From an uncultured Chitinophagales bacterium (lineage in GTDB: Bacteria > Bacteroidota > Ignavibacteria > UBA10030 > UBA6906), in assembly GCA_964359075.1 (NCBI GenBank), contig CAYHRX010000001.1, positions 1-27,467 on the forward strand: a DNA stretch of 27,467 nucleotides, in the 5' to 3' direction. The notes beneath the pieces were generated by a model. The model was given only the letters and a program-made list of their open reading frames with translations. It searched no databases and had not been told where the DNA came from. The translations under genes were made by a program, and so were the position numbers. Positions within the stretch are counted from its first letter, which is position 1; each line of letters starts with the position of its first letter. Of the stretch, positions 1 to 27,467 are shown one piece after another.

Positions 1-96
1 TGCGTTCATGACGTTACTCCTTTTTGAAAATGTTGATTGATGAGTGTTGGTTGATGAATTCGTCCTATATCCAGCTACTGCATCTTGCGTTTTCAT
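1..96 (-). CDS. 5' fragment of a gene running off the left edge; two in-frame candidate starts (ATG at 96 and ATG at 9)
   Basis: Minus strand reads AAAAGGAG-caaatgtc-ATG AAA ACG CAA... (MKTQDAVAGYRTNSSTNTHQSTFSKRSNV), then in frame AAAAGGAG-taacgtc-ATG AAC GCA at 9. Both starts have strong SD sequences. Product unknown because the gene is truncated by the window. Confidence 0.4.
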   Translation of the reverse strand, partial: MKTQDAVAGYRTNSSTNTHQSTFSKRSNVMNA

Positions 97-157
97 GACA
101 TTTGCTCCTTTTGGAAACAGTGAATAGTGAACAGTAATTTGTGAATCGTTACCGTTT

Positions 158-182
158 GGTTGCTCTTGCTCAAGAAGCAACC
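158..182 (-). other. Intergenic stem-loop with no U-tract on the minus strand (possible mRNA stability or processing element)
   Basis: Minus strand ggttgc-t-tctt-gagc-aaga-gcaacc; followed by aaacggt rather than poly-T. Confidence 0.3.
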
Positions 183-221
183 TAGTTGACCGTCACCTGC
201 ATGGTGCCGGCCACCAAACTG

Positions 222-251
222 CTACGGCGGGCGCGGTCGATTGTATCTCAT
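222..251 (-). CDS. Possible 9-aa micro-ORF MRYNRPRPP
   Basis: Preceded by a perfect SD (AGGAGGT-agcc-ATG) 47 nt after the giant gene stop; ORF 251->222 ends TAG. No other support. Confidence 0.2.
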   Translation of the reverse strand: MRYNRPRPP

Positions 252-298
252 GGCTACCTCCTTTCCTCTGTGTGATCGGTTTATGACTCATTGGTTAG

Positions 299-3200
299 TT
301 AGTTGACTGTTATTGTGCCATCGTTTGTGAATATACCGTCGTTGATCAAGTCACCAGTGACTTGCAGAGTACTGGTTACAAGGACATTTGCCCCCGCGTT
401 GACCAGGATGCCTGCATTGACGATGGTGGGAGCACCTATCGTCTTTAATCCGGCATTCGTAAAGGTCAGGCTGTAGTAGGTAATACCTGCGACGCTCTGG
501 GCGCCTGTTCCGTTGAACTCTATCGTCGATAAATTCGTCGTGGCGTCCGCACTGGCTGATCCTGTCACAGCAAGGCTCCCCGCAAGGTAGGTCGTGCCGC
601 TCGGGAAGAACTTCGTTCCCGCATTGCTGAAGGTCAGGTTGTAGTAGGTTGTCGCCGCAGCGGTCTGGTTGCCACCGCCATTGAAGTCGACTGTCGAGCT
701 GTTCGTCGTCGCATCAACCGTGACAGCCGAAACCACCAGGGTTCCGGAGACGCCAGTTGTCCCGGAGGAGAGAGTCTTCGTACCCGAGCCGCTGAGCGTC
801 AAGTTCGTATAGTTCATCGCCTTCACTGTCTGGGAACCGCTATACTGATAGTTGACCGTGTTGCCCGACGCTGAAGCAACCAGGTTGCTCAATCCGATCG
901 AGCCCGTGAAGCCGATGTTCAAGGTCGCTGAGGCTGCCAGGGTAAGCGTCCCGGATCCACCGAGGCCGGCGTTCACCGTGTTCGTTCCATTGTTGGTATA
1001 GCTACCGTTGACATTGAGCGTCGCGAAGATCGTCGTAGCTGATCCACCGATGGCCTTGGCGGTTCCTGTTAGCGTGACCGTGCTCGTGCCGGTATTGAGA
1101 GAACCGCCCGTTGAGTTGTTCGTCCAGTCGCCCGAAATGGTGAAGCCTCCTGCGCCAAGAGACTTCGTGCCGCTCCCCGAGAAGAGGATGCTCCCATAGC
1201 TTGGGGAGTCCGAAACCGTTTGCGAGGCGCTTGAGCTGTTGCTGTACTGGACGGTGCTTGCGGGATCAAGCGAAGTGGTCGTGAAGCCCGTCGGGAACGA
1301 GCTTGCTGCTACGCCAGCGCCGCCGACATTAAGCGTTGAGTTTGCACCAACCGTCAAAATCGAACCCAACGTCCCAGTGATCTGGAACGCGGTTGATCCG
1401 CTGGATGTATTCAGTATTCCACCGGAGGTGATCGTGAGATTGCCCGTCAGGTTCGATGCAGTAAGGCTCTTCTGCAGCGTCACGACAGAGCTGTTCGTGA
1501 TCCTGAGGTGATGAAAATTGACGGTGGAGGAGCTGGAAATGCTCTGACCTGATGTCCCATTGTACTCAATGGTTGAATTGGTCCGCGGTACAAGTGTGCC
1601 TGGATTGATAATCGGATCACCGGTTCCAGAGAGGTAAATTGTGTTAGCGCTTGAAAACGCCAGTGTCAACGTCTTACTATTAAAGTCGATATTCTTGACG
1701 TTGAACGTCCCGCTCCCGGCCCACTGGGAATTCTTGTTGAGTCGAACGGTGACGTTGTTTGCAGTGAACGTACCGCTATTGTCAAAGTCCGTTCCGCCAT
1801 CTGCGCCGAACGAAAGCGTGAACGATCCGCCTCCATTGAGTATGCCGCCGGTCTGGATCGTCATGGAACGCAAGTTCGCCGTGCTCACATCGATCGTGAC
1901 AGTCGTCCCAGTGGCAATAACCACATCCGCATTCAATCCGGGAACTTGACCGCCTCCCCACGTCGAGATAGAGTTCCAGTTTCCGCCAGCGCCGGTGCTC
2001 GTGTAGGTTCCGCCAAACTGCTGTCCGAGCTGGAAATCACCAAAGATTGTGACACCCGTCGCCTGAGTCGTTGTCGCAGTCCTCGTTCCCACCGTCGGAT
2101 ACGACCAAGATCCTGTAAACGCGCCGACGACAAACTGCAGCGGATCTGATCCAAGATCGACATCACCTGAGACAAACGTAAAGGTGACATCGTACGTCGT
2201 GAAGACTATACCCGTGTTCGAAAGCGTCCAGTATCGGTTGGCGGTGCTGTTGGGATCGATGTTAGAGGTTGCGATGTTCGAATGATCGCCCGAGGTCGTT
2301 TTCGCAGTTAGCGTTCCGGCCGTGGTCACACTCGCAAAGGTCACAGAAACGGGCGTATAGCTCGACACATCGCCGATTTCAAACGATTGCGCGACCGGCG
2401 CTCCTGTCGCCACATACTTCGAGAGATTACCCACGACATGGCCGCTTGTGCGCGAGACGCTTCCGGTCGAGCTGATAGCCAGAGTATTCGACCCTGTGGT
2501 GATCTTACCGCTGGTCAATGTGAGTGTACCATCGATCGTGACATTCGATGAGAGCGTCGCCCCCTGAGAATCATTCAGCTGCAGGTTGGTCAATGATCCA
2601 CCACCGGAGAGGGTGTGGGCAGATAGGCCTCCGCTAAGCAGGATCGAGCCAGACCCTGTTTGACTGCCCGCGTTGGAAACGTTCCCATTGACCGTCACCG
2701 TACCGGCTGGTGTGAACGTGGACCCAGATCCTATCGTCAAGGTTGTAGCGACCGTGATGGCCCCCGATGCCGTGACCGTCGCCGAATTGGCAATCGTCAA
2801 GGCGTTAAATGTCATGGTCCCTGAGTTGGCGATCGAAGAACCGTTTTCCATCGTAACGGTCCCTGAGGATGGGCTCATGGTTGCGCCAATATTGACGGTC
2901 AGCGTGCCCTTCACCGAGAAACTCGCCGACGGCTGAACCGTTGGCGTCGTTGCGACCGTCAACCCGTTGAAGCTCAGCAGCGTCCCGCTATTGGTGATCC
3001 CCCACCCCGTGCCCGTCATGGTTATCGTTCCACCCGATGGATTGAACGTGACACCACTGTTGACCGTCAATGCCCCCTTCACGGAGAAACTCGCCGACGG
3101 CTGAACCGTTGGCGTCGTTGCGACCGTCAACCCATTGAAGCTCAGCAGAGTCCCGCTATTGGTGATACCCCATCCCGTGCCCGTCATCGTAATCGTTCCA

Positions 3201-6200
3201 CCCGTTGGATTGAATGTCGAGCCGGTTCCATTGGTCAGAGTGCCGCCGACGCCAAAGCTGCTCGACGTCGTTACGGTGGCCGAGTTAGCAATGGTGAGAT
3301 TGCTGAAGGCAAGCGTCCCACCGGAGTTCACGATCGATGAACCATTGTTCATCGTGATGGTTCCGCTTGTCGGTGTGAATGTCCCCGTCACAGTGAATGC
3401 GCCACCCACAGCTGCCGTGTTGCCGGCGCCGGTGATCGAGCCACTCACCTTCAGGCCGCCATATGTGAGGTTCGAGAGGACTTGTCCGGCGGTCGAGTAT
3501 TCCACCGTCAGATTTGTCAGCGTCTTGTTCGTGATCGTCCACTGAGAATTGAAATCTGCCGTTGCTGCCGTGCGCGTAACCTGCACCGTGCCGTTGCCAG
3601 TGAGCGTGCCAGCTCCGCTGATAATTGCCAACGCGGCCGGAGTGAAGACCACGTTTACGGCGACCGTCAGATTGCCCGACGCGCTCATGTTGAGGTTGGC
3701 ATTGAAGCCGCTCGTGTTATTGATGTTGACAACGTTGAATCCGATCGTTGAAGCTGTTGTTCCGCCCAGTGACCTTGCGGCGGGACTCGTCGGCGTATTG
3801 AAGTTGAGCGTGCTGGACGTCGTGTACGTAAACGGTGTCGGACTAGTCGAGTTTATAACCCAATGGCCTTTGACGATGTGCGTTCGTGACGTTCCAGCAT
3901 GAAAGACTGCAGTACCAAGCACCTGTAAGCTGTCGTTCACGGTTACGTTTCCAGCCGCAGTCTTGGTACCACTTCCGCTCAGCGTGAGTTTGTTGTAGGT
4001 CTGAGCAGAAATAGTCTGGGCGCCTGAGACAGAATACTCAACTGCTCCGCCCCCGAGACTCACTGACCCGCTGACCGTCGGGAACGCAGCTTGCGTGTTG
4101 AGCTTGCCGTTGAGAATCGTGAACGTGCCGGAAGCTGTCAGCGAATTCCCAACGGTAATCCTCAACTCCAGATTTGCACTATTCAACGTGATGGAGTTAC
4201 AGACCGCCGCGGAATTGATAGTGATCGTACTGTCGACCGTAAGGCTGACATTGTCCGTGGCTATTGGAACAGTGCCAGGATTCCAGTTGATCGCCGTTTC
4301 CCAGTTCAAATCGCCAGCCAAGCCGACCCAAGTCTTTGTCGTTCCGGCTTGTTCACCGAGCTGGAAATCACCGAATGCCGTCAAACCTGTCGCCTGCGTG
4401 CTCGTAGCCGTCTTCGTACCTACGGTCGGATACGTCCATCCGGCGCTGTAGCGTCCGACAATGAAGTTGTTGGGATTTGCACCGAGATCAAGATCGCCCG
4501 CGACGAAGGTGAACGTAACGCTGTAGTTTGTGAAGACGATACCGCTATTGGTCAATGTCCACGTGCGGTTCGCAGTCTTGGTCGGATCGATCGTCGCGCT
4601 GCCGATCTGGAGATGGTCACCCGAGGATGTGGTGACGGTCAAATAGTTCGCCGTACTGACGCTGGCGAAAGCAACCGTCACTGGAGTGTACGCAGTCGCA
4701 TCACCGACTTCGAATGTCCGCGTCGGCCCGATCGTTGGCACGTATTTTTCGAAATTCCCAATCACGTGTCCGCTCGTTCTGGAAACGGAGGCCGTCGTCG
4801 TGATGGTGATCTTGTTTGCACCGGTGGCGATGGTACCAGTGTTCAATGCCAGCACACCGTTTACCGGCACATTGCCCGCGAGAGAGACGCCGCTTGCGTT
4901 GTTGATCGTGAGGTTGTGGTAGGTCAGCGCACGGACAACCTGAGCACTTGATCCATTATACTCGATGGTCGGCGTGTTGGTCGTGGCATCGGCTGTCGCT
5001 CCTGAGATCGTAAACGCGCCGGCGATTCTCGACGTGCCGGATGAGAACCTCTTCGTCCCGCCGCTGCTGAATGTAAGATTGTAGTAATTGATCGCCGCGA
5101 CAGCCTGAGTTCCGACAGCTGCGTTGAAGTCAACCGTCGTGGCATTTGCCGTTCCATTGACTGTACCGCCTGTGACAGTAAAGTTGCCGGCAATAGTGGT
5201 TGTGCCTGAGGCAAGAGTCTTCGCACCGCTATTACTCGTCGCCAGGTGGTAATAATTGATCGCTGCCACAGACTGACTCGAGGTGCCGTTGAATTCGATC
5301 GTCGTGCTATTTGCCGTGGCGTTGGCCGTCCCTCCGCTTACAGTGAAGTTACCCGCAATGCCGGTCGTCCCAGAGGCGAACGTCTTCGTCCCACCATTAC
5401 TGAAGGTGAGATTGTAGTAGTTGATGGCCGCAACCGACTGAGTGCCGGCGCCGTTAAAATCGATCGTCGTGCTGTTTGATGTGGCGTTGATTGTTCCGGC
5501 AGTGACTGTGAAGTTACCAGCGACACCGGTTGTTCCGACCGCGAAAGTCTTCGTCCCTCCATTGCTGCTCACGACCAGGTTGTAGTAGTTGATGGCGGCG
5601 ATAGCTTGGTTCCCGGTCCCGTTAAAGTCGATTGTGGTCGTGTTCGTCGTCGCATCAGTTGTCCCGCCGGTAACAGCAAAATTGCCCGCGATTCTAGTTG
5701 TTCCAGAACCAAATGTCCTTGTCCCGCCATTGCTGAAAGTTAGGTGATGATAATCGATCACAGCCACTGACTGGCTGCCGGTCCCGTTGTAGTTGATCGT
5801 CGTACTATTCGCGGTCGCGTTAGCCGTTCCACCGGTTATGGTGAAGTTCCCCGCGATGCCCGCTGTGCCGGAGGCAAAGGTCTTCGTCCCACCATTGCTG
5901 AAGGTGAGATTGTAGTAGTCGATTGCCGGGACCGATTGGCCGCCGCTGCCGTTGAAATCAATCGTCGTGCTGTTAGACGTGGCATTGGCTGTGCCTCCGG
6001 TGACGGTGAAGTTGTTTGCGATGCCGATTGCGCCAGAAGCAAAGGTCTTCGTCCCGCCATTGCTGAAGATGAGGTTATGATAGTTGATCGACGCAACCGC
6101 CTGCGTGCCGCTTCCGTTGAAGTCGATGGTTGTGCTGTTTGACGTCGCATCGACAGAGCCTCCGCTGACGGTGAAATTCCCAGCGATGCCAGTTGTTCCA

Positions 6201-9200
6201 GCGGCGAAGGTCTTAGTCGCCCCATTGCTGAGGGTGAGACTGAAGTAATTCCGCACAGCCACTGTCTGCGAGCCGCTCGCAGCCATGTAGCCAACAGTGC
6301 CGCCGGTGATGTTGACGGTTCCCGTGACAGCGGGGAATGACGTTTGCGTGTTCAGCGTGCCATTGGTGAGGGTGAGATTCCCGGAAACCGTTAATGAATT
6401 GCCAGTGAGTATCGTGAGCGTTAGGCCAGAGTTGTTCAGCGTGAGCGAATTACAGACAGCCGCGACGTTGATGTTGATGGTGTTTGCACCATTGAGATTG
6501 ACATTCTCTGAGGAATTCGGGACGCCGTCAGGGCTCCAGTTCAGCGCGTCACCCCAATTGTTCGTTCCAGCTCCGCCATCCCATGTCTTCACTACTGCCG
6601 TAGCGGGCTCCCCGACTTGGAAATCGCCAAACCCGGTCAATCCAGTCGCCTGCGTGCTCGTCGCCGTCCTGGTCCCAACGGTCGGTAAGGCCCACGATGA
6701 CCCGTTGTATCTATCGACAATGAAGTTGCTCGTGTTGGCACCGCCATCGATATCACCGGAAACGAAGTTGAGTATCACGTCATAAGTTGTAAACGAGATG
6801 CCGCTGTTCACCAGCGTCCAGTAGCGGTTCACGCTCTTCGTTCCGTCAATGCCTGATGTAACGATCTGGAAGTGATCGCCGGCTGTCGTGCTGGCCGTGA
6901 GATATCCGGCGACGCTCACGCTGCCAAAGGAAATGCTTACCGGCGTGTAATTGCTGGCATCTCCAATTTCAAACGTCGGCGTAAGCGCAGACCCCGAGAC
7001 GTACTTCGCGAGGTTGCCGACAACGTGACCACTGGTTCGCGAGACGCTCCCTGCCAAACCGATGGTGAGCGTGTTGGAACCTGTTGTGATATTCCCGCTC
7101 GTCAACGTCAGCGTTCCGTTCACTGTTATGCTGCTGGGGATGGAGACACCGCTTGCGTTGTTGATCGTGAGGTTTCTGTAGGTGAATGCCCGAGCCGTTT
7201 GCAGGGCAATTCCATTGTACTCGATCGTCGTTGCATTCGTCGTTGCATCAGCGCTCGCCGCGCCATTGAAGGTAAAGGCCCCGGAGATTCTCGTGGTGCC
7301 CGTGGCAAAGGTCTTCGTCCCAGCATTGCTGAACGCAAGATTGTAATAGTCGAGCGCCGGGATTCCCTGATTGCCGCTGCGTTTGAAGTCAACGGTGGAG
7401 CTGTTCGAGGTCGCATCTACTGTGACACCGGAAACAGTCAGATCCCCTGCGATGCCCGTGGTGCCAGACGGGAACGTCTTCGTCCCTGAACCAGACAGGG
7501 TGAGATGCCCGTAGCTCTGTGAGCTGTTCAGCGCGCCGACGAGCTGGCTCGAGCCGTAGTACTCGATGGTGCTTGTGGAACCAATGGAGTGTGCGTTGTA
7601 GTTCGAGGGACGCGTGTTCGTCGATCCGATCCTCAACGTGGCGCCGTCGGCGAGCGTCAATGTCCCACCCGCTGACGCGCGGTTAGGCGTGAAGCTTCCA
7701 AGGTCGAACGTCCCACCTGAAATGGTCAGGTCACCCGTCGGGGTGATATTCCCCGCAAGAGTCTTTGTTCCACCACCGCTGATTGTCAGGCTTGCATACG
7801 GTTGCGCAGCAACAGTCTGGCTTCCGCTCGACGCCGTGTACCCAACGGTACCGCCGCTGAGCGTTACTGTGCCGCCCACCGTCGGGAATGAAGTCTCGGT
7901 GTTCAGCGTGCCGCTTGCAATCGTAAGGTTTCCTGCTGCGGTCAGGGAGTTCCCTGAAAGAATCGTGACGGTCAGACCGCTGTTGTTCAGCGTGATCGAA
8001 TTCGCCGAAGCAGGGACGTTAATGTTGATTGTGTTCGCGCCCGTCAGGCTGACATCTTCAAGAGACGTCGGGATACCGTCCGGATTCCAGTTCGCGGCAT
8101 CGCCCCAGTTGTTCGTGGCGGCCCCCTCATCCCAGGTCTTCACGAGCTGCTCGCCAACCTGGAACTGACCGAATTGCGTCAAACTGGTTGCCGTCGTGCT
8201 GGTGTCGGTTCTCGCTCCCACGCTAGTGGCAAACCAATTCGATCCGTCATACCGGCGGACGATGAAATTGGCCGGCGTCGCACCCGCATCCATGTCACCG
8301 AGCGTTCCGCCGAACCCTAGTCTGACATTGTAGGAGGTAAACGTGACACCGTTGGGCTTGAAAATGTGATGGCGATTCTCGCTCTTGTTCGGATCAATGC
8401 CGGAGGTGGCAATTTGCGGATGATCCCCGAACACCATCCGGAGAGTGACGTAACCCGCGACCGTCACGTTATTGAACTGGATCTCCGCCGGCGTGAGGAG
8501 GTCGTTTCCACCGACGGGATAGTAGATCGTGGGAGATCCTGTCGGAACATACTGCCGCAGCGCCCCTCGGATGCGCCCGTTCACCCTTACGACCGTGCCC
8601 GTTGAGTTGACGAAAAGCGTGTCCGGCGTCGCAGGCATGTTGTCGAAGATACCATCTGCCAGCGTGAGAGTACCATTGATCGTCAATGCACCGCTATGGG
8701 TCACCTTGTTGGAACCCGGCTGAACGCTTACCGTCAAGTTGTTCAGCGTCGAAACACTCGATGGGATGAAGGTTCCGGCATACGAGCTATTGTAGACAAG
8801 ATTCGAGGTAGCCCCGGCAGAGAGGTTAGTCGACGTTCCGGCGATCGGACGTCCGTTGAGTGTCAGAGTGTTGGCACCGACGGTGAACGTTCCGCTTGTG
8901 AGCGTCAAGGTGCTGTCCACTGTGACATTGCCGCCCATCGAGACGCCGCTCGCATTGGTGAGCGTGAGGTACGCATGCCTGAACGCCGGCGCAGTCTGAG
9001 GAGCAGAGCCGTTGTAGACAAAGGTGTTGTTTGCTGTGATGTAACCACCGCTCGTGAAGGTGGCCGCGGGATTGAAGGCACCCGCTACGCGGACCGTCCC
9101 GCCGTTCGGGAACGAAACGTTGTTTGCGCCCCGCGCGCCACTGATCGCCAAGCTGCCGTAGTTGAGGGCATTGACCGATTGCGCGCCAGTCGAATTGTAA

Positions 9201-11743
9201 TCGACTGTGAGGTTGACCAGTGTCTTGTTTGTGATCGTGTACTGAGTCAGGAAGTCCAACCCCGTGACGCGCGCCGTGCCGCTCCCGGTTAGCGTCCCCA
9301 CACCGCTCACGACGACTGCAGGATCAGGCGCCAACACGGCATTCGCATTGACAGTCAGGTTTCCTGCAACACTGAAGTTGCCACTGGCAGTAACCACAGA
9401 ACTCGTGTTCGCAAGCGTAAGATTATTGTAGTTGAAGGCAGCGACCGATTGCGATCCCGTTCCGTTGTAGCTGACCGTGCTGCCGGTAGTTGTGTAAGCG
9501 TTCGTTCCAGGAGTGAACGTCCCGGCGACACCGATGGTACCAGTTGAGGCGAGGGTTCTTGCACCGGTCGAACTACTCGTGAGGTTGTTGTAGTTAAAAG
9601 CGGGGATTGTCTCCGCACCTGTGCCATTGAAATCGATTGTGCTCCCGGTGATCGTGTACGCATTTGTTCCCGGCGTCAATGTTCCAGCGACTCCGATACT
9701 GCCTGTTGAAGCAAGTGTCCTTGCGCCAGTCGAGCTGCTCGTAAGGCTGTTGTAGTTGAAGGCAGGGATGATCTGCGCGCCAGCGCCGTTGAAGTCAACA
9801 GTATTGCCCGTCGTGCCGTAGACAATATTCGTCGCATTCGGACTGAACGCCCCGGAGATGCCCACCGTGCCTGCTGCCAACGTCACCGTTGATCCCCCTC
9901 GATCGCCACTGATGGTGAAGTTAAAATAATTCAACGCATTGACCGTTTGTGCGGCAGTCGCGTCATAATCGACGGTCAAGCTCGCCAACGTCTTAGTGGC
10001 GATATTGTACTGCGTGTTGAAATCCGGGGTCGCAGCCGTGCGCGTCACCTTCACCGTACCACTGCCAGTCAGCGTTCCCGTACTCGTCAGGGTTACTCCT
10101 GCGGCGGGCGTCAGGATTGCCCCGGCTCCAACGGTCAGCGTCGGCGTCGTGCCCGTCGAGAAGCTGATGTTCTCATTGAGGTTGAAGCCGCTTGTATTGT
10201 TAATGTTGATATCGTTGAAGGTGATCGTCGCTATCGTCGTCCCGTCTATTGACGTTGCTGCGGGAGTCGAAGGTGTATTGAAGTTGATCGTACTTGCTGT
10301 CGTAAAGGCGAACGGAGTCGCAGCACTTGTGTTCACGATCCAGTTTCCGGAGAAGGTGTGCGTCAGCGACGTCCCACCACTGAACGATGCCGAACCACTC
10401 ATCATCAGGTCGCCGTTGACGGACAAGGCCCCGCCGGCGGTCTTAATCCCGGCGTTGGAAAGCGTTAGGTTACTATATGTTGTCGCCTTGATGGTTTGCG
10501 CGCCGCCACCGTTATAGTTCACCGTGTTCGGGTTTGTCGAGGCATTGAGAGTTGTAATACCGGAGGTACCCCCGATCAAGAGAGTCGAGCCAGAGCCTTG
10601 AAGAAGTGTTCCCGTTCCACTCAATGCAGTGGCCACGGTGAGGGAGGCGTTGTTGGTCAATGTCGTGCCTGTTACGGTGACTGTCGGGATACTGAAGTCA
10701 TTGTTCACCGCGTAGGTCGTTGTGAAAGTTGCCGCTGTCAAAGACTTGGAGCTCGATGTCCCGCTCAAGGTTCCGCCGCCGCCCGACTTCTGGAACGTCC
10801 ACGTCCCCGATGTTCCTGTGATCGATCCTGTCCCGTCAATCTGCAGGTTGCCGTTCATGGTGATCGCCTCGGCGGCAGTGAAGCTCATCGTTCCGTTGTC
10901 GATCAGGAGGTTTCCGAAGGTTTTGACGCCCGTCGTGCTGGTGATGTTCATCGTTCCGGACACGGTTGTCGTGCCCGTTACGGACAGGGTGAAAGCTCCT
11001 ACAGTGAGGGTTCCCTGGGTAATCGTCAGATCTTCGTTGATAGTGGCATTGCCGCCAAGAGAGAGCGCGCCGCCCGTCTTGTTGATCTGGAGATTGGCAA
11101 ACGTGGCGGCAATCAGGGAGTTCGTCAAAGCGCCATTGATGAGCACGGTGGATCCGGCAAAGGAGGTCAGCGTTCCTCCTGTCGGCAGGGCAGCGGTCGT
11201 GAGTGTACCGGCCCCCTGGAAGAGGATCACCTTCCGAGCCGCAGCAGTCGCATCGAACGCGATGCCCCCCGTGATTGTGGCGCTTCCTGTTCCAATGACC
11301 AACCTCGAATCGCGGGAATTGTTGTTACTCGCTCCGTTGAGCGTCAACGTGCCATCCACCGTCAACGTACCGGATCCTACATCGACGTCGGCATTGTTAT
11401 TATTCGACGTCGGATTGTTGATGATCACACTACCGGTCACGTTGAGGCTGTTGCCATTCAATAGCAGTCCTCCTGTAGACGCCGCGCCGACGATAGTCAG
11501 GCTCGCGGACGTGGCAGACGCGAAATCCAACGTGACCGTGTGGTCACTGCGTATTTGCACGTTGTCGGTCGCCGAAGGCGCGGTTGCTGCCGCAGCGCCA
11601 CCAAAGCCGACAGTGGACCAAGTGGTGTTGCTGCTCCAGTTTCCTGTCTGGCGACTATAGTACGTCGTCTGAGCCTGCAGACTTTGCGCAACAGTCAGCA
11701 CAAGAAGCGCCAGCGAAGACACTATGTTTCGTAATCGAAACAT
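299..11743 (-). CDS. Giant (3814 aa) secreted Thr/Gly/Asn/Ser-rich, beta-strand-repeat surface protein, likely adhesin
   Basis: Uninterrupted 11.4-kb ORF with an SPI-type signal peptide (MFRLRNIVSSLALLVLTVAQSLQA/Q). Five modules each start with a Trp-rich motif (e.g. TWDGGAGTNNWGDALNWSPDGVP). Four copies of a ~140-aa domain (GHVVGNL.KYV...NRYWTL...GDFQVGE), a motif style I associate with large Bacteroidota surface proteins. Many 54-56-aa internal repeats. No T9SS CTD, autotransporter barrel or other anchor at the C-terminus (...NDGTITVN*). Confidence 0.9.
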   Translation of the reverse strand: MFRLRNIVSSLALLVLTVAQSLQAQTTYYSRQTGNWSSNTTWSTVGFGGAAAATAPSATDNVQIRSDHTVTLDFASATSASLTIVGAASTGGLLLNGNSLNVTGSVIINNPTSNNNNADVDVGSGTLTVDGTLTLNGASNNNSRDSRLVIGTGSATITGGIAFDATAAARKVILFQGAGTLTTAALPTGGTLTSFAGSTVLINGALTNSLIAATFANLQINKTGGALSLGGNATINEDLTITQGTLTVGAFTLSVTGTTTVSGTMNITSTTGVKTFGNLLIDNGTMSFTAAEAITMNGNLQIDGTGSITGTSGTWTFQKSGGGGTLSGTSSSKSLTAATFTTTYAVNNDFSIPTVTVTGTTLTNNASLTVATALSGTGTLLQGSGSTLLIGGTSGITTLNASTNPNTVNYNGGGAQTIKATTYSNLTLSNAGIKTAGGALSVNGDLMMSGSASFSGGTSLTHTFSGNWIVNTSAATPFAFTTASTINFNTPSTPAATSIDGTTIATITFNDININNTSGFNLNENISFSTGTTPTLTVGAGAILTPAAGVTLTSTGTLTGSGTVKVTRTAATPDFNTQYNIATKTLASLTVDYDATAAQTVNALNYFNFTISGDRGGSTVTLAAGTVGISGAFSPNATNIVYGTTGNTVDFNGAGAQIIPAFNYNSLTSSSTGARTLASTGSIGVAGTLTPGTNAYTITGSTIDFNGTGAETIPAFNYNNLTSSSTGARTLASTGTIGVAGTFTPGTNAYTTTGSTVSYNGTGSQSVAAFNYNNLTLANTSSVVTASGNFSVAGNLTVNANAVLAPDPAVVVSGVGTLTGSGTARVTGLDFLTQYTITNKTLVNLTVDYNSTGAQSVNALNYGSLAISGARGANNVSFPNGGTVRVAGAFNPAATFTSGGYITANNTFVYNGSAPQTAPAFRHAYLTLTNASGVSMGGNVTVDSTLTLTSGTFTVGANTLTLNGRPIAGTSTNLSAGATSNLVYNSSYAGTFIPSSVSTLNNLTVSVQPGSNKVTHSGALTINGTLTLADGIFDNMPATPDTLFVNSTGTVVRVNGRIRGALRQYVPTGSPTIYYPVGGNDLLTPAEIQFNNVTVAGYVTLRMVFGDHPQIATSGIDPNKSENRHHIFKPNGVTFTSYNVRLGFGGTLGDMDAGATPANFIVRRYDGSNWFATSVGARTDTSTTATSLTQFGQFQVGEQLVKTWDEGAATNNWGDAANWNPDGIPTSLEDVSLTGANTININVPASANSITLNNSGLTVTILSGNSLTAAGNLTIASGTLNTETSFPTVGGTVTLSGGTVGYTASSGSQTVAAQPYASLTISGGGTKTLAGNITPTGDLTISGGTFDLGSFTPNRASAGGTLTLADGATLRIGSTNTRPSNYNAHSIGSTSTIEYYGSSQLVGALNSSQSYGHLTLSGSGTKTFPSGTTGIAGDLTVSGVTVDATSNSSTVDFKRSGNQGIPALDYYNLAFSNAGTKTFATGTTRISGAFTFNGAASADATTNATTIEYNGIALQTARAFTYRNLTINNASGVSIPSSITVNGTLTLTSGNITTGSNTLTIGLAGSVSRTSGHVVGNLAKYVSGSALTPTFEIGDASNYTPVSISFGSVSVAGYLTASTTAGDHFQIVTSGIDGTKSVNRYWTLVNSGISFTTYDVILNFVSGDIDGGANTSNFIVDRYNGSSWALPTVGTRTATSTQATGLTGFGDFQVGEPATAVVKTWDGGAGTNNWGDALNWSPDGVPNSSENVNLNGANTININVAAVCNSLTLNNSGLTLTILTGNSLTVSGNLTLTNGTLNTQTSFPAVTGTVNITGGTVGYMAASGSQTVAVRNYFSLTLSNGATKTFAAGTTGIAGNFTVSGGSVDATSNSTTIDFNGSGTQAVASINYHNLIFSNGGTKTFASGAIGIANNFTVTGGTANATSNSTTIDFNGSGGQSVPAIDYYNLTFSNGGTKTFASGTAGIAGNFTITGGTANATANSTTINYNGTGSQSVAVIDYHHLTFSNGGTRTFGSGTTRIAGNFAVTGGTTDATTNTTTIDFNGTGNQAIAAINYYNLVVSSNGGTKTFAVGTTGVAGNFTVTAGTINATSNSTTIDFNGAGTQSVAAINYYNLTFSNGGTKTFASGTTGIAGNFTVSGGTANATANSTTIEFNGTSSQSVAAINYYHLATSNSGAKTLASGTTTIAGNFTVTGGTVNGTANATTVDFNAAVGTQAVAAINYYNLTFSSGGTKRFSSGTSRIAGAFTISGATADATTNTPTIEYNGSSAQVVRALTYHNLTINNASGVSLAGNVPVNGVLALNTGTIATGANKITITTTASVSRTSGHVIGNFEKYVPTIGPTRTFEVGDATAYTPVTVAFASVSTANYLTVTTSSGDHLQIGSATIDPTKTANRTWTLTNSGIVFTNYSVTFTFVAGDLDLGANPNNFIVGRYSAGWTYPTVGTKTATSTQATGLTAFGDFQLGEQAGTTKTWVGLAGDLNWETAINWNPGTVPIATDNVSLTVDSTITINSAAVCNSITLNSANLELRITVGNSLTASGTFTILNGKLNTQAAFPTVSGSVSLGGGAVEYSVSGAQTISAQTYNKLTLSGSGTKTAAGNVTVNDSLQVLGTAVFHAGTSRTHIVKGHWVINSTSPTPFTYTTSSTLNFNTPTSPAARSLGGTTASTIGFNVVNINNTSGFNANLNMSASGNLTVAVNVVFTPAALAIISGAGTLTGNGTVQVTRTAATADFNSQWTITNKTLTNLTVEYSTAGQVLSNLTYGGLKVSGSITGAGNTAAVGGAFTVTGTFTPTSGTITMNNGSSIVNSGGTLAFSNLTIANSATVTTSSSFGVGGTLTNGTGSTFNPTGGTITMTGTGWGITNSGTLLSFNGLTVATTPTVQPSASFSVKGALTVNSGVTFNPSGGTITMTGTGWGITNSGTLLSFNGLTVATTPTVQPSASFSVKGTLTVNIGATMSPSSGTVTMENGSSIANSGTMTFNALTIANSATVTASGAITVATTLTIGSGSTFTPAGTVTVNGNVSNAGSQTGSGSILLSGGLSAHTLSGGGSLTNLQLNDSQGATLSSNVTIDGTLTLTSGKITTGSNTLAISSTGSVSRTSGHVVGNLSKYVATGAPVAQSFEIGDVSSYTPVSVTFASVTTAGTLTAKTTSGDHSNIATSNIDPNSTANRYWTLSNTGIVFTTYDVTFTFVSGDVDLGSDPLQFVVGAFTGSWSYPTVGTRTATTTQATGVTIFGDFQLGQQFGGTYTSTGAGGNWNSISTWGGGQVPGLNADVVIATGTTVTIDVSTANLRSMTIQTGGILNGGGSFTLSFGADGGTDFDNSGTFTANNVTVRLNKNSQWAGSGTFNVKNIDFNSKTLTLAFSSANTIYLSGTGDPIINPGTLVPRTNSTIEYNGTSGQSISSSSTVNFHHLRITNSSVVTLQKSLTASNLTGNLTITSGGILNTSSGSTAFQITGTLGSILTVGANSTLNVGGAGVAASSFPTGFTTTSLDPASTVQYSNSSSASQTVSDSPSYGSILFSGSGTKSLGAGGFTISGDWTNNSTGGSLNTGTSTVTLTGTAKAIGGSATTIFATLNVNGSYTNNGTNTVNAGLGGSGTLTLAASATLNIGFTGSIGLSNLVASASGNTVNYQYSGSQTVKAMNYTNLTLSGSGTKTLSSGTTGVSGTLVVSAVTVDATTNSSTVDFNGGGNQTAAATTYYNLTFSNAGTKFFPSGTTYLAGSLAVTGSASADATTNLSTIEFNGTGAQSVAGITYYSLTFTNAGLKTIGAPTIVNAGILVNAGANVLVTSTLQVTGDLINDGIFTNDGTITVN
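2907..3214 (-). repeat. Tandem 168-nt (56-aa) coding repeat, two near-identical copies
   Basis: 2907-3046 vs 3075-3214 differ at 8 of 140 positions by manual comparison. Peptide GGTITMTGTGWGITNSGTLLSFNGLTVATTPTVQPSASFSVKG is identical in both, and more diverged units flank them. Confidence 0.9.
4930..6260 (-). repeat. Array of about eight ~165-nt (55-aa) coding repeats
   Basis: Consensus NAT.NSTTIDFNG.G.Q.VA.INYYNLTFSNGGTKTFASGT.GIAGNFT.TGGT; the DNA motif tcttcgtccc recurs at 5881 and 6046 (165-nt offset). Further copies lie near 520-830 and 7300-7500. Confidence 0.85.
9470..9800 (-). repeat. Tandem 162-nt (54-aa) coding repeat, two copies plus a partial
   Basis: DFNG.GA..IPAFNYN.LTSSSTGARTLASTG.IGVAGT.TPGTNAYT.TGST occurs twice; DNA offset 162 (tgtagtt at 9589 and 9751). 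Confidence 0.8.
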
Positions 11744-11799
11744 TATCGCGCGCTGAGCATCCTGCAGATGAACGATATGTGGTGTGTGTTAATCACGAA

Positions 11800-11815
11800 T
11801 TGAGAACATGTGCCA
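11800..11815 (-). promoter_or_regulatory. Possible sigma54-type promoter for the giant gene (good -24 box, poor -12 box)
   Basis: Minus strand TGGCAC-ATGTT-CTCAA, with the same CTGGCACA -24 block as the two major pilin promoters. A palindromic site lies about 65 nt upstream, as at those promoters. Confidence 0.35.
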
Positions 11816-11872
11816 GTTTCTTAGGGATGTACATTCGCTTGCTTTGACCCTCAAGATCGTCAAGTGTGCAAT

Positions 11873-11885
11873 CCTCACGCTGAGA
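11873..11885. promoter_or_regulatory. Putative enhancer (activator-binding) palindrome
   Basis: CCTCA-CGC-TGAGA, a near-perfect match to the locus motif TCTCA-N3-TGAGA. Confidence 0.45.
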
Positions 11886-11890
11886 TAGTT

Positions 11891-12295
11891 TCACGCGACT
11901 CGAACTCCAGCCGCCACGTGCTCCCGTCCAGAAAATTCGTCATACAGGAACGCAAGGAGTTCGTGCTTCAACGAGTACTTGTCAATAAAACCATCGGCCG
12001 AGTGTTGCCAGGCCATGCTGCGATAGAGGCTGCTTCCGTTCATCGAGAGAATGACCACCTTCGTGCCCGGCAAACGAAGCTTGATCTCCCGTGTCGCACT
12101 GAAGCCGTCTCGCCCTGGCATATCCAGATCCATCAGCACAAGATCCGGATGAAGCTTTTCTGCCTGGTCGATCGCTTCGACACCGTCAGCAGCTTCACCG
12201 ACGATTTCAACGCCCGGCTGGGCCCGGAGAAACGAAAGAAGTGAGCGCCGAAAACTCTCGTGATCGTCAGCGACCAGAACTCTGATTGATTTCAT
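11891..12295 (-). CDS. Stand-alone response regulator receiver protein (NarL-type REC, no output domain)
   Basis: VLVADDH acidic pocket, PDLVLMDLDMPGRDG with phosphoacceptor Asp, GFIDK with conserved Lys; 134 aa; SD GGAGAG upstream. Confidence 0.92.
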   Translation of the reverse strand: MKSIRVLVADDHESFRRSLLSFLRAQPGVEIVGEAADGVEAIDQAEKLHPDLVLMDLDMPGRDGFSATREIKLRLPGTKVVILSMNGSSLYRSMAWQHSADGFIDKYSLKHELLAFLYDEFSGREHVAAGVRVA

Positions 12296-12339
12296 GATGT
12301 AACTCTCCTTAAGTGTTGAGGTAAGTGAATTGTCAAATC

Positions 12340-12759
12340 TCAGGAATTCCCAGACCGCGCTACACCGTTGGACGCGTACACGGCGGCCAGGAGAAGGGAT
12401 CCTTCACCGAACGTCGCTTCAAGACCCGGTTTCAAATCGGATTTCGCGATAAATCCATCCGCGCGTACCTCCTGAGCCCGCAAGCGGTAGGCTGCGTCGT
12501 CATTCATCGTCGCGATGACGACGACTTTGGAGGGCCAGCGTTGCTTGATGATGCGCGTCGCCTCCAACCCATTTCGATGGGGCATCGCGATGTCCATCAA
12601 CACAATATCGGGATTGAGCTGCTCCATCTTCTCGATGACATCAACCCCATCGATCGCTTCGCCCACCACGGAGACGTTGGGCATTCTGCTCAGGAATTCG
12701 CGAACGATTCTCCGGAAGTCGTTGTGATCATCCGCGATAAGGATCTTGACAGGCTCCAT
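12340..12759 (-). CDS. Stand-alone response regulator receiver protein (NarL-type REC, no output domain)
   Basis: ILIADDH, PDIVLMDIAMPHRNG, GFIAK; 139 aa; SD GAGGAG upstream; paralogue of the adjacent receiver. Confidence 0.92.
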   Translation of the reverse strand: MEPVKILIADDHNDFRRIVREFLSRMPNVSVVGEAIDGVDVIEKMEQLNPDIVLMDIAMPHRNGLEATRIIKQRWPSKVVVIATMNDDAAYRLRAQEVRADGFIAKSDLKPGLEATFGEGSLLLAAVYASNGVARSGNS

Positions 12760-12880
12760 GGTGATCTCCTCAGGAAATGCTTGAATGGAATTCCACTGGC
12801 ATCAAAATTCACACAAAAGGGCACGATCCACCATAGGATCAGCACCGTAATTTCAAAAATACGTGGTCGTACGGATGCGG

Positions 12881-12898
12881 CTACGGTCTGCACCGTAG
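12881..12898. promoter_or_regulatory. Perfect 7-bp inverted repeat upstream of the receiver pair (operator or small hairpin)
   Basis: CTACGGT-ctgc-ACCGTAG in the intergenic region; function unknown. Confidence 0.25.
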
Positions 12899-13124
12899 AC
12901 AAAGTGAGATCGGAGGTTAGATTATTGACGAATAGTGGCGTGAAGACAAAAAGTGGCGAGCGGGAAAGGGGAAAGCGATACCGCGGACGTTTTGGGAGAC
13001 GCGTAACGTCCGTCGCTACTCAACGAAGGGGGATAATTAACTGGATCAAAACTGGCTCGGGGGTGTAGACGAGCCGAAGGATATCAGAAGGTGAAAGACG
13101 CGAGGAAGGAAGAGAGTGGAAAAG

Positions 13125-13502
13125 TTAGTCCGAGACTGTCACGACAACTGCGCTCGAGACATGCTGTCGTTCAGCGTAACGTTTGCCAGTGTCTGCGCCG
13201 GCGGCGGAAGTTGAAGCGTCAAGTTCGAAGCTGAGATTCCGTTGGCGAGGTAAGTCTGCTGCGAGGGTAAGCTTTGGTTGCGATCGATACGCGCGGGTTT
13301 GTGCTGTGGACGCCGATCGTTCGCTCATCTGATCCACATTCTGTGATGCAGACGATTGGGAAGCCAGAGAGATCGGTCCATTCGTTCTGTGGACACTGAA
13401 CGTGACTGTCTGAGCTGCAGAACTTGATCGTTGCGCAAACGCCTGGCCTGCACACATCCCACACACAGCAACGAGAGCTACGATATGTCCGAGTGGTTTC
13501 AC
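13125..13502 (-). CDS. Small secreted protein, degenerate relative of the pilin-like family
   Basis: Signal peptide ending GQAFA/Q; N-terminal AAQTVTFSV like ANQTVTLAV of the major subunit; C-terminal VVVTVSD like TVTLTLTN; Ser/Ala/Gln-rich middle. GTG start without a clear SD. Confidence 0.6.
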   Translation of the reverse strand: MKPLGHIVALVAVCGMCAGQAFAQRSSSAAQTVTFSVHRTNGPISLASQSSASQNVDQMSERSASTAQTRAYRSQPKLTLAADLPRQRNLSFELDASTSAAGADTGKRYAERQHVSSAVVVTVSD

Positions 13503-13517
13503 AGGAGATGTCTACTT

Positions 13518-14009
13518 TTATTCCGTTAGCGTCAGCGTAATCACCCGAGACTGTGCATCAATCTCATTGACACTCTCGTTTGCCGCGAAGGTGTAGGTGA
13601 TGCTCTGATTCAAGACGCTCCCGCGGTTAATCCCTGTCACGACATTGATCGGTGTGCGAGCGCGCGAGATATCAACAGGACCGTTGCTGACACCTTGCGA
13701 ACTCTCGAGCTTGATCACAAGCTGGGTCCCTTCGGGCATCACATCGCTGATCGAAGCAACGATCTTCATGTTGTCGAGATTCGTGAGCATGCTGTAGCGC
13801 GTGTTATTGTCACTCACGGACAAGACGTTCGGGTCACCCAATAGACCGTTGATGGTCAGTTCGCCAGGATTACCGTTGACTGCAATTTTCGTGATCGGTT
13901 TGACTTCAACAGTCACGATCTGAACGACACTGGCGCCGCTCTGTGCCACCAGTTGAAGGGGAACGAGTAGGAGTAAAAGAAGGATGAGTTTGTGAACTGC
14001 CTTAGCCAT
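13518..14009 (-). CDS. Secreted pilin-like subunit, clear paralogue of the duplicated major subunit (ORF can extend to 14051)
   Basis: Signal peptide MAKAVHKLILLLLLLVPLQLVA/Q; shares AV.GNPG.LT, SVSDN.T.YS, G.VDIS, VVTG.NRG, ITYTF.AN.S and TLTLT motifs with 20035..20535. Confidence 0.85.
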   Translation of the reverse strand: MAKAVHKLILLLLLLVPLQLVAQSGASVVQIVTVEVKPITKIAVNGNPGELTINGLLGDPNVLSVSDNNTRYSMLTNLDNMKIVASISDVMPEGTQLVIKLESSQGVSNGPVDISRARTPINVVTGINRGSVLNQSITYTFAANESVNEIDAQSRVITLTLTE

Positions 14010-14095
14010 TGTCTTGAAGAAGTAAGCAAAACAAACGATGAATGTCAACATGTTTCACGATTTTCGACGCAGAATGTTCGACCTCCAGACATAGC

Positions 14096-14111
14096 ATCAA
14101 GAGGAATGCCA
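14096..14111 (-). promoter_or_regulatory. Putative sigma54-type promoter (-24/-12)
   Basis: Minus strand TGGCAT-TCCTC-TTGAT; GG and -12 box at sigma54 spacing; intergenic and upstream of the 13518..14009 gene. Confidence 0.6.
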
Positions 14112-14139
14112 AAACGCTGACGTTTTCAATTTTGTGTGT

Positions 14140-14152
14140 TCTCGTTTTGAGT
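14140..14152. promoter_or_regulatory. Putative enhancer palindrome (single site)
   Basis: TCTCG-TTT-TGAGT, about 36 nt upstream of the -24 box, closer than at the other promoters. Confidence 0.35.
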
Positions 14153-14391
14153 CAGCGCATGCAAGGCTGTTGAGGTCAACGCTTTCACTGTCCATTTCGG
14201 ATGACATCAGATCGATTTGAAATTTCTACAAGGAGTGGGCTTAGCTCGAGTCCATGAGTTGACATCCGAGAAGGATAAATCTCGTAAAGCGCGTGAAGCA
14301 CCGACAGATTCTTCACGAGCAGAGTAAGGAAGGATTCCAATGAGATCTCAGGGAGGCGGGAGGCAGAGATCTACACGAGAGCTCCTTGAGA

Positions 14392-17300
14392 TTACCGTTT
14401 CTTCCGGATCTCTTGAGCCGCGATTTCGGCGAGCTTTTTTGATGAGAAGTTACCAACGTAGACGCTGTACCGAGTTCCAAGTTGCCGCAACACCGTCTTT
14501 CTAACAAATGCGTGATATCCAAATGCTCGCTGCAGATTGGCGGCTTCACGGACTGCTTTTTCTTCCGTGACCCAGGAGGACACCAGGATTGAGAATCCAG
14601 TCTCCTTCGGTAGACGCACCACAATATGCGTCGTATCAAGAGTCTTTATCGGAGCCAGCTTAGTCGTCGGCCGTGGAGGCTTTGCCACCACTGGCGGCTG
14701 GGCCGGCTTCTTTCGCTCGACCGGCTTCGTTTCCTCGAGCAACTTGCCTTCCTGCAGTATCTGAATCCGTCGTCTTCGTGGAAGTATCTTCAGCTCAATG
14801 TGCTGTGTCCCGCCGGGAGCGACTTCAAGTTCGACTCCCTCCTTCTCAAAATAATGATTGGCAGGCAAGTTACCTTCGACCACTTGGAGGGACCACCGAC
14901 CCGGCCGCATTCCAGTAAAACTGAAACGGCCTCGATTGTCAGAAATACGACGGTGGGATTCAAGGGAATTCGCCAGCTCCAATATCACATTGGAATGACC
15001 TCCGAGTTCGGCATACGCTATGCGGGTAGTGTCTATCTGTACGGAGTCTATCAGACCGTAGAGCAAGACCGTCCCGGAGATCGTCGCACCGCGAATCACC
15101 CCAAGATCGACCCGAGCCTCTTCACCCCCTTTGATCGTTATCTCCCGCGGCATCGGCTGCGACGGGACACGATTGAGACCGATGCTCCCCATATCGATCT
15201 GGATATAGTACTTGTCAGGCTTCAAGGACGGGAAAAAGAATTCTCCGTTGCGATCCGTCACTGCCGTAGCGCCACTGGCATAAATCAGAACATTGGGCAA
15301 ACCCTTTCCAGCTTCAGCATCGACAACGCTGCCGCGAAGTCGTCCGGTCGTGGTGATGCGAGAGAGGGAAACGCCAATGGGAATACTATACTCGAGGAGG
15401 TACGCGACATCCTTCGAGCCGAACGAGGGAGTGAACTCGCTTTGCCGGCCCCTCAACGCGAGCCGGTGGCCGAAGGGGAATGTGTGTTCGAGCGCAACAT
15501 CAATCAAATAGTAGGTCTGCTTGATCGAGTCAGGCGTACGACTGCCATACGCGCTCAACGTGAACTGAGTTCGGGCACCGAGCATGAGCCAAGCGCTCAA
15601 GCTTCCAGAGAGGCGCTTCTGTATCTCATCGGTGAAAATATTTTGGTCTTTCGAGTATTCGACGGATAGACCAATGCTCGAGAAAGATGTGGGTCTGAAG
15701 TTTGTGAAGAGCGTGTACCGTTGAAAGGGATACTTCTTCCCAACGACCGTATCTTGAGTCCTGCCGAAATCGGCGTTGGCAATGAACCCGAGAGATGAGA
15801 AGTTGTGCCCCATACGAACCTGCACCAGCTCCTCGTCCCGTCTGTACTTCGGAATCGGCAAGAGATCATCTTGATGGTTCAGTCGATAGTAAATCGCCAG
15901 GAGATCGGAATATCCCGCTCCGAACTGAAAGTAGCGCTCGCGAGGGGCAAAAAAGAGAGTCGTATCTCGCTCAAGATTGCGCTCCTCATCGCGGAAGTAC
16001 GCCTCCAGCCTGATATTGCTCCACGGCATCACGCTAAGATTGAGCGTCTTGAATTCTAGGTCCTTGTAGTAGCCGGCGTACTTTGGCCCCGCCCAAACAT
16101 ACCGTGCCTCATAGGCAATCCATTGCTCGCGTCCGGTAACGCGCGCCGAGTATGCTTTGTCAGCCAGACCCCCTCTGTACCCCCGACCGTACTCAAGGTC
16201 GACTTCTGAGTTCTTGAGAGGCCGGAGGAGACTTCGGACCGTAACGATATCACTCTTTGTCTGATCGATCTTTCGCAGGTAGTTGAGACCAAGCTCGGAG
16301 CTCTGCCCCAACCGGTAGCTGAGAAACCCAGCCGCCTCCTTCTGCAGCGGCACGAGAAATCGGGTTTCGTTGTAGAAGCCTCCAATCGTCACGAGACCAA
16401 GCGCCGCCTTGCCTCCTGCCCCGAACGCGTATCGGTTGAATTCTGTCAATGGCGAGAGGTTGTAGTTCTTGTCACCTGCGTAGACTTCATACCCTTCGGT
16501 TTGGTAACTGATAAGGTATTCGTCACGCTGCCCCAGAATCGATCGCTGTTGAATGTCAGGAGTTCGAAGTAGAACGTCCAGCCGATCGCGTCGCCCTTCG
16601 CCAAGAGCACCGGATCCCATGATCTCGACCTGAGCACCTTTCGCCGTCCGCCCTCCCGCGGCACGCAAGCGAACCTGCAATGGAAATTCAAAGAACTGAT
16701 CTTCCACGCCGGTAACCTTCGGCACAACCTCGACTGAGCCTGAGGCTCGACCGGCGAAGAGGGAATCTTGGTCGCGCATCGCAAGGATCTCGAATACGTC
16801 CTGAACCTTCTGCAACAGCCGAGGTTCTGTCTGGACAACCGCCTTCAGCTGACGCGTTTCGTTGGGCCTCAGTTGGACTCTACTTGAATCCAACTGGACA
16901 GAAAAGTTGTTGCTGCTTCGCGGTGTGAGGCGAATCCTTCCTACTGCATTCCCCTTATTTGTGATGAGGAAGAGAGCAGTGTACGGGTCCCCTGCCAGAA
17001 CATATCTGGGCAGTTCCAGCAGCCTCAACTCAAGTTGTTGGACGGAGGTTACAACCACTGTGACGGAGGCTTGTGCTGTGGTCGTTGGAGCAGCCGCATC
17101 CTTGACGCTGTAGTGAATCTCGTAGCGAGCGGCAGGAGTTTCGGCAGGAATCGAAAAGCTGATGAGACGGATGTCGCTTGCTCCGGCGGAGAGCTCATAC
17201 GCAGTCTCTTTCTTGAACGCCCTCCAACCGGTCGGAAGAACAACGCTCGGCTCAAGCCGCACCGACGCCATCGAGTTGTTGGAGACCCTCATACTGACTG

Positions 17301-17484
17301 TCACAATCTTGCCAGGCGGCGTCTCGACACGCGGTTCGCTTGCCGGACGCACCTCGATGTTCTGTGCCTGAACACCATGAACAGCCACCGGCGCCAGCAC
17401 GGCAAGCATCAGAATAAAAAAAAATATCCGGTTGTGATGGACCGGATGTATCATCGCACGCAAATTCACTGTCGTCGAGGTCAA
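14392..17484 (-). CDS. Usher-like outer-membrane assembly protein: two N-terminal Ig/NEW3-like domains, central beta-barrel-like region, two carboxypeptidase-regulatory-like domains, Pro/Lys linker, C-terminal SPOR-like domain
   Basis: Signal peptide ending HGVQA/Q. PGKIVTVSMRVSN...LPTGW and AGDPYTALFLITNKGN are Ig-like segments, followed by a long run of amphipathic beta-strands. GRLRGSVVD...TDRNGEFFFPSLKPDKY and ATISGTV...SDNRGRFSFTGMRPGRW are CarboxypepD_reg-like repeats. The tail GFSILVSSW...RYSVYVGNFSSKKLAEIAAQEI is SPOR-like. TTG start overlaps the chaperone TGA stop (TTGA); alternative ATG starts at 17454 and 17409. Confidence 0.75.
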   Translation of the reverse strand: MTSTTVNLRAMIHPVHHNRIFFFILMLAVLAPVAVHGVQAQNIEVRPASEPRVETPPGKIVTVSMRVSNNSMASVRLEPSVVLPTGWRAFKKETAYELSAGASDIRLISFSIPAETPAARYEIHYSVKDAAAPTTTAQASVTVVVTSVQQLELRLLELPRYVLAGDPYTALFLITNKGNAVGRIRLTPRSSNNFSVQLDSSRVQLRPNETRQLKAVVQTEPRLLQKVQDVFEILAMRDQDSLFAGRASGSVEVVPKVTGVEDQFFEFPLQVRLRAAGGRTAKGAQVEIMGSGALGEGRRDRLDVLLRTPDIQQRSILGQRDEYLISYQTEGYEVYAGDKNYNLSPLTEFNRYAFGAGGKAALGLVTIGGFYNETRFLVPLQKEAAGFLSYRLGQSSELGLNYLRKIDQTKSDIVTVRSLLRPLKNSEVDLEYGRGYRGGLADKAYSARVTGREQWIAYEARYVWAGPKYAGYYKDLEFKTLNLSVMPWSNIRLEAYFRDEERNLERDTTLFFAPRERYFQFGAGYSDLLAIYYRLNHQDDLLPIPKYRRDEELVQVRMGHNFSSLGFIANADFGRTQDTVVGKKYPFQRYTLFTNFRPTSFSSIGLSVEYSKDQNIFTDEIQKRLSGSLSAWLMLGARTQFTLSAYGSRTPDSIKQTYYLIDVALEHTFPFGHRLALRGRQSEFTPSFGSKDVAYLLEYSIPIGVSLSRITTTGRLRGSVVDAEAGKGLPNVLIYASGATAVTDRNGEFFFPSLKPDKYYIQIDMGSIGLNRVPSQPMPREITIKGGEEARVDLGVIRGATISGTVLLYGLIDSVQIDTTRIAYAELGGHSNVILELANSLESHRRISDNRGRFSFTGMRPGRWSLQVVEGNLPANHYFEKEGVELEVAPGGTQHIELKILPRRRRIQILQEGKLLEETKPVERKKPAQPPVVAKPPRPTTKLAPIKTLDTTHIVVRLPKETGFSILVSSWVTEEKAVREAANLQRAFGYHAFVRKTVLRQLGTRYSVYVGNFSSKKLAEIAAQEIRKKR
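17416..17424 (-). repeat. T9 homopolymer in the 5' end of the usher-like gene
   Basis: Plus strand A9 (agaat-aaaaaaaaa-tatcc); coding strand ATA TTT TTT TTT ATT (IFFFI). Confidence 0.8.
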
Positions 17485-18299
17485 AACTTCAATGTGTACT
17501 CTGCTCCATAGACATCATCACCGCCAGCATCGACAACAACCAATGCTTTGTATGTGCCAGTTGAGACCTTGCTGAGGTCTATCATTTGTCGCACAGATGT
17601 GCCGGGATACATCCGATACCGGATCCCCGCGTACTTGCCTTGCGACACGCCTTTCTCATCAAACAACTCGACATAGACTTCCGGACGCATGCCAAGCTCG
17701 CCGCTGTTGCCAAGGTCGACCTGTAAGATCCTCTTTCCGTTTTCCTTCGTCACGAGCTTCGCGTCAAGAAACTCGACCTTCTTCGTACCCGTTTGCGCAA
17801 TATGCGTGGCGATCTGGATCCCATAGCGAATCGTCTGCCGAATCCCCATTTGCGTCTTCTTGGGGTCCCGCGGCTGTGTTGACTCTGCTGAACCCTTGGG
17901 AATGCCCTCAACCATCAACATGCTCCAGTACGAACCCACCAACGTATTCTCCTGCGTGGTTTCCGGCACAGCAACTGCATAATTGATGGTCACAGTTCCC
18001 TGCGGAGGGACCGTAAGATAGGACGGACTGAACGTCACCCATTTCGCGTTGGAGCGCACCAAGGTTCCGGGATCAGCATAGTTGTTTGTTCCATCGCGGT
18101 AAAACATATAGTCGGTTTGATATACCTTCGCTTCTTGCGGCTCATTGGTGTCGTTCCGAATAACGATGACGCCTTCATACCGTTCTCCGGGCCGAGTCTC
18201 TCGGTCATGGCTGAGCTCGCCAATAACGGACACTTGCGCGTACAGGGACAACGCTGCGAAAGAAATCATCGCGAAGGGGAGGAAGAATCGCGTGTGCAT
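17481..18299 (-). CDS. Periplasmic two-domain Ig-like (PapD/DUF916-like) pilus chaperone candidate
   Basis: Probable start MHTRFF at 18299 with signal peptide ending SLYA/Q. PGERYEGVIVIRN...WVTFSPSYLTVPPQGTVTINYAV...GSYWSMLMVE first domain and LQVDLGNSG...YPGTSVRQ...GTYKALVVVD second domain are typical of chaperone-like proteins beside usher genes. Confidence 0.75.
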   Translation of the reverse strand: MHTRFFLPFAMISFAALSLYAQVSVIGELSHDRETRPGERYEGVIVIRNDTNEPQEAKVYQTDYMFYRDGTNNYADPGTLVRSNAKWVTFSPSYLTVPPQGTVTINYAVAVPETTQENTLVGSYWSMLMVEGIPKGSAESTQPRDPKKTQMGIRQTIRYGIQIATHIAQTGTKKVEFLDAKLVTKENGKRILQVDLGNSGELGMRPEVYVELFDEKGVSQGKYAGIRYRMYPGTSVRQMIDLSKVSTGTYKALVVVDAGGDDVYGAEYTLKF

Positions 18300-18306
18300 G
18301 GGGAGC

Positions 18307-18807
18307 CTATAGTACAAGTAGGGTGTAGGTAACCGTATGAACGTCGTTCCCTTGCTCTGCGCTGTTGCCTTGAGCAAAAGTCGCCGACGCCGTGTATCGA
18401 AGTGTGATCGTCGTAACAGTGAATCCTGCGTTTGGAATGTTCGTGACGAAATCCGTGTCCAGCATCCCGTTCACGAGTGTGACCTCCGGGGCAGCGACCC
18501 CTCGCGTCACGCCGGTCCCCAATACTTTCAAGGTAAAGCTTTGACTAGGACAGGTCGTCCGTACGGTTATCTTGCTGATCGCTGCTTGCCTTCGGTATCG
18601 AAGCGTTGAAGCAGTATTGACTACCGGCAGCGGTTCTGAGCCTGGCGAACCAGTGGTGATATTCAGAGTCTGATTGCCGCCGCGGACATCAATCGGCTGC
18701 GCTTTCATCTCTGCTGCAGAACAAACGATCGCAAGCAGCAAGACACCGAGCGAGATTGCCATCCGTTCTGCTCGAGGACTTCCAGGATGTTTTGCCTTCT
18801 CAGCCAT
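18307..18807 (-). CDS. Secreted minor pilin-like subunit lacking the family's first N-terminal strand
   Basis: Probable start MAEKAKH (18807) or MAISLGV (18762); signal peptide ending EMKA/Q; KITV, PEVTL, LRYTASA and HTVTYTL motifs are shared with neighbours. Confidence 0.8.
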   Translation of the reverse strand: MAEKAKHPGSPRAERMAISLGVLLLAIVCSAAEMKAQPIDVRGGNQTLNITTGSPGSEPLPVVNTASTLRYRRQAAISKITVRTTCPSQSFTLKVLGTGVTRGVAAPEVTLVNGMLDTDFVTNIPNAGFTVTTITLRYTASATFAQGNSAEQGNDVHTVTYTLLVL

Positions 18808-18826
18808 GGCGGATTTCGGACCGCTA

Positions 18827-19336
18827 CTAATTTGTGACAGTGAATGTGATCGTATGGGAATCTGTTCCGGTGCCCTGGGATGCGAGCGCAGCACCTGTGT
18901 ACCGCAAGGTGCAACTCCCAGTTGATCGCCCAATGTTCAGCAAGAAATCGCTTGCCGTTGTGCTCAGCGTGACTTCAGGCATCGCCGTGCCCACCGTTGG
19001 ACTCAACGCCACGACCTTTAGAGTAAACTGCGGTGCAGCAAGATTGCTATTGACGGTAATCTTTCTGTTCGCACTGTTGACGCCCCACAAAAGGTTTGAT
19101 GTCTGGTCAACGACTGTCCCTAGTGCGTCCTGTCCAGCAACTGCGCCAGCACCGGTGATCGTAAGGCTAACACTTGGCGAACTTACTTGGACTGCCGTAA
19201 TCGTCGCCACAGTGACAGTCACGGTATGAAAATCCGAGCCATAGACCTGCGCCGTTGCTCTTCCAATGAAGCAGAAATGACAGAGAATCAGCGCAATCAA
19301 TGCGAACGGCTTTTTCAGTGAGCGTCCCGATTTCAC
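18827..19336 (-). CDS. Secreted minor pilin-like subunit
   Basis: Probable GTG start at 19336 (VKSGRSLKKPFALIALILCHFCFIGRATA/Q). HTVTVTV N-terminal strand, RKITV, PEVTLS, CTLRYTG, SHTITFTVTN. The ORF-track extension to 19534 overlaps the upstream gene. Confidence 0.8.
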   Translation of the reverse strand: MKSGRSLKKPFALIALILCHFCFIGRATAQVYGSDFHTVTVTVATITAVQVSSPSVSLTITGAGAVAGQDALGTVVDQTSNLLWGVNSANRKITVNSNLAAPQFTLKVVALSPTVGTAMPEVTLSTTASDFLLNIGRSTGSCTLRYTGAALASQGTGTDSHTITFTVTN

Positions 19337-19443
19337 AGTGCGCGTTTTTGGCAAAAGAACCCCGGTGGAGGCAACGGACAGGTGGAATATAGGTTCAATC
19401 GAATTGAGATTCAAGATGCACAACCGTATTGGTAACAGCGGCT

Positions 19444-19953
19444 CTAACTGCCTGTAATCGTATAGGTAATAATATACGTTTCGCTGCCGACGCCATCGCC
19501 GATCTTCGCCGATGCCGTAAACTTGACCTTGCATCTCCCTATGGTCTTCGAAACGCCGATTACCATGTCTTTGGTGGTATTATCGCTGAGAACAACCTCC
19601 GGACCAGCGACCCCGGCCGAGTTGGGGACATCGAGGGCAACGAGCTTTATGAGGAAACGGGGGGAAGGGTTGTTGCTTGCAACGGTAATTTTCTTATTCT
19701 CACCATTGGTTATCCACATCAACACTCCCTCTTCATTCACCGCCGGAATCGCCTTTCCATCTTCGAGCGATGCTTGGTCAATGATGAGCGTGACTGCGGT
19801 GTTGTTGATACCGATCTTGTTGATCTCGAGAACCTGGAGGGTGAGAACCTGATCCGTGCTGGCCTGTTGACCGATGAGCCGGGCTGAGAACAGGAAGCTC
19901 AGGAGCGTTGCCTTCCACCATCTTGCAGCCATATTTTTGATTCCAGCTTTCAT
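19444..19953 (-). CDS. Secreted minor pilin-like subunit
   Basis: Signal peptide; QVLTLQV N-terminal strand, KKITV, PEVVLS, CKVKFTASA, YIITYTITGS; aligns by eye with 18827..19336. Confidence 0.85.
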   Translation of the reverse strand: MKAGIKNMAARWWKATLLSFLFSARLIGQQASTDQVLTLQVLEINKIGINNTAVTLIIDQASLEDGKAIPAVNEEGVLMWITNGENKKITVASNNPSPRFLIKLVALDVPNSAGVAGPEVVLSDNTTKDMVIGVSKTIGRCKVKFTASAKIGDGVGSETYIITYTITGS

Positions 19954-19981
19954 TGGTCGTCGATCCTTCTGATGATCCAGG

Positions 19982-20017
19982 ATCCGCGGCCGGTCACTCC
20001 CGGAACCAGCCGCGGAT
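19982..20017 (-). other. Strong GC-rich stem-loop between the major subunit gene and the minor genes, with no U-tract
   Basis: Minus strand ATCCGCGGCTGGT-tccgggagtg-ACCGGCCGCGGAT: 13-bp stem including one G-U pair, 17 nt after the stop codon. Confidence 0.65.
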
Positions 20018-20034
20018 ACTTCCTCGCTTGGAAA

Positions 20035-20535
20035 CTAGTTTGTCAAGGTCAGGGTGACGGTCTTGCTTGTGGAACTGAGCGTGCCAGCCGACGCATTCGC
20101 TGAGAAGGTGTAAGTAATCGCCTGTCCCGCATCTGCTCCTCTGTTCATCCCCGTGACCACATCCACTGCACTGCCTGAAGTCGCATTCGAAATGTCAACG
20201 TTGCCTGCACTCGTACCCTTCGTGCTCGCAAGATTCAATAACAGCGTGTAGCCCGCTGACAACGCTGCATCCATATAGGCAGTGACCTTCACCGTGCTGG
20301 CAACATTCTGCGTGATGCTGTAGTTCGTTGAGTTATCACTGACCGATGACAGAGCATCCACTCCTGCCGTACCGGTCGTGACTGTCAACGCACCAGGGTT
20401 GCCAGATACCGCAAGCCTATAGACCGCATTCACAGCCAGTGTGACGGTCTGGTTTGCAGTTGCCTGAGCCATTGCGCTTTGCACAAGAACCATACTCAGA
20501 ACTGCAGCGACGAGTGTTACGACGATCTTTTTCAT
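20035..20535 (-). CDS. Major pilin-like subunit, copy A (166 aa)
   Basis: SD GGAG-tttaca-ATG; signal peptide MKKIVVTLVAAVLSMVLVQSAMA/Q; no Cys; Ala/Ser/Thr-rich beta-strand protein with N-terminal ANQTVTLAV and C-terminal KTVTLTLTN; has its own promoter. Confidence 0.88.
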   Translation of the reverse strand: MKKIVVTLVAAVLSMVLVQSAMAQATANQTVTLAVNAVYRLAVSGNPGALTVTTGTAGVDALSSVSDNSTNYSITQNVASTVKVTAYMDAALSAGYTLLLNLASTKGTSAGNVDISNATSGSAVDVVTGMNRGADAGQAITYTFSANASAGTLSSTSKTVTLTLTN

Positions 20536-20602
20536 TGTAAACTCCTTGTGTGTATTAAGTTCTTTGGGCATCCCATTCGGTCTCTTATCTGTTCCATAAT
20601 AG

Positions 20603-20618
20603 CTCAAACGCTGTGCCA
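20603..20618 (-). promoter_or_regulatory. Putative sigma54-type promoter for copy A and the downstream operon
   Basis: Minus strand TGGCAC-AGCGT-TTGAG. Confidence 0.7.
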
Positions 20619-20671
20619 GCGCCTCTGCTCGACTTTTCCTTTATTTTCCAACCCCGCGGCTCGGGTGCCTG

Positions 20672-20703
20672 TACCAAAATGATTACGCTGATTCAGAATG
20701 AGA
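20672..20703. promoter_or_regulatory. Putative paired enhancer sites
   Basis: TACCA-AAA-TGATT, 6-nt spacer, ATTCA-GAA-TGAGA. Further single matches at 20779-20791 (TCTCA-ATC-TGAAA) and 20818-20830. Confidence 0.45.
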
Positions 20704-20887
20704 AGGGGAACGCTAGTCTCTTTTTTGCAACAAGCTCGCAATCCCGTCTTGAATCCTGATGCATCAGCACGGCTTCCGTCTCAATCTGAAAGCGAGATCC
20801 ATCCTTGAACGCCAGTACCACAAAATGAGATTTCAGAAGGTAAGCAGCTTGGCTGGACGAAGGTATCTGATTGAACGCTTGGAGGGT

Positions 20888-20936
20888 AAAAAAAACACAA
20901 AGAGGGTCTCAACTTGCGTTGAGAACCCCCTCTGTG
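20888..20936 (-). terminator. Rho-independent terminator after copy B
   Basis: Minus strand cacagagggggttctcaac-GCAA-gttgagaccctctttgtg-tttttttt: bulged stem, GNRA tetraloop, T8 tail. Confidence 0.75.
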
Positions 20937-20970
20937 CTTATCGGAGGCGACGGGATGCTCCGCGATAAGA

Positions 20971-21471
20971 CTAGTTTGTCAAGGTCAGGGTGACGGTTTT
21001 GCTTGTGGAACTGAGCGTGCCAGCCGACGCATTCGCTGAGAAGGTGTAGCTAATCGCCTGTCCCGCATCTGCTCCTCTGTTCATCCCCGTGACCACATCC
21101 ACTGCACTGCCTGAAGTCGCATTCGAAATGTCAACGTTGCCTGCACTCGTACCCTTCGTGCTCGCAAGATTCAATAACAGCGTGTAGCCCGCTGACAACG
21201 CTGCATCCATATAGGCAGTGACCTTCACCGTGCTGGCAACATTCTGCGTGATGCTGTAGTTCGTTGAGTTATCACTGACCGATGACAGAGCATCCACTCC
21301 TGCCGTACCGGTCGTGACTGTCAACGCACCAGGGTTGCCAGATACCGCAAGCCTATAGACCGCATTCACAGCCAGTGTGACGGTCTGGTTTGCAGTTGCC
21401 TGAGCCATTGCGCTTTGCACAAGAACCATACTCAGAACTGCAGCGACGAGTGTTACGACGATCTTTTTCAT
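20971..21471 (-). CDS. Major pilin-like subunit, copy B (166 aa)
   Basis: SD GGAGG-ctaca-ATG; identical to copy A except ITYTF -> ISYTF. Confidence 0.88.
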   Translation of the reverse strand: MKKIVVTLVAAVLSMVLVQSAMAQATANQTVTLAVNAVYRLAVSGNPGALTVTTGTAGVDALSSVSDNSTNYSITQNVASTVKVTAYMDAALSAGYTLLLNLASTKGTSAGNVDISNATSGSAVDVVTGMNRGADAGQAISYTFSANASAGTLSSTSKTVTLTLTN

Positions 21472-21524
21472 TGTAGCCTCCGACGAGTATTTTGTTTGCT
21501 GTTTCATTGTTCTGGTGTAGCTAC

Positions 21525-21540
21525 CTCAATAGCTGTGCCA
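21525..21540 (-). promoter_or_regulatory. Putative sigma54-type promoter for copy B
   Basis: Minus strand TGGCAC-AGCTA-TTGAG. Confidence 0.7.
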
Positions 21541-21595
21541 GGCTCTCTTTCCTAAGAAACTCAAGAGAACGGTTCATCTGTCCCCGTTTGAGCTG

Positions 21596-21627
21596 TGTCA
21601 TTTTGAGTTTGTTGACTCAAATTGAGA
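21596..21627. promoter_or_regulatory. Putative paired enhancer sites
   Basis: TGTCA-TTT-TGAGT, 6-nt spacer, ACTCA-AAT-TGAGA; the whole 32-mer is nearly palindromic. Confidence 0.6.
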
Positions 21628-21686
21628 CCAGGCTCCAAGATGGCATTAAATCATTCAACACGCAAAAAAGCCCGGAGAATAGGTTC

Positions 21687-21718
21687 TTTGGATTTGAGTG
21701 ATACCTCTCAGTCTGAGA
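21687..21718. promoter_or_regulatory. Putative paired enhancer sites
   Basis: TTTGG-ATT-TGAGT, 6-nt spacer, perfect TCTCA-GTC-TGAGA. Confidence 0.55.
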
Positions 21719-21793
21719 CAGCCAGGATGCTGGCGCATTTGAACATGTGAGAAATAGTGCCCGTTCCGGCCCAAATAATTGGATTAGCCCATA

Positions 21794-21809
21794 TGGCATA
21801 CCTCTTGAG
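21794..21809 (+). promoter_or_regulatory. Putative sigma54-type promoter for the kinase-activator operon
   Basis: Plus strand TGGCAT-ACCTC-TTGAG, matching the 14096-14111 site at 14 of 16 positions. Confidence 0.65.
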
Positions 21810-21919
21810 TTAGATCTATTAGTCAAAGCCTTGCGCGCGAAGTGTCCAGATCTGATGTCGGGGCGCGCGAGACGTGTTGTGCTTCAACATCTTCAGTTCA
21901 TAGACAATCGGTGACGAGC

Positions 21920-22645
21920 ATGGAACATCTTGTACATACGAGAACGGACGAGAGCGAAGTGCTCTCAAGGATTTCCCACGAACTTCGAACGCCGCTGACG
22001 TCCATCATCGGCTACGCCGAAGTTATGTTAAGCGACCCGAGGTTGTCTCCCGATCTCAAGCGCGAGTACGTGGAGATCATCAGGGACGCAGGGAAACGAT
22101 TGTCGAATTTTCTTGACAACTACTTTGACAGTACGTTCGCGGAACGCGAGAAACAACCTCGAGGTCGATCGGACGAGGACTTGTCAGTGATCGTGAAGTG
22201 GTCGGTGGACCTCGTCTCCGCCGATGCGGAGGTAAAATCCGTGTCATTCAGCTCGGCGTGCGACCAGTCTGTCATCCTCGCGAATGTCAATACTACTCAC
22301 CTTGTGCATATCCTGCAAAACATTTTGACGAACGCCATACAGCTCGCCCCAAGGGGCGGTCATGTGGAGATTCAGGTCGTGGCGGATTCCTCCTCCATCG
22401 AAATCCTCATAATCAATCGGGATTTGGGCATTCTGAGCACATCGGTGACGAGCGTTTGCCAGAACTTTAGGTGGATTCAATCCCCCGGCGTTGAGATACG
22501 CGAAAACGGGCTGGGTCTTGCATTTGCCAAACATGTTGTCGAACTTGAGGGGGGGGAACTGACCGTTCAGACAGACCATGAAGAGGGTCTGACGTTCAAA
22601 CTCGAATTTCCGAATCGGTCCACGGCCACAACCGCACACTCTTGA
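21920..22645 (+). CDS. Sensorless histidine kinase-like protein (HisKA plus degenerate HATPase_c)
   Basis: H-box SHELRTPLTSIIGYAE within ~20 aa of the probable ATG (21920); N-box LQNILTNAI; G1 region reads IINRDLGI, F-box VCQNF, G2 ENGLGL. The ORF track extends to a GTG at 21842. Confidence 0.85.
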   Translation: MEHLVHTRTDESEVLSRISHELRTPLTSIIGYAEVMLSDPRLSPDLKREYVEIIRDAGKRLSNFLDNYFDSTFAEREKQPRGRSDEDLSVIVKWSVDLVSADAEVKSVSFSSACDQSVILANVNTTHLVHILQNILTNAIQLAPRGGHVEIQVVADSSSIEILIINRDLGILSTSVTSVCQNFRWIQSPGVEIRENGLGLAFAKHVVELEGGELTVQTDHEEGLTFKLEFPNRSTATTAHS

Positions 22646-22661
22646 TTTTAAGAATCTCAGC

Positions 22662-24047
22662 ATGACATCCGAACGACTTATCTACATCGTTGACGACGAG
22701 GACACAATCGCGCGTCTTCTCGAGCATTGGGTCACGAAAAAGTGGGGCTATCAATCGCGATTATTCGTCACAGGCGAAGCGTGCCTGGAAAACCTAACCA
22801 CGGTACCCGACGTCATTCTCCTCGACATCATGCTTCCGGGCATCGGCGGCGTTGATACGCTGAAGGAGATCAAAAATCGTTTTCCTGATCTCCCGGTGAT
22901 AATGCTTTCTGCCCAGGGTAAAATCGATGTTGCGATCGAGACGCTCAAACTTGGCGCAACAGACTACTTTACAAAACCTGTGGATTTTTCCAAGCTGGAA
23001 GTGAGTGTCAAGAATGCCATCCAGACACACGACCTCGCACGCGAAGTCACCCGACTGCGGGAAGCTGTCGAAAAACCGGTCCACTTCGAAAACATCATTA
23101 CCGATAACGGCGCAATGCAGGAGGTCTTCAAGCTCGTGCAGAAGGTGAAAGACAGCGACATCTGCGTGCTTGTGCTGGGAGAGAGCGGAACGGGAAAAGA
23201 ATTGATCGCGCGAGCGATTCACTACAATGGTAATCGGAAGAATCAACCGTTTGTGGTTGTCAACTGCGCATCAATTCCAAGAGATTTGCTGGAGAGCGAG
23301 CTGTTCGGCCACGAAAAAGGTTCGTTTACCGGTGCGTATCAACGGCGCATCGGCAAGTTCGAACAAGCGATCGGGGGCACACTGTTTCTTGACGAAATTG
23401 GCGAGCTCGATCTCAGCCTTCAGGCTAAGCTGCTCCGCGTCATCCAGAGCAAGCAGTTTGAGCGTGTCGGAGGAAACGAGACGTTGACGACGGATGTTCG
23501 GCTTGTCTCGGCAACCAACAGAGATATTGTGAAAGCCGTCGCTCAAAAGCAGTTCCGCGAGGACCTCTATTTCCGGCTGGCCACGTTCCCGATCCTCATT
23601 CCACCGTTGCGCGACCGACGATCCGATATTCTGCTTTTGTCAGAACATTTCCTTAAGCGCTTCTCGCAAGAGCTTTCGAAGCCAAGCATGGGTTTTTCAA
23701 AGAAAGCGCTCAAGCTCATGTACGACTATGCGTGGCCTGGCAACGTTCGTGAACTGGAGAATGCTATCCAGCGTGCCACCCTTATGTCGGACGGCAACAG
23801 CATCACGGAGAAAGACCTTCCCCTGGCTGTGTTGACCTTTGGTTCACAAGACGACGCCGGTTCAGGCTCGCCTCTTACTATCGGCGTAGAAGCCATCAAG
23901 CCACTCGAAAAGATCAAAGAAGAAACGATTCGCGAGGCACTGAAGGTTACAGAAGGAAATATTGTTGAGGCTGCGAGAAGGTTGAAGATCGGGCGTGCGA
24001 CGATGTATCGATCGATGAAGAAGTACAAGATCACCGAGCAGAAGTAG
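22662..24047 (+). CDS. NtrC-family sigma54-dependent response regulator (REC, AAA+, Fis-type HTH)
   Basis: IYIVDDE and LLDIMLPG receiver; Walker A GESGTGKE; ESELFGHEKGSFTGA (GAFTGA-loop variant); Walker B LFLDEIGEL; FREDLYFRL; WPGNVRELEN; GNIVEAARRLKIGRATMYR HTH. Confidence 0.97.
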   Translation: MTSERLIYIVDDEDTIARLLEHWVTKKWGYQSRLFVTGEACLENLTTVPDVILLDIMLPGIGGVDTLKEIKNRFPDLPVIMLSAQGKIDVAIETLKLGATDYFTKPVDFSKLEVSVKNAIQTHDLAREVTRLREAVEKPVHFENIITDNGAMQEVFKLVQKVKDSDICVLVLGESGTGKELIARAIHYNGNRKNQPFVVVNCASIPRDLLESELFGHEKGSFTGAYQRRIGKFEQAIGGTLFLDEIGELDLSLQAKLLRVIQSKQFERVGGNETLTTDVRLVSATNRDIVKAVAQKQFREDLYFRLATFPILIPPLRDRRSDILLLSEHFLKRFSQELSKPSMGFSKKALKLMYDYAWPGNVRELENAIQRATLMSDGNSITEKDLPLAVLTFGSQDDAGSGSPLTIGVEAIKPLEKIKEETIREALKVTEGNIVEAARRLKIGRATMYRSMKKYKITEQK

Positions 24048-24080
24048 AAACCACCTGTTCAGCGCCAGGTAGCCCCCCCA

Positions 24081-24770
24081 CTAGGATTCCTTCGGTGTTT
24101 GATCCCCCGCTCCAAGGCTTGTAATTCCGTGCTCGATGGCATATCGAACAAGGTTCGCCAAGTCGTGGATATTGAGTTTCTGCATGATATTCGTTCGGTG
24201 CGTGTCAACCGTGCGCGGGCTAATGCAGAGATGATCAGCAATCTGCTGGTTGGTAAGCCCCTTCGCCACGAGTCCGAGGATCTCCTTCTCCCTTCTCGTG
24301 AGGGGAATATCTCCGGCCTTTGACGACGCTTCCCCTCCTTCCATCCGCCGGACATAGCTTTCCGCCATGATCTCAGAGACGCGAGGGCTAAAGAACTTCT
24401 CCCCTTTCGCCACAGCTCGGATCGCTGCTGAGAGCTCTTCCTTCCCAGCGCTCTTCAAAACATAGCCGCCAGCTCCCGATTTGAGTATCTGGTAGACGTA
24501 CTCTTCGTTTTCGTGCATCGTCAGAACCAGAACTCTGACTTCGGGATACTTCTTCGTTATGATCTTGGTTGCTTCTATCCCGGAGAGCTTCGGCATCGAC
24601 AGATCCATGACCACGACATCCGGCTCGAGATCTTTCGTTTTCTCGACGGCTTCCTCGCCGTCCTGAGCTTCCCCGACAATCTCAAAGTCTTTGTAGGTCT
24701 GGAGTAGCGTAGCGATGCCGCTCCGGATGAGCGTGTGGTCATCAGCGAGCAGTATGCGAATCTTATCCAT
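24081..24770 (-). CDS. NarL/LuxR-family response regulator
   Basis: ILLADDH and VVMDLSMP receiver; LTRREKEILGLVAKGLTNQQIADHLCISPRTVDTHRTNIMQKL LuxR HTH; overlaps the upstream kinase by 8 nt. Confidence 0.97.
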   Translation of the reverse strand: MDKIRILLADDHTLIRSGIATLLQTYKDFEIVGEAQDGEEAVEKTKDLEPDVVVMDLSMPKLSGIEATKIITKKYPEVRVLVLTMHENEEYVYQILKSGAGGYVLKSAGKEELSAAIRAVAKGEKFFSPRVSEIMAESYVRRMEGGEASSKAGDIPLTRREKEILGLVAKGLTNQQIADHLCISPRTVDTHRTNIMQKLNIHDLANLVRYAIEHGITSLGAGDQTPKES

Positions 24771-27447
24771 TGTCGTGTGAGTCCGTCAAAGGAACCTCAA
24801 TGATAATTTCCGTCCCCCGGCCCGGGCTCGAGTCAAGAGTGAAGATTCCGTTGAACGACGCTGCCCGTTCACGCATACTGACCAATCCCATGCCGTGGCG
24901 CTTCCCGCTTCGGGGGTCAGGGCGATGTACACGAAATCCCTCTCCGTCATCCTCGATCATCAGCCTGATGCTCTTCGGGCTTCCGATTAGCTGCACGTTG
25001 ACCTCCCGGGCCGCAGCGTGCTTGGCGACATTGTTCAGCGCCTCTTGAGCGATCCGATAGAGTCCGATTTCCATCGTGGGATCGAGCCGACTGTTAATGC
25101 CGCTGGTGTGAACGTAAACCTTCAGGTTGTTTCGTTTCGAAAACTGCTCACAGAGCAGCTGCAGGGCAGGGACCAGCCCAAAATCCACCAAGACGCTCGG
25201 CATAAGATTGTACGAGATTTCCCTTGCTTCCGCCATCGCGTTATCAAGAAGCGACTTGATATCGCCAATCCGACGGCGATTCTCTTCATCCTGCAAGTCC
25301 GCTGCATCTTCAAGTATCTCAATATTGAATTTGATCGCGGTGAGCATTTGTCCCAGGCTGTCGTGAATTTCGCGGGCAATGCGCCGGCGCTCTTCCTCCT
25401 GCGCTTTCGCGCGGGCACCAGACAGGAGTTCCAGCTCACGTTCCCGGGCAAGGAGGTTATCATACAGCTGTGCATTTGCCAGCGCGATGGATGACTTCTC
25501 AGCAAGAGAACTCAGCAATCGGATTTCCCGTGGGGAGAAGTCGTGATGCTGTCTGTATCCCACAACGAGCTGTCCCCGAATCTCATGATCGACGATCAGC
25601 GGGAATCTTACCGCCGAGACGATCCTCTCCTCCTGGAACGGAGGGAATTCTTCGATCGGAAGCTCAGGATTCGAGCCGAAATCGTTCATGACGAATGGCT
25701 CGCGTTTCTGGACAATGCTCCAATGAACCTTCCCAAGCTGGAACGGCTCTTCACTGAGCGGAACATGATTTCCCTTCACCGCCCGCCACCGCACCTGATT
25801 CGCCGCGAGGTCCACCATCATTACACCTGTCCAGTCTGATCGTGTGAGCATCTTTGCCTGGAAACAAATTGTGTTCAGTACCGTCTGCAGGTGGACGCTG
25901 GAAACGAGTTGTCGGTCAATGGTGCTGAGCGTTTCTTGTTCCCAGAGCCAGAGGGCAAGCTCGCGCTCCAGCAGCTTCCGTTCCGTGATATCCCGGAACG
26001 AAGCCTGGATAGCAGGCTTGCCGTTCCGCGGAACGAGTCTTGCGTTCACCTCGAGGTCAATGCTTTTCCCCTGCTTGGTCACGCCTTTGATCTCATAGTT
26101 GCGAAGGATATCCTCGCCGATCAGGTGATGCTGGTTCTCATCCAGCGTAAAGAATCGACTCGACGGAGCAATCGTTTGAGAGAAACTGAGTTGTTTCATC
26201 TCGTCAGCGGAACCATACCCGAAAATCTTGACCGCGGAAGGGTTCACAAACTCGAGCCGTCCATCCTGAATGATGACAATACCATCAAGGGAACTCTCCA
26301 CGATGTTTTGATACTTTTCTTGAGACTCCTCGAACTTCCGCGCGAGCTCTCTGCTCTCGGTTATATCGTGGTGAATGCTTATGCATTCGAGGAGCTTTCC
26401 CGCCTCATCAACCACGGGGGAAATGATCAACATCGTATAGACCCTCTCGCCCCCCTGTTTTTCTATCTCTACCTCACCAGACCACGCTTGCCCGAGCGAA
26501 ACCGTTTCGGATACCATTGCCCAAAAGCTTCCCTGCGCCGTGTCCTGGTGCAACGGCTTGACATTCTCGAAGGATGGTCGCCCAATTAATTCCCCCATCG
26601 GTGCGCCAAACCACCGCTCGAACGCTGGATTGACATAACGTGTCACCCCTGACTTGTCGACAACTTGAATCGGATTCATGGAGTATTCCAGCAACGTCTC
26701 GTAGCGACGGGTTCGCTCTTCAAATTGACGCCCTCGCTTCGTCAAGACCACCGCGAGCGTGACTCCGACGCCGAGCAAGAAGAAGGCAATGAAGAATCCT
26801 CGATAGGTGATCTGCTCAACATACGAATGCGAATTGCGCACTTGCATCATATCCTCAGCTAACTCAGCGCGAAGAACCTCGTCAAGCCGAGCGCGCATCA
26901 ACTTGAAGAAGTTGTTGGCGTCCGGCAAGAAGGTCTCCTCTTGTTGGCCCACGCTAGACTTTCCTCTTGGCTGTGGCGGAGGAACGGACGTTAAGCTTGA
27001 CCTGGATGACGCCTGCCCTCCGGGCTTGAACACGTTCTCAGAGAGCTCTACGAGCTCGTTACAACTCTGCCAGAGATATTCGAATTTTTCACGCAACAAT
27101 TGCCTTGCATCGTCTGGGGCTAAAACAAGAAGGGCTTGGTAGGTGGAACGAAGGGAGTCGAGTGACTTCGCCAAATCCGTGTACGTGGCGTAAAGGTGGC
27201 CTCGCTTCGAAGGATGCGTGAATGCCTCCTGTGCGACGTAGAACAGGCTGACGGAGTGGTCGTAGGCCGAAAGGACAACGGTATCGCGAGCCGTTGCGGC
27301 GGCGAAATCTCTGTTCGTTCTCTCGGTAGAATCTAGAAACTCAGAAAGTAAATAGCCTAGGCCGACAAACGTGGGGAAAAGAATAACGGCAAGAACGGCA
27401 ACAAGGTTTCGCTGGGACCGACTGAACTTCACCGACCCCAACGACAT
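24763..27447 (-). CDS. Membrane sensor histidine kinase (2 TM, PAS, PAS, GAF, HisKA_3, HATPase_c)
   Basis: Two hydrophobic helices flanking a ~170-aa periplasmic region; two PAS motifs (YVNPAF...HHDITE; FVNPSA...FRDITE); GAF; EEERRRIAREIHDSLGQML; IAQEALNNVAKHA, EDDGEGF, HGMGLVSMRER. Confidence 0.95.
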   Translation of the reverse strand: MSLGSVKFSRSQRNLVAVLAVILFPTFVGLGYLLSEFLDSTERTNRDFAAATARDTVVLSAYDHSVSLFYVAQEAFTHPSKRGHLYATYTDLAKSLDSLRSTYQALLVLAPDDARQLLREKFEYLWQSCNELVELSENVFKPGGQASSRSSLTSVPPPQPRGKSSVGQQEETFLPDANNFFKLMRARLDEVLRAELAEDMMQVRNSHSYVEQITYRGFFIAFFLLGVGVTLAVVLTKRGRQFEERTRRYETLLEYSMNPIQVVDKSGVTRYVNPAFERWFGAPMGELIGRPSFENVKPLHQDTAQGSFWAMVSETVSLGQAWSGEVEIEKQGGERVYTMLIISPVVDEAGKLLECISIHHDITESRELARKFEESQEKYQNIVESSLDGIVIIQDGRLEFVNPSAVKIFGYGSADEMKQLSFSQTIAPSSRFFTLDENQHHLIGEDILRNYEIKGVTKQGKSIDLEVNARLVPRNGKPAIQASFRDITERKLLERELALWLWEQETLSTIDRQLVSSVHLQTVLNTICFQAKMLTRSDWTGVMMVDLAANQVRWRAVKGNHVPLSEEPFQLGKVHWSIVQKREPFVMNDFGSNPELPIEEFPPFQEERIVSAVRFPLIVDHEIRGQLVVGYRQHHDFSPREIRLLSSLAEKSSIALANAQLYDNLLARERELELLSGARAKAQEEERRRIAREIHDSLGQMLTAIKFNIEILEDAADLQDEENRRRIGDIKSLLDNAMAEAREISYNLMPSVLVDFGLVPALQLLCEQFSKRNNLKVYVHTSGINSRLDPTMEIGLYRIAQEALNNVAKHAAAREVNVQLIGSPKSIRLMIEDDGEGFRVHRPDPRSGKRHGMGLVSMRERAASFNGIFTLDSSPGRGTEIIIEVPLTDSHDNG

Positions 27448-27467
27448 CTTCTTCGCGTCGGCCCTAT

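Follow-up and report, generated by a model that had tools for sequence, protein, structure and literature searches.

Giant adhesins of T9SS-bearing bacteria are thought to reach the cell surface via a C-terminal sorting domain (CTD). The window analysed here, a stretch of 27,467 nucleotides that makes up the entire contig CAYHRX010000001.1 of an uncultured Chitinophagales bacterium, encodes an adhesin-like protein of 3814 residues (P0001, hereafter the giant) in which such a domain is missing. The main clue is held by the genes downstream of the giant, which were outside the view of the sequence-only reading that drew attention to the protein.

The giant protein and its C-terminus

The giant is composed of a G8-like N-cap followed by five beta-solenoid segments, between which four beta-sandwich inserts, possibly ZU5/GAIN_B-like, are placed (Table 1). 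The Sec signal peptide assigned to it earlier agrees with a by-eye reading of the N-terminus, MFRLRNIVSSLALLVLTVAQSLQA followed by Q, which has a positive n-region, a hydrophobic core and an A-x-A-like site ahead of the Gln; P0013 shares this N-terminus. The protein terminates in GDLINDGIFTNDGTITVN, followed by a TAA stop codon. AlphaFold2 models residues 3240-3814 with pLDDT 94 and pTM 0.86 as a solenoid that runs to the last residue, with beta strand through residue 574 of 575, in line with the abrupt end in a beta-strand that had been noticed before. This C-terminal module also terminates the Ig-repeat proteins P0011, P0018 and P0070.

Table 1. Positions of the features in the window (1 is its first nucleotide)
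Feature	Position	Strand	Remark
Start (MNA...) of next gene	1..9	(-)	cut by contig end; matches start of 524-aa paralogue P0055 in L001
Inverted repeat, terminator-like hairpin after giant gene	158..182	(-)	without T run
Giant beta-helix protein gene (P0001)	299..11743	(-)	ATG start, 3814 aa, stop codon counted in
C-terminal module, aa 3240-3814	302..2026	(-)	G8-like N-cap, then beta-solenoid up to final residue
End rung, aa 3793-3814, LQVT-GDLIND-GIFTND-GTITVN	302..367	(-)	hexad repeats, last coil; tail HMM 33 bits
Beta-sandwich insert 4, aa 3085-3243	2015..2491	(-)
Beta-sandwich insert 3, aa 2309-2466	4346..4819	(-)
Beta-sandwich insert 2, aa 1556-1714	6602..7078	(-)	copy used for structure model
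Beta-sandwich insert 1, aa 1040-1200	8144..8626	(-)	possible ZU5/GAIN_B-like fold
Sec/SPase I-type signal peptide, aa 1-24	11672..11743	(-)	by-eye reading; predicted cleavage between LQA and Q; kept in P0013
Sigma-54-like -24 box (CTGGCAC...), upstream of giant	11800..11816	(-)	-12 element poor
Two single-domain response-regulator genes, directly upstream of giant	11891..12759	(-)	syntenic with giant in all related loci

Pfam and NCBIfam searches bore out that the giant has no T9SS sorting domain, autotransporter barrel, PEP-CTERM, SLH or LPXTG motif. NCBIfam, with TIGR04183, TIGR04131 and the autotransporter models, gave no match at all, the type-A (TIGR04183/PF18962) and type-B (TIGR04131/CHU_C, PF13585) T9SS signals and an HMM trained on the CTDs of the same genome gave none either, and the sole Pfam match at E<=1 is a G8 fragment at residues 3261-3302. 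The host genome itself encodes a T9SS, with a SprA_N match (9e-57) and no fewer than 150 CTD matches; PorP_SprF was not matched among the scanned neighbours in the window and the related loci. A search of the 298 nt after the stop codon in three frames revealed no CTD, either frameshifted or in a downstream ORF, and no sequence lies beyond because the window is the entire contig. A C-terminal 12-strand translocator barrel is likewise missing, with no Pfam autotransporter match and the last 575 residues modelled as solenoid; the N-terminal TPS domain (PF05860) has no match, a G8-like cap being found in its place, and the AlphaFold2 model shows no pilin-type or Ig-like domain at the C-terminus. 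T1SS RTX adhesins have no Sec signal peptide, whereas the giant bears a Sec-type one; RTX repeats gave no Pfam match in it, and no ABC/MFP/TolC genes were found in the scanned loci. In contrast to the giant, its relative P0015 starts with a TPS-domain-like sequence, as read by eye. Sequence searches of the PDB with the C-terminal module and the insert gave weak matches to titin Fn3 and nothing of use, and a search of the ESM Atlas with the last 255 residues returned unnamed clusters only.

The 159-residue insert was modelled confidently (pLDDT 96.8), and its nearest structures in Foldseek are the FIIND, GAIN_B and ZU5 sandwiches, with a probability of 0.97 but E values of 0.015-0.07 and TM-scores of 0.41-0.50. 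The hosts of MAIN domains are large, signal-peptide-bearing, adhesin-like proteins (Brogan & Rudner, 2026, bioRxiv 10.64898/2026.05.12.724683), as is the giant, which, unlike them, carries four copies along its length instead of one beside an anchor and lacks the HX(S/T) motif. Among 53 insert copies there is no conserved H-hydrophobic-S/T/C column, and in 41 of them Pro comes directly after the invariant His; an autoproteolytic reading of the inserts is rejected, since the catalytic motif is missing. Tethering by cohesin and dockerin is also rejected, as the Pfam search found no cohesin and the fold of the insert is not cohesin-like.

A conserved end rung and its copies in the operon

The last coil of the solenoid (strands 553-574 of the model) is an 18-residue rung of three hexads, with the consensus G-D-[LF]-x-N-D / G-x-[LF]-T-N-N / G-T-I-x-V-x-COOH. 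Proteins were counted as members of the end-rung family if they carry these three hexads at the very C-terminus, with no more than 3 residues left before the stop. Of 199 relatives, 44 end in the rung and 31 have a T9SS CTD, and no protein has both; nor is there a tail-like rung within 150 residues upstream of any CTD. The missing sorting domain is a family trait of the end-rung proteins and not a peculiarity of the giant. An HMM of the rung (tail HMM) scores 33 bits at the end of the giant and at most 4 bits elsewhere in it, and internal matches are rare throughout these proteins (9 at >=10 bits across 95,882 residues), while the rung loosely resembles the general internal rung of the superfamily, GDWxNxGTFTA... 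Among 31,537 ORFs of the genome, the tail HMM gave three terminal matches, which are the giant and two paralogues on another contig, C147. Without exception, the named family members come from Bacteroidota or Ignavibacteriota. A DNA pattern of the tail was also run over 301 genomes, but several of its matches are internal, so its counts are not taken as a census and the fetched and translated loci were relied on instead.

In the related loci the giant is part of a conserved operon, which begins with a PAS/GAF kinase and a LuxR regulator and continues with two to three single-domain response regulators, the giant, one to four short paralogues and a Big_1 protein (L001-L005, L026/L010, L011, L013, L014, L022, and C147 of the same genome). 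The compared loci are orthologues, so that their concordance counts for the most part as a single evolutionary observation. The short paralogues are 480-800 residues long and end in the same rung as the giant. The last gene of the operon encodes a Big_1/Invasin_D3 protein, often with a dockerin (Dockerin_1), that has a type-A T9SS CTD; a terminal CTD was found in all six complete partner proteins (E 1e-22 to 1e-28) and in none of the short paralogues. In the window, the stop codon of the giant is followed by a hairpin and then by the ribosome-binding site and ATG of the next gene, and the downstream genes of this genome lie on C147 (L027), which across the assembly gap is the likely continuation of the contig. 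An apparent conservation of 'KRSNVM' upstream of the paralogues turned out to be the Shine-Dalgarno sequence read in frame.

A similar rung is found at the opposite end of the downstream proteins, where each mature short paralogue and the Big_1 protein begin with it. Directly after the signal-peptidase site this head rung reads Q-[DN]-[LF]-[VI]-N-[TS]-G-x-[FI]-[TN]-N-[NT]-G-[TV]-[IL]-[KR]-V-[KR]. Its scores against the tail HMM are uneven: 11 of 29 mature N-termini reach >=10 bits, against 0.08 expected, and 15 of the 29 stay below 8 bits. The head and tail profiles align in hhalign with a probability of 92.9 and P = 3.8e-7 over 16 columns. A head HMM, trained partly on C147 sequences, retrieved from the genome only two C147 proteins and a tail, and no other T9SS cargo encoded by the genome has the head rung. 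Tails and heads occur in equal numbers in each locus that is complete. An operon with one or more head-bearing paralogues and a head-bearing protein with a T9SS CTD, the second mark of the end-rung family, is present in the relatives, and in this genome it would span the probable join to C147. A Rosetta-stone search for adjacent tail and head rungs within fused proteins found none, and BLAST of the N-terminal region of P0011 against the Big_1 partners gave no match. Ig-repeat fusions such as P0011 carry the rung at their end and no CTD, so that a CTD-bearing partner is not obviously needed by every member of the family.

Possible routes to the cell surface

The operon and the distribution of the rungs suggest that the giant is probably retained at the cell surface in trans, via the T9SS-anchored protein of its operon. 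Tentatively, and as a plausible rather than a settled picture, the giant may be the distal and largest component of a surface fibre that is built from several proteins, stands on a T9SS-anchored base, mainly in Ignavibacteriales, and has its parts joined by putative rung docking. Each C-terminal rung would stack on the N-terminal rung of the neighbouring protein as though both formed one solenoid, in the order cell surface, CTD-anchored Big_1 base, one or more adaptors, giant and N-capped tip, with the C-terminus of each subunit facing the cell. A giant docked on such a CTD-anchored chain would not need an anchor of its own. As to the crossing of the outer membrane, our guess would be a T9SS-linked route, with the giant as a passenger of its CTD-bearing partner, and not the usher-like pore; we know of no established precedent for a protein without a CTD that hitch-hikes on the T9SS.

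The presence of one motif at both ends could instead reflect a cap common to one type of solenoid module. The end rung would then be a structural end-cap and its N-terminal copy the start of a module, without docking, and the giant would be released or loosely attached, the operon merely grouping paralogous adhesins with an unrelated T9SS adhesin. This is somewhat unlikely, though it agrees with the loose match of the end rung to the internal rung of the superfamily, with its appearance in the AlphaFold2 model as the final coil of a regular solenoid and with the heterogeneous scores of the heads. Beta-helices normally have structurally distinct caps at their N- and C-terminal ends, but in this case one motif occupies both free ends; moreover, the four internal solenoid segments of the giant end otherwise, running into inserts, the head is lacking in every other T9SS cargo of this genome, and tails and heads are equal in number locus by locus. 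Among the options that the sequence-only reading had left for display, an unrecognised C-terminal signal gains support from the conservation of the rung in 44 relatives, never alongside a T9SS CTD, and from its matching N-terminal copies on the downstream proteins. Recognition of the giant itself as a T9SS cargo, through a cryptic non-canonical signal in its rung or in the final ~100 residues, is improbable: the T9SS of the genome, the CTD-bearing cargoes among its distant homologues and the T9SS-bearing phyla of all named family members would fit, but Pfam, NCBIfam and the clade-specific HMM detect no CTD, the model has no terminal beta-sandwich, and N-terminal copies of the motif are hard to square with a C-terminal secretion signal.

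The window most readily suggests that the giant is displayed by the neighbouring pilus genes, one of the options of the sequence-only reading, which also remarked on the common orientation and the apparently shared regulatory motifs. The orientation is indeed shared with the pilin-like genes. The common regulatory motif is borne out only in part, as the CTGGCAC -24-like box resembles those of the pilin genes and the palindrome at 11873-11885 contains one mismatch. The giant would in this case be exported and displayed by the chaperone/usher-like system, either as a tip adhesin or with its C-terminal strand bound by the chaperone-like protein, and the order pilins, chaperone-like, usher-like, pilins, two response regulators and giant recurs in five loci (the window, L001, L002 in part, L004 and L008), with pilin C-termini (...TLTLTN) that loosely resemble that of the giant (...GTITVN). 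As a general mechanism, the usher route is largely refuted, and for the giant it is even less probable than a cryptic T9SS signal. The orthologous HK-LuxR-RR-RR-giant operon of genome G103 has no pilus genes adjoining, and homologues of the chaperone-like and usher-like proteins were not detected in this genome (99% complete, 6 contigs); there and in four other carriers of the end rung (G129, G177, G169 and G009), the chaperone-like protein had no match and the usher-like query matched generic domains only. Genome G001 has its giant and pilus clusters on separate contigs, the latter with a kinase and a sigma-54 activator to itself, and no pilin-type domain is present at the end of the giant. 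A search of genomes with the usher-like protein led to Ignavibacteriaceae/Ignavibacteria MAGs and to one additional syntenic locus. The usher-like pilus genes form a facultative module of their own, which corrects the first impression given by the window. Secretion by a T5SS, of the two-partner or the autotransporter type and with a partner encoded elsewhere, is very improbable. The closest folds, although weak matches, are solenoids of T5SS passengers and TpsA proteins (Ag43, Hap, HMW1, EtpA), but the giant has neither a TPS domain nor a C-terminal barrel and no conserved locus contains an Omp85-type gene, which leaves the earlier suggestion of a TpsB partner outside the window unsupported; ShlB (PF03865) had no match in the host genome (G000), where the search is of limited weight as the control genomes likewise gave none. 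Finally, with a fragmented MAG (801 contigs), a repetitive gene and only 298 nt of contig left after its stop, an artefact of assembly or truncation could be suspected behind the missing CTD. This is almost certainly not the case: over 40 independent homologues also end at this rung, and the stop is followed by a hairpin and the start signals of the next gene. A 43-residue duplication inside the giant differs at 8 of 129 nt between its copies and is therefore a real duplication, not a collapsed repeat.

Relation to known surface fibres

With the type V beta-helical passenger and TpsA adhesins (Ag43, Hap, HMW1, FHA, EtpA), the giant shares a long, Sec-dependent, right-handed beta-solenoid rod and an adhesin-like design, and such adhesins are the top Foldseek neighbours of its solenoid, at a non-significant level and with TM-scores of at most 0.3. 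Unlike them, it lacks a translocator barrel and a TPS domain, its locus encodes no TpsB partner, and its rod is broken up by beta-sandwich inserts. Giant T9SS adhesins of Bacteroidota, of the SprB/RemA type, and the CTD-bearing homologues share with it the phylum-level setting and the combination of solenoid and G8-like modules, and 31 relatives end in a type-A CTD; the subfamily of the giant, in contrast, has no CTD, ends in the rung and is encoded adjacent to a separate CTD-bearing protein.

In curli, CsgA polymerises on the surface-bound CsgB, a sequence-related nucleator, uncapped beta-solenoid ends stack on each other, and the major subunit needs no anchor. The proposed chain would work like this by analogy only, the comparison not resting on curlin repeats or CsgG/E/F genes, and unlike curli it would be a defined hetero-oligomer with subunits of up to 3814 residues, not an open-ended polymer. 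The anchoring of cellulosomes in trans is similar in that a separate surface-anchored protein from the same locus would hold a large scaffold that has no anchor itself, and the partner often carries Dockerin_1; the giant, however, has no cohesin by Pfam or by fold, and the proposed contact is the stacking of rungs, not cohesin-dockerin binding.

The Ignavibacteriales family thus has no CTD, yet it is encoded together with a CTD-bearing protein whose N-terminus copies the C-terminal end of the family. Should the ends dock, this would account for how an anchorless rod of 3814 residues stays on the cell and for a modular construction of long surface fibres from separate genes, and the carriage of passengers without a CTD by the T9SS would become testable. 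The broader claim, that the rung is a new non-covalent 'split-solenoid' connector by which separate beta-helix proteins are chained and that docking lets CTD-less giants ride the T9SS, is doubtful at present; if true, it would represent a new principle for anchoring, and perhaps for exporting, the surface fibres of the FCB group.

The giant protein and its missing sorting domain

The giant solenoid protein (P0001, 3814 aa) lies on one of the 801 contigs (C1, which the window covers entirely) of a 4.05 Mb metagenome-assembled genome (MAG; 93.6% complete), which is most closely related to Ignavibacteriaceae and Ignavibacteria MAGs. Its N-terminus, MFRLRNIVSSLALLVLTVAQSLQA|Q, is a predicted Sec/SPase I-like signal, and Gln at +1 recurs in all neighbouring secreted proteins, as in the Bacteroidetes 'Q-rule' (PMC5837995). 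The protein ends in ...GDLINDGIFTNDGTITVN, followed by TAA. That it has no known sorting domain, as the sequence-only reading held, is borne out: Pfam detects a G8 fragment only, an NCBIfam search gives no match, and no T9SS C-terminal sorting domain (CTD) occurs in any frame of the 298 nt between its stop and the contig end, a stretch that contains a hairpin as well as the next gene's RBS and ATG. The absence is therefore genuine, and conspicuous in a genome that encodes SprA and has 150 or more matches to type-A CTDs. In the non-coding stretch after the gene, one frame reads ...GTMQVTVN-stop (compare the real end, GTITVN-stop), which may be what is left of an earlier end of the gene.

The giant consists of five solenoid segments with four inserts of about 159 aa between them, after each of which a cap (KTWDGGAGTNNWGD...NW..P.GVP) restarts the helix. 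An AF2 model of aa 3240-3814, built from a 21-row alignment, is all-beta (pLDDT 94, pTM 0.86), with four 4-residue strands in the last 24 residues, the hexads GDLIND / GIFTND / GTITVN. Foldseek against the PDB returned nothing under E = 0.1 for this model, and its top ranks (Ag43, IgA1 protease, HMW1, Hap, EtpA, PL6 lyases and tailspikes; TM ≤0.3) lend generic support only to a predicted adhesin-like right-handed solenoid. A 43-aa internal duplication is identical in protein sequence, while 8 of 129 nt differ, all synonymously; it is thus not an assembly collapse and suggests that the stretch was recently duplicated within the gene, or underwent gene conversion, with purifying selection acting on it.

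The inserts, modelled by AF2 from 53 copies (pLDDT 96.8), best match the FIIND of NLRP1 and CARD8, the GAIN domains of BAI2 and BAI3, and ankyrin ZU5 (Foldseek probability up to 0.97, but E 0.015-0.07 and TMq 0.41-0.50). Their near-invariant positions are GDH, S, NRYW and DxDxG. A 2026 preprint (10.64898/2026.05.12.724683) shows that GAIN-like domains of microbes (MAIN domains) cleave themselves at HX(S/T), releasing surface proteins. The inserts have no HX(S/T) column, their invariant His being followed by Pro, and therefore do not qualify as GAIN/MAIN members; they may be non-cleaving or differently cleaving bacterial relatives.

Coordinates of features in the window and in related loci (L numbers)
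Feature	Position	Strand	Residues
Giant ORF	299-11743	-	
Insert 1	8144-8626	-	1040-1200
Insert 2	6602-7078	-	1556-1714
Insert 3	4346-4819	-	2309-2466
Insert 4	2015-2491	-	3085-3243
43-aa duplication	2906-3034 and 3074-3202	-	
GTMQVTVN-stop stretch	182-208	-	
Repeated leader	7-25 and 94-112	-	
Palindrome copy	11873-11885		
Pilus cluster	13125-24047		
Region of SPOR domain in usher-like protein (Pfam)	14392-14760	-	962-1027
Big_1 partner with Dockerin_1, L003	22499-25783		
Big_1 partner with Dockerin_1, L001	25248-31235		
Big_1 partner with Dockerin_1, L002	22772-26908		

A terminal rung and its N-terminal counterpart

The C-terminal 575 aa of the giant retrieved 1132 cluster representatives at E ≤ 1e-3, from which 199 proteins were fetched for a census of C-termini. 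The same rung (the tail) ends 44 of these 199, at most 3-4 residues ahead of the stop, with the consensus [LV]-x-[VI]-x-G-D-[LFI]-x-N-[DA]-G-x-[LFVI]-T-N-[ND]-G-T-[IV]-x-[VI]-x. The rung finishes in N, P or Q in 35 of 43 cases and in an aromatic residue in only 2, so it is not a BAM beta-signal. A CTD takes the place of the tail in 31 of the 199 relatives; none carries both, and the 150 aa that precede the CTD in those 31 hold no tail-like rung. A third type of C-terminus in the superfamily (...RATFG[VI]Y[RK]G....[IV][YH].RE.[YF]; P0121, P0133, P0145, P0152, P0156, P0168, P0193) finishes in an aromatic residue, looks distinct from both CTD and tail, and may resemble MshQ-type ends. The giant's C-terminal module also ends the Ig-repeat proteins P0011, P0018 and P0070.

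Twenty-nine mature N-termini, from short paralogues of the giant and from the Big_1 partners encoded after them, carry a head motif, Q-[DN]-[LF]-[VI]-N-[TS]-G-[TS]-[FI]-[TN]-N-[NT]-G-[TV]-[IL]-[KR]-V-[KR], which is, judged by profile-profile comparison (probability 92.9, P = 3.8e-7, 16 columns), the tail rung again. When a 24-column tail HMM was run over 95,882 residues of tail-bearing proteins as a control for internal rungs, only 9 internal sites reached 10 bits, and the best score inside the giant was 4 bits. Among the heads, 11 of 29 reach 10 bits (0.08 expected) and 5 of 29 reach 12 bits (0.02 expected), so the match does not reflect a general rung consensus. The giant itself begins with a G8-like cap instead of a head, and at every complete locus tails and heads are equal in number. 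In this genome, the head HMM finds only one tail and the two proteins of another contig, C147, that were in its training set.

The operon, the nested pilus cluster and their regulation

In related loci, the giant is followed by 1-4 short paralogues of 480-800 aa with the same tail (P0055 in L001, three in genome G103, four in G177) and then by a Big_1 / Invasin_D3 / (Dockerin_1) protein. Complete copies of this Big_1 partner, orthologous between loci at 35-50% identity, end in a strong type-A CTD (E 1e-22 to 1e-28, clade HMM). The partner has Dockerin_1 in most loci; neither the giant nor its paralogues gave a cohesin match. In this genome, contig C147 encodes a tail protein truncated at its 5' end (735+ aa), another of 519 aa and the Big_1 orthologue, and the gene cut at window positions 9-1 begins MNA..., as does P0055; from this gene content, C147 very probably continues the window. 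Only three of the genome's 31,537 ORFs have a terminal tail match, the giant and the two C147 tail proteins.

A repeated leader, AAAGGAG-N7-ATG AAA ACG CA(A/G), is found twice in the window and upstream of the 519-aa gene (L027, on C147). It provides a short upstream start in frame, MKTQ..., that precedes the real start of the short paralogues by about 32-36 codons; a uORF, a leader and an extended signal peptide are possible readings. MKT(Q/E/H) starts also occur in L011, L014 and L023.

Display through the usher-like protein, which the sequence-only reading had proposed and tied to co-occurrence with the fimbrial genes, is not general. The order pilins, chaperone-like, usher-like, pilins, two single-domain response regulators (RRs) and giant is seen in the window, L001, L002 (partial), L004 and L008; in L003 (genome G001), L005 and L010 (G103), kinase, LuxR, RR, RR and giant follow each other without interposed pilus genes. 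The G001 pilus cluster (L006/L007) lies on a separate contig, C14, with its own kinase and sigma-54 activator. When 301 genomes of the class were searched for the usher-like gene, it turned up only in this genome and in 11 of the 17 genomes of one neighbouring family. G103, G129, G177, G169 and G009 encode tail-bearing proteins, yet the chaperone-like gene has no match in them and the usher query finds only SPOR or CarboxypepD_reg pieces. By the criterion of the sequence-only reading, the usher is therefore not the general export route, and the pilus cluster is a separate module that some loci have nested within them. It travels as a self-contained unit together with a divergent small kinase and a sigma-54 activator of its own; the window has it inserted between the gene for the LuxR regulator and those for RR, RR and giant. 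At its end, after CarboxypepD_reg-like domains, the 1030-aa usher-like protein has a SPOR domain, confirmed by Pfam.

The regulatory motifs thought to be common to the giant and pilin genes hold in part: the giant gene has a -24-like box (CTGGCAC) 57-73 nt ahead of its start codon, as do the pilin genes, and the palindrome copy has one mismatch. The -12 element of the giant's candidate promoter is poor. Constant partners of the giant are 2-3 single-domain RRs and a PAS/GAF kinase with the LuxR regulator.

Proposed anchoring in trans

The earlier interpretation is partly right: the unrecognised C-terminal element stands, as a conserved terminal rung with matching heads downstream, and neither the usher route nor export by a TpsB-like partner is supported. 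Cargoes of the T9SS with a type-A CTD are attached via their C-terminus. In a Big_1 partner attached in this way, the N-terminal rung would face outward, and a tail rung could stack on this head as if the solenoid simply went on for another coil. Each short paralogue would repeat the stacking as an adaptor, and the giant would close the chain, its N-cap forming the tip; the order of the genes, which runs from distal to proximal, agrees with this polarity. A serious rival holds that the end rung is a solenoid cap only. A head-tail chain on a T9SS-anchored Big_1 base would account for the giant's missing anchor, not for outer-membrane passage. The CTD-less subunits, at our preferred guess, would cross as passengers of a CTD-bearing partner, for which we know of no precedent to cite. 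The giant is best read as a distal subunit that lacks a CTD and belongs to a solenoid fibre built from several genes and anchored in trans.

What the first reader, a model, noticed from the sequence alone, without database searches (positions are those of the whole stretch)
11800..21809. Locus-wide sigma54-type promoters that all use a variant -12 box (TTGA instead of TTGC)
Four intergenic sites, each correctly oriented just upstream of a gene, read TGGCAC-AGCTA-TTGAG (21540-21525), TGGCAC-AGCGT-TTGAG (20618-20603), TGGCAT-TCCTC-TTGAT (14111-14096) and TGGCAT-ACCTC-TTGAG (21794-21809, plus strand). A fifth, before the giant gene, keeps only the -24 box (seen). The standard sigma54 consensus is TGGCAC-N5-TTGC, and an NtrC-type activator is encoded here (established). 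Consistent A at -12 suggests a lineage- or regulon-specific sigma54 specificity (inference).
Basis: partly seen in the sequence, partly recalled or inferred. Interest (0 to 1): 0.65.

Follow-up and report, generated by a model that had tools for sequence, protein, structure and literature searches.

The report
Sigma-54 promoters with TTGA box
Four real-looking sigma-54 promoters in a surface-fibre gene cluster of an uncultured groundwater Ignavibacteria bacterium read TTGA where textbooks say TTGC. Comparison shows this is normal for the whole Bacteroidota phylum, whose sigma-54 has a changed DNA-reading helix; it is not a peculiarity of this locus.

Summary
TGGCAY-N5-TTGA occurs four times in the window (0.18 expected), always intergenic and facing a gene. 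No TTGC version is present.

The genome has a full-length rpoN. An NtrC-type activator (GSFTGA loop) sits beside the promoters, and palindromic enhancer-like sites lie upstream.

The variant is not locus-specific:
- **This genome:** promoter-zone hits split A 11, C 9, G 6, T 1.
- **A second Ignavibacteria genome:** A 7, C 7, T 4, G 1.
- **E. coli ChIP-seq sites:** 125 of 135 have C.
- **Promoters before homologous subunit genes (32):** A 19, T 8, C 5, G 0.
- **dnaK promoters from 11 Bacteroidota families (26):** A 15, T 7, G 3, C 1.

The homologous gene cluster in Desulfobacterota carries canonical TTGC-T, so the variant follows the lineage, not the regulon.

All 57 Bacteroidota RpoN proteins I read have DISTxSR(V/A)… where E. 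coli has HESTISRVTT (E378 to Ile or Val).

No transcription start or binding data exist, so function is inferred. I found no paper describing this. Earlier notes of this scan (e1-5241871, e1-4365500) reached similar readings on other DNA.

Verdict: real promoters, a lineage-typical variant, moderately interesting.

The parts
21526..21540 (-). Sigma-54-type promoter TGGCAC-AGCTA-TTGA(G) of subunit gene copy 1. Predicted start is near 21513.
   Evidence: It lies 54 nt before the ATG at 21471. Orthologous promoters are conserved.
20604..20618 (-). Sigma-54-type promoter TGGCAC-AGCGT-TTGA(G) of subunit gene copy 2. Predicted start is near 20591.
   Evidence: It lies 68 nt before the ATG at 20535. 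Its flanks are unrelated to those of copy 1, yet the box is kept.
14097..14111 (-). Sigma-54-type promoter TGGCAT-TCCTC-TTGA(T) of the divergent (41% identical) subunit gene.
   Evidence: The same position in G031, G032 and G040 carries TTGC, TTGA and TTGA respectively.
21794..21808 (+). Sigma-54-type promoter TGGCAT-ACCTC-TTGA(G) of the histidine kinase and activator operon, which implies autoregulation.
   Evidence: The syntenic promoters read TTGC in G031, TTGA in G032 and TTGT in G040.
11801..11815 (-). Partial site before the giant gene: TGGCAC-ATGTT-CTCA. It has a -24 box only, and its -12 region overlaps an enhancer-like half site.
   Evidence: Its function was not assessed.
21596..21627 (.). 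Pair of enhancer-like palindromes (TCTCA-N3-TGAGA type, an imperfect 14-nt inverted repeat), 56-101 bp upstream of the 21526-21540 promoter.
21706..21718 (.). Perfect palindrome TCTCAGTCTGAGA, 76 bp upstream of the plus-strand promoter.
20691..20830 (.). Four enhancer-like sites (20691-20703, 20779-20791, 20785-20797, 20818-20830) upstream of the 20604-20618 promoter.
14140..14152 (.). Enhancer-like site upstream of the 14097-14111 promoter.
20907..20924 (-). Terminator-like hairpin with a T-run between the two subunit genes. It makes them separate transcription units.
20971..21471 (-). Subunit gene copy 1: a 166-aa secreted protein with no Pfam family. Its nearest protein-atlas clusters include one named 'fimbrial assembly protein family'.
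20035..20535 (-). Subunit gene copy 2, 99% identical to copy 1.
13518..14009 (-). Divergent subunit gene, 41% identical to copy 1.
21842..22645 (+). Cytoplasmic histidine kinase (HisKA + HATPase_c).
22662..24047 (+). NtrC-type enhancer-binding protein: receiver domain, AAA+ sigma-54 interaction domain with a GSFTGA loop and GESGTGKE Walker A motif, and a Fis-type HTH.

Best explanation
The four sites are genuine sigma-54 (RpoN) promoters. The neighbouring histidine kinase and NtrC-type activator most likely switch them on by binding the TCTCA-N3-TGAGA palindromes upstream. The promoters drive three subunit genes of a fimbria-like surface-fibre cluster and the regulator operon itself.

Their TTGA box is not a local oddity. 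In Ignavibacteria, and apparently across Bacteroidota, the last base of the canonical -12 TTGC is not conserved; A is at least as common as C. This accompanies a phylum-wide difference in the sigma-54 helix-turn-helix that reads the -12 element.

- **Shown:** motif positions and statistics, rpoN and the activator, conservation across relatives, the contrast with E. coli sites, and the canonical box in the Desulfobacterota homologue.
- **Inferred:** that the sites are transcribed by sigma-54 holoenzyme, that this activator is the one used, and that the helix-turn-helix change causes the altered base preference.
For: **The sites**
- There are 4 sites against 0.18 expected, and all are oriented to genes.
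- rpoN is full length, with a canonical RpoN box ARRTVAKYR.
- The adjacent activator has Sigma54_activat at E 1.8e-70, a GSFTGA loop and a Walker A motif.
- 11 of 23 enhancer-like palindrome hits fall in the 1.3 kb of promoter-bearing intergenic DNA.
- No sigma-70-type or Bacteroidota TAnnTTTG box lies in these spacers.

**Genome-wide**
- The promoter zone covers 8% of positions. It holds 11 of 21 TTGA sites (p 1e-7), 9 of 16 TTGC (p 9e-7), 6 of 20 TTGG and 1 of 9 TTGT.
- Spacing controls sit near background: N4 3 of 72, N6 8 of 66.
- TTG is the only enriched trimer at that offset.
- G032 gives A 7, C 7, T 4, G 1.

**Comparisons**
- 32 promoters before subunit homologues keep TGGCA and TG invariant by the search rule. 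The unconstrained T before TG is kept in 27 of 32. The next base is A 19, T 8, C 5, G 0, and a CA sits at the predicted start.
- dnaK promoters in 11 Bacteroidota families: A 15, T 7, G 3, C 1.
- E. coli ChIP-seq sites, by my count from the tables of PMC4591121: C 125, A 6, T 4, G 0.
- The homologous cluster with its own activator in Desulfobacterota reads TGGCAC-N5-TTGC-T in all 13 contigs, representing 3 distinct promoter versions.
- The RpoN helix reads DISTxSR(V/A)… in all 57 Bacteroidota sequences, against HESTISRVTT in E. coli.
- E378 and R383 are described as highly conserved and crosslink to DNA (PMC5505868).
Against: - No transcription start, ChIP or in vitro data exist for this organism.
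- Metatranscriptome contigs only show that the subunit and kinase genes occur in RNA libraries. One low-depth contig (21429-21614) runs across a promoter and may be DNA carry-over.
- My gene calls are crude longest-ORF calls. About 3 of the 27 promoter-zone hits are expected to be chance.
- Two genomes from other Bacteroidota classes had too few sites to test genome-wide.
- In E. coli in vitro work, C or G at the base after GC abolishes transcription (PMC10083551). Three of the four promoters here have G there. Either this sigma-54 behaves differently or these promoters are weak.
- A K. pneumoniae 377/378 double mutant keeps a value of 68 in the first numeric column of the mutant-library table. 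E378 alone may therefore not explain the change.
- TTGC promoters exist and can be conserved: the C19 family keeps C in 4 of 4 genomes.
Confidence: 0.8

Rival explanations
1. Regulon-specific tuning. The A (or T) is selected at these particular promoters, for example to set the strength or leakiness of fibre-subunit expression or to suit this activator, and sigma-54 itself is ordinary.
For: - The subunit promoter family has C in only 5 of 32 and G in 0 of 32.
- Another promoter family (C19) keeps TTGC in 4 of 4 genomes.
- Both types coexist in one genome.
Against: - Seven TTGA promoter-zone sites lie outside the locus, before unrelated genes.
- dnaK promoters across the phylum are also non-C.
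- The homologous regulon in Desulfobacterota uses TTGC-T.
- Syntenic promoters swap among A, C and T between relatives.
Confidence: 0.1
2. Decayed or weak promoters. The C-to-A change is a tolerated defect, like rare E. coli sites, with no change in sigma-54.
For: E. coli has 6 GA and 4 GT sites among 135. They include the working promoters hydN, pspA and pspG.
Against: - The frequency here is 41-59% A or T, against 7% in E. coli (Fisher p 1e-10 to 5e-18).
- The variant persists across families and classes.
- E. coli exceptions keep A or T at the next base in 9 of 10 (my count of the tables). These promoters mostly have G or C there.
Confidence: 0.05
3. Not sigma-54 promoters at all. The motif would be a binding site for another regulator or sigma factor, or chance.
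For: There is no direct transcription evidence, and one RNA-library contig crosses a site.
Against: - The exact -24 hexamer and 5-bp spacing are kept, with the neighbouring spacings N4 and N6 near background.
- An activator lies adjacent, in two phyla.
- The orientation is conserved and a CA sits at the predicted start.
- 0 of 100 shuffles reach 4 sites.
Confidence: 0.04

Closest known systems
Canonical sigma-54 (-24/-12) promoters, e.g. glnAp2, nifH and A. aeolicus dhsU (TGGCAC-N5-TTGC-W)
   Same: They share the -24 TGGCAY box, the 5-bp spacer, the TTG of the -12 box, an activator with an AAA+ domain, upstream enhancer sites, and a position 45-90 nt before the start codon.
   Different: C of the GC dinucleotide is replaced by A. 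C occupies that position in 125 of 135 E. coli sites. The following base is G in three of the four promoters, whereas E. coli prefers A or T (86%) and C or G is inactive in vitro (PMC10083551).
E. coli non-consensus -12 promoters: pspA and pspG (TTGTA), hydN (GTGAA)
   Same: They are working sigma-54 promoters with A or T in place of the C.
   Different: They are rare exceptions in E. coli (10 of 135) and keep A or T at the next base. Here the variant is the majority form, and the next base is mostly G or C.
Divergent autoregulated sigma-54 units such as zraP-zraSR, and PilS/PilR-sigma-54 control of pilin genes
   Same: A two-component activator operon and its structural-gene target lie back to back, each with a sigma-54 promoter, and share enhancer sites. 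A surface-fibre subunit is the cargo.
   Different: The cargo family is different: an uncharacterised secreted subunit family, not type IV pilin. The kinase has no sensor domain. The -12 box is the variant form.
Homologous subunit, 932-aa protein and activator cluster in Desulfobacterota MAGs (L398-L410)
   Same: The gene order is the same: activator, 161-166-aa subunits, a 271-aa protein, and a protein of about 930-1030 aa with a CarboxypepD_reg domain. Sigma-54 promoters lie in front.
   Different: Its promoters are canonical, TGGCAC-N5-TTGC-T.

Membership tests
Sigma-54-dependent (-24/-12) promoter | GG of a TGGCAY -24 box, placed 10 bp before the -12 dinucleotide | tested here: met
   All four sites match TGGCAY-N5-TTGA exactly. 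The N4 and N6 spacings are not enriched genome-wide.
Sigma-54-dependent (-24/-12) promoter | GC dinucleotide in the -12 box (TTGC) | tested here: not met
   All four sites read GA, and no TTGC version occurs in the window. C is present in 125 of 135 E. coli sites.
Sigma-54-dependent (-24/-12) promoter | rpoN encoded in the genome | tested here: met
   The gene lies on C177 and scores 184 bits to PF04552. The 488-aa protein aligns end to end with E. coli sigma-54 at E 8e-81.
Sigma-54-dependent (-24/-12) promoter | A bacterial enhancer-binding protein with a GAFTGA-type loop is available | tested here: met
   Gene 22662-24047 encodes Sigma54_activat at E 1.8e-70, with GSFTGA at residue 220 and GESGTGKE at 173.
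Sigma-54-dependent (-24/-12) promoter | Enhancer (UAS) sites roughly 60-200 bp upstream | tested here: inconclusive
   TCTCA-N3-TGAGA-like palindromes cluster upstream of every promoter: 11 of 23 hits fall in 4.7% of the window. Binding was not tested.
Sigma-54-dependent (-24/-12) promoter | Enrichment in intergenic DNA, oriented towards genes | tested here: met
   TTGA: 11 of 21 sites lie in a zone covering 8% of positions (p 1e-7). TTGC: 9 of 16. G032 replicates this.
Sigma-54-dependent (-24/-12) promoter | Transcription start about 12-13 nt downstream of the -12 box | tested here: inconclusive
   Only assembled metatranscriptome contigs are available, with no 5'-end information. A conserved CA lies at the predicted start in 32 aligned promoters.
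Sigma-54-dependent (-24/-12) promoter | Conservation of the boxes at orthologous positions while flanks diverge | tested here: met
   Shown for 32 subunit-gene promoters and for three syntenic loci.
E. coli-type non-consensus -12 promoters (pspA, hydN) | A or T kept at the base after the altered dinucleotide (the flipped base) | tested here: not met
   The window sites read TTGA-G, -G, -T and -G. In the subunit family that position is G 16, A 8, C 4, T 4, against 9 of 10 A or T in the E. coli exceptions (my count of the tables).

The most novel reading that the evidence does not exclude
Bacteroidota sigma-54 may recognise a different -12 element, TTG followed directly by A or T, instead of TGC followed by A or T. 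The A/T next to the G would then be the base that is flipped out and captured. Bubble nucleation would sit one base pair closer to the -24 box. The phylum-wide helix-turn-helix substitutions (E378I/V, T385V, T386N) would be the cause.

Hints in favour:
- The flipped-base pocket residues W328, S332, T339 and T380 are kept in this RpoN and in the Ignavibacteria relatives. W328 is lost in some other Bacteroidota families.
- In the subunit family, promoters with A or T after TTG have an unconstrained next base, while 4 of the 5 with C have A or T next.
- TTGG sites are mostly followed by A or T.

The genome-wide support is weak: A or T follows C-type boxes in 8 of 16 cases and A-type boxes in 5 of 18.
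Probability: 0.2. Interest if true: 0.75.

Novelty: new variant of a known kind. Interest (0 to 1): 0.5.

Why it matters
The GG/GC pair is treated as the near-universal signature of sigma-54 promoters, and prediction matrices are built mainly from Proteobacteria. If a whole phylum, including gut Bacteroides and environmental Ignavibacteria, does not keep the C, such tools would miss more than half of its sigma-54 promoters.

It also offers a natural experiment for structural work. The -12 element sits at the fork junction where melting begins. A sigma-54 with a different recognition helix and a different base preference there could show which contacts set promoter tightness and where the bubble nucleates.

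For this locus alone the result is ordinary: an activator-controlled surface-fibre operon.

Tried and rejected
- **RNA evidence.** Two run searches and one read-laying run gave only sparse assembled contigs and no 5' ends.
- **Genome-wide test in two other Bacteroidota classes (G043, G065).** These gave only 6 and 7 promoter-zone hits, near chance, so the test was uninformative.
- **Footprinting other promoters of this genome in relatives.** This mostly failed because the downstream proteins belong to large paralogue families. Only the C19 family gave clean orthologues.
- **Alternative register using the GC of TTGAGC (GG-N12-GC).** Rejected, because only 1 of the 4 window sites has it.
- **The idea that TTGAG is a half site of the TGAGA enhancer motif.** Rejected, because orthologues read TTGAC, TTGAA or TTGTG.
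- **Sigma-70-type and Bacteroidota sigmaA (TAnnTTTG) promoters.** None lies in the four spacers.
- **Within-order link between RpoN sequence and box type.** None found. The helix is the same in genomes whose subunit promoters read CTGC (G017) and TTGA (G032).
- **Literature.** Seven searches found no paper describing a Bacteroidota -12 variant. Barrios 1999 and Campbell 2017 are not held, so base-specific contacts could not be read.


Full report
**Observation.** The pattern TGGCAY-N5-TTGA occurs four times in the 27.5-kb window, at 14097-14111(-), 20604-20618(-), 21526-21540(-) and 21794-21808(+). That compares with 0.18 expected, and none of 100 dinucleotide shuffles reaches four. The canonical TGGCAY-N5-TTGC does not occur. 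Each site is intergenic and points at a gene. Two precede 99%-identical 166-aa secreted subunit genes, one precedes a 41%-identical paralogue, and one precedes a histidine kinase and activator operon on the other strand. The fifth site before the giant gene is TGGCAC-ATGTT-CTCA at 11801-11815(-), a -24 box only.

**Context.** Gene 22662-24047 encodes a receiver, AAA+ and Fis-HTH activator. It scores E 1.8e-70 to Sigma54_activat and has a GSFTGA loop and a GESGTGKE Walker A motif. The draft genome is 4.05 Mb in 801 contigs at 53.7% GC, from an uncultured groundwater Ignavibacteria bacterium. It encodes one full-length RpoN with a canonical RpoN box.

Palindromes of the type TCTCA-N3-TGAGA cluster upstream of every promoter. 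11 of 23 hits with two or fewer mismatches fall in the 1.3 kb of promoter-bearing spacers, and one at 21706-21718 is perfect. A terminator-like hairpin separates the two subunit genes, so each needs its own promoter. No sigma-70-type promoter and no Bacteroidota TAnnTTTG box lies in these spacers. The subunits belong to a large family with no Pfam model: 1812 cluster representatives at E ≤ 0.001, some of whose nearest protein-atlas clusters are named 'fimbrial assembly'.

**Is the A more than local?** I called crude genes and defined a promoter zone running from 200 nt upstream to 120 nt inside an ORF start, excluding other coding sequence. This zone covers 8% of strand positions.

| Set | A | C | G | T |
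|---|---|---|---|---|
| This genome, in zone / all hits | 11/21 | 9/16 | 6/20 | 1/9 |
| G032 (another family), in zone | 7 | 7 | 1 | 4 |
| E. coli ChIP-seq sites (my count, PMC4591121) | 6 | 125 | 0 | 4 |

- The binomial p values for this genome are 1e-7 (A), 9e-7 (C) and 0.004 (G); T is not significant.
- Spacing controls sit near background: N4 3 of 72 and N6 8 of 66.
- TTG is the only trimer enriched at that offset, 27 of 321 in the zone against 39 of 3783 outside.
- Seven TTGA sites therefore lie outside this locus, and TTGC is used about as often.
- The difference from E. coli is large (Fisher p 1e-10 to 2e-14).

**Orthologous promoters.** Homologues of the subunit gene in relatives and in 25 public MAG contigs gave 32 distinct upstream promoters, each selected as a TGGCAY-N6-TG match.
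- The T before TG, which the search did not constrain, is kept in 27 of 32.
- The next base is A 19, T 8, C 5, G 0.
- The base after that is G 16, A 8, C 4, T 4.
- A CA dinucleotide is common 12-13 nt further on, where the start is expected.
- Three syntenic loci keep all promoter positions while the base changes. G032 has TTGA at all four. G031 has TTGA once and TTGC elsewhere. G040 has TTGA and TTGT.

**Lineage or regulon?** Two tests separate them.

First, dnaK in this genome has TGGCAT-N5-TTGG 72 nt upstream. I read the sequence upstream of dnaK in 60 Bacteroidota genomes. 26 of them, from 11 families, carry a -24/-12 motif 105-145 nt before the gene. The critical base is A 15, T 7, G 3, C 1. 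A published survey also places heat-shock genes in the predicted Bacteroidota sigma-54 regulon (PMC12316311).

Second, the same gene cluster exists in Desulfobacterota MAGs: activator, 161-166-aa subunits, a 271-aa protein, and a protein of about 930 aa with a CarboxypepD_reg domain. Its promoters read TGGCAC-N5-TTGC-T, fully canonical, in all 13 contigs read. These represent three distinct promoter versions. The variant therefore follows the phylum, not the regulon.

**Sigma-54 itself.** Aligned to E. coli, the recognition helix reads MDISTISRVVNSKF where E. coli has MHESTISRVTTQKY. The changes are H377D, E378I, T385V, T386N and Q387S.
- DISTxSR(V/A)… is present in all 27 Ignavibacteriales RpoN proteins and in 30 from other classes of the phylum.
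- E378 and R383 are described as highly conserved and crosslink to promoter DNA (PMC5505868).
- A K. pneumoniae 377/378 double mutant keeps a value of 68 in the first numeric column of the mutant-library table. The 379/380, 383/384 and 385/386 mutants give 2, 0 and 10 (PMC2715252).
- The pocket residues for the flipped base (W328, S332, T339, T380; PMC10083551) are conserved here.

Linking these substitutions to the base preference is inference. The paper with the base contacts (Campbell 2017) is not held.

**An unresolved point.** In E. coli the base after GC is A or T in 86% of sites, and C or G there abolishes transcription in vitro. Three of the four promoters here, and 20 of the 32 in the subunit family, have G or C there. 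One reading is that in this phylum the A/T directly after TTG plays that role, shifting nucleation by one base pair. In the subunit family, 4 of the 5 C-type boxes are followed by A or T. Genome-wide the trend is weak: A or T follows C-type boxes in 8 of 16 cases and A-type boxes in 5 of 18. I give this 0.2.

**What is missing.** There is no transcription-start or binding evidence. Metatranscriptome contigs cover parts of the subunit and kinase genes, and one low-depth contig crosses a promoter. This proves nothing either way. My gene calls are crude. Related genomes are not independent samples. Two genomes from other classes were uninformative genome-wide. Seven literature searches found no description of this variant, which does not show that none exists.

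Earlier notes of this scan reached similar conclusions on other genomes, and I tested their claims here rather than relying on them:
- e1-5241871: the odd -12 base is normal for Bacteroidota, with a changed helix.
- e1-4365500: the same kind of divergent control region.
- e1-5178064: a TGGCA…TTGA motif before dnaK.

**Verdict.** The promoters are very probably real sigma-54 promoters under the adjacent two-component activator. The TTGA box is the lineage-typical form in Bacteroidota, not a locus-specific or regulon-specific signature, and not a strict switch to A. This is a new variant of a known kind and moderately interesting, mainly as a lead for sigma-54 promoter recognition and for promoter prediction in this phylum.

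Noticed in passing
L337/L338 (G000:C166:4454-4468, minus strand): dnaK of this genome has a sigma-54-type box, TGGCAT-GGGTG-TTGG, 72 nt before its ATG. A similar box lies 105-145 nt upstream of dnaK in 26 of 60 Bacteroidota genomes read. It was not found in families f23 and f31.
   Followed up: yes
window 12854-12861 (-): This is the only TAnnTTTG box (Bacteroidota sigmaA -7 type) near a gene start in the window. It lies about 95 nt before response-regulator gene 12340-12759. The two regulators and the giant gene may therefore be read from a housekeeping promoter rather than from the partial sigma-54 site.
   Followed up: no
L398:3075-10648, also L399-L410: Desulfobacterota MAGs carry the same cluster: an activator, a 74-aa HTH_8 protein, three subunits of 161-166 aa, a 271-aa protein, and a 932-aa protein with a CarboxypepD_reg domain. 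Its sigma-54 promoters are canonical TTGC-T. The subunit family is very large (1812 cluster representatives) and has no Pfam model.
   Followed up: partly
window 21511-21542: The promoter at 21526-21540 sits inside an imperfect inverted repeat (TGGCACAGCTA / TTGAGG / TAGCTACACCA) centred on the -12 box. It may be coincidence.
   Followed up: no
L099, L102, L106, L108 (family f23 RpoN): In one Bacteroidota family with small genomes (2-2.8 Mb), the RpoN extra-long helix reads AN(D/E)FATAL instead of AKWFI. It lacks the tryptophan that closes the flipped-base pocket in E. coli. These genomes also lack the dnaK sigma-54 box.
   Followed up: no
window 22662-24047, residue 220: The activator's sigma-54 contact loop reads GSFTGA rather than GAFTGA.
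   Followed up: no
window 21429-21614: A low-depth contig from a sediment metatranscriptome (run X22, 1 mismatch) spans the subunit gene start, its leader, the promoter and 74 nt beyond. It may be DNA carry-over or read-through.
   Followed up: no
window 11793-11805 and 11873-11885: Two enhancer-like half-palindromes flank the partial TGGCAC site before the giant gene. One of them overlaps the position where a -12 box should be.
   Followed up: no

What the first reader, a model, noticed from the sequence alone, without database searches (positions are those of the whole stretch)
11873..21718. Candidate enhancer motif TCTCA-N3-TGAGA in 19-bp-spaced pairs at a constant distance from the promoters
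Pairs of 13-bp palindromic sites with a 6-nt spacer occur at 21596-21627, 21687-21718 and 20672-20703, with single sites at 11873-11885, 14140-14152, 20779-20791 and 12897-12909. The proximal site centres lie about 61, 63 and 65 nt upstream of the -24 boxes of copy A, copy B and the giant gene (seen). Tandem dimer sites roughly 80-150 nt upstream of the start site are how NtrC-family activators work (established). This is probably the binding motif of the encoded activator and ties the giant adhesin into the fimbrial regulon (inference). Some half-sites are weak matches.
Basis: partly seen in the sequence, partly recalled or inferred. Interest (0 to 1): 0.66.

Follow-up and report, generated by a model that had tools for sequence, protein, structure and literature searches.

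The report
Conserved enhancer sites for sigma-54 activator
A short palindrome (TCTCA-N3-TGAGAC) sits about 81 bases upstream of sigma-54-type promoters for two pilin-like genes and for the neighbouring kinase-activator operon, keeps that position in dozens of related uncultured genomes, and is most likely the activator's binding site; it is a well-supported but ordinary regulatory element, and its proposed link to the giant gene is not supported.

Summary
The motif is real. A matrix built only from relatives puts four window sites at 18-21 bits: 21615-21627, 20691-20703, 14140-14152 and 21706-21718. About two thirds of the rest of the genome holds one such site.

The strongest sites lie 79-82 nt upstream of the T of TGGCAY-N5-TTGA promoters. 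These are P178 (21540, -), P190 (20618, -) and the kinase/activator promoter (21794, +).

The arrangement holds in metagenome and genome relatives that carry an orthologous kinase-activator cassette. 35 of 55 non-redundant promoters have a site at -78 to -85. Blind k-mer and dyad searches on relatives alone recover TCTCA/TGAGA and CTCA-N3-TGAG as top hits.

The 5-N3-5 geometry matches the published LuxO and SypG enhancers. The best reading is an upstream activator sequence for the adjacent NtrC-type activator, which also feeds back on its own operon.

Three listed sites are no better than chance: 21687-21699, 12897-12909 and the giant-gene site 11873-11885 (7.7 bits, atypical -12, not conserved in the one relative where that region could be read).

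This is a new member of a known kind.

The parts
21706..21720 (+). Site S2, TCTCAGTCTGAGACA. It is the perfect palindrome, 82 nt upstream of the kinase-activator promoter and 172 nt upstream of P178.
   Evidence: 18.1 bits. A 10/10 site lies at -80 to -85 of the orthologous promoter in 13 of 15 relatives (the other two 8/10 and 9/10).
21613..21627 (-). Site S1, TCTCAATTTGAGTCA. It is the main enhancer site of P178, centred 81 nt upstream of the T of TGGCAC.
   Evidence: 20.7 bits, best in the window. Conserved at -78 to -82 in relatives.
21594..21608 (-). Site S1', ACTCAAAATGACACA. It is the weaker partner, 19 bp closer to P178 (-62).
   Evidence: 11.2 bits. A site at -59 to -62 recurs in 7 of 26 relatives' promoters at 8/10 or better, and 14 at 7/10 or better.
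21526..21540 (-). P178 sigma-54-type promoter, TGGCACAGCTATTGA.
   Evidence: Conserved TGGCAC-N5-TTGA in relatives.
21794..21808 (+). Sigma-54-type promoter of the kinase/activator operon, TGGCATACCTCTTGA.
   Evidence: Conserved in relatives.
20689..20703 (-). P190 main site, TCTCATTCTGAATCA, at -79.
   Evidence: 19.8 bits. The 13-mer core differs by one base in L021 and L024.
20670..20684 (-). P190 partner site, AATCATTTTGGTACA, at -60.
   Evidence: 13.1 bits. Identical in L021.
20779..20791 (.). P190 distal site, at -167.
   Evidence: 10.8 bits. Distal sites at -165 to -167 occur at second-copy pilin promoters in L021 and L024.
20604..20618 (-). P190 sigma-54-type promoter, TGGCACAGCGTTTGA.
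   Evidence: The unit is independent because a strong terminator follows the upstream gene.
14140..14154 (+). Site TCTCGTTTTGAGTCA, only 35 nt upstream of the P177 promoter and in the opposite orientation.
   Evidence: 18.9 bits. Conserved in position and orientation in L042.
14097..14111 (-). P177 sigma-54-type promoter, TGGCATTCCTCTTGA.
22662..24047 (+). NtrC-family activator (receiver, AAA+ sigma-54 interaction domain, HTH_8). It is the proposed binder.
   Evidence: GSFTGA loop and conserved HTH GNIVEAARRLKIGRATMYR.
21842..22645 (+). Short histidine kinase, first gene of the auto-regulated operon.
   Evidence: Syntenic in relatives.
20971..21507 (-). Pilin-like gene p178 (copy A). The likely true start is 21471, after a GGAGG.
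20035..20553 (-). Pilin-like gene copy B. The likely start is 20535.
   Evidence: (97% identity to copy A).
11873..11885 (.). Candidate site upstream of the giant gene. It is weak and not supported as part of the system.
   Evidence: (7.7 bits).

Best explanation
TCTCA-N3-TGAGAC(A) is the upstream activator sequence (enhancer) of a sigma-54 regulon local to this locus.

Proposed mechanism (inferred, not shown): dimers of the adjacent NtrC-type response regulator (22662-24047) bind the palindromes through their C-terminal Fis-type HTH. Once phosphorylated, they assemble into the AAA+ ring on the site pair at -81/-62 and remodel sigma-54 holoenzyme bound at TGGCAC-N5-TTGA.

Targets:
- the two near-identical pilin-like genes, each with its own promoter, site pair and distal site;
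- the activator's own kinase-activator operon, through the perfect site at -82, which gives positive feedback.

The divergent P178 and kinase promoters share two sites 91 bp apart, so each promoter has one site at about -81 and one at about -172. The third pilin-like gene (P177) has a strong, conserved site in an atypical place (-35, inverted). Its role, whether activation, cross-talk or repression, is open.

Shown: the sites, their positions, their conservation and their enrichment.
For: - Four exact TGGCAY-N5-TTGA promoters in the window; rpoN is present in the genome.
- Site positions: -81/-62/-172 (P178), -79/-60/-167 (P190), -82/-173 (kinase promoter).
- The two paralogous promoter regions align only at the promoter and at the sites.
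- Metagenome relatives with pilin-like proteins 70-83% identical have otherwise diverged flanks. 18 of 26 non-redundant promoters have a site of at least 8/10 at -83 to -77, against a 0.9% chance per promoter.
- The perfect site lies at -80 to -85 of the kinase-activator promoter in 13 of 15 relatives; the other two carry 8/10 and 9/10 sites there.
- With the window excluded, the top 5-mer is TCTCA/TGAGA (117 against 26 expected) and the top inverted dyad is CTCA-N3-TGAG (40 against 2.0).
- The orthologous kinase-activator pair (activator 58-88% identical) lies divergent to the pilin-like gene in relatives. Its HTH is nearly invariant.
- Published enhancers of HTH_8 activators share the geometry: LuxO TTGCAWWWTGCAA and SypG TTCTCANNNTGMDWN (PMC10162802).
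- The composite pattern, site plus 70-78 nt plus TGGCAY, gives about 33 hits against 2 for the reversed control in 401 genomes of the class. About 20 of the 29 inspected also have TTG at the -12 position, which the pattern did not require.
- In one aquifer RNA library, contigs cover only the pilin-like gene and the 5' part of the kinase gene within 13 kb. This is weak evidence.
Against: - There is no binding or expression experiment.
- The NarL-type regulator and its PAS/GAF kinase are syntenic with the cassette in most relatives, so co-occurrence does not separate the two regulators.
- The -12 element is TTGA, not the canonical TTGC.
- In the low-GC family where the same architecture is commonest, the best activator homologues are only 41-44% identical and have a different HTH.
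- Low-GC homologues with a near-identical HTH have no such sites nearby or genome-wide. So the HTH-to-motif link is not one-to-one.
- Relatives are kin, so the binomial P values overstate independence.
Confidence: 0.82

Rival explanations
1. The palindrome is the operator of the neighbouring NarL/GerE-type response regulator (24081-24770). That protein would modulate the promoters, while the sigma-54 activator binds elsewhere or acts from solution.
For: NarL and its PAS/GAF kinase are convergent neighbours of the activator here and in most relatives. GerE-type dimers also bind short palindromes (general knowledge).
Against: - The site sits at a fixed -81 from sigma-54 promoters, the classic enhancer position, and no other conserved palindrome is left over for the activator.
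- The 5-N3-5 geometry equals the LuxO and SypG sites.
- The same site-to-promoter architecture recurs at many promoters across the class.
- L031 keeps the sites but encodes no NarL C-terminus within 187 nt downstream of the activator (weak).
Confidence: 0.07
2. A different sigma-54 activator or other regulator, encoded elsewhere in the genome, binds the motif. The adjacent activator is only one of its targets.
For: - Related genomes carry 8-18 NtrC-family paralogues.
- In family f20 the motif occurs at up to 10 promoters per genome with no close orthologue of this activator.
Against: - In the window's own genome, the only sites of at least 9/10 that lie at these fixed distances (about 64-82 or 167-173 nt) from a sigma-54-like promoter are on this contig; two others, on C499 and C708, lie about 235 nt away. 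The regulator is therefore expected to be local.
- The activator gene co-occurs with the sites in every relative with enough sequence.
Confidence: 0.08
3. The matches are chance, or leftovers of the duplication that made the two pilin-like gene copies, and have no function.
For: The motif is short. Three of the ten listed sites are no better than chance. One 8/10 match (20907-20919) is simply part of a terminator hairpin.
Against: - The position is conserved in diverged relatives whose flanks are not alignable.
- Blind discovery recovers it.
- About two thirds of the rest of the genome, the part scanned, has one site of 18 bits or more against four here.
Confidence: 0.02

Closest known systems
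SypG enhancer (syp enhancer, TTCTCANNNTGMDWN) of Vibrio fischeri
   Same: - It has the same half-site, (T)TCTCA, the same N3 spacer and TG at the start of the second half.
- It lies upstream of sigma-54 promoters of surface or biofilm genes.
- It is bound by a receiver-AAA+-HTH_8 response regulator.
The motif is taken as quoted in PMC10162802.
   Different: - This is a different phylum. Relatives are labelled Ignavibacteria/Bacteroidota.
- Orthology to SypG was not tested. The activator is below the cut-off of every NCBIfam equivalog model, including the paralogous LuxO.
- The motif here is a full palindrome with a conserved C at position 14.
- The targets are pilin-like genes rather than a polysaccharide locus.
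- The original SypG paper could not be read.
LuxO enhancer (TTGCAWWWTGCAA) at qrr promoters
   Same: It is a 13-bp 5-N3-5 palindrome with an A/T-rich spacer, present as two sites upstream of a sigma-54 promoter.
   Different: - The half-site sequence differs (TTGCA against TCTCA).
- The activator scores 388.8 bits on the LuxO model against a cut-off of 800.
NtrC enhancer at glnAp2
   Same: Tandem dimer sites about 100-140 nt upstream of the start site nucleate the AAA+ oligomer, and the regulator's own operon is auto-regulated (general knowledge).
   Different: - The NtrC site is a 17-bp TGCACC-N5-GGTGCA.
- Here the spacing between sites is 19 bp, and the distance to the promoter is unusually rigid (mode -81, range -78 to -85).
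- The -12 element is TTGA.

Membership tests
Upstream activator sequence (enhancer) of a sigma-54-dependent activator | It lies roughly 80-200 nt upstream of a -24/-12 sigma-54 promoter. | tested here: met
   Site centres lie at -79 to -82, -60 to -62 and -167 to -173 from the T of TGGCAY. That is about -105, -87 and -195 from the predicted start.
Upstream activator sequence (enhancer) of a sigma-54-dependent activator | It has dyad symmetry suited to an HTH dimer, with two or more sites per promoter. | tested here: met
   The motif is a 5-N3-5 palindrome. There are two to three sites per promoter here and in relatives.
Upstream activator sequence (enhancer) of a sigma-54-dependent activator | A cognate activator is present, with an AAA+ sigma-54 interaction domain, a GAFTGA-type loop and a DNA-binding HTH, and rpoN is in the genome. 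| tested here: met
   Sigma54_activat, AAA_lid_14 and HTH_8 domains. The loop reads GSFTGA, and GAFTGA in some orthologues. rpoN is on contig C177.
Upstream activator sequence (enhancer) of a sigma-54-dependent activator | It is conserved in orthologous promoter regions (phylogenetic footprint). | tested here: met
Upstream activator sequence (enhancer) of a sigma-54-dependent activator | The activator binds the site, and transcription depends on the activator and on rpoN. | not testable with these tools
   This needs EMSA or DAP-seq and reporter assays.
Canonical sigma-54 promoter | It has GG at -24 and GC at -12 (TGGCAC-N5-TTGCW). | tested here: inconclusive
   The -24 element is perfect. The -12 element reads TTGA in all four window promoters and in 40 of 55 non-redundant promoters of the group. 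It is conserved, so probably functional, but non-canonical.
SypG/LuxO subfamily enhancer | A 5-N3-5 site is bound by an orthologue of LuxO or SypG. | tested here: not met
   The geometry matches. The activator is far below the LuxO equivalog cut-off (388.8 against 800 bits). No SypG model or sequence was available.
Giant gene as a regulon member | It has a sigma-54 promoter plus a site of comparable quality and position, conserved in relatives. | tested here: not met
   The site scores 7.7 bits. The -12 position reads CTCA. There is no counterpart in L042.

The most novel reading that the evidence does not exclude
The motif marks a lineage-wide sigma-54 regulon for surface proteins in Ignavibacteria-like bacteria. 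A SypG/LuxO-geometry enhancer pair is held at a rigid distance (about -81/-62 here, -77/-57 in a low-GC family) from promoters that often use a non-canonical -12 TTGA. It drives pilin-like genes here. Elsewhere it drives secreted LamG, FG-GAP, DUF11/thioester and T9SS-tailed proteins, at up to 10 promoters in one genome. The rigid spacing would imply activation without a flexible, IHF-bent loop.
Probability: 0.35. Interest if true: 0.55.

Novelty: new member of a known kind. Interest (0 to 1): 0.4.

Why it matters
- It gives a testable cis-element and regulator pair for an uncultured groundwater lineage.
- It defines which genes of this atypical pilus-like locus are switched on together, and predicts positive feedback on the activator operon.
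- It provides a search pattern (site plus 70-78 nt plus TGGCAY) that already picks out candidate sigma-54-controlled surface-protein genes in other genomes of the class.
- It removes an unsupported claim that the 3814-aa protein belongs to the same regulon.

Tried and rejected
- **Covariation of HTH and motif.** The recognition helix is almost invariant among orthologues. One variant (L031) has TATCA-type sites, but that is a single case. Low-GC homologues with a near-identical HTH have no sites locally or genome-wide. Family f20 genomes with many sites have activators with a different HTH. This cannot assign the binder.
- **Own-family relatives.** Homologous pilin-like promoters in other genera of the MAG's family carry other upstream palindromes: AAATTACC-N7-GGTAATT, or TGCACCAT repeats. 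They are useless for footprinting this motif but show that enhancers turn over.
- **Giant gene.** I tried to extend the 62-kb relative contig. The direct route failed. An exact-protein look-up reached that region and found no counterpart.
- **Rfam scan of the window.** No hit.
- **Literature.** The only other paper holding the CTCANNNTGAG string describes the NadQ operator, which is unrelated. Ray et al. 2013 on the SypG enhancer is not held.
- **RNA evidence.** Only assembler contigs were available, with no read starts, so no transcription start could be mapped.
Full report
**Setting**

The window is the whole of contig C1 of a 4.05-Mb, 801-contig MAG that is 93.6% complete. Gene order:
- a 3814-aa gene (299-11743, -);
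- a stand-alone receiver gene (11891-12295, -), probably preceded by a second one (12340-12759);
- a pilin-like gene, p177 (13518-14051, -);
- a 1030-aa CarboxypepD_reg/SPOR protein and several small paralogues, running up to 19953 (-);
- two pilin-like genes 97% identical to each other, copy B (20035-20553) and copy A (20971-21507), both on the minus strand;
- divergently, a short histidine kinase (21842-22645, +) and an NtrC-family activator with receiver, Sigma54_activat and HTH_8 domains (22662-24047, +);
- convergently, a NarL-type regulator and a PAS/GAF kinase.

The genome encodes rpoN.

**Promoters**

Four exact matches to TGGCAY-N5-TTGA lie directly upstream of p177 (T at 14111, -), copy B (20618, -), copy A (21540, -) and the kinase-activator operon (21794, +). 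A -31.8 kcal/mol hairpin followed by a U-run comes after copy A. Copy B is therefore its own transcription unit.

**The observation**

Positions below are measured from the T of TGGCA.

| Promoter | Main site | Partner site | Distal site |
|---|---|---|---|
| P178 (copy A) | -81 (9/10) | -62 (8/10) | -172 (10/10) |
| P190 (copy B) | -79 (8/10) | -60 | -167 (9/10) |
| Kinase-activator | -82 (10/10) | none | -173 (9/10) |

The divergent P178 and kinase promoters share the same two sites, 91 bp apart. The arrangement is mirror-symmetric.

When the two paralogous promoter regions are aligned, similarity is confined to the promoter and to these sites.

The strong sites sit at about 81.

**Chance**

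- Matches of at least 9/10 number 124 in the genome, with about 0.8 expected on this contig. Six are observed, four of them in about 2.4 kb of intergenic DNA.
- Among all 124, only those on this contig lie at these fixed distances upstream of a sigma-54-like promoter. Two others, on C499 and C708, lie about 235 nt from a TGGCAY.
- Perfect matches genome-wide (4) are about what composition predicts. This is a local element, not a dispersed repeat.

**Phylogenetic footprint**

The MAG's own family was uninformative. Three same-genus genomes lack the pilin-like gene. Other genera have it at 59% identity or less, with sigma-54 promoters but other upstream palindromes.

Metagenome contigs gave 21 closer loci, with the pilin-like protein 52-83% identical. 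In these the flanks are not alignable, yet three features recur:
- a perfect GTCTCA-N3-TGAGAC at -169 to -180;
- a site of 8-9/10 at -78 to -82;
- often a third site at -59 to -62.

Where upstream sequence exists, an orthologous kinase-activator pair (activator 58-85% identical) lies divergent to the pilin-like gene. Its own TGGCAY-N5-TTGA promoter has the strongest site at -81 to -85, in 7 of 7 loci.

Eleven further loci come from species-representative genomes labelled Ignavibacteria or Bacteroidota, with GC about 0.53. In all 8 that hold the region, the kinase-promoter site lies at -80 to -83, and it is a perfect match in 7.

Counting relatives only, 18 of 26 non-redundant promoters have a site of at least 8/10 at -83 to -77. 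The per-promoter chance is 0.9% (binomial P about 5e-31). This is overstated because relatives are kin. Pooling everything, 35 of 55 promoters have one at -78 to -85, with the mode at -81.

**Blind discovery**

With the window excluded, the most enriched 5-mer in the -200 to -30 regions is TCTCA/TGAGA (117 against 26 expected, present in 48 of 51 regions). The most enriched 6-mer is GTCTCA/TGAGAC. Among all 4-mer inverted dyads with spacers of 0-10, the top hit is CTCA-N3-TGAG (40 against 2.0).

The aligned sites give the consensus TCTCA-WWN-TGAGAC(A). C at position 14, on the promoter side, is present in 24 of 25 sites.

**Scoring the window with a relatives-only matrix**

- 21627(-) 20.7 bits
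- 20703(-) 19.8
- 14140(+) 18.9
- 21706(+) 18.1
- 20684(-) 13.1
- 21608(-) 11.2
- 20791(-) 10.8
- 11873(+) 7.7
- 21687 and 12897 score below 4.

About two thirds of the rest of the genome was scanned, and it has a single site of 18 bits or more. Of the four single sites, 14140 and 20779 hold, while 11873 and 12897 do not.

**P177**

The strong site at 14140-14154 lies only 35 nt upstream of the -24 T and faces away from the promoter. Both position and orientation are conserved in the closest relative, L042.

The same alignment shows other conserved blocks: TTGTAGAAATTTCAA at about -118 and CGAAATGGACA at about -90. The first recurs at paralogous promoters in other genera that lack the TCTCA motif. 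P177 may therefore answer mainly to another regulator, with this site adding cross-talk. That is inference.

**Giant gene**

- The 11873 site is weak.
- The putative promoter reads TGGCAC-ATGTT-CTCA, and lacks the TTGA found at every other promoter.
- In L042, the only relative where the region could be read, the gene after the two receiver genes is different. There is no TGGCAY promoter and no site there.

In other genomes of the class the same architecture does precede large secreted proteins. The idea is therefore not absurd, but nothing here supports it. I put it at about 0.15.

**Who binds**

Sigma-54 promoters need an AAA+ activator, and the only one in the locus is 22662-24047. It has a Walker A motif, a GSFTGA loop and an HTH (GNIVEAARRLKIGRATMYR) that is nearly invariant among orthologues. 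Its own operon carries the best site in every relative.

The 5-N3-5 geometry equals the published enhancers of two HTH_8 activators: LuxO TTGCAWWWTGCAA and SypG TTCTCANNNTGMDWN (PMC10162802). The latter shares the half-site.

Against this:
- The NarL-type regulator is syntenic in most relatives.
- L031 keeps the sites but shows no NarL C-terminus in the 187 nt after the activator gene. This is weak evidence.
- HTH-to-motif covariation was uninformative.

**Wider distribution**

The pattern TCTCANNNTGAGA-N70-78-TGGCAY occurs about 33 times in 20 of 401 sampled genomes of the class. The reversed control occurs twice.

About 20 of the 29 inspected hits also have TTG at the -12 position, which the pattern did not require. 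Many have a second site 20 bp downstream of the first. One genome has 10 such promoters.

Downstream genes there encode secreted LamG, FG-GAP, DUF11/thioester, List-Bact-repeat and T9SS-tailed proteins.

**Expression hint**

In one aquifer RNA library, the only contigs on 13.1 kb of the locus lie in the pilin-like gene and the first 245 nt of the kinase gene. This is consistent with the two promoters flanking the enhancer being active. It is not proof, because these are assembled contigs and DNA carry-over is possible.

**Verdict**

This is a genuine, conserved enhancer for a sigma-54 activator. It is most likely bound by the adjacent activator, with autoregulation. It is a new member of a well-known kind of element. 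The main site is at -81 rather than -62. One pair and two single sites fall away, and the link to the giant gene is unsupported.

Noticed in passing
window 14097-14111, 20604-20618, 21526-21540, 21794-21808: All four sigma-54-type promoters use TTGA instead of the canonical TTGC at -12. The same holds for 40 of 55 non-redundant promoters in relatives. Elsewhere in the genome both TTGC and TTGA forms look genuine.
   Followed up: partly
window about 12800-12930 (minus strand), L042:8140-8270: A block of about 125 nt upstream of the first receiver gene is far better conserved between the window and L042 than its flanks. It holds the hairpin CTACGG-TGCAGA-CCGTAG and a TATTTTTG box like a Bacteroidota -7 element. 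There is no Rfam hit.
   Followed up: partly
window 14215-14235 and about 14195-14205 (minus strand); loci L013-L019: P177 has conserved upstream blocks: TTGTAGAAATTTCAA at about -118 and CGAAATGGACA at about -90. GTGTAGAATCTGCAAT sits at the same distance in paralogous promoters of other genera, paired with an inverted copy about 65 nt downstream. It may be the site of a second regulator.
   Followed up: no
window 12340-12759 (-): A 139-aa ORF is probably a second stand-alone receiver gene. L042 has two adjacent Response_reg genes at the matching place, and the upstream regions align. It was not checked with Pfam.
   Followed up: no
whole window: The three same-genus genomes lack the pilin-like gene. 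The closest relatives of the cassette lie in other families and in MAGs labelled Ignavibacteria/Bacteroidota. This is either an accessory, transferred island or a binning question. Contig GC (0.543) matches the MAG (0.537).
   Followed up: partly
window 20893-20939 (minus strand): A strong intrinsic terminator follows copy A of the pilin-like gene: -31.8 kcal/mol, z = -6.5, with a U8 tail. The 8/10 motif match at 20907-20919 is just one arm of this hairpin.
   Followed up: yes
window 21471 and 20535: The likely start codons of the two pilin-like genes are the ATGs preceded by GGAGG and AGGAG. This gives 166-aa products, not the longer ORFs. The protein atlas holds the sequence from residue 13 onward.
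   Followed up: partly
L025 (metagenome contig): One relative keeps the promoter and the 40 nt before it, nearly as in L037. Further upstream it has unrelated, coding-like sequence and no sites, so it appears to be a natural enhancer-less variant.
   Followed up: no
L004-L008, L003/L033: Homologous pilin-like genes in other genera have sigma-54 promoters with quite different upstream palindromes. These are AAATTACC-N7-GGTAATT at about -88, or three to four TGCACCAT repeats. Enhancers turn over while the promoter class is kept.
   Followed up: no
window 21061-21409 and 21845-22089: In an aquifer metatranscriptome, the only contigs matching 13.1 kb of the locus lie on the pilin-like gene and the start of the kinase gene.
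   Followed up: partly

What the first reader, a model, noticed from the sequence alone, without database searches (positions are those of the whole stretch)
13125..21540. Atypical chaperone-usher-like fimbrial system with seven related subunits
Seven small secreted proteins share an alternating hydrophobic strand after the signal peptide (six of seven), a central K-I/V/L-T strand and a C-terminal T-V/I-T-L/Y/F-T strand. They surround a two-Ig-domain chaperone-like gene that is translationally coupled to a beta-barrel protein (seen). Subunits, chaperone and usher with donor-strand exchange define chaperone-usher pili, which are characterised mainly in Proteobacteria (established). This system has no paired pilin cysteines, has an usher-like protein with NEW3-like and SPOR-like additions, apparently comes from an FCB-type genome, and is linked to a giant adhesin and a dedicated sigma54 relay. 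I know of no characterised equivalent (inference). This is the best candidate for a new system in the window.
Basis: partly seen in the sequence, partly recalled or inferred. Interest (0 to 1): 0.85.

Follow-up and report, generated by a model that had tools for sequence, protein, structure and literature searches.

The report
Usher-like pilus operon, WxL-type chaperone
This groundwater Ignavibacteria-type genome carries an unannotated operon that looks built to assemble a strand-swapped surface fibre through an outer-membrane pore, and its helper protein is related to the chaperone of the recently described Gram-positive WxL pili, so it links two pilus pathways studied separately.

Summary
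The genes are real and the chaperone-usher-like reading mostly holds, with corrections.

- **Subunits:** six of the seven small proteins are true paralogues with a confident pilin-like Ig fold. Their nearest structures are donor-strand fibre subunits and WxL/SCPU proteins.
- **Seventh protein (125 aa):** it keeps only the signal peptide and three strand motifs. It is a conserved mini-protein and a candidate terminator.
- **One subunit (s208):** it lacks the N-terminal strand. Its position just upstream of the chaperone gene is conserved.
- **272-aa periplasmic protein:** it is not PapD-like by sequence. It is a remote homologue of the Gram-positive WxL-pilus chaperone (EfmWxLIP1, E 6e-6) without the membrane anchor.
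- **1020-aa protein:** the model gives two Ig domains, a 26-strand barrel, two transthyretin-like domains and SPOR. Ushers are the top Foldseek hits, but there is no sequence homology and no obvious plug.
- **Conservation:** chaperone and barrel genes are adjacent in 80 of 80 related loci from many diderm phyla.
- **Regulation and neighbours:** sigma54 control is conserved in about half of these loci. The giant adhesin is not conserved with the system.

No pilus has been seen, and donor-strand exchange is inferred. I found no paper on the diderm form. The WxL pilus preprint says that system is confined to Bacillota. This scan has flagged the same class on other DNA at least 25 times.

The parts
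20971..21471 (-). s178, major subunit copy 1 (166 aa with signal peptide)
   Evidence: AF2 pLDDT 94.6. Nearest folds are Caf1, CfaB, FimA and CsuA/B and WxL/SCPU proteins. It is 70-90% identical to homologues in many MAGs.
21526..21540 (-). sigma54-type -24/-12 promoter of s178 (TGGCAC-N5-TTGA)
   Evidence: Exact motif found 4 times in the window against 0.29 expected. The same motif class lies upstream of 55 of 196 subunit genes in related loci and 0 on the control strand.
20907..20924 (-). terminator-like hairpin after s178
20035..20535 (-). s190, major subunit copy 2 (99% identical to s178)
20604..20618 (-). sigma54-type promoter of s190
19444..19932 (-). s169, minor subunit with N-terminal strand
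   Evidence: BLASTP to s235 E 2e-23; alignment
18827..19336 (-). s235, minor subunit with N-terminal strand (GTG start)
18307..18762 (-). s208, subunit lacking the N-terminal strand; candidate tip or first-incorporated subunit
   Evidence: Gap over the N-terminal strand. 23 of 115 family members lack it. Exactly one such gene occurs in 50 loci, usually directly upstream of the chaperone gene.
17481..18299 (-). periplasmic chaperone-like protein (272 aa), WxLIP (DUF916/DUF3324) relative without membrane anchor
   Evidence: Family profile hits EfmWxLIP1 (9i25, 9i1y) at E 6e-6, colinear over 180 residues. WxLIP_PGBD hits in 10 of 74 members, WxLIP_HBD in 2 of 74, PapD_N in 0 of 74. 0 of 74 have a C-terminal TM segment and 71 of 74 have a signal-like N-terminus.
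14392..17454 (-). usher-like outer-membrane protein (1020 aa from the conserved ATG)
16723..17358 (-). two N-terminal Ig-like (NEW3-type) domains of the barrel protein (residues 33-244)
   Evidence: Ig2 resembles chaperone domain 1 by hhalign, probability 89%.
15358..16695 (-). 26-strand beta-barrel (residues 254-699); invariant cluster at residues 297-345
14779..15345 (-). two CarboxypepD_reg (transthyretin-like) domains (residues 704-892)
14398..14625 (-). SPOR domain after a disordered Pro/Lys linker
   Evidence: Pfam E 7e-6; model. Homologues carry LysM or TPR here instead.
14097..14111 (-). sigma54-type promoter of s177
13518..14009 (-). s177, subunit encoded after the barrel gene (41% identical to the major subunit)
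   Evidence: A post-barrel subunit with the N-terminal strand recurs in most close loci.
13125..13502 (-). s125, mini-protein with signal peptide, donor-like N-terminal strand, central K-L-T strand and C-terminal strand; candidate terminator
   Evidence: Counterparts at the same position in at least 10 loci. Resembles ElrB by analogy.
21794..24047 (+). divergent regulatory operon: sigma54-type promoter, 267-aa histidine kinase, 461-aa sigma54 activator
   Evidence: The activator is linked in 35 of 80 loci and the kinase in 27 of 80.
11891..12759 (-). two single-domain response regulators downstream of the operon
   Evidence: Pfam Response_reg; linked in 25 of 80 loci

Best explanation
The locus encodes a surface fibre (pilus) built by donor-strand exchange in a double-membraned bacterium.

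Proposed pathway:
1. Sec exports the subunits. A soluble periplasmic chaperone related to the Gram-positive WxL-pilus chaperone (WxLIP/ElrE) caps each incomplete Ig-like subunit by lending a strand from its conserved hairpin (the G-I-x-Q-T-I-R-Y-G-I-Q-I block).
2. The complexes dock on the periplasmic Ig and transthyretin-like domains of a 26-strand outer-membrane barrel, which a SPOR domain tethers to peptidoglycan.
3. The N-terminal amphipathic strand of the incoming subunit (T-V-T-L-x-V) displaces the chaperone strand in the preceding subunit, and the chain is threaded out through the barrel.

Proposed roles:
- s208, which has no N-terminal strand, would go first at the tip.
- s169, s235 and s177 would be adaptors or minor subunits.
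- The duplicated, separately sigma54-driven s178 and s190 would form the shaft.
- s125, which has a donor strand but no proper body, would terminate the fibre.

Shown here: gene content, paralogy, the folds of one subunit and of the barrel protein, chaperone homology, synteny across phyla and the promoter motifs.
Inferred: strand exchange, order of assembly, passage through the barrel, and all individual roles.
For: - **Subunit fold:** pLDDT is 94.6. The first 16 mature residues lie outside the sandwich by DSSP.
- **Subunit neighbours (AFDB):** the top cluster is a WxL domain protein at E 4.7e-6, and SCPU proteins are also listed.
- **N-terminal strand:** among 115 family members it is 100% hydrophobic at alternate positions. 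23 of 115 lack it, and that form has a conserved operon position.
- **Chaperone:** the family profile matches EfmWxLIP1 at E 6e-6 across the hairpin and second domain. The family is soluble.
- **Barrel protein:** domain layout. Ushers are the top Foldseek hits, and the 26-strand barrel matches MtrB.
- **Synteny:** chaperone and barrel genes are adjacent in 80 of 80 loci. 75 of 80 loci have 1-8 subunit genes. Source MAGs are labelled Ignavibacteriota, Bacteroidota, Rhodothermales, Planctomycetota, Spirochaetota, Thermodesulfobacteriota, Bdellovibrionota, Verrucomicrobiota and Zixibacteria.
- **Mechanistic precedent:** the homologous chaperone type is reported in bioRxiv 10.64898/2026.10.17.759780.
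Against:
- The subunit N-terminal segment has high pLDDT (83-96) although DSSP shows it unpaired, so its conformation in the model is unclear.
- The barrel has no sequence similarity to ushers and no inserted plug domain is evident. By VIA it is only slightly closer to PapC than to TonB-dependent or Occ barrels.
- No subunit hits the WxL, SCPU or Fimbrial Pfam families.
Confidence: 0.68

Rival explanations
1. The same machinery exports and displays the small Ig-like proteins as monomers or short oligomers on the outer membrane, as a surface coat or adhesin complex, rather than as a long polymer. This matches the older 'static platform' model of WxL clusters.
For: - The major subunit is unusually conserved, 70-90% identical across MAGs, which is atypical for exposed pilins.
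- WxL clusters were long read as surface complexes.
- No plug domain is evident in the barrel.
Against: - The N-terminal amphipathic strand is conserved, and one specialised subunit lacks it.
- A donor-strand-only mini-protein is conserved.
- The nearest folds are polymerising subunits.
- The homologous Gram-positive system is now reported to form pili.
Confidence: 0.15
2. It is simply an extremely divergent member of the archaic (sigma/Csu, SCPU-type) chaperone-usher family. Its PapD-like chaperone and usher would have drifted beyond sequence detection.
For: - Ushers are the top Foldseek hits for the barrel protein.
- SCPU proteins are among the subunit's AFDB neighbours.
- Atlas neighbours of the chaperone include clusters in which 27% of members carry PapD_N.
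Against: - No PF00345, PF00577 or PF05229 signal appears in these proteins or in the genome.
- 0 of 74 chaperone relatives hit PapD_N, while 10 of 74 hit WxLIP_PGBD. The only significant PDB profile hit is WxLIP.
- The barrel has 26 strands and no plug insertion, against 24 strands plus a plug in ushers (the usher anatomy is from established knowledge).
- The barrel profile finds no usher in the PDB.
Confidence: 0.1
3. The barrel is a conduit or porin of another kind, for example an MtrB-like sheath for a periplasmic partner or an uptake channel. The small proteins would then be its accessory binding proteins, not fibre subunits.
Against: - There are no cytochrome, TonB-box or plug features.
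- The barrel gene is strictly adjacent to a WxLIP-type chaperone gene and pilin-like genes in 80 of 80 loci.
- Flanking beta-sandwich domains sit on both sides of the barrel, as in ushers.
Confidence: 0.04

Closest known systems
Elr / WxL pilus of Enterococcus faecalis and WxL-WxLIP (Csc) clusters of Bacillota (bioRxiv 10.64898/2026.10.17.759780; PMC10599100; PDB 9i25, 9i1y)
   Same: - The chaperone is a sequence-level relative of WxLIP (DUF916+DUF3324), including the hairpin that donates the strand.
- The subunits are closest to WxL domain proteins in AFDB.
- They carry an N-terminal donor-like strand.
- One subunit type lacks the strand, as the tip protein ElrA does.
- A small donor-strand-only protein parallels ElrB.
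   Different: - The chaperone is soluble with no C-terminal membrane helix (0 of 74).
- There is no LPxTG or sortase anchor.
- No subunit hits the WxL Pfam model and most lack the W-x-L motifs.
- An outer-membrane barrel protein is always present.
- The hosts are diderm phyla, whereas the preprint reports the WxL system as confined to Bacillota.
Classical and archaic chaperone-usher pili (Fim, Pap, Caf1, CFA/I, Csu; PF00345, PF00577, PF00419, PF05229)
   Same: - Three-part logic and operon organisation.
- Pilin-like Ig fold with an N-terminal extension.
- Outer-membrane barrel flanked by periplasmic beta-sandwich domains, with FimD/PapC as top Foldseek hits.
- No periplasmic energy source is needed (established for chaperone-usher systems, inferred here).
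   Different: - No Pfam or profile match for any component.
- 26 strands rather than 24, and no plug insertion evident.
- Two NEW3-type Ig domains stand in place of the usher N-terminal domain, and transthyretin-like domains in place of CTD1/CTD2.
- A peptidoglycan-binding SPOR tail is present.
- Subunits have no disulfide.
TLP-1a/b environmental fibrils (CryoSeek, PMC11494351; PDB 9ikk)
   Different: The TLP-1b chain is larger (237 against about 142 mature residues). Its donor is protomer n+4, and its genes and assembly machinery are unknown. No sequence link was tested.
MtrB of the Shewanella MtrCAB complex (PDB 6r2q)
   Different: It has no Ig, transthyretin-like or SPOR domains and no cytochrome partners here. 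The similarity is probably generic to large barrels.

Membership tests
Classical chaperone-usher pilus | Periplasmic chaperone of the PapD family (PF00345/PF02753) | tested here: not met
   No PapD_N hit in the protein, in 74 diverse relatives or in the genome at E <= 0.01. Atlas neighbours with PapD_N are leads only.
Classical chaperone-usher pilus | Usher of family PF00577: 24-strand barrel with an inserted plug, an N-terminal domain and two C-terminal domains | tested here: not met
   No PF00577 hit and no usher in the PDB profile search. The model has 26 strands and no plug insertion. Only the overall architecture is similar.
Classical chaperone-usher pilus | Subunits with an incomplete Ig fold completed by the N-terminal strand of the next subunit | tested here: inconclusive
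   The fold and its nearest neighbours fit and the N-terminal strand is conserved. No multimer model or groove inspection was possible.
Archaic (Csu/sigma) chaperone-usher pilus | SCPU-domain subunits (PF05229) | tested here: not met
   0 of 115 subunits hit SCPU at E <= 0.05. SCPU proteins appear only as structural neighbours at ranks 16 and 27.
WxL pilus / WxL-WxLIP cluster | DUF916+DUF3324 (WxLIP) chaperone | tested here: met
   Remote but significant: profile against EfmWxLIP1 E 6e-6 over 180 colinear residues. WxLIP_PGBD in 10 of 74 members and WxLIP_HBD in 2 of 74, all below Pfam cut-offs.
WxL pilus / WxL-WxLIP cluster | C-terminal transmembrane helix anchoring the chaperone (96.7% of WxL chaperones per the preprint) | tested here: not met
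   0 of 74 family members have a C-terminal hydrophobic segment.
WxL pilus / WxL-WxLIP cluster | Subunits with the WxL domain (PF13731) | tested here: not met
   No WxL Pfam hit in 115 subunits. The similarity is structural only (AFDB E 4.7e-6; Atlas 0.91).
WxL pilus / WxL-WxLIP cluster | LPxTG terminator and sortase anchoring | tested here: not met
   No LPxTG in any gene product. s125 ends in a beta-strand motif.
Type V (FimA/Mfa) pili of Bacteroidia | Lipoprotein precursors with a lipobox, and protease-triggered strand exchange | tested here: not met
   Subunits have A-x-A|Q signal peptidase I sites and no lipobox Cys. Only one of 115 gave a weak FimA-like_C hit.

The most novel reading that the evidence does not exclude
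This family is a third, very widespread lineage of donor-strand-exchange pili that connects Gram-positive WxL pili with Gram-negative chaperone-usher pili. It would combine a WxLIP-type chaperone that works free in the periplasm with an independently evolved, plug-less 26-strand 'usher' tethered to peptidoglycan. The chaperone-pilin core would then predate the monoderm/diderm split or have crossed it.
Probability: 0.4. Interest if true: 0.85.

Novelty: new variant of a known kind. Interest (0 to 1): 0.7.

Why it matters
If the fibre is real, many environmental diderm phyla have a pilus pathway that no annotation pipeline recognises. The affected groups include Ignavibacteriota, Bacteroidota, Rhodothermota, Planctomycetota, Spirochaetota, Desulfobacterota-type, Bdellovibrionota, Verrucomicrobiota and Zixibacteria. 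The chaperone profile finds 2753 clusters at 50% identity, all without a family name.

[quoted passage not shown] It offers a natural intermediate for asking how chaperone-usher pili arose.

The plug-less 26-strand barrel with a SPOR, LysM or TPR tail would be a new solution for threading folded subunits across the outer membrane.

Tried and rejected
- **Classical and archaic chaperone-usher membership:** Pfam and NCBIfam scans of all nine proteins found nothing relevant. Genome-wide searches for PF00345, PF00577 and PF06030 found nothing.
- **Narrow chaperone profile:** the profile of close homologues (A3) found nothing in the PDB. Only the broader profile A4, built from 50%-identity cluster representatives, reached WxLIP.
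- **Subunit and barrel profiles against PDB sequences:** no relevant hits.
- **Giant adhesin as a tip subunit:** the subunit HMM finds no pilin-like domain in it. Pfam finds only a G8 domain. It is linked in only 3 of 80 loci.
- **The look-up of encoding contigs on three distant chaperones:** the contigs were too short to be useful.
- **The search for related loci with A4:** A3 worked.
- **ESM Atlas:** it holds no structure for the chaperone or for a homologue, so the chaperone fold could not be searched.
- **Type V pili, T9SS cargo and TasA-like fibres:** considered and set aside, because there is no lipobox and no CTD, and TasA/camelysin is only a weak structural neighbour.
- **Metatranscriptome run:** it holds only short low-depth contigs over the operon. 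This does not prove transcription.
Full report
**Anatomy**

All genes of the finding lie on the minus strand. Start codons were chosen by conservation in homologues. In transcription order the operon reads:

| Gene | Coordinates | Note |
|---|---|---|
| s178 | 20971-21471 | major subunit copy 1 |
| s190 | 20035-20535 | major subunit copy 2 |
| s169 | 19444-19932 | minor subunit |
| s235 | 18827-19336 | minor subunit |
| s208 | 18307-18762 | lacks the N-terminal strand |
| chaperone-like | 17481-18299 | 272 aa |
| barrel protein | 14392-17454 | 1020 aa |
| s177 | 13518-14009 | post-barrel subunit |
| s125 | 13125-13502 | mini-protein |

Exact TGGCA[CT]-N5-TTGA motifs precede s178, s190 and s177, and also the divergent kinase/sigma54-activator operon. 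That is 4 matches against 0.29 expected by chance. A hairpin with a T-run follows s178. The genome is a 4.05-Mb, 801-contig MAG that is 94% complete, and the window is a whole contig. The closest relatives are MAGs labelled Ignavibacteriaceae, and the DNA is held by groundwater metagenomes.

**Subunits**

Six proteins are paralogues, with BLASTP E 3e-35 to 4e-5 for all pairs except s177-s169 (0.016) and s177-s208 (0.14). s178 and s190 differ by one residue. I collected 115 family members from the window and 80 related loci (alignment A5).

- After an A-x-A|Q signal-peptidase site, most have a segment Q-x-[ST]-A-x-[QH]-T-V-T-[VL]-x-V-x-x-I. It is 100% hydrophobic at alternate positions.
- All end in H-T-[VI]-T-[YLF]-T-[LIV]-T.
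- 23 of 115 lack the N-terminal segment, as s208 does.
- Mature proteins mostly have 0 or 1 Cys.
- No member hits the WxL, SCPU or Fimbrial Pfam models, and no PDB sequence matches.

The AF2 model of s178 is confident (pLDDT 94.6). The signal peptide forms a helix, residues 23-38 have no DSSP strand, and a beta-sandwich runs from residue 39 to the C-terminus.

- Foldseek against the PDB lists Caf1, CfaB, FimF/G, CS17, CanA, FimA, CsuA/B and the Sulfolobus thread subunit, at marginal E-values of 1.6e-3 to 0.1.
- The core alignments in that search begin at model residue 34-41. This places the conserved N-terminal strand outside the domain, as in pilins.
- In AlphaFold DB clusters the best hit is a WxL domain protein (E 4.7e-6), and SCPU proteins appear further down.

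The fold evidence is therefore consistent but not strong in any single score. I could not inspect the groove or run multimers.

**Two special small proteins**

s208-type subunits, which lack the N-terminal strand, occur exactly once in 50 related loci. In the Ignavibacteria/Bacteroidota-type loci they sit directly upstream of the chaperone gene. In donor-strand pili only the distal subunit needs no donor strand, so this is the expected signature of a first-incorporated subunit (inference).

s125 is not a detectable paralogue by BLASTP. The subunit HMM matches only its signal peptide and N-terminal strand. Proteins with the same layout occur at the same operon position in at least 10 loci. The shared layout is:
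- a signal peptide;
- S-S-S-A-x-Q-x-V-T-F-x-V;
- a low-complexity middle with a K-[VI]-T-V motif;
- a C-terminal [VL]-[VI]-T-[VIL]-[ST]-[DE].

This parallels ElrB of the Elr pilus, a small protein with a donor strand but no acceptor domain that is proposed to terminate assembly. It also parallels PapH and FimI in function (established knowledge). The terminator role here is inference.

**Chaperone-like protein**

Pfam gives only weak fn3_5 and WxLIP_PGBD signals. The family is very large and unnamed: a profile search finds 2753 clusters at 50% identity, 597 of them below 1e-30.

- A profile of 74 diverse members matches EfmWxLIP1 (PDB 9i25, 9i1y) at E 6e-6. Profile positions 88-268 align colinearly with chain residues 83-261.
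- 10 of 74 members hit WxLIP_PGBD, 2 hit WxLIP_HBD and none hits PapD_N.
- The most conserved block, G-I-x-Q-T-I-R-Y-G-I-Q-I-x-T-H-I, aligns with the WxLIP segment at about chain residues 139-153. That corresponds in position to the ElrE donor strand, residues 141-152 in the preprint. This positional equivalence is my inference.
- None of the 74 has a C-terminal hydrophobic helix and 71 have a signal-like N-terminus. The protein is therefore a soluble periplasmic version of a chaperone that is membrane-anchored in Gram-positives.

**Barrel protein**

The AF2 model (pLDDT 84.8) gives this layout:

| Residues | Element |
|---|---|
| 33-135, 141-244 | two Ig-like domains |
| 254-699 | 26 beta-strands |
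| 704-801, 814-892 | two transthyretin-like sandwiches |
| 897-941 | disordered Pro/Lys linker |
| 944-1019 | SPOR domain |

- Foldseek ranks FimD and PapC first (11 hits, E 1e-14 to 9e-12), well ahead of LptD at 1e-7. TM-scores are low, 0.2-0.37.
- There is no PF00577 signal and no usher in a PDB profile search.
- The resemblance to ushers is therefore one of architecture: a wide barrel flanked by periplasmic sandwiches. It is not demonstrated homology.
- I saw no inserted plug domain. The invariant residues cluster at positions 297-345, which could be a gating element (speculation).
- Homologues replace SPOR by LysM or TPR. This fits a periplasmic, wall-binding C-terminus and, with an even strand number, a periplasmic N-terminus.
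- The second Ig domain resembles the first domain of the chaperone by hhalign (probability 89%).
- AlphaFold DB holds same-architecture proteins without functional names (E down to 3e-55). An annotated usher appears only at rank 21.

**Conservation**

A scan of species-representative genomes returned 80 loci. Their source MAGs are labelled Ignavibacteriota, Bacteroidota, Rhodothermales, Pirellulales, Phycisphaerae, Spirochaetales, Thermodesulfobacteriota/Syntrophales, Bacteriovoracaceae, Zixibacteria, Verrucomicrobiota and Candidatus Thiodiazotropha.

- In all 80, a gene covering barrel-profile positions of about 15-915 lies immediately downstream of the chaperone gene.
- 75 of 80 loci have 1-8 subunit genes.
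- Within the window's class, 29 of 151 sampled genomes (19 of 84 genera) have a chaperone match, so the distribution is patchy.
- The sigma54 activator is linked in 35 loci, the short kinase in 27 and the two single-domain response regulators in 25.
- The giant adhesin is linked in only 3 loci.
- A -24/-12 motif lies 50-90 nt upstream of 55 of 196 subunit genes in 35 of 74 loci, with none on the control strand.
- The giant protein has no pilin-like domain and only a G8 domain hit. I treat it as a neighbour, not a component.

**Transcription**

One sediment metatranscriptome holds short contigs, 97-100% identical and at depth 2-4, over s177, the barrel gene, the chaperone gene, s208 and the 5' end of s178. 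This is compatible with expression but does not prove it.

**Comparison with the literature**

A preprint of October 2026 shows that enterococcal WxL clusters build a pilus by donor-strand exchange primed by the DUF916/DUF3324 chaperone ElrE. It states that the system is confined to Bacillota and forms a chaperone family disjoint from PapD. It does not mention diderm relatives. Full-text searches found no description of the diderm form.

The present family shares the chaperone lineage and the subunit logic. It adds an outer-membrane barrel and drops the membrane anchor, the WxL motifs and sortase anchoring.

**Earlier notes of this scan**

Follow-up agents have described the same class on other DNA at least 25 times, including two Ignavibacteria-type genomes. 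I reached the WxLIP link independently before reading those notes. They are not independent evidence.

**Verdict**

The feature is real, conserved and unannotated. The best reading is a donor-strand-exchange fibre system of a new lineage (confidence about 0.68). The alternatives are a non-polymerising surface display system, a hyper-divergent archaic chaperone-usher system, or an unrelated barrel function.

Noticed in passing
window 299-11743 (-): A 3814-aa secreted repeat protein with only a G8 domain hit (residues 3261-3302). It has no T9SS CTD and no pilin-like domain. A partial -24 element (TGGCAC) lies at 11801-11815 upstream. It is linked to the pilus-like operon in only 3 of 80 related loci.
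   Followed up: partly
window 16441-16587 (-), barrel protein residues 297-345: The densest cluster of invariant residues in the 1020-aa protein (R297, P299, D311, E312, Y313, G327, D328, L336, T337, R341, G345) lies in the first barrel strands and their loops. It may be a gating or plug-like element replacing the usher plug.
   Followed up: no
window 16723-17040 (-) and 17481-18299 (-): The second Ig domain of the barrel protein resembles the first domain of the chaperone (hhalign probability 89%, E 2e-6). Both also give weak hits to NCBIfam 'choice-of-anchor T'. This may reflect domain sharing between the pore and the chaperone.
   Followed up: partly
related proteins P0122 and P0157: Homologues of the barrel protein carry TPR repeats or a LysM domain instead of SPOR at the C-terminus, so the wall-binding tail is modular.
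   Followed up: no
control genomes: The Pfam WxLIP_PGBD model also rings in Thermotoga maritima and Methanosarcina acetivorans, not only in Lactococcus lactis. DUF916-like domains therefore occur outside Bacillota more generally.
   Followed up: no
window 21842-22645 (+): The 267-aa histidine kinase has HisKA and HATPase_c domains but no sensor or membrane domain. It is co-conserved with the sigma54 activator in 27 of 80 loci.
   Followed up: partly
L075 (Rhodothermales MAG): This locus holds two complete chaperone-barrel pairs within 20 kb, so the module can be duplicated within a genome.
   Followed up: no
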